Positions 1 to 32,000 of a stretch of DNA of 32,000 nucleotides are shown here, in pieces; position 1 is the first letter of the stretch; every line of letters begins with the position of its first letter. The stretch lies in the NCBI RefSeq assembly GCF_000020025.1, contig NC_010633.1:1-32000 (forward strand), in the 5' to 3' direction. A program made the translations under genes and the position numbers. Source of the stretch: Nostoc punctiforme PCC 73102. GTDB lineage: Bacteria > Cyanobacteriota > Cyanobacteriia > Cyanobacteriales > Nostocaceae. A model generated the notes under the pieces. The model was not told the origin of the DNA and did no database searches. It saw only the letters and a list, made by a program, of their open reading frames with translations.

Positions 1-170
1 GTGATTGTGTAGTTATTCAGTAGTATTTTTTGATGGCTGTTGCTTCGGCTTCTGCTTTTCAATTTTGGCTGTCAAAAACTTTCCGCCAAATATGGCGTAC
101 TGTGCGTCAGAAAAAGATGGATTACAGAGCTTAAAAGCTTTTAAGCGATTTTCAGGGTAATTGACCAATT

Positions 171-360
171 ATTGGGAAATAATGGGAGACTTCTTATAAG
201 TCTTGGGAACTGTTCGGATTTATTGGGAATTTTTGAGCTAATGAGAATTTTGTGACTGGATGATATTTAAGAGGTAAAAAGGTAAGAAAAAATTGGAGAT
301 TTGGGAGATGTTGGATAGATATTGGGAGATGTTGAATGTAGTTGGTGAGAATTGGGAAAA
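171..360. repeat. Iteron-like array of ATTGGGA(A/G)-type direct repeats
   Basis: Copies: ATTGGGAAA 171-179, AATGGGAGA 181-189, TTGGGAA 203-209, ATTGGGAAT 222-230, TTGGAGAT 293-300, ATTGGGAAAA 351-360. A perfect 13-mer, TTGGGAGATGTTG, occurs at 301-313 and again at 322-334 (21-nt spacing). The tracked 73-aa ORF 194..415(-) merely translates the repeats (ISIQHLP twice). Confidence 0.6.
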
Positions 361-1127
361 TGGATGTTTTGTCGAAATTTTTTCTCAGATTCACGAATTT
401 AGTCAAATAAATCAACTAGTGCTAAAACTGTAATATTTCTTGATAAATGTGTCAATAATCACGGTTTGGGTGGTTTATCTTGAGAGTAATTGTCAGTTGT
501 TTATGCAAAAAAAGGGTCAAAAACAGGGAAAAATTTTTTTGTGGATTTTGTTTCTTTAATGTTGAGTCTTGGTTCTGTTTCAAGCCGAATGCTCAACGTT
601 CACTTTGTTTGTGATCAAAGAGATTAACTCTCTACCGCGCATCTTGTGGTCAACCTAATCCAAGATAAATAAGAGAGCGAAAAAATGAAATTGATGATGA
701 GCCAGGGGTAAGGTATGGAAGTCAAAAGCGAAGTGACAATAAAATTTAGCGGCTCACTGCCAACAGCTACACCAGCAGAGAATAAGAAAGTTGGTGCGAT
801 TCGTTGATTAGTGAATCACGGTATCCAGTCCGTACATAACTAATCCAGCTAGCAATAGCTGAACTCTCAGGTTGATGAAGGTGCAAACCCTTCCCGCTAG
901 ATTCAAGCGTAACTCCTTATCTGACCACACGGAGTAAGCTCGTTACTTACAGAGCGAAGCTGGTAACAGGTCGCAATCAGACAGCCGTTATGGGGTGACA
1001 CTGGCGATAATAGGGAGTTCCTACGGTGAAATAGAGCCTAGAAAAGTGACCTATTTATAAGGTACAAGGTCTGTGGACGCGAATATATCCCCTTGGCTAA
1101 TATTGATAATTTCAAAACTTTTGATTC

Positions 1128-4100
1128 CTACGCTTGCAGCACAAAATCAGATGCCGTGAGAGTTGGCGCACCGGTTAGAGTCGCAAATAGACCGCCACTG
1201 CCAAAACCAGCCGCACTGCCATTTTGGTTGTAGAATAAGTGCCCACTCAACGGGTCGTAGACAATTTTTGCCGTGCTAGTCCCAGCTTTATTAGTGAATT
1301 GAAAATCACTTTTTTGACTAAAACCATTTCCCGGAGCAGAAATGATTGCACTAAAGGTAGTTTTATTTAGTACAATCTTGTCACCTTCAGAACTGTTGAA
1401 GTCTGTAATGGTATCTACACCAATTGCAGAACCTTTAAAAGCAGTACCAGTATTGTAAAGGAATCGGTCAGCACCCGCACCGCCTCTCAGCATGTCATTA
1501 CCCGCACCACCGATGAGGGTATCATTACCAGCACCGCCTCTCAAAATGTCATTGCCGCTCAAGCCATTAATAATGTCATTACCCCCTTGACCATTAATCA
1601 CATCATTGGAGTTGTCAAAACCTGTGATGTTATTGTTTAAGTCATTGAGGAAGGTGACAGTGTTTTTGGTAAAAATGCTAGTTTGAGTGGAGTTGGCATC
1701 AATGACATCAAAGCTGTCGGTGATGCTGGTTTGCCCATCAAACAGGATATTGCCGAGTGCAGGTCTTGAAGAAGTTGCTGATAGGTTATCCAGGTTTTCT
1801 AATTTGAAGTTTTGCAGAGTGACTTTAGTGTTAGCCACATTTTCAAAGCTGACTTCTAAGTTATTACCATTTTGAGTGAGTTGCAGATTTCGGGCAGTTA
1901 AACCCGAACCTGTAAATTGCAAGGTATCCAATTGGCTAATCACTGCTGCTGATGGATTTGAACCTTTGCCTACGCCACCAAAATCCGTGATGGTGTCATT
2001 GCCATCGTCAGGATGAAAGACAAAAGTATCATTACCAGTACCACCCGTGAGAATATCATTACCCGCACCACCGATGAGGGTATCATTACCAGCACCGCCT
2101 CTCAAAATGTCATTGCCGCTCAAGCCATTAATAATGTCATTACCCCCTTGACCATTAATCACATCATTGGAGTTGTCAAAACCTGTGATGTTATTGTTTA
2201 AGTCATTGAGGAAGGTGACAGTGTTTTTGGTAAAAATGCTAGTTTGAGTGGAGTTGGCATCAATGACATCAAAGCTGTCCGTGATGCTGGTTTGCCCATC
2301 AAACAGGATATTGCCGAGTGCAGGTCTTGAAGAAGTTGCTGATAGGTTATCCAGGTTTTCTAATTTGAAGTTTTGCAGAGTGACTTTAGTGTTAACCACA
2401 TTTTCAAAGCTGACTTCTAAGTTATTACCATTTTGAGTAAGTTGCAAGTTTCGGGCAGTTAAACCACGACCAATAAATTGCAAGGTATCCAATTGGGTAA
2501 TCACCTTTGCTGATGGATTTGAACCTCTACCTATTCCAGCAAAATCGGTGATTGTGTCATTCCCATCACCAAGGCGGAATACAAAGGTGTCTTGACCGCC
2601 GTTGCCACTAAGGGTATCATTTCCCTTGCCTCCGTAAAGGACATTATCGCCACTGTTACCTGTAATCTGGTTATCAAGGGCGTTACCTGTACCATTAATA
2701 TTATCCGTACCTAGCAGAATGAGATTTGGAATTCCGTCTTTTAGAGTTTGGCTAACTGACGATCGCACTGTATTAACTTGAGCCAATACACCAGGGTCGT
2801 AAATAACACCGTTAACGGCTCCATCAACATCTCCAACGCCACCATCTTTAACATGGATTTTGACTAGATCCACTAATCCATTGGCATTAGAGTCAATCAG
2901 TTCTGCACCTAAGCCAGTCTCTGGGTTGTAGTTAAATTCAAAGGTTTCGCCAGTACTGGGATTAATTTTTACGAAGGTATTAGCAGCTTGTTCCTGCTCA
3001 AGTTTCAATTCAATAACTTCTTTAGGGGAATCATCTGAAATTTTTACTGAAAACTCTAGAACCGAACTTCTGACATCGAACTTTTCACCTTGAGTATTAC
3101 GATAGTTTTCTAGAACAGCTAAAGATTTAGCTAAAATCACCTCATCAATAATCAGGTCTTCCAAGGAAGGAATATCGAGGGAGAGAATTTTTCCACCTTC
3201 CATACTCTTTAGCTGTAAGTTACCCTGAGAAGTTTGGACATTAACCTGAGTTTGGTCTTCGTTGATAGATGCACTACCCTCAGATGACGGCACTTTATCA
3301 ATGGTTAAAGTGCGATCGCTAAATTCAAATCGCTCAGTATCACGATAGAGTTCAAGACCTTCATTGTTATCACTGGTACGCCGATCAATGACAACAACTG
3401 AACCATCCAATCTTTTTCTGATTTTGTAGTTTTCTTGCTTACCAGAAGCTACGCCTGTATCAGTTCCCTCACCCCCATCAATCAGGTCATCTCCTTTACC
3501 GGGAATCAGGCGATCGTCACCGATACCACCAAGGAGAATGTCGTCTCCCTGTCCACCATTGATGACATCATTTGCAGCAGATGAGTTAGGAGTTGATTCT
3601 GAGTTTAATATCCCATCCCCATCAATGAGGTCATCACCGGCTCCACCGTCAATTACATCACTACCAGCATCACCAGAAATGAAGTCTGAGTCATCACCAC
3701 CGAATAGCTGATCGTTGCCACTGCCACCATAGATGATGTTAAGTCCACCATTGCCACGAATGATTTCGGCTATGTCACTACCAAGGATATTATCGTCTTT
3801 GCTGTTGCCATTAAACTCGTTGTCAAAAACCCCAGCTTGGAAAATAGTTCGTAAATCTTCTAAGTTAACAACCTCTGAAGGATTGAGAGATAGACGGACG
3901 TAGTGAGAATAGCCTTCTGGTTCGTTAATGATATAACTGATTTCAAAGGGGAAAGATTCTAAAGTGAGAGCATCTGTAGAGTAAACACGCCAGCTATCAC
4001 CAAAACTTTCAAAACCGACGGGTTGACCTCCTTGAGTGACTGTTAAATCATTGATGGTTAAATCATCAAAGGCATAAAGACCTTTAAGGTTAATATCAGC

Positions 4101-7100
4101 ATCACTGAATTGTTTAAGTAAAAATTCTTTAGTGAGTTTAAAGTCAGTCAGTCCAATAGGTAAGTCATAACTCCAACTAGCGGGAGCGACACCCGCTTGA
4201 TAGATTACTTGTTGCGTAAGATCAACTCGGTCAATTGCCCAGTTGTTATCTAGTTGAACATCAAAACTTTCACCGTCTGGACGGATAACATGGGAGAAAA
4301 ATAGTCGTGACTTTAAATCATTGCCAAAGATATCTAAGCGTTTGGTTTCTACTGGTGCAGCAATGCTGTCGGAAACTGGAATAAGACTGACATCTTCGGT
4401 TTCAAATTTAATTAAGCTGACACCAAATAATAGGTCTTTTGTTCCATCTTTTTTCGTTACTTCGATAGCATTTTGATAGGTCTGAGAACGCCGAATCGCA
4501 TAATCTGCTCGACTTCCTTCTGTGTAAACCACCACATCACCAAAGATAGGCCCAGTAGGTCCAGTATAAGTATCATTCGCTCTGGATACAGCTACTGATT
4601 TGCCTGTATATAAATCATCCCCTGGCTGATAGGCTGTCTGACCAAATGCGTTAATACCATTGACAATGAAGTTATTTCCTCCTCCGGGATAGAAGAATTC
4701 GTAAAATTCTCCAAATCCCGTTATAACATCATCTCCATCTCCTAATAAATGAGTTAATAGAGGTGCATATTGAGCAAAAGTAGAGAGTTGGAAAGGATTT
4801 GTTAAGGCTGGAACAGCAGATCCTAGATTTTGTAGTTCGCTTTCTGTAAAATTCTTAACTACATCTGCTCGATCTGAGTAATTAACTTCATGGATATAAG
4901 AATTCCTAAAAAGTCTATAGAATTTAGAGTTAAAATCATCTGTACCAGTAAAGTCAATTTTGGATAAATCAAGTTTATTAATATTAGACACATCTAAATT
5001 TATGAGGAAAGGAACATCAAAAAGTCGCCTCCCCTCAAAAACTATCTCATCAAACAAATCTTCAAATTTCCCTAGTGTATTAATATGCCCCAATGTTGTT
5101 CTACTATTTATGTCATCTTTTAAGACAACTTTTCTGAAGGCATCTTTTTGGCTTTCTAACCTTCCTCTAACTAAGATTCCATCATCAATGGAACTTGATT
5201 CCTTGCTCTTAACTGCGGTATTATTGCCAATAATATAGGTTTGTTTAATCGGACTTTGAAGAGAATAACGTTTGTCGCTGCCAATCTCCTTGCGTACTTC
5301 TTCACCAGCTAAATCCACCGAAGCAAGAGTTAAATGGTTCAGGGGTGTACCAGAGTCTAATGTATCCAACAATGTCAATGCTGAATTTGGAGAGCGATAG
5401 AGAATTTGCCCTCCTGTAACTTCAATTTCAACCTCTGTAAGGTCAAAAACTCCAAATTTATCCTTAAGTGCTTGTTTCTCTAAAACAAAGGTTAGATCAT
5501 TGATGCGATATGACTCAAATCCTTGAACAATATTTTCACTGAGTGAGATAGTATTATCGCCACCACTGAGAATGCCATATATTTTTCCACCATATTTATA
5601 AGGAGTTAAATTGAGATTTACTGATCCTCCTAAATCAACAATGCGGAGAACGTGATCAGAATTACTTAAATCACCTTTTATGTAGTTGTAGTTAGAACCA
5701 ACTGATGAGATATAAGCATTATAAGTACCCGGTGCATTGCTAAAACTAACTGTGTTAGAGCCACCTCCTAAGTCAATAATGTCTTGATATATTAAAGATT
5801 GAGATCCTACTGGTAAGATTGTTTTTACACCACCAAAATAAGGGTTATACCAAGTCACACCACCATTGCTGATATTTGTATTACCTTCTTTGACATTTGG
5901 CAGTAAGTTAACATAATCGTTCCCACCACCCAAAACGTAAGGCGCTGTTCTGTTAAATCCAATGGGTACTCCCAGATAATCTGAACCCTGCGTTCCGGTT
6001 AAATTACCAGTTGGTAACTTGGTGGCATATATGTCTGGACGCAAACCACCAAGAAAGGTAAATGGTGCTTGATTACCAAAGTCATCAAGGGTATCAAATA
6101 GTAATGAAATACCTTGTGTACTTGCTTGTAGTTCATCAGAAAAGAGTATTGCTTCAACATTACTAAGTTCAGTAACGTTTTCTATATTTGATGGATTACT
6201 CAGGTCATTACTAAGTTGTAGGATGAACTTGTTACCTTGGGCTGTCTTTTTACTAAAAAGAGAAAGTGTGTTATCTCCTTGCAAATAGGCATCTGAATCT
6301 AGAATAAAGACATCATCAGCAAGGGGAGAAAATCTTGCTAGTCCATCTCCGAACGCTCCATAGTAATCAGTTGCTCTAGTATCTGATGGATGATCTCCGC
6401 CATCTATATTATCCCGCCCCGGGCTTAACTGACCTGCATCCGCTCCACCCTTAAAATAAACAAGCTCACTGCGATTAGTACTTCTGTCGTCGCTACCAGG
6501 ATAATAGTCAGGCCCGTCAGTTCCTTCATAAATCTTAACTCCTAAATCATTTGCTATTGAAGCAATATCTAAAGAAAAGCTTGGAAGGTTAAGTAAGTCA
6601 GAGTTAAAGCCTAGCTTGGCAGCAGACTCTTTTAAATTATAAATTTTTTCGTCTTTGAATAATGTAAACTCAGGTAGATTAATTGATGGAATAGGTATGG
6701 TTGTTAAATTCCCTGAAAATATATCAGGTTTCTTAAAAGGAATCAAATCAAAATCATAGGTACCTAATCCTATCCCATCTTGTTCCTTTTGACCCTTGCC
6801 TGTTGTTAAACTCAATGTAGGTTTTATATATGAGTTAATATCAACAAAAATATTGGGTTTAAGGACTGGTAAAAAGTCAATTTTATCATTTTGATTTTTA
6901 TCTAATCCGGTAAAATATTTAACACTTTCAGTATTGGTTAAAGAACCATAAGAATCAACGGGCTGATTCAAATCTGAAAGATTAAAGTCTTTCCAGCCTC
7001 CATTTACATCTTCAATCTGAATTTGAGGTTGTAAGCCTTTAATGCCTAATTTAATTTCATATACAACCTCAAGAGAGGTTTTTAAATTGACATCGAAGAG

Positions 7101-8615
7101 AGCTAGATCATACTGATAACCAAAACTTTTTCCAAATAAATCATACTTATCACCACCTTTAAGAGTAGTAGGAATTGGTAGTTTCGGGCCAATAAAACCA
7201 TCTATATCAAAAGTGAAATCAAGTAATTTAAAACTATCCTTAACTTGGTAAGTTAAGGAGTTAGCATCTGAATTAAGTAGTTTAAAATCGACTTTGCTAA
7301 AATCAGGCAACCCAAACCCCAGAGTAAAAAGATCACCTAATTTGATTGGATCTGGCTTTGAATTACCAATCTGAAACGTCTTTTTTCCAGTAATCCAGTC
7401 AACTACTTGAGTGGTTTTACGAGTATCAAACTTAATGAAGTCATGCTTGAAATTAGAAGATAAGTTAATTTTCGCATCAAAAGGTATAGATTTTGTGTTG
7501 ACCTTCTTCTTATAAGAAAATAACGATTCGATAATATCAACATATTCAGCATTAAAACTTCCATTAATGTATGCAGCAGCATTAGACTGAATCACTCCTG
7601 CAACATTGAGAAATAGGTAAGGAGAAATGTAATCAACAAAAGCTCCCCTTTGATCACGGTTTAACTGGAAGTTTAATTTACTGTTATTAATTCCTAACGA
7701 TGCGTCAGCAAACATGGGGATATTCCAGTTGACTCCACCCAAGTTGTAGCCTGCGTTAATTTGAAGTCCTGCTTTGAGTGTTGCAGGTTTAGACTTGTCT
7801 TTTGAGTTGGCAATTCCTAAAGATAAATCAGCATTTGCCCCCACAACGCCTAGATCAATTCCTGGAATTGGCAAATTGAAAAACTGTCGAAAAGATGTAT
7901 CTACACCAAGAACATCATTTTTGACCAAGTTGGAGCCAAAAATATCCTTAGTATTGAAACTTTTTTCATTTTCATTTGGTTTACCTAATAAATCGCCAAA
8001 TTTCCAATTTCCACCTAAAGAAGTTCCTATTCTTTGAGACCATAAAACTTGATCGGCGACTGCTTGTTCAATCTGAATAGTTTGCCCATCTAAGGTAATT
8101 AAGCTTGTATCGTCTTCACTGCGGATGATCTCTAATTGCTCAGGAGTAATGGTTTTATTCCAGACAAGCTCAGAAAAAATTTGCCCTTCATCTCCGGGTG
8201 TGTCATTGACATTGATTCTGGAGTCAACAAAATGTCCAAATTCTTCCAGTAAGACACGAGCGATCGCCCCCACATCTCCCTGATGATTTGTAATAAACTC
8301 TTGTGAGAGATAAATCTTATTCGTCGCCGCCGCAAAAGCCCCATTAGCCCCATTGATATCTGCTGCATGGCGAACCTCTATCTCAGGAAAATCACTGAAA
8401 TCATTTGCTGACCATGCCGTTCTCAATGAGTCAACATTAGCCCCCTCGCCAAAAGCAATCGCCATCTTTTGACCAAAATCAGGCTCACTGGCAAAATTCC
8501 CTAAGTATTCTTGTGCTAAAACTAGAGCTTCTTCTACGGGAGTTAACTGTGATGGGTCAAGGATTAAAGAAGACTTTACAATTAAATTTTTTCCAGGTAC
8601 GTGTGCATTTTTCAT
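1128..8615 (-). CDS. Giant (2495 aa) RTX/hemolysin-type Ca2+-binding repeat protein; probable type I secretion substrate, adhesin- or S-layer-like
   Basis: Uninterrupted 7.5-kb ORF. There are two blocks of GGxGxDxUx nonapeptides: aa ~1640-1740 ([38 protein letters not shown]) and the C-terminal region ([26 protein letters not shown]). No N-terminal signal peptide is obvious, and the C-terminal tail is non-repetitive, as in T1SS substrates. The N-terminal ~190 aa resemble a domain common in cyanobacterial RTX proteins ([21 protein letters not shown]...[10 protein letters not shown]). Confidence 0.9.
1495..2611. repeat. Two tandem 561-nt units inside the RTX gene (187-aa duplication)
   Basis: Offset of exactly 561 nt. 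Positions 1495-~1905 match 2056-~2466 with only a handful of mismatches (e.g. gtcGgtg/gtcCgtg, ttaGcc/ttaAcc). The rest of each unit is more diverged. The tracked antisense ORFs 1687..1875 and 2248..2436 are near-identical for the same reason. Confidence 0.9.
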
Positions 8616-8712
8616 CTTTTGAGCAGTCTTTGTAGATGGGACGTGGCTTGGTGCAGATTCTTTGGCTGAAACTTATCGTCTAAATACTCTACAGCCTTGT
8701 GTAAAGTTTGAC

Positions 8713-8741
8713 GGTCGGAAAAGGTCGGGAAAAAGTCGGAT
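8713..8741. repeat. Short tandem A-tract repeat in the divergent RTX/STAND intergenic region
   Basis: GGTCGGAAAA (8713-8722), GGTCGGGAAAAA (8723-8734), GTCGGAT (8735-8741). The period is 10-12 nt, about one helical turn. It lies in the 213-nt region between divergent starts at 8615(-) and 8829(+). Confidence 0.35.
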
Positions 8742-8828
8742 CTTTTTGGTAGATTTACATAAACTTTTTTAATAAACAAAGCTTATGGTGCGAATATCGT
8801 AGTTAACTTGGTATTTCTACGTGGATAA

Positions 8829-11800
8829 ATGACGGTTGAAGAAGCGATCGCACTAGTCGAGCAAGTATTGGAACGGGGACGCTTAACAAAAGTTCAAGAG
8901 ATTGTCTTCCGTCAATCATGGGCAGGACAGACGTACTTAGAGATGGCTGTAGACTGCGATTACAACCACAGTCACATCAAAGACGTTGGCTCTGAATTAT
9001 GGCGATCGCTCTCTCAAGCTTTAGGAGAAAAAGTTACCAAAAATAACCTGCACGGAGTACTGAAGCGAATCGCACAGGGACAAAAGGACACAAATGCCTC
9101 CTCAACCTTAAACCTTCAACCCTTCACAAACTGGGGGGAAGCAATTGACGTTTCTCAATTTTATGGACGTACTACTGAATTAGAAACCCTCAGCCAATGG
9201 ATTGTGAGAGATCGCTGTCGTGTAGTAACACTGCTAGGTATGGGTGGCATGGGCAAAACCGCACTCTCAGTGAAGTTAGCAGAACAATTGCAGGGAGAAT
9301 TTGAATATGTCATTTGGCGATCGCTGCGGCACGCACCTTTTTTTCAAGACAAACTGACAGACTGCATTAAAATCCTTTCTCATCAGCAAGTTACCACATT
9401 GCCCTCTGACCCTCATGAGCAAATTACCTGTTTAATCGAGTACCTCCGCAAATCTCGATGCTTGTTGATTCTGGATAATTTCGACACATTATTGCAGCAA
9501 GGTAAACAGACAGGCTGTTACCGTGAGGGCTACGAATCCTATGGCGAACTCTTGTGGCGATTGGGAGAAACACAGCATCAAAGCTGTGTCCTGCTCACCA
9601 GCCGAGAAAAACCTGCTGAAATTGCTGCCTTAGAAGGTGATGGTTTGCCAGTTCGTACCCTGGCTTTATCAGGATTAGAAGTCGCTGATGGACAAACAAT
9701 TTTGACACTCAAGGGTTTATCAGGCGCTGAAGACGAAACCCGCCAATTGGTTGAGTGTTACCGTGGTAATCCACTAGCTTTGAAAATTGCTGCCACCTCA
9801 ATTCGGGACTTATATGAAGGCAATATCGCTCGTTTTTTAACTGATGGCACAACTGTATTTAAGGGTATTGGCAATCTCCTAGAGCAGCAATTTAAAAGAC
9901 TCTCCACCAAGGAGCAGCAAATCATGTACTGGCTAGCAATTAATCGTGAGCCAGTTGTAGCTGCCGTGTTACAAGAAGATATTGTGCCAGCAGTTTCAAG
10001 GGCAAATTTACTAGAAGCGTTGGAGTCTTTGAGTTGGCGTTCCTTAATAGAAAAAAGTTTCGGTGGCTTTACTCAGCAACCTGTAGTTATGGAATACATG
10101 ACAGACCAACTTATTGAACAGGTTTGTCAAGAAATAATAAATTTTGAGATTCGCTTATTAAATTTATACGCTCTCATCAAAGCTAATGCTAAAGATTATA
10201 TTAGAGAAAGTCAAACTCACGTTATTTTAGAATCTTTATTAATTGGGTTACAAAGTAGATTAAATAACCCAGGAGAAATTGAATTAAAAATTCAACAATT
10301 AATTTTAAGATTACAAAAAGAAATTCCCGCTCAACCTGGATATGTATGTGGGAATTTGATTAATTTACTGCGACATTTGAAAGTAGATTTTACCAATTAC
10401 GATTTTTCTAATTTAACAATTTGGCAAGCTGATTTCCAAGGCACAAATTTAAATAAAGTAAATTTCACAGGTGCAAATATTAAGAAATCAGTTTTTACAG
10501 AATATTTAGCTAGTAGCCTTTGTGTTAAATTCAGCCCTGACGGAAAATTTTTAGTTAGTACCGATGCAAATGATGGCATTCATTTATGGAATATTGAAGG
10601 TTTAGCAGCGATACATTTAACGACTCTACAAGGACATCAAGCTTGGGTTTGGGACGCTAAGTTTAGTCCGAATGGTAAAGTCTTAGCAACTTGTAGTGAT
10701 GATGGTGTCATTAAAATATGGAATATTAATACTGGGAAATGTCATCATACTTTACAAGATGATTCCAAGCGTAGTTGGTCGATAAGCTTCAGTCCAGATG
10801 GAAAAATACTAGCAAGCGGTAGTGGAGACCACACTGTTAAACTTTGGGATATCAATACTGGGCAATTGTTGAAAGTATTAAAGGGACATATAAATATTGT
10901 CCGTCCAGTTATTTTTAGTTCAGATGGAAAAATTATTGCTAGTGGAAGTGAAGACCAAACTATCAAGATTTGGGATGTTGATAGTGGTGAATATTTGCAG
11001 ACTTTAGAAGGACACTTGGCACAAGTTTGGTCAGTTTCTTTGAGTGAAGATGGGAAGATACTAGCAAGTGGGAGTGCTGATAAAACAGTAAAACTTTGGG
11101 ATGTGAGTACGGGGGAATGTCGAACAACTTTACAAGGAAATCAAATTGATGGTGTTTGGTCAGTTAGCTTTAGTCCTAGTGGTGAGAGTGTTGTAGTTGC
11201 AGGTGAAGTACCTGTAATCAGTTTGTGGGATATCAAAACTGGCGAATGTATTCAAACCTTTTTAGGACATATAGGCCGTGTTTGGTCAGTTGCTTTCAGC
11301 CCCAATGGTAAAACTTTAGCAAGTGCAAGTGAAGATCAGAGCGTTAAGTTATGGGATGTGACTACAGGAAGATGTTTAAAAACCTTACAAGGATACTCAA
11401 GTCGTGTTTGGTGTGTAGCTGTTAACGCCAATGGTCAGTTATTAGCTGCAAATACAAACAAAACACTAAGAATATGGGATATTTCCACAGCTAAATGCAT
11501 ACATACTTTACATGGGCATACTCGTGAAATCTGTGGGACTGTTTTTAGTTCTCATGAAACAATCCTTGCTAGTGCTGGTGCAGATGGGACAATTCGCCTT
11601 TGGGATACGATTACAGGTAAATGCTTAAGAACTTTACAGGTAAACGGGTGGATACTCTCACTTGCTATGAGTCCTCAAGGAAATGCTTTAGCCACTGCTA
11701 ATACAGATACTATGGCTAAGATTTGGGATATCAAAACTGGGGAATGTATCAAGACTTTAGAGGGACATACTGGTTGGGTATTTTCTGTTGCCTGGAGTCC

Positions 11801-12377
11801 AAATGGACAATTTCTGGCTACTAGCAGCGATCGCTGCATTAAGTTATGGGATGTCAAAACATGGCAATGTATCAAGACTTTAGAGGCACATTCCGGTTGG
11901 GTATATTCACTAGATTGGAGTCCAGACGGTCAAACGTTACTCAGCGGCAGTTTTGACCTCAGCTTGAAATTATGGGATATCAATACAGGAAACTGTCAGC
12001 AAACTTTGCACGGACACACAAAAATAGTGTTAGGTGCAAAGTTTCATCCCCAAGGCAACATTATTGCCAGTACAGGTCAAGATGGAACGATAAAACTTTG
12101 GAACAGCAATACAGGAGAATGCCTGAGAACACTCATAGGACATGCAGATTGGATTTGGGCTATTGCCTTTCACCCCAACGGGCAAACCCTTGCTAGTGGC
12201 AGTCAAGATGAGACAATTAAGCTGTGGGATGTCGAAACAGGGGAGTGTTTGCAAACTTTGCGATCGCCCCGCCCCTACGAAGATATGAATATTGCAGGCA
12301 TTACAGGGTTAACCGCAGCCCAAAAAGCGACTCTAAAAGCGCTCGGAGCAGTAGAATCAGTTGCTACAGACGGTTAA
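8829..12377 (+). CDS. STAND-class P-loop NTPase (NACHT/NB-ARC-like) with N-terminal HTH, pentapeptide repeats and 14 WD40 repeats
   Basis: Walker A is [12 protein letters not shown] (nt ~9236-9262) and Walker B is CLLILDNFD. The N-terminal ~85 aa look like a LuxR/sigma-region-4-type HTH ([22 protein letters not shown]...[12 protein letters not shown]). Pentapeptide run: [30 protein letters not shown]. Fourteen units follow, each ending (L/I)W(D/N)xxTG, which would give two 7-bladed propellers. Confidence 0.92.
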
Positions 12378-12407
12378 TTCGTAATTTAAGTCGAGCCACC
12401 AAGACAC

Positions 12408-12480
12408 CTTGATATTCACAATTCAAGATATCTCGACTTATAGGTATCTTGATATCCAGGTATCTTTTTACTTTGATATC
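12408..12480. promoter_or_regulatory. Candidate centromere (parS-like) or operator repeats upstream of parA
   Basis: GATATC occurs at 12427-12432, 12451-12456 and 12475-12480, an exact 24-nt phasing. A degenerate TTGATATT lies at 12408-12415. AGGTATCT occurs at 12442-12449 and 12458-12465. Its reverse complement AGATACCT recurs at 13385-13392 and 13417-13424, next to another GATATC at 13394-13399. Confidence 0.45.
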
Positions 12481-12545
12481 TAAATATTTAGACAGTTAGA
12501 GTTAATATCTGTATGCTCTGCTATATCGAATTGGGGGTTTAACCC

Positions 12546-13310
12546 ATGCGAACCTGCTCATCCATCTCCCTCTCCGGTGGACAGGGAAAAACAACCACTA
12601 TCTTCTTTACCTCACTGCTGCTAGCACGGCTTGGCTTACGAGTGTTGACTATCGACGCAGATCCACAAGCAAATCTGACTTTTTATTTAAATCACGAGGT
12701 AGACCCAAACCAGCCCAGCTTATTTGAAGTGCTAACTGGGCAAGTGACAACAGAAGATGGTATTTACCCTACCACCCATGAAAATCTATTTCTGATCCCA
12801 GCAGATAGGGGACTGTTTAAGGTTTCAGATTTCCTCAGTAGCAGTGGTACGGGAGCATTTATTCTCAAACTACGGCTCAAATCTGTAGCCAATATCTTTG
12901 ATTATGTCCTGATTGACGTACAACCATCGCGCTCCCAACTGTGCCTAACAGCAGTGGGAACGTCTGATTATGTCATCATCCCCGTCGAAGCCAACGTTAA
13001 AGGAACCAACAGCTTAATTGATACCCTGAGCTTCTTAACAGAACAAGCCAACTTAATGGCATTTACAGGCAGAGTATTAGGGATAGTTCCTTTTCGCGAT
13101 CGCTGGGTAGGAAATACCCAAACCTTAGAAGGCAGGCAAAATATTGAAGCGATGCGAGAGTTTGCTCTCGACATTCCAATTTTACCGAGCATCCGAGAGT
13201 CTGAGAAGTTTAAGAGTGCAATCCGACAAGGCAAGTTGTTGTCAGACCTGGGACAATCCGACCTGCAATATCCCTTTGAGCAAATTATTGAGGCGTTAAC
13301 TCATGAGTGA
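12546..13310 (+). CDS. parA: ParA/Soj-family partition ATPase
   Basis: Deviant Walker A is SLSGGQGKTTT. Other motifs: VLTIDADPQANLT and YVLIDVQPS (Walker B-like). The 254-aa size is typical. The gene overlaps the next ORF by 8 nt (ATGAGTGA). Confidence 0.88.
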   Translation: MRTCSSISLSGGQGKTTTIFFTSLLLARLGLRVLTIDADPQANLTFYLNHEVDPNQPSLFEVLTGQVTTEDGIYPTTHENLFLIPADRGLFKVSDFLSSSGTGAFILKLRLKSVANIFDYVLIDVQPSRSQLCLTAVGTSDYVIIPVEANVKGTNSLIDTLSFLTEQANLMAFTGRVLGIVPFRDRWVGNTQTLEGRQNIEAMREFALDIPILPSIRESEKFKSAIRQGKLLSDLGQSDLQYPFEQIIEALTHE

Positions 13311-13701
13311 TGCACTAGAGCGATTGAAGCAACGGAGCCGTCCTTCTGTCAAAAGTCGAGATACTTCGCTAAATTCTGGAAGTCCAGATACCTCGATATC
13401 TAGAAACCAAGAACCTCAGATACCTAATAATGACGAAAATCAGGCTACTATACCTAAACAGCCGTTGCAAACAAAGCAGAGTACGCTGCGGTTGGAGCAG
13501 GGAGTAAGCTCACGCCTACAAGAGGTGTGTCGGGAGAACGGCATTTGTCGAGAGGTTCTGATTGAAGCCATGTTTGAGTATTGTGAGGCAAATCCAGAAT
13601 TTCTCAGTGCAGTGTTATCTGAAGCGATAACGAAGAATGAGTACAGGCAACAAGTGGCAAATATGCGACGGGCGAAGTCGATGATGCAAAAGTTCTCTTA
13701 G
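13303..13701 (+). CDS. Small parA-coupled protein, putative centromere-binding partner (ParB/ParG functional analogue)
   Basis: The call rests on position and the 8-nt overlap with parA. The N-terminal half is disordered and Ser/Pro/Gln-rich, and the C-terminal half is helical. I recognise no family motif, so the function is inferred from context only. Confidence 0.6.
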   Translation: MSDALERLKQRSRPSVKSRDTSLNSGSPDTSISRNQEPQIPNNDENQATIPKQPLQTKQSTLRLEQGVSSRLQEVCRENGICREVLIEAMFEYCEANPEFLSAVLSEAITKNEYRQQVANMRRAKSMMQKFS

Positions 13702-13749
13702 CGCATTCTTATGAATTGCCATCTTGCTTGACTTGTAATTTGTAATTTA

Positions 13750-14244
13750 ATGGATATTAACCAACAAAAAGAACAATTTAGCATCACCTATATCAGAGCC
13801 ATCGCTGCCGTTGCAGGTTATTCTTTATATAGACCAGAAGTCGATAACGACAGCGTAGATTTAGGCATAGTCAGCAGAGGTGGTACAGGTAAAATCCTTT
13901 CCCCAAGACTAGAACTACAACTAAAGTGTACAGCTAGAGATATTCTGGATGAAAACTATATTAAATATCCCCTCAATCTCAAAAACTATAATGATTTAAA
14001 AATCAATGCCCTTGTCCCTCGGATTTTAGTTGTCGTTTTAGTTCCAGAAAAAATAACAGACTGGATAAAACAAACCGAAGATGAACTTTGTATTAGACAT
14101 TGTGGTTACTGGGTATCCTTGCGCGAAATGCCAGACACCGAAAATCTAACCAATGTTACTATTGAAATACCCCGTAGTAATCAGTTGACACCCCTATCAC
14201 TCCAAACCATCATTCAACGCATTAGTTTTGGAGATTTACCATGA
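13750..14244 (+). CDS. DUF4365-like / Mrr-cat-like PD-(D/E)xK nuclease-fold protein (tentative)
   Basis: 164 aa. N-terminal helix QKEQFSITYIRAIAAVAGYSL, an acidic strand DNDSVDLGIV, then ELQLKCT (an E/QxK-type motif). This order matches my recollection of DUF4365. The stop overlaps the next start (ATGA at 14241-14244). Confidence 0.5.
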   Translation: MDINQQKEQFSITYIRAIAAVAGYSLYRPEVDNDSVDLGIVSRGGTGKILSPRLELQLKCTARDILDENYIKYPLNLKNYNDLKINALVPRILVVVLVPEKITDWIKQTEDELCIRHCGYWVSLREMPDTENLTNVTIEIPRSNQLTPLSLQTIIQRISFGDLP

Positions 14245-14783
14245 AAGTTACTATTAAAGACAGTCAAATACTCAAAACTGTTAACCCCAATGTGATACAG
14301 GCACATTTGCAAGCAACAGGCTGGCATGAAACAGGGCGTATATATAATGATGCCGGGGCAATTTGGCGACTGAAAAAAGATGCCGCCGACGAATATGAAA
14401 TCTTGCTACCTCTCCAACATAGTTTAGGAGATTATGCTGAAAGAATGAGCGATATATTAAAAACATTGGAGACAGTAGAAAATCGTGACCAAGTTGAAAT
14501 ATTAAGTGAATTTATTACCAACTATCCCAACTTCATCATGCAAGGTGTAGTCATGCAAATTGCCACTCCATCAATTGATAAACTGAGTGGAGAAATTACT
14601 TTACTAGGTGAAGTTTTTGAGAAATTACGAGAAATCAAAACCGAACTAGCAGACCATGATTATATCTTAGCCATTAAAGCTTATCAGGAACGTTTACCAA
14701 TTCGCTGCACAGGTGATTTAGTCAAAGTTGACAATCATTTTATCCTGAGAAATCCCCATAATTTTAAAATTGACAATATCTAA
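14241..14783 (+). CDS. Hypothetical protein translationally coupled to the DUF4365-like gene
   Basis: 180-aa ORF with an ATGA overlap to the upstream gene. No motif recognised. Confidence 0.7.
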   Translation: MKVTIKDSQILKTVNPNVIQAHLQATGWHETGRIYNDAGAIWRLKKDAADEYEILLPLQHSLGDYAERMSDILKTLETVENRDQVEILSEFITNYPNFIMQGVVMQIATPSIDKLSGEITLLGEVFEKLREIKTELADHDYILAIKAYQERLPIRCTGDLVKVDNHFILRNPHNFKIDNI

Positions 14784-14833
14784 CTCCGGCAGTTAAAAAT
14801 TTTAGGTTGTTTTCTAAATCTGATGAAGGGTTA

Positions 14834-15349
14834 TTATGAAAAACTAGCTATAAATTGCAATAAATTGCCAATAATAAAAAATACAATACCCCAAAATGTT
14901 AGCCAAGATAAAAATGTATCGTCTTTTTCAAGCTGGTCTTGTAATCTATTCATTCCAAATAAAATAATGATTAAAAAAACAGTAAAAATTATGAGCATCA
15001 ACATTGAAATAACAATAAAAAGTAGAATGCTTATTATTGTTCCGAATATACCCATGTAACCTATAATCGATACTTTAGGTACTATATAAAATACAAATAA
15101 TAAACTAAGAGATATTAATATAAAGAGAAATATCCGAAGTGGTTTATAAATCTGTAATTCAAAAGCAGATGCAAAAGAAAAGAAAATAAAGTTTTTCAAA
15201 AATGAAACTATAATTTTTAGTTTTGGTTCCAACCAGTTTTCAAACCTTAATATTTTATCTTTACCTATTAAATCTGGTGCAAGCATAAAACCAGCAAAGA
15301 AATTAAGAATAATTCCTATGCGATTTAGCCAATCTAAATCTATTTTCAT
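14834..15349 (-). CDS. AT-rich multi-pass membrane protein (171 aa), unknown function
   Basis: There are 4-5 hydrophobic segments (IGIILNFFAGFMLAP, IFLFILISLSLLFVFYIV, IGYMGIFGTIISILLFIVISMLMLIIFTVFLIIILF, WLTFWGIVFFIIGNLLQFI). The gene lies 34 nt downstream of the recombinase gene on the same strand. The DNA is visibly much more AT-rich than the flanks. Confidence 0.6.
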   Translation of the reverse strand: MKIDLDWLNRIGIILNFFAGFMLAPDLIGKDKILRFENWLEPKLKIIVSFLKNFIFFSFASAFELQIYKPLRIFLFILISLSLLFVFYIVPKVSIIGYMGIFGTIISILLFIVISMLMLIIFTVFLIIILFGMNRLQDQLEKDDTFLSWLTFWGIVFFIIGNLLQFIASFS

Positions 15350-15383
15350 TCTTAATACCTATATTTAAATTTTTAAGTCTTTC

Positions 15384-16376
15384 CTAAATCAGTTCTGATA
15401 TTGAGTCGCTCATCTGCTTTTGCAAGCGCTGGCGGTTATCATCATATTTCAAAACCGTTTGTACTTGGGCGTGTCTGCTGAATCGCTGAGTAGCACGGTA
15501 GTTGCCATTATTCAGATCCAATACTGTAGTAATCGCACTGTGGCGAACACGATGCGGTGACATCTTCTTAGTAATTCCGGCTTGCTTGCATAACCCATCC
15601 ACCAATCGCCTGATTGCCTCTCCAGTTAATCTCGCTCCATTTTTGTGGTATGCTAGCACGGTGAAAAGCGGTTCATTGCTACGTTTCTTCTTACTGGCTT
15701 TTATCCAACTGGCGATTGCGTCGGTAGTTTTCTCCGATAAATCAAGAACTTCCTTCTGGCTACCCTTACCTTTACCCAGGATAAAGAGAGTTTTTTCCTT
15801 GGCGTTAAAGTCAAGCACATTCAAATTGACTATTTCATTCCGACGCAAGGCATTATCCCAGAGCAACCGCATAATGGCATAATCGCGCTTACCCTTAAGG
15901 ATACTGCGGTCAACCAACGCTATGACTAAAGCATAGTCCTCGGCTGGAATGCCCATTGTGTCACGGTAGGTTTCGACCTTTTCACCTTTGACATCATCCA
16001 GGGAGAAATTGCAGACTCCCAGCCGTCGCCCCATCTCAACCATTGACTTGATAGCACTAAGGCGACGATTCACCGTAGCTTCAGCCAGCTTTTTCTTGAT
16101 CAGGTGCGCTTTGTACTTGAGAACTACAGCAACGGCGTGACGCTGTTCCAGGTGAAGGAATTGCAAAACCAAATCCCGGCGGGGTTCTTTTTTGGCAACG
16201 AACAGAAAAAAATCTTTCAGGTCTTTTTGGTATTCGCGCTTAGTGTTCAGCGATCGCTTATCCCCAATCAGCTGCTGGATAACATCGGGGTCATTTTCTA
16301 AAGAAAAATCCTCCCCGATCGCCAAGGAGAGCGAATTTTCTAGAACGCTTAGATTTTCAGGGTGAATGGGGTTCAT
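15384..16376 (-). CDS. Tyrosine recombinase / phage-integrase family (XerC/D-like)
   Basis: Box I is NALRRNEIVNLNV. Box II is HRVRHSAITTVL...RHAQVQTVLKYDD, which gives the R..HxxR..H..Y catalytic pattern. An N-terminal SAM-like core-binding region is present (REYQKDLKDFFLFV). Confidence 0.92.
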   Translation of the reverse strand: MNPIHPENLSVLENSLSLAIGEDFSLENDPDVIQQLIGDKRSLNTKREYQKDLKDFFLFVAKKEPRRDLVLQFLHLEQRHAVAVVLKYKAHLIKKKLAEATVNRRLSAIKSMVEMGRRLGVCNFSLDDVKGEKVETYRDTMGIPAEDYALVIALVDRSILKGKRDYAIMRLLWDNALRRNEIVNLNVLDFNAKEKTLFILGKGKGSQKEVLDLSEKTTDAIASWIKASKKKRSNEPLFTVLAYHKNGARLTGEAIRRLVDGLCKQAGITKKMSPHRVRHSAITTVLDLNNGNYRATQRFSRHAQVQTVLKYDDNRQRLQKQMSDSISELI

Positions 16377-16501
16377 GGGTTTAAGCAGAGGAGAGAAGAT
16401 GTTTAATTTTTATTCATCAGCCAGGGCTATGGGTTGTTAATTGTAACGACCTGCACTGAGACGGCATTTTCAAACCAGGATTAGAGAGCAACTAGAAATT
16501 T

Positions 16502-16963
16502 CTAAATAATCTTAAAATCTTTCCATCCCCAGGCAAGCCCATTCCTACTAATCAAGAATTCTTTTCCGATTTGCTCTCGAATTTTGTGGCAAGAAGCTTT
16601 TAACTGTTGATAGTCATCAGGGTGAATATCCATTGAGCTTCTAGCGCGGGTGAGCAATTGACGCTGATTTTCTTGCCACTCCCAAGGTTGATACCACCAT
16701 GAAGGGTAAAAATCTGCCTGTGGAGTAATCACCGCATAATCGCGTCCTTTCTGGATATCTTCTAGATCCCATGCTGGAAGATAAGCAAGTAAATCAGTTT
16801 CTACCCACCATTGTTCAATGATTGCTGTTCCATCGTCGTCTCGTGTACCGATACGCTTTCTTGCCTGAATTTTGATTCTGGCGTTGGCAGTAATCCCTGC
16901 ATATTCTTCTGGTTTAGTCGCATGAGGGTTGATTTGAATTAATTTTGTCTTGCTGTTCGTCAT
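16502..16963 (-). CDS. Hypothetical protein (153 aa, Trp-rich)
   Basis: Clean ORF upstream of the recombinase on the same strand. No motif recognised. Confidence 0.6.
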   Translation of the reverse strand: MTNSKTKLIQINPHATKPEEYAGITANARIKIQARKRIGTRDDDGTAIIEQWWVETDLLAYLPAWDLEDIQKGRDYAVITPQADFYPSWWYQPWEWQENQRQLLTRARSSMDIHPDDYQQLKASCHKIREQIGKEFLISRNGLAWGWKDFKII

Positions 16964-17262
16964 CTTGGATTGAAGAATAAATATTCATCGTGATTCTTAA
17001 TGGCTTCTCTTTACATTTCCCTGTTCCTCTACGCCCCTTAAAGTCCTGCCCTCTGCTCCCCTGCTGACCATCTTAGCCGTTAGGCAGTATTTATTACTCT
17101 AAGTGGTGCGAAAAGGTATATTGTCGCACTATTGCTTGAAGCATCTGTGGGCGGGGTTTGGGGAGCTATTGTAAGTTGATTGACAATTTTTCCGGGTGAT
17201 GAAGAGAAATTAAATTCTAGAAAAGTGTAAGGGCTGACGATTTGACTAAGTAATAATGCTGT

Positions 17263-17505
17263 ATGAATCTGGATATTGCGGTTTTGCCCGATGAGAACAA
17301 TGTACAAGTAGCTTTAAATACTTTTTCTTGGGGAAGGGTATCTACAATTTTTTTAGGAAAGGATTATTCCAATTTCCCTAATCAAGAGCCACAGCTTTTT
17401 GAAACTATGGTTTTTGGAGGTGAATACAGTGGGAAATTCTGGAGATATTCAACTTGGTCACAAGCCGTAGCCGGACATAAAGAGGTTTGTATTTTAGTTA
17501 GTTGA
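17263..17505 (+). CDS. Small hypothetical protein, phage/plasmid-type
   Basis: The C-terminal motif LFETMVFGG...RYSTWSQAVAGH resembles a widespread small phage protein family, recalled from memory. The exact start is uncertain. Confidence 0.55.
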   Translation: MNLDIAVLPDENNVQVALNTFSWGRVSTIFLGKDYSNFPNQEPQLFETMVFGGEYSGKFWRYSTWSQAVAGHKEVCILVS

Positions 17506-17632
17506 TACTCGAAGACTATTTAAGGATATTCAATAACTGGTAATTCAATCTGTTTGATAAGATATTTTTACAGAACTTATCAAGTCACCTAGAAAACAAA
17601 ACTCAGTCCAAATAATTCTCAAGGGTAGGAGT

Positions 17633-17911
17633 ATGAAATCAGATGCATTAGAGCTATGTCATCAAGAGTTTAAAAATAATTCCGTGAGGTTTTTGTCAGC
17701 AATCGCAATTGAGCCTGGATATTTTCAAAGCTTTTCAGAGATAATGCAGGCAGTCTCGCTTGAAAGCGCTATCCCATACAAAGATTTAGCATCTTATGAA
17801 AAGGACTTTCTTCGTGGGTGGGATGAGGTTTATGAAAAGGCTTGTGCTGAGGCTGACCGACGAAAAAATGGGGAAAGTCCTAACTTGAACTGGTTTGATA
17901 AGCTTGGCTGA
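17633..17911 (+). CDS. Hypothetical protein (92 aa)
   Basis: ORF preceded by GGAG just upstream of the ATG. No motif recognised. Confidence 0.55.
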   Translation: MKSDALELCHQEFKNNSVRFLSAIAIEPGYFQSFSEIMQAVSLESAIPYKDLASYEKDFLRGWDEVYEKACAEADRRKNGESPNLNWFDKLG

Positions 17912-17919
17912 AGCCAAAA

Positions 17920-17964
17920 TATTTCTCGGAGTGCTTTAAATCCTTGGACAGGAAATCAATCATG
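17920..17964 (-). pseudogene. Orphan copy of the 5' end of the 23044..23457 gene (first ~14 codons)
   Basis: Positions 17920-17964 match 23405-23449 at 42 of 45 nt. On the minus strand the fragment reads MIDFLSKDLKHSEKY, versus MIDLLSEDLKHSEKY in the full gene. Homology stops after that, and a stop codon follows about 26 codons in. Confidence 0.5.
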
Positions 17965-18055
17965 ATTATTGATACATTAATTTTAGTAGTTTTAGGTATC
18001 AAGTGACGAAAAGGTAATTTGGTACACGAATCTAATCAAAGCATGGATTTATACA

Positions 18056-18385
18056 ATGAAAATTACTGATATTTACGTTAAGAATAATTGCTTAGTATTT
18101 TGTACCGATGATGGATGTAAATCAATTTATCATTTATCAAATATTGTTATAGACACAGGCTTATCAATAGATTCGCTCTCTCCCAAAAAACTCCCAGAAT
18201 CAAGAGTACAAGAAATTATTGAAGCTGAAGGCGAACAAATATCAATAATTGAAATCAAAGGCTCAATTGGTAGATTAGAAAAGGCAGAAAATTGCCTTGA
18301 TGCTAATTATAATGAAGCTTCTAACAGATGCTCTTATTGGTTTTCCGGGCAAATAAACAATATTTTAAATAAACTTTTTAGTTAA
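18056..18385 (+). CDS. Hypothetical protein (109 aa)
   Basis: ORF only; AT-rich. Confidence 0.5.
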   Translation: MKITDIYVKNNCLVFCTDDGCKSIYHLSNIVIDTGLSIDSLSPKKLPESRVQEIIEAEGEQISIIEIKGSIGRLEKAENCLDANYNEASNRCSYWFSGQINNILNKLFS

Positions 18386-18408
18386 CTTGGTGAGTTGAAA
18401 AGGGAATT

Positions 18409-19083
18409 ATGCCGCGAAAAAAAACAAATCAAATTAACAGTAAGGAAGGCTGCTGGCTATTTCTGGATTGTGAGATGCTGACGGGCATTCCTGCTGATGA
18501 GTGCCCCAATACTGAATCTTGTAAGCACAACGCACTTTTAAGCCAAAATAGATGGTGCTTTCTGCCTTATCAAAGGTGGCTTCCAGAGTACGATCAATTA
18601 TACAAAATACCTACATTAGAAGTTGGTTATTGGGTAGCTCCTGAAGCAGCAGAAGCTGGCTATAGCCCCCCAGTCAGCCTTTTTTATGCTTATGAAGATT
18701 CATTTTTAGGGATTGGGGAGGATAGAGAGGGCAAGAGAATTGGTGATGTTCCACCAGAAGCAACAGAGCTAGGTTTTGCTAGAGCAAGCTACCTACCATA
18801 CAAAGTCTCAAAAGGTGTGCTAACAGTGGAAATCATCAATGACAAGCGTTTATTAAGAGATATCGGATGGGGAGAGGCTGCGGATTTACCCTATGCCTTG
18901 CACCATGACATAGAAACTGGTAAAAGCTTTATCAAAGTTGATTTTGATATAAATAGCACGAAAAACCAAGAGGCTATTGATTCTGGCTGGCATCCAGGGC
19001 ATCGAATTTGGAAGCATCGAGTGTATTGCGACAAAACAGGGCTATATGACCAGAGGCAAGAACAGTGGGTAAAAGAAAATTAA
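18409..19083 (+). CDS. Hypothetical protein (224 aa) with N-terminal Cys cluster and a four-fold internal motif
   Basis: N-terminal Cys cluster: CWLFLDC...ECPNTESC...WC. Four spaced motifs follow: PEAAEAGYSPP, PEATELGFARA, RDIGWGEAA, EAIDSGWHPG. Confidence 0.6.
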   Translation: MPRKKTNQINSKEGCWLFLDCEMLTGIPADECPNTESCKHNALLSQNRWCFLPYQRWLPEYDQLYKIPTLEVGYWVAPEAAEAGYSPPVSLFYAYEDSFLGIGEDREGKRIGDVPPEATELGFARASYLPYKVSKGVLTVEIINDKRLLRDIGWGEAADLPYALHHDIETGKSFIKVDFDINSTKNQEAIDSGWHPGHRIWKHRVYCDKTGLYDQRQEQWVKEN

Positions 19084-19280
19084 AACACGGCGATCTAGTA
19101 ACTTTTGAATCGCACGATGAACAGTGTAAGCCATTTCAGCAATTTGGCACTGTAAAAAAATATCTTTATCCAGATTTTCACCCAGATGGATACATTGAAA
19201 TTGTGGATGAATCCGGCGACACAATTCTTTTCGGGAACGCAGGTAAAGGGATTCAGAAGGCTAAAAAGCAGATTGATTAA
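19065..19280 (+). CDS. Small hypothetical protein (71 aa), GTG start, 19-nt overlap with the upstream gene
   Basis: ORF in the same orientation that overlaps the end of 18409..19083. The sequence looks beta-rich (GDLVTFES...GTVKKYLYPDFHPDGYIEIVDESGDTILF). Confidence 0.5.
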   Translation: MGKRKLKHGDLVTFESHDEQCKPFQQFGTVKKYLYPDFHPDGYIEIVDESGDTILFGNAGKGIQKAKKQID

Positions 19281-19418
19281 TTTGTGTTTGCGGCGAAATG
19301 ACTTTAGGGAGATTTTGACCAATTTAGTTTTTTGGTAACTGACACTCTTCGCCATTACTGGACAATAAATGCCCAATTGCGAATAACAGAAAATAATACT
19401 CCCGCAGTCTTTCATAGT

Positions 19419-19523
19419 GCGAAAATTCATGTCAGTGTTGAACTTGCAGGCTTTTAGTATTTATGTCGTCAAATCAGAGGGGATTGAAAAATGACATCCC
19501 AAATAACTGACATGAATTTTCGC
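19419..19523. repeat. Perfect 18-bp inverted repeat separated by 69 nt (stem-loop or MITE-like)
   Basis: GCGAAAATTCATGTCAGT (19419-19436) pairs with ACTGACATGAATTTTCGC (19506-19523). The spacer holds nested short complementarities (ATGTC...GACAT, GGGAT...ATCCC). The region is intergenic. Confidence 0.7.
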
Positions 19524-19787
19524 TTATAAAACCGAAATTACTTACCCATAAGGAGATAACATCCACTTAATAGAAGGGCGAGTTTGGGAATTAGATCAAA
19601 ATCTAGAATTAACCACTGAAGAGATTTTTGAGATTGTGTGTCAAGAATACCACCTAAATGCTGACTTGATAGAAAAAGAACTAAATTGTAAATGTCCATT
19701 TGCCTTAACTGGCTTTTTAATGGAATTAGAACGGACAGAACTTTCCTATTATTTGAAAAGTGAAGAAATGGTTGAGGGAGAATAAAT

Positions 19788-20201
19788 ATGCTTGTCATGA
19801 ATAATGATTTTATTGACCAGCTACGTGAAGAATTAGATATTTGGGATAATTCTCCAACGGAGTGTGATGGGCATAGCAAAGTTCTCTCTACTATTTTATT
19901 TAATAAGGGTATTGAACATATAATTTGCTGCGGTTCATTCCAATGGATTGGGCATGGTCAAGTGTCACCGCATTATTGGATTGAGTTGCCGAGTGGGAAC
20001 CTAACAATTGATTATCGAGCCAGAATGTGGTGTCGTGTTATGAAAAATCCACAATTAGTTGATGTAGAAGTTCCGCACAGTATATTTAAGAGTGCATATT
20101 GGAATCAGGTTGAATACACCAAGATACAAAAACTTATTCCAGAAGAATTCGGCATACCTCTAGAAGACTGGTTGTTTAAAATCTTAACTGTATCTATTTA
20201 A
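19788..20201 (+). CDS. Small protein with a possible transglutaminase/papain-fold Cys-His-Asp arrangement
   Basis: TECDGHSKVLSTILFNKGIEHIICCG ... SPHYWIEL.SGNLTIDY fits the C..(helix)..GI....G / HxW.E / D order of transglutaminase-like cores. GAGGGAG lies upstream of the ATG. Confidence 0.55.
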   Translation: MLVMNNDFIDQLREELDIWDNSPTECDGHSKVLSTILFNKGIEHIICCGSFQWIGHGQVSPHYWIELPSGNLTIDYRARMWCRVMKNPQLVDVEVPHSIFKSAYWNQVEYTKIQKLIPEEFGIPLEDWLFKILTVSI

Positions 20202-20229
20202 AGGCTTTGGATGGTGATGCTTGATATTT

Positions 20230-20248
20230 AAACTAAATTGTTTAGTTT
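20230..20248. terminator. AT-rich perfect hairpin between convergent genes
   Basis: AAACTAAA ttg TTTAGTTT: an 8-bp stem made only of A/T plus one C-G pair. It lies between the 3' ends of 19788..20201(+) and 20326..21642(-). This is a weak candidate. Confidence 0.25.
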
Positions 20249-20325
20249 GCGCTTGGACGTAATGCGCTCTCAAGCAGCAATTCATTATGTTAAAGATGAA
20301 GTTAGTTGTTGAAAATTGAAAAATT

Positions 20326-21642
20326 TCACTGTAGTTGCTTGAATTTATTATTTGCCGATAGCAATAACTCTTGAGCTTTTAAATAAACAGTTGTACCTTT
20401 TTCCACCTTTTCTAATTGGTTAATAATACTGTGTAACTGACTAATTACACGATTGCGCTCCAAATTTTTGGGGTCAGTGGGAATTGAAGCCATTAAGCTT
20501 TCTATTTCTTGTTGTGCTGTTGCCAAAGCCTGTACAGAATCTGCCTCAGCTTGTCGTCTTACTTTGACTTGACCCAAATTAGTCTCATAAGTTGCTAATA
20601 ACTTTTGTGCTTCTGCATAACCTGCCACATCTGACGCAGAAACTTCTTTTAACCGCTCAATGGCTTCTGACCATAAATTTTCTATTTGTTCCCATTCGGT
20701 GACTGTGTGCGGTGGATTTTGGCCAGATTTAGCAGCTTGCCAAGAAAATTGCTGCGCTGCGGTAATTAAAGCACTGACGTGTTCATTTCCCGCTGCTAAT
20801 CCCACAACTTCTTTAAAATCACGCTTGTAGGCATCTAGTTGATTTTGAGCAGTTCTTCCGGCTAAGGTTTGGCCAGGAATTTCTTCTAACTTATCCAGTG
20901 CTGAACGCCAAGCTGCGAACGCCGACTTTTTATCGGTTACTGTTGTAGCAATTTGATACTGCTGTTTTGCATTCAATAATGCTTGACTATTATCAGTGAG
21001 CAAGGTTTGAGCGTTTTTTTCCTGAAAAACCTTGGCTTCTAGTTGCCCTACTTGACGACGCGCTGCATTCAGACCGTAAACGCTGAACCGCCAGTCATAC
21101 CACCAATATTTGTATTCAGGCCAATCGTTAACCAACCCAACTGGCAAGTTATCCAAATGTGTTTTTGTCTGTTGCAGTTGCTGTTCACCCAACGCTAAAT
21201 CTGCTGCACTAGTGGGTTTTTCAATCAAGTATTCAGCTTGCTCAATTGATGCCAACGCCTGCCGATAGTGCTGTTCCATGCTCATGTAACTGGGTAGCAA
21301 CAAAAAAGGCGCATTTTGCACCACAGTCCGGCGAATTATTGAGTAAGGCAGATTCGCCACCCAAACCACACCTGCGGGAATGCCGATAAGTATTACTATC
21401 CATATCAACTTAGTACCTATACCTCTGTTGGCTTTGCTAGGTCTTTTTTGATGGGATGTACTGCTAATCTGCCCCTGTGCAGCTATTTCTTGTTCTAATT
21501 CAGCCAGAGTTTTTGATTTTGATGGTTTTGCTGGTTGCTTCAGCACTATAGGTTGTTGGCTGGTTACAGATGAATTTATCCCAGAAGCATTTTGAGAGTT
21601 ATTACGAGAAAATTTTTGAGTAATTTTGTGTAAAAAGGTCAT
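20326..21642 (-). CDS. Membrane-anchored helical / coiled-coil-like protein (438 aa)
   Basis: The N-terminal region is Ser/Gln-rich, followed by a single TM (LIWIVILIGIPAGVVWVANL) and a long Ala/Gln/Glu-rich helical region. Confidence 0.75.
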   Translation of the reverse strand: MTFLHKITQKFSRNNSQNASGINSSVTSQQPIVLKQPAKPSKSKTLAELEQEIAAQGQISSTSHQKRPSKANRGIGTKLIWIVILIGIPAGVVWVANLPYSIIRRTVVQNAPFLLLPSYMSMEQHYRQALASIEQAEYLIEKPTSAADLALGEQQLQQTKTHLDNLPVGLVNDWPEYKYWWYDWRFSVYGLNAARRQVGQLEAKVFQEKNAQTLLTDNSQALLNAKQQYQIATTVTDKKSAFAAWRSALDKLEEIPGQTLAGRTAQNQLDAYKRDFKEVVGLAAGNEHVSALITAAQQFSWQAAKSGQNPPHTVTEWEQIENLWSEAIERLKEVSASDVAGYAEAQKLLATYETNLGQVKVRRQAEADSVQALATAQQEIESLMASIPTDPKNLERNRVISQLHSIINQLEKVEKGTTVYLKAQELLLSANNKFKQLQ

Positions 21643-21759
21643 ATATAGATTCAGTGCTTAGTTTAGTATTCCCCAACTAAGCTCGAAATAAAAACAATAC
21701 GTGGCTTTTTACAAAAGCTCCAAGGCAGGATGCATCAGGAAGCTTCGTTGTGGCAGTCA

Positions 21760-22248
21760 TTATCGATAAACAGATATTGGGCTGGCATATTCAAGCAATC
21801 GTTCCCATCCCCAAACCCATGCAGTTTTTACTCTTATCTCTTTACCGTTGCTGAATTTGATAAATTCTCCAGCTCCGTCAAAAAATACATCAACAACCAA
21901 TTGATTCCGCACATCGCGTCCCCACATTTTTTCTGCGGCATTCCACCACCGTTGCCCAGGTGAAGAGAACATCTCCCTTTCTAAATATTCATCACGCCAT
22001 GCTTTAGGTTTCCAATTATCTTGTAACGCACGGATTAATAAAGCATTGGGGAAAATCTCTTTCTCATGTTCACTCAGCCACAGTGCATATTCAATTGCAC
22101 TTCGCAAGGCATCCTCTAAGTCTAAAGAACAACCTTCAAGTGCATCTTGAACTTCGGCATCTGCAAAATTAACACCGATAGTTAAGAGCGCTGGTTCGTA
22201 TTTTTTAAATACCTCGTACTCAACCGATTCCTTTTCCCAAAACCACAT
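21760..22248 (-). CDS. Hypothetical protein (162 aa, Trp-rich)
   Basis: ORF only; no motif recognised. Confidence 0.6.
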   Translation of the reverse strand: MWFWEKESVEYEVFKKYEPALLTIGVNFADAEVQDALEGCSLDLEDALRSAIEYALWLSEHEKEIFPNALLIRALQDNWKPKAWRDEYLEREMFSSPGQRWWNAAEKMWGRDVRNQLVVDVFFDGAGEFIKFSNGKEIRVKTAWVWGWERLLEYASPISVYR

Positions 22249-22343
22249 AGTATACCCCTAACTATGTTGAACTCCATTTATAGTAGATTAATCGTAATTG
22301 AAGAACTGGTAATTAAATCGCTACGCATTTTTAGAATCAGGAA

Positions 22344-22643
22344 ATGCCCCAAAAATCTCAGTCACGTTATCCAGAAAATTGGTCAGATATCGCTCTTGAT
22401 GTCAAACAATCTGTAGGGTGGCGTTGCTCTAAGTGTGGCTTACAGTGCATTCGCCCCGGTGATGATACGTCCGAACTTTCCCGTTCTCTTAGAACGGCGC
22501 TAACACTAACAGTACATCATAAAAATTTTCTGCCAGAAGATAATCGTCGAGAAAATTTATATGCGTTATGCACAGCTTGTCACCTCAGTTTTCATACGCG
22601 CCGCAGGGGAAATGTATCGCCAGGACAATTATCTTTATTTTGA
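22344..22643 (+). CDS. HNH endonuclease
   Basis: CSKCGLQC ... LTVHHKNFLPEDNRRENLYALCTACHLSFH gives the CxxC, HH..N..N and CxxCH..H pattern of the HNH fold. Confidence 0.85.
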   Translation: MPQKSQSRYPENWSDIALDVKQSVGWRCSKCGLQCIRPGDDTSELSRSLRTALTLTVHHKNFLPEDNRRENLYALCTACHLSFHTRRRGNVSPGQLSLF

Positions 22644-22750
22644 GCCAGCTTCTTATTGAACTAAGGTACTGCAAAAGCGCCACCAGCAGAATGAACTACC
22701 TTTATCTCTGATTCCTGGGCGGGAGCAAGAACCAAGTAAATTGAATAGTT

Positions 22751-23005
22751 TTATTGAATTTCCATTTCTGCCATAAGACATTGAAGCTCCCAGGTTAGCC
22801 CTTCAAAGTCAGGCATATTTTCCTCTCTATCACGCGAGTAAGCGCTTGGTTCTATGCCGATGACTTCAGTTCCCACACGCACATCTGCTACGTGATTCAT
22901 TCGACTGCACATCGGATACGCTTGTGTATCCCCTATTTTTTTGTAGGTGTCTTCACCGTTCGGAAAACAAAATAAATCGCCGCGCTGTAAATCTGAGAAT
23001 TTCAT
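22751..23005 (-). CDS. Hypothetical protein (84 aa)
   Basis: ORF only. Confidence 0.5.
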   Translation of the reverse strand: MKFSDLQRGDLFCFPNGEDTYKKIGDTQAYPMCSRMNHVADVRVGTEVIGIEPSAYSRDREENMPDFEGLTWELQCLMAEMEIQ

Positions 23006-23043
23006 ATTTCTAAAAGTTTTGTTATTTAGTTTGCTGGTTTTTA

Positions 23044-23457
23044 CTATTTTTGCACTTCATTAAGCAAATATTGATCAATCCGCTCCCTCATGTGGTTTAG
23101 AGCCGATTGAATATCTGAGAATGCTTGCCTTTCTTGTGATACCATTTCTGATTGCGCGGGTACATATAATTCAGCCCAGTAGCAGTACAAGTATGGATCA
23201 AACCACACATCAATGATGCAGTCTCTATACCAACCTCGTGAATAGTATTTATCGATCTGTTCTTTCATGTAAGCTACAGCCGATTGAATATCTGAGAATG
23301 GTTGCCTTTGTTGCATCAACATTCTATTGCGTACCGGGGCATATAATTCAGCCAGGTAACATCTGCGCCTGTCATCACGCCAAACATCAATACTACAGCC
23401 TTTGTATTTCTCGGAGTGCTTTAAATCCTCGGACAACAAATCAATCATGGTGAACAC
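23044..23457 (-). CDS. Hypothetical protein built from two tandem ~59-aa repeats
   Basis: CSIDVWRDDRRRCYLAELYAPVRNRMLMQQRQPFSDIQSAVAYMKEQIDKYY aligns with CIIDVWFDPYLYCYWAELYVPAQSEMVSQERQAFSDIQSALNHMRERIDQYL. At DNA level AGCCGATTGAATATCTGAGAATG recurs at ~23101 and ~23278. The start may be the fourth codon (ATG at 23448). Confidence 0.7.
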   Translation of the reverse strand: MFTMIDLLSEDLKHSEKYKGCSIDVWRDDRRRCYLAELYAPVRNRMLMQQRQPFSDIQSAVAYMKEQIDKYYSRGWYRDCIIDVWFDPYLYCYWAELYVPAQSEMVSQERQAFSDIQSALNHMRERIDQYLLNEVQK

Positions 23458-23597
23458 CGTTTTGCTTATGAATAGCGGTCTTGATACCTAAGAGCGTAAA
23501 AGTTTCTCGTTTCTTTGATTACAAGTTTTAGCATTATTTATTCAATTATCTAATAAACTTAGGCTAATTGGAAAGCTGATTTCTTATTGATACTTCT

Positions 23598-23741
23598 GCC
23601 GTGGTTGTCCGCGATGCCGTAACCACGCCGTAGGCTACGACCTATACAGGGTATGAATTGCCGTGATTGCTGCCGGATGCCGTAGACACCCATTAAAGCC
23701 CGTAAAACAGACCTGATTCTCACCACGGCATTACGGCATTA
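23598..23741. repeat. Cluster of TGCCGTA-type 7-mers (direct and inverted) immediately 3' of the FtsK-like ATPase gene
   Basis: GCCGT cores occur at 23598, 23616 (aTGCCGTAa), 23627 (cGCCGTAg), 23659 (tTGCCGTGa) and 23679 (aTGCCGTAg), with GCCCGTAA at ~23698. Inverted tandem copies are cACGGCATTACGGCATTAcc (23724-23741). GTGGTT(23601-23606)/AACCAC(23621-23626) form a small hairpin around one copy. Confidence 0.65.
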
Positions 23742-23744
23742 CCT

Positions 23745-25568
23745 TCACCAATCAGGCAGAGAGTAGCTATCATTCCCATCAGGATTTACCTGATCAGTCT
23801 TAACTAATTCAGCTAACCCATCAATTAATTCTTGCTCTGAATAACCAGATAACCTGTCTGCTTTCTTCAAATCGCGTAATGTTTTTGGGGTTTTCGACTT
23901 CACATTCTGGAAGTATTCATAAATCTTTTTAGCCACCTCAGATAATGGTTTGGGATGTATCTGGTGAGCCGGACTTAAATTAAATTCCAGGTCAAATACT
24001 CTATCTAAATATTCCTGCTCCGAAGCAATCGGCTTGACTTGATTAGATAATTGTGGCATTAATGCCACAACAAAACCCCCAACAGAAGCAATCATCACTG
24101 GGCGTAAGTTTTGATAGGAGACTGTTTTTACTGACAAGTATTTAGATTTAATTTGCTCCCGCTCTTGTTTACCTGGAATAATGTCACCTCTATTTAAAAT
24201 CAACTCCAGTACCCCATAAGATTCTTGTTCCCTTCCGTTCTTGATATATCTGTTACCTAGCAACAATAAATTGAGACAGAGACGAGTTTGAGCGTCCATC
24301 TTTTCAATGCCCAATGCTGCCAGATTAAAAGACTGTAGGGAAGCAATAAACTTAGTGTTAAACTCTCGACCAATCAGCAGAACATCAAGCAATTTACTCC
24401 CATAATTCCAATCAGAGTAAAGCTTGCTTAATGAGTCAGCAATTACTAGCCAATCATCCAGAATTAGAATCAATGGTGGTAAGGATTCGCGCTTTGATTC
24501 TGGTAGTTGCTTACGCTTTTTGTACGAGGTGTAAAAGCGGTCAATGACTTCTTTAGCTAGGTCTGGGTTTTCCCCGTCAAAAACAATTACCCTTTCTTTC
24601 TCTCGCAAACCACAGAAACTATCATTCTTAGCACTAATTACCCAAATATCCGCGTTGGGGGAATCTGCAAGGATTTTCTCAATCAAATAATTGAGGGTTA
24701 CTGATTTACCGCTTCCCGGCGCGGCGACTAAAGCAGTGGAACTATCGGCTCTGGCTAGGGCTTGCAAAGTATTGAGGGCAAGAGCTTCTGATGGGTCAAG
24801 GCTAGTAGCAGTATTTTGTCCTAATGTCTGCTGTTGTTCCCCAGTAACTTTATCGTCACCCCTGGCGATATCCTGCATTGACTGCCCCGGTAATGCTGCG
24901 GCTGGTTGTCCAGTCGCCTGTTGCAGTTGCACCCGTGCTTCTGCCTCCGCCCTCAAACGTACCTGCTCTTGAAAGATGGCTAACTCTTGCGGTGTCATTT
25001 GTGACAATTGTGCTGCTCTTAGCCGTCGATTCTCTGACCATTGGTGAAACTCGTAGTCTAGTTGGGCGCTATATGCTTCCTTATGGAGCCTTAACCCGTA
25101 CCAAAGTTTAGAAATTAACCAATTGCTACGAATTTCTTCTTGAACAGAGGGCATTAGTTGCATTAATCGCCATTCCCTAGCTTTGGATAACCCATAAGCT
25201 CCACCAACCAATAGCACTGAAGCTAATCCCCACAAAGCCTTATCCGGGTTACTTGGTTCTATTATTCTTAAGCGGGTAGCTTTGGTAGGCAGGAAGTTAT
25301 CACGCTGAAACTCTGGGTTAGCTGGTGCATAAGAAGAGGCATAAAACTCCGATTCAGGCATTATGTAACGCTTGTTGGGAGTGCAGTACCTTTGCTGATT
25401 AACGGGTTTGGTGAGCGTTGAGGGGATGAAACAATATTCAACTAAACTAATCATCGTGCCAGTAAATGACTTTGCCCCACAAATTAACCCAATAGTTGCC
25501 AGCACCCCCACAGTAATATTGTTGGCTATTCCTGATCGTAAATAATCCTCAAACTGCTTACGTTTCAT
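23745..25568 (-). CDS. Membrane-anchored P-loop DNA-translocase-like ATPase (FtsK/SpoIIIE/TraB-like or T4 coupling-protein-like)
   Basis: N-terminal TM segments: ITVGVLATIGLICGA and ALWGLASVLLVGGAYGL. Walker A is LVAAPGSGKSVT and Walker B is PPLILILDDWLVIAD, followed by IGREFNTKFIASLQSF...RLCLNLLLLG (an FtsK/HerA-like arrangement). The C-terminal ~60 aa look like a winged helix (AKKIYEYFQNVKSKTPKTLRDLKKADRLSGYSEQELIDGLAELVK). I place the start at ATG 25568 because it overlaps the upstream stop (ATGA). The tracked 25637 start adds 23 poorly supported residues. Confidence 0.8.
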   Translation of the reverse strand: MKRKQFEDYLRSGIANNITVGVLATIGLICGAKSFTGTMISLVEYCFIPSTLTKPVNQQRYCTPNKRYIMPESEFYASSYAPANPEFQRDNFLPTKATRLRIIEPSNPDKALWGLASVLLVGGAYGLSKAREWRLMQLMPSVQEEIRSNWLISKLWYGLRLHKEAYSAQLDYEFHQWSENRRLRAAQLSQMTPQELAIFQEQVRLRAEAEARVQLQQATGQPAAALPGQSMQDIARGDDKVTGEQQQTLGQNTATSLDPSEALALNTLQALARADSSTALVAAPGSGKSVTLNYLIEKILADSPNADIWVISAKNDSFCGLREKERVIVFDGENPDLAKEVIDRFYTSYKKRKQLPESKRESLPPLILILDDWLVIADSLSKLYSDWNYGSKLLDVLLIGREFNTKFIASLQSFNLAALGIEKMDAQTRLCLNLLLLGNRYIKNGREQESYGVLELILNRGDIIPGKQEREQIKSKYLSVKTVSYQNLRPVMIASVGGFVVALMPQLSNQVKPIASEQEYLDRVFDLEFNLSPAHQIHPKPLSEVAKKIYEYFQNVKSKTPKTLRDLKKADRLSGYSEQELIDGLAELVKTDQVNPDGNDSYSLPDW

Positions 25569-26143
25569 TGGTTTGTCCCCCTCGCCATAGCTGCAAGCAA
25601 CAACACTCCCAATGCTGCCAACCCGATCATTAACCAAGGGGTATCAGTCTGGGGACTGGGCTTAACTTCGTACTGTCTTACTTCTGAATAGAACCTTGTC
25701 TTACCTGTCTTGGTCGCTCCTGACACAGCCCGATATTCATCAAACGCCACCCAAAGAGTTGCCCCTACGCTTGCAGTTTGGGCAGTCGCTACCAAAAAAT
25801 CTTTGTCAATGTGGATTTGTCCGTCGTAGTGAAGCTTGGTCAGGGTATTGGCGAAGAATAGCCCCAGTACAATGCTGCCCAATGTGCCAGAAGCCATTGC
25901 CCCAATTCCAAGAGTTGTGAGTAGGCTGACTCCAGCATTGGCGGTGAACACTCCCAAGAATGTAGCCAGTGCTTTGTTTAGCAGTTGTTTGTTACTGAAG
26001 ACATCACGAATGGATTGCTCTAACCGTTCGCCGTCTTCGCTCTCCGGGGTCGGTTTTTCTGAAGTAGTTTCACCCCAGAGCATTGGTGTGGACTGTTCAC
26101 TGGTGTTTTGGAACTGCGATAATAGGGAATCAATTTCATTCAT
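25565..26143 (-). CDS. Membrane protein (192 aa) translationally coupled to the ATPase
   Basis: Several TM segments: LATFLGVFTANAGVSLLTTLGIGAMASGTLGSIVLGLFFA, VGATLWVAF and WLMIGLAALGVLLLAAMA. I place the start at ATG 26143 (MNEIDSLL). The tracked extension to 26287 runs through a GC-rich inverted repeat. Confidence 0.7.
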   Translation of the reverse strand: MNEIDSLLSQFQNTSEQSTPMLWGETTSEKPTPESEDGERLEQSIRDVFSNKQLLNKALATFLGVFTANAGVSLLTTLGIGAMASGTLGSIVLGLFFANTLTKLHYDGQIHIDKDFLVATAQTASVGATLWVAFDEYRAVSGATKTGKTRFYSEVRQYEVKPSPQTDTPWLMIGLAALGVLLLAAMARGTNQ

Positions 26144-26169
26144 GTTTACCTCGCGTGGGTGAAACAGAA

Positions 26170-26344
26170 AAAGCCAGAGTCTAGAAGAGGCTTCGGGGCG
26201 GAGGGGCAGAGGGGCAGAGGAGAGGTTACAGTCCATTCCCCCTTGCACCCCTGCTTGCCCTAACGAAGAAACATCGGTTCCTAACAAGTTCCCCCCTGCT
26301 CCCCTGCACCTCTGCTCCCCTGCTCTCTTCTGTCTGCTGGCTTT
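26170..26344. repeat. GC-rich imperfect inverted repeat (~55-nt arms) between operon genes; dispersed-repeat or MITE-like
   Basis: The left arm is AAAGCCAG..AGAAGAG..GGGGCAGAGGGGCAGAGG (26170-~26225). The right arm is its approximate complement, CCTGCTCCCCTGCACCTCTGCTCCCCTGCTCTCTTCT..CTGGCTTT (~26291-26344). The 16-mer CCTCTGCTCCCCTGCT (26309-26324) recurs at 17049-17064. Confidence 0.6.
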
Positions 26345-26357
26345 CGACTAATTACGG

Positions 26358-27029
26358 TTAGATGCCCATGAAGTTGCGAAACCACTGCCCTACTCGGCTA
26401 ATCCCAGCAGTGCGCGAGTAATTGGGCTTGGGTATGCGGTCGGTTTTCGCTTCACTGCCGTTTGTCCACAGTGCGCTAGTTACCGCAGTTTCATAAGCGC
26501 GATCTGCTGCGTCTTGGGCTTCTGGCACTTTGTTAGAAGCTTTGATTAAATCAGCCTCATATTTTGCGATCGCCATCAAGTCGGCAGTAGCCCCAGATAT
26601 CTGAATCAAGGATGAGCGTTGCGCGTGACGGGTGGCCTCGGCAGTGGTGGCGTTGACGTGTTCCGCCTGCATTTCGGTCATCTCGTTCTTAAAACGCTGT
26701 TCTCCTGTCTTACTGGTGTTGATAGCTTTCAGGGTTTGCGTACCGTGCTTCTGGGTGAGTTGCACCAGTTCTGCATAGGCTTGGTTTATATCGCCTGTGG
26801 TTTCAATGATTTTCCGGTATACCTCCAAAGCTTTAGGCAGATTAGCCTTAGCTGTGTCAGACAGTCGCGCCATATCTGCAATTTTGGTGATTACCGTTTG
26901 GTCGCCAAGGAGGGCTTTGTTGAAGTCCGATTCTGAGACATCAAACAGTCTGCCCATTGCTCCTAACGTACCGGGGGCATTGTTGTGAATATGGTTTTTG
27001 AGTTTTGCTGCTCCGTAATTTCTAGCCAT
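26358..27029 (-). CDS. Hypothetical helical protein (223 aa)
   Basis: AGGAGAATAA precedes the ATG and overlaps the stop of the upstream gene (8-nt gap). No motif recognised. Confidence 0.7.
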   Translation of the reverse strand: MARNYGAAKLKNHIHNNAPGTLGAMGRLFDVSESDFNKALLGDQTVITKIADMARLSDTAKANLPKALEVYRKIIETTGDINQAYAELVQLTQKHGTQTLKAINTSKTGEQRFKNEMTEMQAEHVNATTAEATRHAQRSSLIQISGATADLMAIAKYEADLIKASNKVPEAQDAADRAYETAVTSALWTNGSEAKTDRIPKPNYSRTAGISRVGQWFRNFMGI

Positions 27030-27037
27030 TTATTCTC

Positions 27038-27481
27038 CTAATAAGGTATTAAGTCGTAGTCGATATCGCTGTCTGGCTGGGGCAATTCATCCCAGTAACC
27101 CATCTCTTCAAATCGGCTATAAATTCTCGTTGCTAGTTGCCGTATTGGATCATCAAAATCATCAGAGATTAAATCAAATCTGTTCTCACCAAATGCCAAG
27201 AGATTTGCAATGTCTGGGTCAATACCATTGCCCAAAAATTGACCAAATGCAGCAGAGTATGGATGGTCATCGATAGTTGAATGAGTTGCTAGAAATTCCG
27301 TCCCGGTGAAGGGTGGGTAATCTTCACTCTCGAATATTGGTGTGTCAAGTGCCTTAATATCTGCCTCAATCCTTGCTGCCCATTCTTCAGGATTTTCCGC
27401 TTTGAATTGCTGCTTTCTTAGGGCGGAGTCGGTCAGAGGTGATTTGCCCCAATCATTGGGATTTTTGTAGTCAAGTGTCAT
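27038..27481 (-). CDS. Highly acidic hypothetical protein (147 aa)
   Basis: Asp/Glu-rich throughout (ESEDYPP, DLISDDFDDP, PQPDSDIDYDLIPY). It sits in the operon. Confidence 0.7.
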   Translation of the reverse strand: MTLDYKNPNDWGKSPLTDSALRKQQFKAENPEEWAARIEADIKALDTPIFESEDYPPFTGTEFLATHSTIDDHPYSAAFGQFLGNGIDPDIANLLAFGENRFDLISDDFDDPIRQLATRIYSRFEEMGYWDELPQPDSDIDYDLIPY

Positions 27482-27601
27482 TTGTTAGAATCCTTAAGTA
27501 CAAATCGTTTTGCGGCGAGAGATACATCCTGATTAGGCGATCGCCAAGCTTGCCGGCAGATGCGATCGCTTCATCATCAGTTCTCACAAAACTCAACAAG
27601 T

Positions 27602-27772
27602 TCAAAAACCTCTCTCTGCACTTGGGTTTGGCTTAATTCTTTTCGTTTGCATGAGAGAGTCATTGAATATGAAAGGGGCATTGACTCGACAATTAGAGTG
27701 GTGGCTATAGCGCAGTTGTTGACCGCGAAATTCATACAAATGATGACGTTGCAAAGTTGTCGTTTCTAACAT
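27602..27772 (-). CDS. Possible small ORF (56 aa), not in the supplied track
   Basis: My own translation is MLETTTLQRHHLYEFRGQQLRYSHHSNCRVNAPFIFNDSLMQTKRIKPNPSAERGF. The ATG lies 7 nt after the stop of the upstream gene and is preceded by GAGGAA. Support is position only. Confidence 0.35.
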   Translation of the reverse strand: MLETTTLQRHHLYEFRGQQLRYSHHSNCRVNAPFIFNDSLMQTKRIKPNPSAERGF

Positions 27773-27779
27773 AAGTTCC

Positions 27780-28016
27780 TCAAACTTGGGAGTAGAATTC
27801 GATATTTAGGATTGCTTCGTGAATCTCCATCAAGGCTTGCACTGCATCACCCATTCTGAGGTCATTCGATGTACTGAACCTTTCGGAGGCTTCGATTTGC
27901 TTGTAATTGGGCGATGCTTGCACAAACCTAAGAGTCTGTTCGCAACCCAGGATAATAGTCATGATTTCGGTAGTCGTTAGCGATGCTTGTGTCTGCATGG
28001 TTTCGTGGTCGCTCAT
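27780..28016 (-). CDS. Small hypothetical protein (78 aa)
   Basis: The internal ATG at 28016 overlaps the stop of the upstream 74-aa gene (ATGA at 28013-28016). The upstream part of the tracked 183-aa ORF is Arg/His/Ser-rich out-of-frame shadow. Confidence 0.6.
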   Translation of the reverse strand: MSDHETMQTQASLTTTEIMTIILGCEQTLRFVQASPNYKQIEASERFSTSNDLRMGDAVQALMEIHEAILNIEFYSQV

Positions 28017-28237
28017 GATTTCTTTCCTTTTCTTTGAGCTTTGATTGGTGCGGTTGGCGCTTCTGGCTGACTCGGCTTCTGAAGTACATAGCTGATTGCA
28101 CCTGCACCCCCCACGGCTGCGGCGATGGTGAACATATTGTTTCTGCCAAGCTGCTGGACTCCGAAATAGCCAAAAGCGATCGCTGCTGCTGTTGCTCCAA
28201 TGCCTAAAAGCGTGTTCCTTAATGTGGTTCTGCTCAT
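28013..28237 (-). CDS. Small two-TM glycine-zipper membrane protein (74 aa)
   Basis: LLGIGATAAAIAFGYFGV and FTIAAAVGGAGAISYVL, followed by a basic tail KAQRKGKKS. ATGA overlaps occur at both ends (28234-28237 and 28013-28016). Confidence 0.7.
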   Translation of the reverse strand: MSRTTLRNTLLGIGATAAAIAFGYFGVQQLGRNNMFTIAAAVGGAGAISYVLQKPSQPEAPTAPIKAQRKGKKS

Positions 28238-28467
28238 GCTGCCCCCTTGAAATTAGTGACCATTGCGCTAAGTGCCGATTTATTGGGCTGTGTAGATTGC
28301 ACTGTTTCAACTTTGGGCGATGTTTGTACATTGCCGTGTTGAAAAATCAGCTTCTCTACACCTGCTGATAATGCTTGTGTTGGTGCATCTTGGGGTAAAT
28401 CAAAAATCTTGCACAATTCAATTACTGCTAGGTAGGAGATGGTTATACGCCGAGATTCGTAATTCAT
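28234..28467 (-). CDS. Small hypothetical protein (77 aa)
   Basis: It starts 3 nt after the stop of the actin-like gene, and its stop overlaps the next start. Confidence 0.6.
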   Translation of the reverse strand: MNYESRRITISYLAVIELCKIFDLPQDAPTQALSAGVEKLIFQHGNVQTSPKVETVQSTQPNKSALSAMVTNFKGAA

Positions 28468-28470
28468 TGA

Positions 28471-29586
28471 TTAAGCTCCTCTTGCAATTTGAGTTAATAG
28501 CTTCAACCCCAAAGCATTGATGAATTGGGGATTGTTCAAAATCACAAAACCTAAACCGGCTAGGTTTTGATCCACCACTGGCAGCGAAACACCCCCACCC
28601 CAGGCGACAAGGTATTTAGCGCGGTCTAGATAATTGCCAGCAGTCACAAAGTTGGCGAATTTCTCAATCCTGTTACTCCACCATTCATCCAAACTTTGGC
28701 TGTACTCGGTTTCAAACTTCTTACCTGTGAGGTGGTTGCCTCCATAAGTGAAAGTCCCTTCAAGAATTCCCTGGTTAACGAGGCTGGGCGAGTGTTTCAC
28801 ATCCTTGGACAACAGACTTACTCGGTCGTTTCGCTTGTCGAGAGATCCGGCAATCATGCTGTGCAGTTCACCGGCTCCACCTTCAATCAAGTGACGGTCA
28901 ATCACTGCACCACTGCCGTTGAACACGGTAATCAACCAAGTTGATGAACCGATATCGAGTGCGATCGCTAATTCTGAAGGGTCAAGAATTAGGGACGCTT
29001 CACCGAATAAACAATGGGCAATGCTGCCAAATCCTTCGGGGTAAATGCCTGCAACCGCGATGTCAACTGTCTTGGTGACAATGGAACGAGTTACAGGATG
29101 CAGATGCTCAAAGGTGTGAGTTCCTGAAACTCTGCGTTTAATCTCTTGTCCCCAGCGTTCGGGGTTATGGTTGCTCAAACTAATTGAAAGCTTGAACCCA
29201 TCGGGAATATTCAGAACTGCCAAATCTGCAAGGATGCTTTCTAGTGCTAGTTCTGCTTTTTTGGCTTTGTCCTCGTGTAACAGGGTGTGGTCACTTTGGG
29301 CTAGAGCCGCACTGCCCCAAAAGAATTGAACGTCTTTTAAGTCAAGACGCGAACCTTCTACATACCGAACCCATGCCCCATCTTTTGAGATGGTTTCGTG
29401 GTGCATGATGTTGCGGTTGCGAACAAGTGAATATGCGGCAGGCATCATGAGCGAAAAATCACCGATGATTGCCTTGCCATAACCTGCACCTGCGTCTTTA
29501 CCTCCAGTGAGGTCAGTTAGCCCGGATTTGGCTAACAAGTCTGCCTGAACTAGCCAATTTTTGGCATTGGAATATATAGCTGTCAT
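28471..29586 (-). CDS. Actin-fold (ParM/Alp-like) ATPase
   Basis: Phosphate-1 DAGAGYGK (DxGxxxxK), phosphate-2 IALDIGSSTWLITVF, GGAGELHSMIA, and adenosine motif LVAWGGGVSLP. 371 aa. Confidence 0.75.
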   Translation of the reverse strand: MTAIYSNAKNWLVQADLLAKSGLTDLTGGKDAGAGYGKAIIGDFSLMMPAAYSLVRNRNIMHHETISKDGAWVRYVEGSRLDLKDVQFFWGSAALAQSDHTLLHEDKAKKAELALESILADLAVLNIPDGFKLSISLSNHNPERWGQEIKRRVSGTHTFEHLHPVTRSIVTKTVDIAVAGIYPEGFGSIAHCLFGEASLILDPSELAIALDIGSSTWLITVFNGSGAVIDRHLIEGGAGELHSMIAGSLDKRNDRVSLLSKDVKHSPSLVNQGILEGTFTYGGNHLTGKKFETEYSQSLDEWWSNRIEKFANFVTAGNYLDRAKYLVAWGGGVSLPVVDQNLAGLGFVILNNPQFINALGLKLLTQIARGA

Positions 29587-29746
29587 GGTTCAGATGATTG
29601 TTAAAGTCTTAATTCTTCTGGCTTGGCGTTGATTTTTAGCTAAATCTAGACAAATCCAGATATCCAGTTAGGGGCAAGCCATAGCATCACTTTCTGGCTT
29701 CTATTGCCTTTGTTGGGTGACTGTTTTTGGCTGACAATTACATCAT

Positions 29747-29764
29747 ATCACATCATGATGTGAT
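29747..29764. promoter_or_regulatory. Perfect 18-bp palindrome, candidate operator or centromere site in the divergent promoter region
   Basis: ATCACATCATGATGTGAT is its own reverse complement. Extra TGTGAT / ATCA half-sites lie nearby (29784-29789 and 29741-29746). The site is between the actin-like gene (-) and the RHH gene (+). TTCTGGCTT occurs twice (29616-29624 and 29692-29700). Confidence 0.55.
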
Positions 29765-29807
29765 TTTAGATGATAAGATCGTATGTGATCGGACAAGAGA
29801 GCATATC

Positions 29808-30017
29808 ATGATGTCAGGTGAGCAAACGAGTTCTGACTTAATGAGCAAAAAGTTAAATGCAATTATTCCAGATGAAACTTGGGAGGCGCTAGAGCAAATT
29901 GCTAATGGAGAGATGAGGACTAAAAGCCAAATGGCAGCTATTCTGCTTGGTGAAGCGATCGCGGCTAGACGTGCTAAAAAATCAGAATCTCAGAAGCAGG
30001 AAAAACCAGAGGCATGA
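29808..30017 (+). CDS. Ribbon-helix-helix (CopG/ParR/Arc-like) DNA-binding protein
   Basis: KKLNAIIPDETWEALEQIANGEMRTKSQMAAILLGEAIAARR gives the beta-strand, helix, helix pattern of RHH proteins, followed by a basic tail. I prefer the ATG at 29808 over the tracked TTG at 29727, because the tracked start would put the palindrome inside the CDS. Confidence 0.65.
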   Translation: MMSGEQTSSDLMSKKLNAIIPDETWEALEQIANGEMRTKSQMAAILLGEAIAARRAKKSESQKQEKPEA

Positions 30018-30150
30018 GGTTTTTAACTTCCGTGTCCTACTAACACTGGATAAAGAGTCTAATAAATTGCTATTGATTCAAAAATACAGTGTCAAGTATT
30101 AGTATCAGTAAAGTTCGTGCTAATTTCACATTATTAATTTTGAGTTCGCC

Positions 30151-30873
30151 ATGTTAGCTGTGAAAGACCCACATACCGATTTTCAACTCCCGCTGCATAA
30201 CGAAGCAGCATTAAAGTGGATTAGGGAGACGAAAAATTACCTGTCCACTGTTGCTCTAGCAGTTGGTGGTGCGGCGCTGGTATCTGGCAGCTTAATTAAT
30301 CCGGCTGCCTGGGCTGCTTTTGCACTGGCTTACAAACCGTTGGTGATCACTCAAAAACTTGCGCGGTTGGAAAAATTAACCGATCTACTTTTACAAGAGT
30401 TTAAAAGCGTTGGTATAGAAATCTTTCCATTTCCGGGAGGAGAGAAAAACCCTATTGACTTGTTTATTAGATTTCCACGAACAACTCACCTGTTTATCTC
30501 CATTCGTTCGATAGGAGATAGGGAGGTAGTCTACAACGAAGCCAGGGAAGCTTTACAACTCAGAAAGAAGGATAAGAATGGTTTGACAACCTGGAAACCT
30601 TGTCCACTGCTTGAGTTGGCTGATTACGAAAAGTGGCTTAACAAAAACAGAGACTTGTTCGCAATGTCATCCCGTGAAGCTACAAAAACCCCAACAGCAA
30701 AAGTTTTAGCCCTATGGCCTCCTACTAGAGCGGCTTCAAATCTCAATGAACATTTATATTCTTCCGTGGGAAGCATGAGAATTCTGGCTCTCAGGAGAAA
30801 AGGCACTATGTTTGTGATTCAAGAGGAGGAAGTAATCGAGTTTGTTAGGGCTTGGTTAGCCCAATACAAATAG
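30151..30873 (+). CDS. Hypothetical membrane-anchored protein (240 aa)
   Basis: TM region YLSTVALAVGGAALVSGSLINPAAWAAFALAY. The C-terminal globular part has a faint NERD/PD-(D/E)xK-like spacing (PIDLFIRF....FISIRSIGD), but it is non-canonical. Confidence 0.65.
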   Translation: MLAVKDPHTDFQLPLHNEAALKWIRETKNYLSTVALAVGGAALVSGSLINPAAWAAFALAYKPLVITQKLARLEKLTDLLLQEFKSVGIEIFPFPGGEKNPIDLFIRFPRTTHLFISIRSIGDREVVYNEAREALQLRKKDKNGLTTWKPCPLLELADYEKWLNKNRDLFAMSSREATKTPTAKVLALWPPTRAASNLNEHLYSSVGSMRILALRRKGTMFVIQEEEVIEFVRAWLAQYK

Positions 30874-30881
30874 GCTAAAAG

Positions 30882-30922
30882 TTGAAAACCCCTTCGTCCA
30901 GTGTGGACAACGGAGTTTTCAA
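30882..30922 (+). terminator. Long hairpin just after the 240-aa gene
   Basis: TTGAAAACCCCTTCGTCCA gtg TGGACAACGGAGTTTTCAA. About 16 of 19 positions are complementary, including a perfect apical GTCCA/TGGAC. It starts 9 nt after the stop codon. No clean U-run follows. Confidence 0.4.
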
Positions 30923-31139
30923 AATTGATTCCATTGGAATTGGGGGATTGGGTGTCACGCCTAATTAATATCCCTAATAGTAATCTTATCAAACCTTTTG
31001 GAGTGTTAAGCAATTGTAACACTGGCTACACAAAAAACGGCAACTCAGGAATTTTACCAGATTAAATTTCTGAAGTTGTAGAAGATTACTTTCGGGATAG
31101 CTCCAATTCCTCCAATACACATACTGGAGGATTTGTAAA

Positions 31140-31379
31140 GTGTCACAAAAAGAACTATCTCATACCTCAGCTACGAACAAGCTGCTATTCGCAACTAAAG
31201 CTAATCCCTGTCCTCACTGCGGTAAACCAGACTGGTGCTACTCAATAGGAGAATTTACAGTTTGTGATCGCGATCGCTTTTATCAGCCTAACTATGCACT
31301 GGCTCAACCGGAACAATCGCCAACTTATGTATTAAGCAATAGTCAAAAATTAAATAATGTTCAAGGAGGTATCGCGTAA
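31140..31379 (+). CDS. Small Zn-ribbon protein (79 aa), primase-N-terminus-like
   Basis: GTG start, 8 nt after GGAGGA (31126-31131). The motif CPHCGKPDWCYSIGEFTVCDR is a CxxC...C...C ribbon. The stop overlaps the next ATG (TAATG). Confidence 0.55.
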   Translation: MSQKELSHTSATNKLLFATKANPCPHCGKPDWCYSIGEFTVCDRDRFYQPNYALAQPEQSPTYVLSNSQKLNNVQGGIA

Positions 31380-32000
31380 TGGTTGCACAATTCTCCAATC
31401 AGCAAGCACTCGCCTCCTTTGATATTCGCAATTTTGTAGACCAGTTAGAACCAGCCAGAGAGAAAAATAAATACATCTGCCCAGTTTGCGGTGGGCATAA
31501 TTTATCCATTGTCCAAGAAACTGGGAAGTACAGCTGCTTTAACCAGTGTGAGTGCAAAGACATCCGGGAGGCGATTAAACCTTGGGCTGAAGTCTTAGCA
31601 GAAAGAGCAGGGGTTAATTATACAACTTCCCCAAAAGCGAAAATACCCAACCCCAAGAGAATCTTGCCCAAAAGTGCGCCAATTCCAGATGGTGAATTAG
31701 CACTGGTGATGTTGACCCAAGCGGCGACTGACATACCCCAAACTCAAAACATAACTTGCAAGCTACCAAAGGGAATACCAGGGAATGCAACACAAACAAT
31801 CTACCCTTACGGAAAAACCCAATGGGTAATTCGCTATGAATGGGCGGATTACATCAAAGAGAAGGGTTATGATAAGTCCTTCCGCCAATGGCACAGGCTT
31901 CCAGATGGCACTCCAGAGATGAGAAAAGGGGATGAACCCTGGAAAGCTTACCGCATTGATGAAGCAATTGCCTGTGCTAAATCAGTGAATGTCACCCCGG
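31379..32000 (+). CDS. Primase/replication-like protein with N-terminal Zn ribbon; partial, continues beyond the window
   Basis: This ORF is not in the track because it has no stop in the window. My translation is open from ATG 31379 to 32000 (MVAQFSNQQALASFDIRNF...). GGAGG lies at 31365-31369. The motif CPVCGGHNLSIVQETGKYSCFNQCEC resembles a primase CHC2-type finger. YPYGKTQWVIRYEW...KSFRQWHRLPDG...WKAYRIDEA resembles the DnaG/plasmid-primase N-terminal region. Confidence 0.7.
   Translation, partial: MVAQFSNQQALASFDIRNFVDQLEPAREKNKYICPVCGGHNLSIVQETGKYSCFNQCECKDIREAIKPWAEVLAERAGVNYTTSPKAKIPNPKRILPKSAPIPDGELALVMLTQAATDIPQTQNITCKLPKGIPGNATQTIYPYGKTQWVIRYEWADYIKEKGYDKSFRQWHRLPDGTPEMRKGDEPWKAYRIDEAIACAKSVNVTP

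Follow-up and report, generated by a model that had tools for sequence, protein, structure and literature searches.

The repeat array that directly follows a P-loop ATPase gene in the window, the 32,000-nt stretch of Nostoc punctiforme DNA analysed here, is very likely the cognate partner of the ATPase's own C-terminal winged helix. Sequence comparison carries this assignment: the identity of the heptamer tracks the winged helix through several independent domain swaps, in agreement with the original prediction of a specific protein-DNA pair. By analogy, and with less assurance, we consider it probable that the winged helix and its repeats serve, as TraB and clt do in Streptomyces, to load the membrane DNA motor on the plasmid that encodes it.

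The repeat array

Sequence inspection places a cluster of TGCCGT(A/G) heptamers at 23597-23740, directly beyond the stop codon of the ATPase gene (23745-23747, minus strand) and within 1 nt of the coordinates first given for it. Its onset lies 4-6 nt past the stop, as compared with the 4 nt originally reported. Read in gene sense, the stop TGA (23747-23745) is followed by aggtaATGCCGTAATGCCGTgg, and the array consists of a proximal pair of two abutting copies (23724-23740, gene sense ATGCCGTAATGCCGTG), which occupies 6-22 nt past the stop and corresponds to the tandem inverted pair ACGGCATTACGGCATT at 23725-23740, then a gap of approximately 40 nt, and then six reverse-complement copies whose orientation is opposite to that of the pair. 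The two inverted tandem copies counted earlier therefore stand, while the copies running the other way number six, of which four are exact TGCCGTR matches on the plus strand (starting at 23597, 23615, 23659 and 23678) and two carry a single mismatch (CGCCGTA at 23626-23632 and TGCCGGA at 23671-23677).

In gene sense, distal repeats 1-3 (23659-23684) comprise TACGGCA (23678-84), the degenerate TCCGGCA (23671-77) and CACGGCA (23659-65). They are separated by a spacer of about 25 nt, which holds a central element (23633-23655, gene sense CATACCCTGTATAGGTCGTAGCC), from distal repeats 4-6 (23597-23632), namely the degenerate TACGGCG (23626-32), TACGGCA (23615-21) and CACGGCA (23597-603). With one mismatch in two of its six distal cores, the array of the window is slightly eroded. 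A further candidate, GCCCGTA near 23698, was rejected as a seventh repeat, as this sequence varies in relatives.

The clustering exceeds chance expectation. The whole window holds 11 exact TGCCGTR matches, six of them within the 142-nt array, as compared with 3.3 +/- 1.6 in dinucleotide-preserving shuffles, and none of 100 shuffles reached 11. The alternative that the region is merely a terminator, raised together with the original prediction, was not borne out: a scan for GC-rich hairpins followed by a T-run returned no terminator-like site in the array region, Rfam gave no match to it at E <= 1, and its predicted RNA fold is ordinary (z = -1.16). An intrinsic terminator or RNA element was rejected on these grounds.

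The ATPase and its domains

The gene upstream of the array (23745-25568, minus strand) encodes a P-loop ATPase of 607 aa with the Walker A motif APGSGKS and the Walker B motif LILILDDW, the start codon being the one chosen by PGAP in the 90%-identical pNPM5 gene. The AF2 model of the full protein (mean pLDDT 75.9) arranges it as an N-terminal module (approximately residues 1-220; 24909-25568), a disordered linker, a RecA-type core (approximately residues 256-505; 24054-24803; pLDDT about 85-93) and a tail of three helices and a hairpin. Within the N-terminal module, the model gives a putative TM helix across a hydrophobic stretch, a small beta-rich loop with two conserved cysteines, a second hydrophobic, putative TM helix and long coiled-coil helices, a two-TM topology by which the ATPase would be anchored in the membrane. 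The cysteines C47 and C63 are invariant in a 14-sequence alignment (A1), but not in a 28-sequence alignment (A2). The same module reappears, at 66-73% identity, on a different, HerA-like core in pCC7120delta.

The models describe a core that is FtsK-like in fold and a tail that is a winged helix. In Foldseek searches, the best PDB folds for the core were EccC, EssC, the FtsK motor and TcpA (E 1e-5 to 2e-4; 250-320 aligned columns), with KaiC and RecA also matching but ranking below these, all with modest E-values. At the sequence level, the ATPase gave only P-loop-level, sub-threshold matches to Pfam, NCBIfam, PHROGs, PADLOC and PDB sequences. Homology to Pfam FtsK_SpoIIIE (PF01580) or to TraB was not detectable, and the T4CP models T4SS-DNA_transf, TraG-D_C and TrwB_AAD_bind matched neither the window protein nor seven relatives. 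The stretch GREFN...LQSFN after Walker B may correspond to the GRxxG...TQRP signature of FtsK/HerA ATPases.

The wHTH-like tail of about 60 aa that had been proposed from sequence is confirmed by both modelling and fold comparison. The last ~65 residues, with the domain itself at approximately residues 544-607 (23748-23939; LSEVAKKIYEYFQNVKSKTPKTLRDLKKADRLSGYSEQELIDGLAELVKTDQVNPDGNDSYSLPDW), form helix, helix, helix and beta-hairpin in AF2 models, including one of the tail alone, and superpose in Foldseek on Zalpha, the RPA32 winged helix, Fur, MarR and TubR, with TM-scores of up to 0.86, normalised to the target. The tail of one relative reached 21.6 bits against Pfam HTH_IclR, for which the cut-off is 22.

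Conservation among close relatives

PLSDB plasmids, genomes in GTDB and contigs from metagenomes supplied approximately 85 loci encoding relatives of the ATPase. The array is present, at virtually constant offsets, in each of the 52 relatives that reach 51% identity or more, end in the same C-terminal tail and have readable downstream sequence; orthologous loci thus do have the repeats whose absence had been named as grounds for abandoning the idea. TGCCGT occurs at both +6 and +14 after the stop in 48 of these 52, and the ACGGCA copies lie at offsets of about +61, +68, +80, +113, +124 and +142, as compared with a density of 0.2-0.6 hexamers per kb elsewhere in loci of the same class. An alignment of 54 unique same-class sequences shows conservation of at least 90% in the ACGGCA cores, versus 40-70% in the flanks and, within the class of the window, 70-90% in the central spacer element. 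In pCC7120gamma, where the ATPase is 52% identical, the spacers can no longer be aligned, yet motif, orientation and spacing are retained. Since the six-base cores hold at 90% conservation or more across 55 relatives of the class while the intervening bases drift, and since pCC7120gamma keeps motif, orientation and spacing, the repeats themselves are under selection; the array is real.

The same layout with other motifs

Relatives at 27-47% identity lack TGCCGT, yet retain the layout, with two to three copies after the stop, a gap of approximately 40 nt and 5-10 reverse-complement copies; some of these distant arrays close with a further copy or two oriented like those after the stop. At least 12 different 6-7-mers are in use, one per subfamily. 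They include AGACACC (L057, L059 and pCC7120delta), AGACAG (L061, L064 and L083), TGCAGAA (L063, L068 and L086), TGTTCCTG (L065), CCTCACC (L069 and L070), GGTCAC(G)/TGACC (L071 and L073), ATCCAAC (L072, L074-L078, L081 and L082), CCCCACA (L079), CTACAGC (L080), TGGGGTC (L084) and GTCCCGA (a Tolypothrix 29-kb plasmid). A shared layout combined with differing motifs is the pattern expected, at the level of sequence, of a diversifying protein-DNA recognition pair.

The layout itself varies within limits. Arrays hold from 4 to 10 repeat copies, and with such numbers a strict model of six repeats per hexamer is unsupported and was rejected. The blocks of both orientations are about equal in L071 and L073, the array of L056 has 2 + 2 copies only, and that of L066 sits ~700 nt upstream of its ATPase gene, overlapping the start of the gene that precedes the latter. 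No adjacent array was found in the available DNA of L067, L094 and L095, in which the winged helix is present. As for the spacer, arrays of several other motif classes contain, between their distal repeats 3 and 4, ccTTGTACAGCA, which is related to the central element of the window, and T[AG]TA[CT]AG is matched by 6 of 24 arrays versus an expected ~0.9; a de novo search for a common spacer returned only a partly conserved TGTACAGCA-like element, likewise in 6 of 24 arrays. The spacer element may also resemble an RP4-type nic sequence.

The protein segment that the motif follows

Pairwise comparison of 20 representatives for core identity, tail identity and array motif separates the contributions of the protein's parts. 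A common motif is found in 0 of the 28 pairs that combine a core identity of 55% or more with a tail identity of 30% or less. For example, L068 and L069 share 96% of the core and 9% of the tail and carry GCAGAA and CTCACC, respectively, and L056 and L057, with cores 89% identical, carry TTCGTAA and AGACACC. Conversely, every pair with unrelated cores and similar tails has the same motif or motifs one base apart. The pairs window/L090, L057/L091 and L065/L066 share a motif despite cores that are only 8-32% identical; L057 and pCC7120delta (core 8%, tail 94%) both have AGACACC, L065 and L066 (core 32%, tail 31%) both have GGAACA, and L057 and L083 (core 30%, tail 71%) have AGACAC and AGACAG. The protein of L090, 671 aa long and encoded on a 78-kb Tolypothrix plasmid, resembles that of the window solely in its last 66 residues (47% identity), and its gene is followed directly after the stop by TGCCTTGTTGCCGTA and then by about ten CACGGCA/AAGGCA copies.

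Changes at either end of the protein point in the same direction. Swaps of the N-terminal part in L044, L042 and L045 leave TGCCGT in place. L092 and L093, which end before the tail, and L060, which has a different C-terminus, lack such arrays, and in a fossil preserved at L005, the terminal ~30 codons of an L061-type tail are still followed by their AGACAG array. The motif follows the last ~65 residues, and not the core, the N-terminal module or the neighbouring or downstream genes. By these comparisons, the tail-coding segment and the array behave as a single cassette of ~350 bp. The segment that encodes the winged helix is physically contiguous with the array, and part of their co-inheritance could be linkage. 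A binder encoded elsewhere is disfavoured, because every domain swap would uncouple such a binder from the array.

Operon neighbours and plasmid context

The window has the character of Nostoc-type plasmid DNA. In megablast and tblastn searches, segments 80-93% identical to it turned up exclusively on plasmids, those of Nostoc, of Tolypothrix and of related Nostocales. The minus-strand operon runs from a ParM/StbA-like gene (28471-29586) through small and membrane-protein genes to the ATPase (23745-25568). Directly upstream of the latter lies the gene of a 192-aa multi-TM protein (p192TM; 25565-26143, minus strand), the stop of which overlaps the ATPase start. Its product probably partners the ATPase's N-terminal module in the membrane and accompanies this module irrespective of the motif (61-68% identity in L056, L057 and L083, which have other motifs). 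A 223-aa helical protein (p223; 26358-27029, minus strand) is encoded in the same operon and is 71-83% identical in other-motif loci, whereas both p223 and p192TM were undetectable in the same-motif loci compared. Being kept beside other motifs and absent beside the same one, p223 is not the determinant of specificity. Similarly, p147 is 79% identical beside a GTCCCGA array and ParM is 81% identical in L060, whose locus has no such array. A ParM/ParR centromere, p147, p223 and p192TM were all rejected as the source of specificity, as their similarity does not follow the motif.

The gene downstream of the array does not account for it either. The response regulator found there is ~90% conserved beside TGCCGT, GACAGA and AGACACC arrays and absent from gamma-type loci, and in the window its gene is a frameshifted remnant next to an intact array. 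A role of the array as operator of this gene was rejected for these reasons.

Each plasmid appears to hold one such locus: on pNFSY01, on the Tolypothrix 29-kb plasmid and in the first 100 kb of the 102-kb pCC7120gamma, the array is the sole cluster of its own motif. A phage packaging site is unsupported. The ATPase family had no match in a phage genome collection, and IMG/VR returned four plasmid-like contigs with relatives of the core, of which two lack the winged helix and none has an adjacent array.

Relation to known DNA-pumping systems

In Streptomyces, the C-terminus of TraB recognises 8-bp direct repeats in clt, and the TraB hexamer pumps the plasmid (PMC4447253). The TraB/clt systems of pSVH1, pIJ101 and pJV1 resemble the Nostoc system in several respects: a membrane-associated FtsK-type ATPase carries a C-terminal winged helix, plasmid-specific short repeats are gathered in one cis locus, situated where the ATPase gene ends or just beyond its 3' end, and each plasmid has a motif of its own (PMC4447253). 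They differ in that the Nostoc ATPase is without detectable homology to TraB, its N-terminal module is predicted to consist of two TM helices, a periplasmic loop and a coiled coil, its repeats are 6-7 bp long and arranged as two to three inverted copies, a gap and 5-10 direct copies with a central spacer, and its host is a Gram-negative filamentous cyanobacterium. In addition, no KorA/TraR or Spd genes were recognised with the Nostoc-type ATPase. The FtsK-like motor fold, the C-terminal winged helix and, across the ~85 loci compared, the 3' locus of apparently cognate repeats are shared with TraB/clt, whereas membership of the FtsK/SpoIIIE sequence family (PF01580) is not. The positional analogy with traB-clt that was drawn originally thus holds for fold, winged helix and 3' repeats and does not extend to sequence homology with TraB or FtsK_SpoIIIE. 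We would accordingly describe the Nostoc system as one that may work like TraB/clt, and not file it as a TraB homologue.

FtsK gamma/KOPS and SpoIIIE gamma/SRS offer a second likeness, as in both a hexameric membrane pump reads a short oriented motif by means of a C-terminal winged helix, which governs its loading and direction. KOPS and SRS are, however, dispersed and strand-skewed over the chromosome, whereas the Nostoc motif forms one dense cluster per plasmid. KOPS-like dispersed polarity was not seen in the window and three plasmids, where the motif occurs elsewhere at chance frequency and without clear skew, and a dispersed motif of the KOPS/SRS type was rejected in favour of the single cluster. 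In the cosB site of phage lambda, several sites for the winged helix of gpNu1, together with an intervening bend site, recruit a DNA-translocating ATPase; unlike in lambda, no capsid or terminase genes accompany the Nostoc array.

Proposed mechanism and alternatives

In the mechanism we propose, the ATPase encoded directly upstream would recognise the array as its own cis-acting locus. The C-terminal winged helices of this presumably hexameric, membrane-anchored FtsK/HerA-type ATPase would bind one heptamer each, and approximately six like-oriented copies would assemble or load the motor on plasmid dsDNA beside its own gene, with the proximal pair of inverted copies and the central spacer shaping or orienting the complex. 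The motor may then move or hold the plasmid at the membrane or septum. A site right after the codons of the binding domain would favour action in cis on the encoding plasmid and would also keep reader and site together in recombination. We infer direct binding, hexamer formation and DNA translocation by the ATPase, and the sequence of loading and translocation is plausible. As to the process served, intercellular transfer or spread seems favoured over segregation. The presence of ParM at the head of the operon gives a hint of maintenance rather than transfer, and with MobC and a relaxase on some of the plasmids, a link to ssDNA conjugation is conceivable. The most specific version of this proposal can only be advanced tentatively and is open to considerable doubt: a TraB-like machine, independent of T4SS and relaxase and addressed by a swappable winged-helix/heptamer-array cassette, would pump a dsDNA plasmid between filaments, or between cells within a filament, of filamentous cyanobacteria.

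Two alternatives retain the binding of the array and assign it another purpose. In segregation or tethering, which we regard as rather unlikely, the winged helix would bind the array and the complex would anchor the plasmid at the membrane or pump it from the closing septum, alongside ParM. Many of the operons open with ParM/StbA and a divergent RHH 'copy number control' gene, the ATPase combines a predicted membrane anchor with an FtsK-like fold, TubR is among the fold matches of the winged helix, and the lone repeat cluster per plasmid resembles a centromere: the centromeres read by ParR (parC), TubR (tubC) and ParG likewise are plasmid-specific and consist of short repeats at one locus in two blocks, and TubR is itself a winged helix. 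Plasmid centromeres, however, use free adaptors, whereas the predicted binder here is a domain of a membrane ATPase, which the array tracks in place of ParM; to our knowledge, the known centromere binders are all small adaptor proteins and not domains of membrane ATPases. In type II partition (ParMRC), the repeats precede parM, vary together with ParM/ParR and are bound by the ParR whose gene follows parM, while the Nostoc array lies ~5 kb downstream of ParM at the far end of the operon, the similarity of ParM does not track the motif, and several array-bearing loci (L089 and L083-L086) lack ParM. Many of these plasmids, moreover, already have ParA/ParB. Plasmids with the same array class reside together in one strain, for which a centromere would predict partition incompatibility, but this argument is weak, since the co-resident plasmids share ParM too. 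The other alternative, which is more doubtful than segregation, holds that the ATPase is the T4CP of an ssDNA conjugation system, acting through a T4SS in cis or in trans, and that the array serves as a tag that brings in the plasmid or relaxosome. Like the Nostoc ATPase, TcpA (pCW3) and the VirD4/TrwB-type T4CPs are plasmid-borne and combine N-terminal TM helices with a nucleotide-binding domain. TcpA is among the top fold matches, PGAP labels some members of the family 'type IV secretory system conjugative DNA transfer family protein', and MobC and a MOBP relaxase are present on some small plasmids. T4CPs, however, work with a T4SS and a relaxase and are not known to have a sequence-specific winged helix or cognate array. 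The Nostoc family, by contrast, matches no T4CP model in Pfam or NCBIfam and is found on 28-29-kb plasmids without VirB4 or T4SS annotation, or beside a complete T4SS with its own T4CP, as in pCC7120gamma, where a T4CP, VirB10, a VirB4-like protein and MobF adjoin the ATPase operon. It is thus not the sole coupling ATPase associated with VirB4 and a T4SS. Nor does the array adjoin mobC or the relaxase gene, and no further copies of its motif were found beside these.

The remaining two alternatives account poorly for the data. An autoregulatory operator or roadblock, at which the winged helix would only control transcription (for example, read-through into the response-regulator gene), is highly improbable. 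It would suit the position of the array between the ATPase stop and the promoter-like region of the next gene, which in many loci encodes a response regulator, and the overlap of the L066 array with a gene start. In many loci, however, another gene or none takes the downstream position, and the array remains intact next to the remnant in the window; for an operator, eight to twelve sites across 140 bp at an operon's 3' end would be unusual, and the membrane ATPase would be left unexplained. Hardly any weight attaches to the reading that the repeats are iterons, that is, an origin for Rep, or sites of a factor encoded elsewhere, and adjoin the ATPase gene incidentally. Short repeats in both orientations with an AT-rich flank do resemble origins, but the same motif and winged helix occur together on different replicon types (rep_cluster_776 with MOBF versus small CyRepA1-type), near-identical backbones carry different motifs wherever their winged helices differ, and irregularly spaced heptamers are unlike iterons of 17-22 bp.

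Implications

Cyanobacterial conjugation and plasmid inheritance are almost uncharacterised (PMC4027160), and no description of the ATPase family or of its repeats was found in the searchable literature. An arrangement in which repeats after an FtsK-like ATPase gene are the docking site of the ATPase's own C-terminal domain is so far known only from TraB/clt of Streptomyces; new here are the protein family and the host lineage, and the specificity cassette is unusually modular. If the proposed reading is correct, the TraB/clt principle is not confined to mycelial actinomycetes and has arisen in, or spread to, another multicellular lineage, and a TraB-like system that pumps dsDNA would be the first outside the Actinobacteria. 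If the pair serves segregation instead, a membrane ATPase with its own centromere-binding domain would represent an undescribed partition design.

The family would, on the same premise, provide a natural table of at least 12 winged-helix/heptamer specificities, and its natural swaps a ready set of cases in which a small winged helix has altered its 7-bp specificity. An array of ~150 bp and a domain of ~65 residues would constitute a compact, portable cis/trans pair, with which plasmids could be mobilised, tethered or tracked in genetic work on Nostoc/Anabaena. In public annotation, members of the ATPase family appear as 'hypothetical' or as generic P-loop NTPases. The family is small, its profile recovering ~411 clusters (at 50% identity) among 1.84 billion representatives.

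Modular Build of the ATPase

In other plasmids (the pCC7120delta locus L091 and the proteins P0076-P0089), the N-terminal membrane/coiled-coil module of the ATPase is fused to a different, HerA/AAA_10-like P-loop core, as in the fusion protein encoded at 21364-23091 of pCC7120delta. The N-terminal module of these fusions retains 66-73% identity to that of the window, and the upstream genes for the 223-aa helical and 192-aa multi-TM proteins are kept beside them. The ATPase is therefore composed of three independently exchangeable modules.

Spacer, Displaced and Fossil Arrays

Arrays built on different heptamers share a spacer element that separates the third distal repeat from the fourth and reads CATACCCTGTATAGG in the window (23633-23655) and ccTTGTACAGCA in the relatives L057, L061, L064, L071 and L091. 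This element could be a bend site, a host-factor site or a nick site.

In the relative L005, whose own locus is of the TGCCGT class, a fossil cassette lies downstream of the response-regulator gene (L005:9900-10080) and consists of about 30 final codons of a different, L061-type winged-helix tail with its own AGACAG array still behind it. In L066, the cognate GGAACA/TGTTCC array (L066:4600-4780) is located upstream of the ATPase gene, where it overlaps the start of the membrane-protein gene that comes before the ATPase gene; four tandem TTGCGAA copies precede the array.

Downstream of the array, a response-regulator gene of the NarL/LuxR type is left in the window as a frameshifted stub (23466-23534, - strand; MLKLVIKETRNFYALRYQDRYS*), where relatives have an intact gene of 223 aa. 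Similarity to all related plasmids ends at about 23471, marking a rearrangement breakpoint close to the array on its downstream side.

Outside the array, TGCCGTR matches the window at 1152, 1269, 9962, 27138 and 28332, in each case on the + strand, a skew that is not significant with only five sites (about p = 0.06); no such skew was seen on the plasmid pNFSY01.

Other Genes of the Window

A CopG-like ribbon-helix-helix gene (29839-30017, +; Pfam RHH_5), whose pCC7120gamma counterpart is annotated as 'copy number control protein', is divergent from parM, and their shared control region contains the perfect palindrome ATCACATCATGATGTGAT (29747-29764). The 77-aa ORF after parM (28234-28467) could encode a ParR.

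Cargo genes encode an RTX calcium-binding repeat protein of 2495 aa (1128-8615, -) and a WD40-repeat protein of 1182 aa (8829-12377, +). The block at 12546-16376, comprising genes for a ParA-like ATPase, a small ORF, a DUF4365 protein, a further ORF and a Xer-like tyrosine recombinase, has a similarly ordered counterpart on the 29-kb plasmid from Tolypothrix (L089:21650-25862). The short ORF at 31140-31379 (+), which contains a zinc-finger-like CPHCGKPDWC motif, may be the start of the plasmid's rep gene; at its place, relatives carry a PriCT-2/primase-type (CyRepA-like) replication gene.

Follow-up and report, generated by a model that had tools for sequence, protein, structure and literature searches.

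A Nostocales plasmid operon pairing a partition cassette with a membrane-anchored FtsK/HerA-type ATPase and a proposed cognate repeat array

The minus strand of the window (the whole 32,000-nt stretch of DNA analyzed here) carries an operon at 23745-29586 that consists of eight or nine co-oriented genes, g1 to g9, some of them overlapping. The original prediction had described nine genes on one strand, and the cluster was found as claimed, with eight of the genes standing and g5 (27772-27602, 56 aa) doubtful, since it is annotated in some relatives only and there shares 67-73% identity, compared with 82-96% for its neighbours. Three proposed ATGA overlaps (28234-28237, 28013-28016 and 25565-25568) were all verified. 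The packing is less even than had been supposed: gaps of 3, 7 and 8 nt are indeed present, but so are two wider ones, of 120 nt (g5 to g6) and 214 nt (g7 to g8), the second of which holds a hairpin-forming insert that pNPM5 lacks. The start codons of g8 and g9 are internal ATGs within the longest ORFs.

This region is a backbone operon of a cyanobacterial plasmid family, mostly Nostocales replicons with CyRepA-type replication genes. Dozens of Nostocales plasmids, pCC7120gamma and delta among them, carry it beside the replication gene, and megablast recovered the arrangement on 30 plasmids of Nostoc, Tolypothrix and Microchaete, four of which cover 97% at 88-89% identity, so that it is no chance product. 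More distant versions occur on Oscillatoria and Leptolyngbya plasmids and on genome contigs of Coleofasciculus and other cyanobacteria. The gene set is thus syntenic across many replicons, an outcome on which the original prediction had depended.

Upstream of g1 lies a divergent control region (29587-29807) with a perfect palindrome (halves ATCACATCA and TGATGTGAT) at 29747-29764 and a second, partial copy at 29802-29814, on the side of an RHH gene. The ~140-nt leader upstream of g1 is conserved, and the palindrome differs between relatives. On the plus strand, the RHH gene (29808-30017) encodes 69 aa from the ATG at 29808, and its product matches PF07878 (RHH_5) at 2.5e-6, above the cut-off. 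In pCC7120gamma its positional counterpart, a small divergent gene, is named 'copy number control protein'; the annotation in Nostoc UHCC 0302 is 'ParG'. The divergent RHH protein is likely the repressor of the operon.

The first gene, g1 (29586-28471, 371 aa), encodes an ordinary ParM-family actin-like ATPase. Its family profile matches solved ParM structures at 1e-7, the protein matches the partition protein family phrog_691 at 4e-12, relatives are annotated ParM/StbA, and both the DxGxxT motif (D211, G213, T216) and a GG pair (G330, G331, within a GGG stretch) are invariant. While profile, phrog and motif evidence agree with the actin-like identity first proposed, the further idea of a novel cytomotive filament fused into the operon finds no support. 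Most operon versions are headed by a g1-type gene, but ParM is missing from three, those of Tolypothrix PCC 7601, Oscillatoria and Calothrix. ParM-like genes of widely differing sequence head the operon at four other loci (L003, L004, L008 and L010), and the actin-like gene in this position has been exchanged independently of the ATPase module. It is therefore an exchangeable partition cassette, not part of the core, and is linked to the DNA-handling machine without being an established component of it. The next gene, g2 (28467-28234, 77 aa), starts 3 nt past the g1 stop, co-varies with g1 in chimeras and gave no family match in profile searches; its position and N-terminal strand-helix-helix pattern make it a candidate ParR-like adaptor for g1.

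Several smaller genes separate this pair from the ATPase. The product of g3 (28237-28013, 74 aa) is a small membrane protein rich in glycine, with one clear TM-like segment, a second, hydrophobic segment rich in Gly/Ala, and a basic tail; its sole match, to a TcpD domain, is sub-threshold (0.0047). The acidic helical protein g4 (28016-27780, 78 aa), with its start overlapping the g3 stop in an ATGA, matches phrog_31750, of unknown function, at 2e-17. The very acidic protein of the original prediction is g6 (27481-27038, 147 aa, pI 4.1), conserved in L001, L002 and L008 and partly in L005. The helical orphan g7 (27029-26358, 223 aa, pI 9.2) has no predicted TM helix and, by sequence, matches nothing in Pfam, NCBIfam, PADLOC or the PDB; its homologues are almost wholly cyanobacterial, and a second sequence type found at its position is weakly related (hhalign probability 60%). 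By hydropathy g8 (26143-25565, 192 aa) has 3-4 TM helices, and its stop overlaps the g9 start in an ATGA, as expected of the multi-TM protein coupled to the ATPase. All ten relatives checked encode, ahead of the ATPase, a protein of 159-208 aa that has 3-4 TM-like segments and ends in a basic C-terminal tail; the two genes overlap by 4 nt in most of the ten, by 1 nt in L007 and by 46 nt in L003, abut in L011 and are separated by a 93-aa ORF in L012. In natural chimeras g8 moves together with g7 and the N-terminal part of g9. Co-varying with both, g7 is a candidate peripheral partner of a g8/g9 N-terminal membrane module.

The last gene, g9 (25568-23745), encodes 607 aa. TM1 (~residues 14-36) is followed by a loop domain of ~70 aa with conserved Cys46 and Cys62, a second helix or TM (~110-131), a coiled coil (140-219), a disordered linker (219-253), an FtsK/HerA-type ATPase domain (255-510) and a predicted winged-helix tail (540-607). 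The AF2 model (pLDDT 76) and its Foldseek matches agree with the TM-anchored, FtsK/HerA-like P-loop ATPase with a wHTH-like tail that had been predicted: the matches are to TcpA (6o1w, 4.6e-5), EccC, FtsK and VirB4 and to viral A32/FtsK-like packaging ATPases. A match to ORC was set aside for its poor superposition (rmsd 22 A). The C-terminal 96 aa were modelled as H-strand-H-H-hairpin, all top PDB matches of this tail are winged-helix domains (e.g. 1j75, TM 0.86, rmsd 1.4 A), and family members match IclR and MarR HTH models. In the tail, helix 3 is both acidic and hydrophobic, and winged helices are also able to act as protein-binding modules.

This previously unrecognised ATPase is a member of a small family that escapes recognition by Pfam. 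The family has an invariant Walker A (GxGKS), with R360 and R401 likewise invariant, and there is also a signature 'GRE..hhhh.Q'. After the Walker B Asp, 27/32 members have Trp; since the usual Walker B carries a catalytic Glu, robust ATPase activity of g9 is not assured. Weak profile matches among the 32 members are to DUF87/HerA (15), AAA_10 (10) and FtsK_SpoIIIE (5), and by sequence g9 of the window falls within none of FtsK_SpoIIIE, TraB or DUF87, all matches lying below the curated cut-offs. VirD4, TraG or TrwB matched 0/32 members in Pfam and NCBIfam. We therefore rejected a VirD4-type identity for g9, and with it the canonical T4 coupling protein that the original prediction had named as its own counter-case.

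Beginning ~7 nt past the g9 stop, seven copies of a core YACGGCR lie within 142 bp (23597-23738). Two inverted copies (ACGGCA on the plus strand at 23725-23730 and 23733-23738) come first, and then five in direct orientation on the strand of the operon (23678-83, 23659-64, 23626-31, 23615-20 and 23597-602), a layout that recurs in the four motif classes examined. Six of the 19 ACGGCA sites in the window fall inside these 142 bp, where ~9.7 are expected across the whole 32 kb; the motif is clustered at this one locus and occurs near its expected frequency elsewhere. The same array and layout are found in 52 distinct homologous regions, with the core invariant and the flanks not; in pCC7120gamma the spacers between copies have wholly diverged and the copies are kept. 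Most of 85 homologous loci have a strongly enriched 6-mer within 230 nt past the ATPase stop codon, and this interval is the most repeat-rich of its locus in 47/77 and among the top three in 58/77. At least nine different motifs (ACGGCA, AGACACC, GTCCCGA, ATCCAAC, CTCACC and others, according to locus) occupy the same position beside the ATPase gene. The array sits inside the 3' coding part of the gene in Oscillatoria and is placed elsewhere in L007 and L075, and a strong post-stop array is absent at a few loci (L069, L073, L075 and L088).

Only with the C-terminal half of the ATPase does the motif vary; it follows neither the other genes of the operon nor Rep. When the last 80 aa are clustered, clusters and motifs correspond one-to-one (53/53 ACGGCA, 8/8 ATCCAAC, 3/3 AGACACC, 3/3 GTCCCGA and 2/2 CTCACC), whereas in clusters of the N-terminal part the motifs are mixed. 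Natural chimeras rule out g1-g8 and the N-terminal part of g9 as the determinant of the motif, and L001 and L002 have one common motif and unrelated Rep proteins. A downstream response regulator gene, absent from the window, has a near-identical 5' end in ACGGCA and AGACACC loci. Up to five contigs of a single strain carry the same motif, which argues against a centromere-type incompatibility determinant. Because the array and the sequence that codes for the C-terminus are within 150 bp of each other, the covariation could partly reflect physical linkage in recombination. We propose that the array is a cis-acting, clt-like recognition site for the ATPase tail.

The operon consists of two separable modules. 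One, g1-g2 with g3-g5 travelling alongside, would be a ParM/ParR-type actin-like partition cassette, and the other, g7-g8-g9 with the array, a sequence-directed DNA-handling machine. The explanation that we favour, with a probability of about 0.55, is a plasmid DNA translocase directed by sequence, in the manner of TraB/clt or FtsK/KOPS, that works with two membrane-associated partners. Two N-terminal helices would hold g9 in the cytoplasmic membrane and, by analogy with FtsK, TraB and TcpA, the protein probably forms a ring oligomer through its ATPase domain. Its winged helix probably recognises the YACGGCA array after its own gene and, once loaded there, g9 would pump double-stranded plasmid through or along the membrane. 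Translationally coupled g8, with its 3-4 TM helices, probably forms a membrane complex with g7 and the N-terminal part of g9. The purpose may be cell-to-cell transfer or spread of the plasmid, a suggestion that we make tentatively; septal clearing or membrane tethering for inheritance seems an unlikely purpose. As cyanobacteria are diderm, it is not obvious how a single inner-membrane pump with a ~70-aa periplasmic loop would cross two envelopes, and intercellular spread via septa is pure conjecture.

With ORC aside, the best solved-structure match of g9 is the pCW3 coupling protein TcpA, and g9 could conceivably be an unusual FtsK/TcpA-like type IV coupling protein, although we doubt it. A relaxase and T4SS elsewhere (e.g. 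cyanobacterial MPF_C) would then mobilise ssDNA, and the array would belong to an oriT-like region or serve as a dock through which the plasmid reaches g9. An N-terminal 2-TM layout like that of g9 is typical of coupling proteins, and PGAP labels several homologues 'type IV secretory system conjugative DNA transfer family protein'. Among 34 carrier plasmids, MOB-suite types 14 as mobilizable and 8 as conjugative, MobV occurs on p057_D and MobC on pNFSY01, so mobilisation of some relatives via a T4SS in trans is conceivable; pCC7120gamma also encodes a large DUF87 protein. However, the remaining 12 carriers are typed non-mobilizable, neither a T4SS nor a relaxase is annotated on pNPM5, a complete relative of 41 kb, and Pfam scans, which covered the mid-sized ORFs of the window, found no VirB4, VirB6, relaxase or pilin family, as had been noticed at the outset. 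Carrier relaxases vary in type (MOBV, MOBP or MOBF) while the operon is constant, and the family has no VirD4-type match. Coupling proteins are not known to combine a winged helix that swaps specificity with a cognate repeat array located after their own gene, a feature characteristic of TraB and FtsK. A role in vertical inheritance, in which g9 would cooperate with ParMR and tether plasmids to the membrane or septum via the array or clear the closing septum, strikes us as similarly improbable. FtsK and SpoIIIE are fold relatives of g9, the operon adjoins the replication gene in the plasmid backbone, its linkage with highly divergent ParM-like genes (L003, L004, L008 and L010) is conserved, and envelope-spanning components are not evident. 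Nevertheless, one motif on several co-resident replicons is awkward for a centromere-like determinant, and clustering at one locus is unlike KOPS/SRS guidance. The plasmids already carry ParA-type systems besides ParM, and three operon versions do without ParM.

It is very improbable that the array is unrelated to the ATPase, g9 having some other substrate and the repeats being iterons, a site for the response regulator, ParR or RHH protein, or a dispersed Nostoc repeat. The motif is independent of Rep (L001/L002), of the response regulator and of g1-g8; at least nine motifs share one position, with a layout alike in the four classes examined and cores that stay invariant as flanks drift, and the Oscillatoria array lies within coding sequence. 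Set against this, recognition of the array by g9 is a prediction from sequence, physical linkage alone could give the association of C-terminus and motif, and short repeats abound in Nostoc genomes, one of them lying in the g7-g8 spacer. Structural matches to viral A32-like packaging ATPases and to an uncharacterised Nodularia phage protein, together with the PHROG family matches of g1 and g4, would suit a plasmid-prophage or capsid-less virus remnant in which g9 is an FtsK/HerA-type genome-packaging ATPase and the array a pac site. This is scarcely credible: no capsid, portal or other virion gene is annotated on the complete carrier plasmids examined, none appears among the window ORFs scanned against Pfam, 50,697 phage records gave no DNA or protein match, and in place of a capsid-docking domain g9 has N-terminal TM helices and a coiled coil.

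A sequence-directed translocase, the reading that we prefer, has a parallel in the TraB/clt paradigm (PMC4447253). Like Streptomyces TraB, g9 has a membrane anchor, a motor and a predicted C-terminal winged helix, and its gene is followed by a repeat array in the manner of the clt repeats, from which we propose a mechanistic likeness. The proposed reading of a short motif by its winged helix resembles that of KOPS by FtsK-gamma; unlike KOPS/SRS guidance sequences, ACGGCA is concentrated at a single locus. Single-protein DNA transfer of the TraB/clt type is, to our knowledge, so far known only from Streptomyces. The analogy with TraB, already drawn in the original prediction, is strengthened by the clt-like array after the gene, whose motif covaries with the ATPase's C-terminal half.

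Nine genes (g1 to g9) run in the same direction on the minus strand from 29586 down to 23745, as the original prediction had it. They begin with an actin-like ATPase gene, g1 (29586-28471, 371 aa), and continue through g2 (28467-28234, 77 aa), g3 (28237-28013, 74 aa), g4 (28016-27780, 78 aa), g5 (27772-27602, 56 aa), g6 (27481-27038, 147 aa), g7 (27029-26358, 223 aa) and g8 (26143-25565, 192 aa) to g9 (25568-23745, 607 aa), which encodes an FtsK/HerA-type ATPase with an N-terminal TM helix by hydropathy. The starts of g8 and g9 are internal ATGs within the longest ORFs. The three ATGA overlaps and the short gaps noted earlier are all real, the gaps measuring 3, 7 and 8 nt, but the packing is interrupted by two larger gaps of 120 nt and 214 nt. 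The count of nine is likewise less secure than the run itself, since g5 is doubtful: only some relatives have it annotated, and its conservation falls markedly below that of the genes around it. Hydropathy and composition agree with the characters ascribed to the products, in that g6 is acidic (pI 4.1), g8 is multi-TM with 3-4 TM-like segments and g3 is a small Gly-rich membrane peptide. Promoter and terminator scans gave nothing above chance. The larger of the two gaps, the spacer between g7 and g8, holds, at 26150-26345, an insert of about 175 nt composed of G-rich repeats (GCAGGGGAGCAGRGG) plus their C-rich complement, which folds as a long hairpin (-84 kcal/mol, z -2.2). The insert is missing from pNPM5, where the spacer is only 73 nt. 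Among the homologous loci that we collected (labelled L with a number), its repeat recurs in the equivalent spacer of L015, L029, L037, L039 and L047 and at other positions in L003, L051 and L062, and it looks like a small dispersed or MITE-like Nostoc repeat.

On complete plasmids the operon has as neighbours a small RHH gene in divergent orientation, a conserved ~240-aa gene and a replication gene (CyRepA1 or another primase-like Rep). The window has the matching layout, with the RHH gene at 29808-30017 (PF07878 at 2.5e-6), a 240-aa ORF at 30151-30873, a 79-aa ORF and, from 31379 to beyond the window end, a Rep ORF. The 79-aa ORF (31140-31382) is conserved and Cys-rich, its stop overlaps the Rep start (TAATG at 31379), and the same pair is annotated on plasmid p057_D. 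Beside the RHH gene lies a perfect 18-bp palindrome, ATCACATCA-TGATGTGAT, at 29747-29764, with a partial second copy at 29802-29814. The palindrome varies in sequence among relatives, a leader of about 140 nt proximal to g1 is conserved, and the palindrome is probably the RHH operator. Two large cargo genes occupy 1128-8615 and 8829-12377. Judged from translations alone, the product of the first is 2495 aa long, with calcium-binding repeats of the GGxGxD type at its C-terminus and a block of about 170 aa that is duplicated, and that of the other is an 1182-aa P-loop NTPase with a long WD40 repeat array.

At the level of fold, g9 is what it was taken to be, a TM-anchored, FtsK/HerA-like P-loop ATPase with a wHTH-like tail. 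An AlphaFold model built from a 32-sequence alignment (pLDDT 76) places a TM helix at residues ~2-35, a small domain with conserved Cys46 and Cys62 at 36-108, a second long helix from residue 110 leading into a coiled coil that ends at 219, a disordered linker at 219-253, a compact alpha/beta ATPase domain at 255-510 and a C-terminus of helix-strand-helix-helix-hairpin form. Foldseek against the PDB matched the model to TcpA of pCW3, EccC, FtsK, EssC and VirB4 (E 5e-5 to 5e-4); the RecA-like KaiC is also a match, so resolution within the class is limited. Against a viral structure library the matches were A32-like and FtsK-like packaging ATPases. An uncharacterised protein (712 aa) of Nodularia phage vB_NspS-kac65v161, which infects a Nostocales host, is the best viral structural match (BFVD entry A0A482MIE7; E 5e-14 over 452 columns).

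The active-site residues are those of a P-loop ATPase with an unusual Walker B. In the Walker A GxxGxGK[ST], G285, G287 and K288 are invariant and S289 is present in 31/32 members. The Walker B position has a hydrophobic strand followed by D372 (27 D and 5 E among the 32), and the next residue is Trp in 27/32; the usual Glu is thus missing, and the conserved Glu residues E402 and E357 lie elsewhere. Throughout the family, R360 and R401 are invariant. The FtsK-HerA superfamily carries a signature, 'R..hhhhTQ', made up of a conserved Arg and, after it, a strand whose last residue is a polar sensor. The corresponding 'GRE..hhhh.Q' stretch of g9 (G-R401-E-x-N ... hhh-x-L-Q412-S) resembles it, R401 being invariant and position 412 being Q in 25/32 and H in 7/32.

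Sequence models place g9 much less readily. No Pfam, NCBIfam or PADLOC model scored above threshold on any of the nine operon proteins, and PHROGs gave significant matches only for g1 (a partition protein) and g4 (unknown function). The window protein reaches 15.9 bits on DUF87, against a cut-off of 23.2, and does not match PF01580; among the 32 family members, 15 match DUF87 (best 2e-7), 10 AAA_10 and 5 FtsK_SpoIIIE (best 3e-4), and matches to these three models stay weak across 32 + 41 members. Single-sequence searches with g9 gave P-loop matches that were all sub-threshold, and phmmer of g1 and g9 against the PDB returned nothing useful. The g9 family profile reached PDB sequences only through Walker A-level matches (ABC transporters and the like), which we discounted as evidence of relationship. 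An exhaustive profile search of 1.84 billion representative proteins recovered only 639 relatives at E<=1e-3, so that the profile stops short of the very large FtsK family. We conclude that g9 represents a small, distinct family unrecognised by Pfam. It was also examined as a canonical T4 coupling protein, and no Pfam match to the VirD4, TraG and TrwB domains (T4SS-DNA_transf, TraG-D_C) was found in the window protein or in 32 + 41 family members, while the NCBIfam model SXT_TraD was matched by 2/32 members at 3e-4. The name that PGAP gives to some homologues, 'type IV secretory system conjugative DNA transfer family protein', is therefore not supported by the domain evidence and calls for correction in the databases.

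The tail of g9 was modelled separately. The last 96 residues gave PDB matches exclusively to winged-helix domains, the best being the Z-alpha domain 1j75 (TM 0.86), and on this modelling the tail is a predicted winged-helix DNA-recognition domain. A candidate for the DNA that it would recognise begins about 7 nt after the g9 stop, just beyond the interval first singled out: read along the operon strand, two inverted and then five direct copies of YACGGCR lie within 142 bp (23597-23738). This array accounts for 6/19 ACGGCA sites of the window; with about 9.7 expected for the whole 32 kb, the remainder of the window is at background. An ACGGCA array also follows the g9 homologue in pNPM5, p057_D and pCC7120gamma, the last of which has a g9 homologue only ~52% identical and array spacers that have diverged completely. 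Downstream of the window array, at 23480-23540, there is only a degenerate 5' remnant of a response-regulator gene. Such a gene follows the operon in pNPM5, p057_D, pCC7120delta and pNFSY01, and in the window its former place is taken by an unrelated 137-aa ORF (23044-23457).

Other plasmids keep the layout of the array and change its sequence. In pCC7120delta and a Nostoc HK-01 plasmid, the N-terminal ~300 residues of g9, together with g7 and g8, are common with the window, the C-terminal half is unrelated, and the array, laid out as in the window, has the motif AGACACC. Further classes are GTCCCGA (Tolypothrix 7601 and Nostoc UHCC 0302), ATCCAAC (Aulosira and others), TAGAACG (Leptolyngbya), CTCACC, GGAACA, TCTGCA and GGTCAC. 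A survey added 79 further loci, and in 85 scorable loci the 230 nt after the stop were examined for enriched 6-mers; most had a strongly enriched one. This post-stop segment was the most repeat-rich of its locus in 47/77 and among the top three in 58/77, and several segments that outrank it carry 10-16 copies of GC-rich hexamers, looking like repeat-protein coding DNA. Across 52 distinct ACGGCA-class regions the arrangement is fixed, with the inverted pair at +0-20 and direct copies at +60-90 and +110-150, and the 7-bp core is invariant while its flanks vary. Some loci depart from this plan. In the Oscillatoria nigro-viridis plasmid pOSC7112.03 (L007, 10600-10850) the array, ~9 copies of (T)GTCCGR, falls within the 3' part of the ATPase coding sequence, where the acidic linker that precedes the C-terminal domain is encoded. 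L075 (GGAACA x9) and L065 (CGGAAC x10) have a strong array ahead of the ATPase gene and not after it, and a few loci have only a weak array after the stop. Two loci (L006, 10740-10970; L014, ~10860) have a second, different cluster, 6-7 copies of GACAGA, 0.4-1 kb downstream of the first.

What the motif follows is the C-terminus of g9. When the C-terminal 80 aa are clustered, clusters and motif classes correspond one-to-one (53/53, 8/8, 3/3, 3/3 and 2/2), whereas clusters of the N-terminal TM/coiled-coil part contain mixed classes. Natural chimeras exclude the other operon proteins as determinants of the motif: L006 has window-like g1-g5 with another motif, L002 and L008 have the window motif with a different g7, g8 and g9 N-terminus, and L005 shares part of g6 while its motif differs. 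Within the ACGGCA class, the segment PKTLRDLKKADRL..YSEQELI, spanning strand 1, helix 2, the turn and the start of helix 3, is conserved between proteins that are 53% identical. The most economical reading of these sequence comparisons is that the g9 tail would read the array, with the caution that the association is partly linkage, as the array is physically adjacent to the tail-coding DNA.

Several other identities for the array were considered and set aside. A ParR centromere is at odds with L006, in which g1-g5 are 67-92% identical to those of the window (g1 91%, g2 92%) and the motif is different. Iterons are disfavoured because L001 and L002 have a common motif and unrelated Rep proteins. 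A response-regulator site does not fit, as the 5' end of that gene is near-identical beside different motifs and the gene has been lost from the window. Dispersed guidance of the KOPS type was rejected on the about expected frequency of ACGGCA outside the array. Up to five contigs in one strain have the same motif class (L015, L016, L018 and L035 in Nostoc FACHB-892; five in FACHB-838), which argues against a centromere-type incompatibility determinant and fits a translocation function that can be shared.

The partners of g9 in the membrane may be g7 and g8, for which relatives were not detected among families or solved structures; profile searches of g7 against the PDB found nothing. In ten of ten relatives checked, the ATPase gene comes directly or closely after one for a g8-like protein (159-208 aa, 3-4 TM-like segments), whose stop usually overlaps the ATPase start by 4 nt. 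A Calothrix plasmid has a 93-aa ORF between the two. In the chimeras, g7, g8 and the N-terminal part of g9 travel together, the recombination joint lying in the disordered linker, and this co-travel suggests that the three form one membrane sub-complex.

The actin-like gene belongs to a known kind. The predicted actin-fold motifs are present in g1, where D211-x-G213-x-x-T216 (DxGxxT) and the pair G330-G331 within a GGG stretch are invariant. Its product matches the PHROG 'partition protein' family phrog_691 at 4e-12, and a profile of g1 with its positional counterparts matches solved ParM structures at 1e-7 to 7e-7 and Anabaena CorM at 6e-6; these matches and motifs make g1 a ParM-family protein. 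A Pfam scan gave no match for the window g1 itself, while ALP_N exceeds its cut-off in two divergent relatives, L008 and L010, and narrowly misses it in a third, L004 (24.7 vs 26.3 bits), and the ParM-like protein of pCC7120gamma passes MreB-like_C and ParM_N instead. The small gene directly after it, g2, has the position and size of ParR and an N-terminal strand-helix-helix pattern, and by these features looks like ParR, although it matches no recognisable ParR family model. In these respects the pair resembles the type II partition systems ParMRC of R1, pSK41 and the Clostridium ParMs, and CorMR of Anabaena. It differs in heading a 6-kb operon that ends in a translocase gene, and in that the window's class has no clear parC-like iterons upstream of g1. 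Upstream of the ParM gene of pCC7120gamma, at 7400-7450, there are tandem iterons (~3 copies each of AATAGATCC and ATTACATCC units), a putative centromere of the classic parC type without counterpart in the ParM class of the window. The ParM part of the operon is already known, and the CorMR preprint notes clades of ParM in cyanobacteria to which no function has been assigned. Within the window, a second partition system lies at 12546-13701, where a ParA-type ATPase gene (AAA_31 at 6e-34) overlaps a 132-aa gene, so that the replicon carries both ParA-type and ParM-type systems.

The place of g1 in the operon is not fixed. Very divergent ParM/Alp genes (25-31% identity) stand at the operon head in pCC7120gamma, pNPM4 and an Aulosira plasmid, the versions of Tolypothrix PCC 7601, Oscillatoria and Calothrix begin with other proteins, and the natural chimeras have exchanged g1-g2, usually with g3-g5, independently of g7-g9. 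The actin gene is therefore often linked to the machine and yet a swappable, dispensable cassette, and the idea that an actin filament is a component of the machine, which the original prediction had put forward, is weakened.

The operon is a recurrent feature of cyanobacterial plasmids. Megablast placed it, in synteny, on 30 Nostoc, Tolypothrix and Microchaete plasmids, four of them at 97% coverage and about 88-89% identity, and tblastn with g9 found 34 plasmids, Oscillatoria and Leptolyngbya among them. PCC 7120 has it on two plasmids, pCC7120gamma and pCC7120delta, with different motif classes. Three operon contigs (L013, L053 and L076) bear the bin names 'uncultured Acetobacteraceae' (with 93% identity to the window protein) or 'uncultured Saprospiraceae'; at least the former looks like Nostoc plasmid sequence that was mis-binned in a lichen metagenome. 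A phage origin was rejected, a phage collection giving no match to the DNA or, by tblastn of g9, to the protein, as was a defence system, the sole match being a weak one to mad8 in the Walker A region.

We favour a model, to which we give a probability of about 0.55, where the module is a sequence-directed plasmid DNA translocase. The anatomy parallels that of Streptomyces TraB and of FtsK-gamma with KOPS, and the motif is clustered as in clt. The translocase analogy of the original prediction has gained from the array and its covariation, even as the actin filament has lost ground. The weak points of the model are the atypical Walker B, the acidic helix 3 of the predicted winged helix, the diderm envelope and the exceptions to array placement (Oscillatoria, with the array within the gene; L075, with it upstream; and a few loci where it is weak).

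What such a translocase would be for is a more tentative matter. Intercellular transfer or spread is a possible purpose, held with limited confidence, and a further step, that this is the first TraB-like, T4SS- and relaxase-independent dsDNA transfer outside Actinobacteria, is by analogy conceivable and on balance unlikely. On that reading g9, as the one membrane translocase, would load on a clt-like array specific to its plasmid and, together with g7 and g8, carry entire plasmids from one filament cell to the next or across filaments in contact, and exchangeable pairs of winged helix and array would be address labels by which plasmids tell self from other DNA. A role in inheritance, with g9 clearing the septum or tethering the plasmid to the membrane, is improbable. 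It is equally doubtful that g9 serves a T4SS encoded in trans as an atypical coupling protein: MobV or MobC genes, or a conjugative typing, are on record for some carriers, and VirB4-type T4SS or relaxase genes occur on some other carrier plasmids, but the complete pNPM5 has no annotated relaxase or T4SS, and neither a VirB4-containing T4SS nor a relaxase was found among the window ORFs scanned. On pNFSY01 (L093, 21195-24574), mobC is followed by ~3 kb without a listed gene; the PLSDB table may leave out a relaxase pseudogene there, a possibility that bears on the reliability of 'non-mobilizable' typing.

According to a 2012 survey, nothing was known experimentally on the type of T4SS in cyanobacteria (PMC3548315), and full-text searches on cyanobacterial TraB/FtsK-like plasmid systems, PCC 7120 plasmids and Nostoc plasmid backbones turned up no account of the operon or its arrays. 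New here are an unrecognised protein family, new partner proteins, diversified tail/array pairs and, by analogy, the possible extension of site-directed translocases of the TraB/FtsK style to a new phylum. Next to nothing is known of the routes by which filamentous cyanobacteria pass on and keep their many plasmids, and the operon is candidate machinery for this on dozens of Nostocales plasmids. The hypothesis is directly testable, since the operon is present on pCC7120gamma and pCC7120delta of the genetic model Anabaena/Nostoc PCC 7120 in different motif classes. Beyond the biology, technical uses could follow: if the address labels are real, the winged-helix/array pairs would be a natural set of orthogonal protein-DNA recognition pairs and a possible handle for building transferable or stably inherited cyanobacterial vectors.

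Several known systems share parts of this anatomy. FtsK and SpoIIIE, membrane-anchored ATPases, belong to the superfamily of g9, whose model has fold matches to 2ius and 6t8o, and, as is predicted for g9, they combine a C-terminal winged helix with a DNA motif that is short and oriented. Whereas KOPS and SRS are scattered over the chromosome with a skew, the motif here is concentrated at one locus of the plasmid and is otherwise about as frequent as expected. The ATPase part of g9 (~255 aa) is also more compact, and the structure matches of the tail model included none specific to the gamma domain. TcpA of Clostridium perfringens pCW3 is the best well-superposed solved match (6o1w, E 4.6e-5, TM 0.43 on target) and shares two N-terminal TM helices and a plasmid location. 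It is an FtsK-like type IV coupling protein that works with a VirB4/VirB6-type apparatus and a relaxase, neither of which is linked here, and we know of no winged-helix tail or cognate array in TcpA. Its homologues are reported in Firmicutes only in a survey of conjugation ATPases (PMC3548315).

TdtA of Thermus thermophilus ICEth1 is, from the abstract of its report, a hexameric DNA translocase of the cytoplasmic membrane that is encoded on a mobile element of a diderm and, in transjugation, pushes DNA out without a T4SS (PMC5365140). The module resembles it as a predicted membrane DNA translocase on a mobile element of a diderm. It differs from TdtA as that abstract presents it, with generalised DNA donation involving nucleases, uptake via the recipient's competence system and no mention in the abstract of a cognate site array.

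TraB of Streptomyces, an FtsK-like translocase encoded on plasmids, recognises with its C-terminus direct repeats of 8 bp that lie in the clt of the plasmid; it pumps the plasmid as unprocessed double-stranded DNA, aided by small membrane proteins, Spd (PMC4447253). The host here is a diderm cyanobacterium, whereas TraB homologues are reported from Actinobacteria only (PMC3548315). Further, g9 has no detectable sequence homology to TraB (PF01580 misses the window protein), its N-terminus has two TM helices, a Cys-containing loop and a long coiled coil, and its Walker B lacks the Glu; for the partner proteins g7 and g8, searches of families and solved structures found no relatives. The motif is 6-7 bp, with an inverted pair ahead of the direct copies, unlike clt. 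In both systems, small membrane or coiled-coil proteins are encoded beside the ATPase gene, here by overlapping genes in one operon, and by analogy a T4SS would not be needed. TraB is accompanied by a repressor gene, traR, which is divergently transcribed, as is the RHH gene here, a putative repressor gene. As in the TraB/clt systems of pSVH1, pSG5 and pIJ101, a plasmid-borne, membrane-associated FtsK-like ATPase is joined to a C-terminal DNA-recognition domain (predicted here), and short repeats that differ between plasmids are clustered at or after the 3' end of its own gene (PMC4447253). A clt-like feature is thus present in the cyanobacterial operon, in the form of a plasmid-specific repeat array that keeps its position near the 3' end of g9 and whose motif covaries with the C-terminal class.
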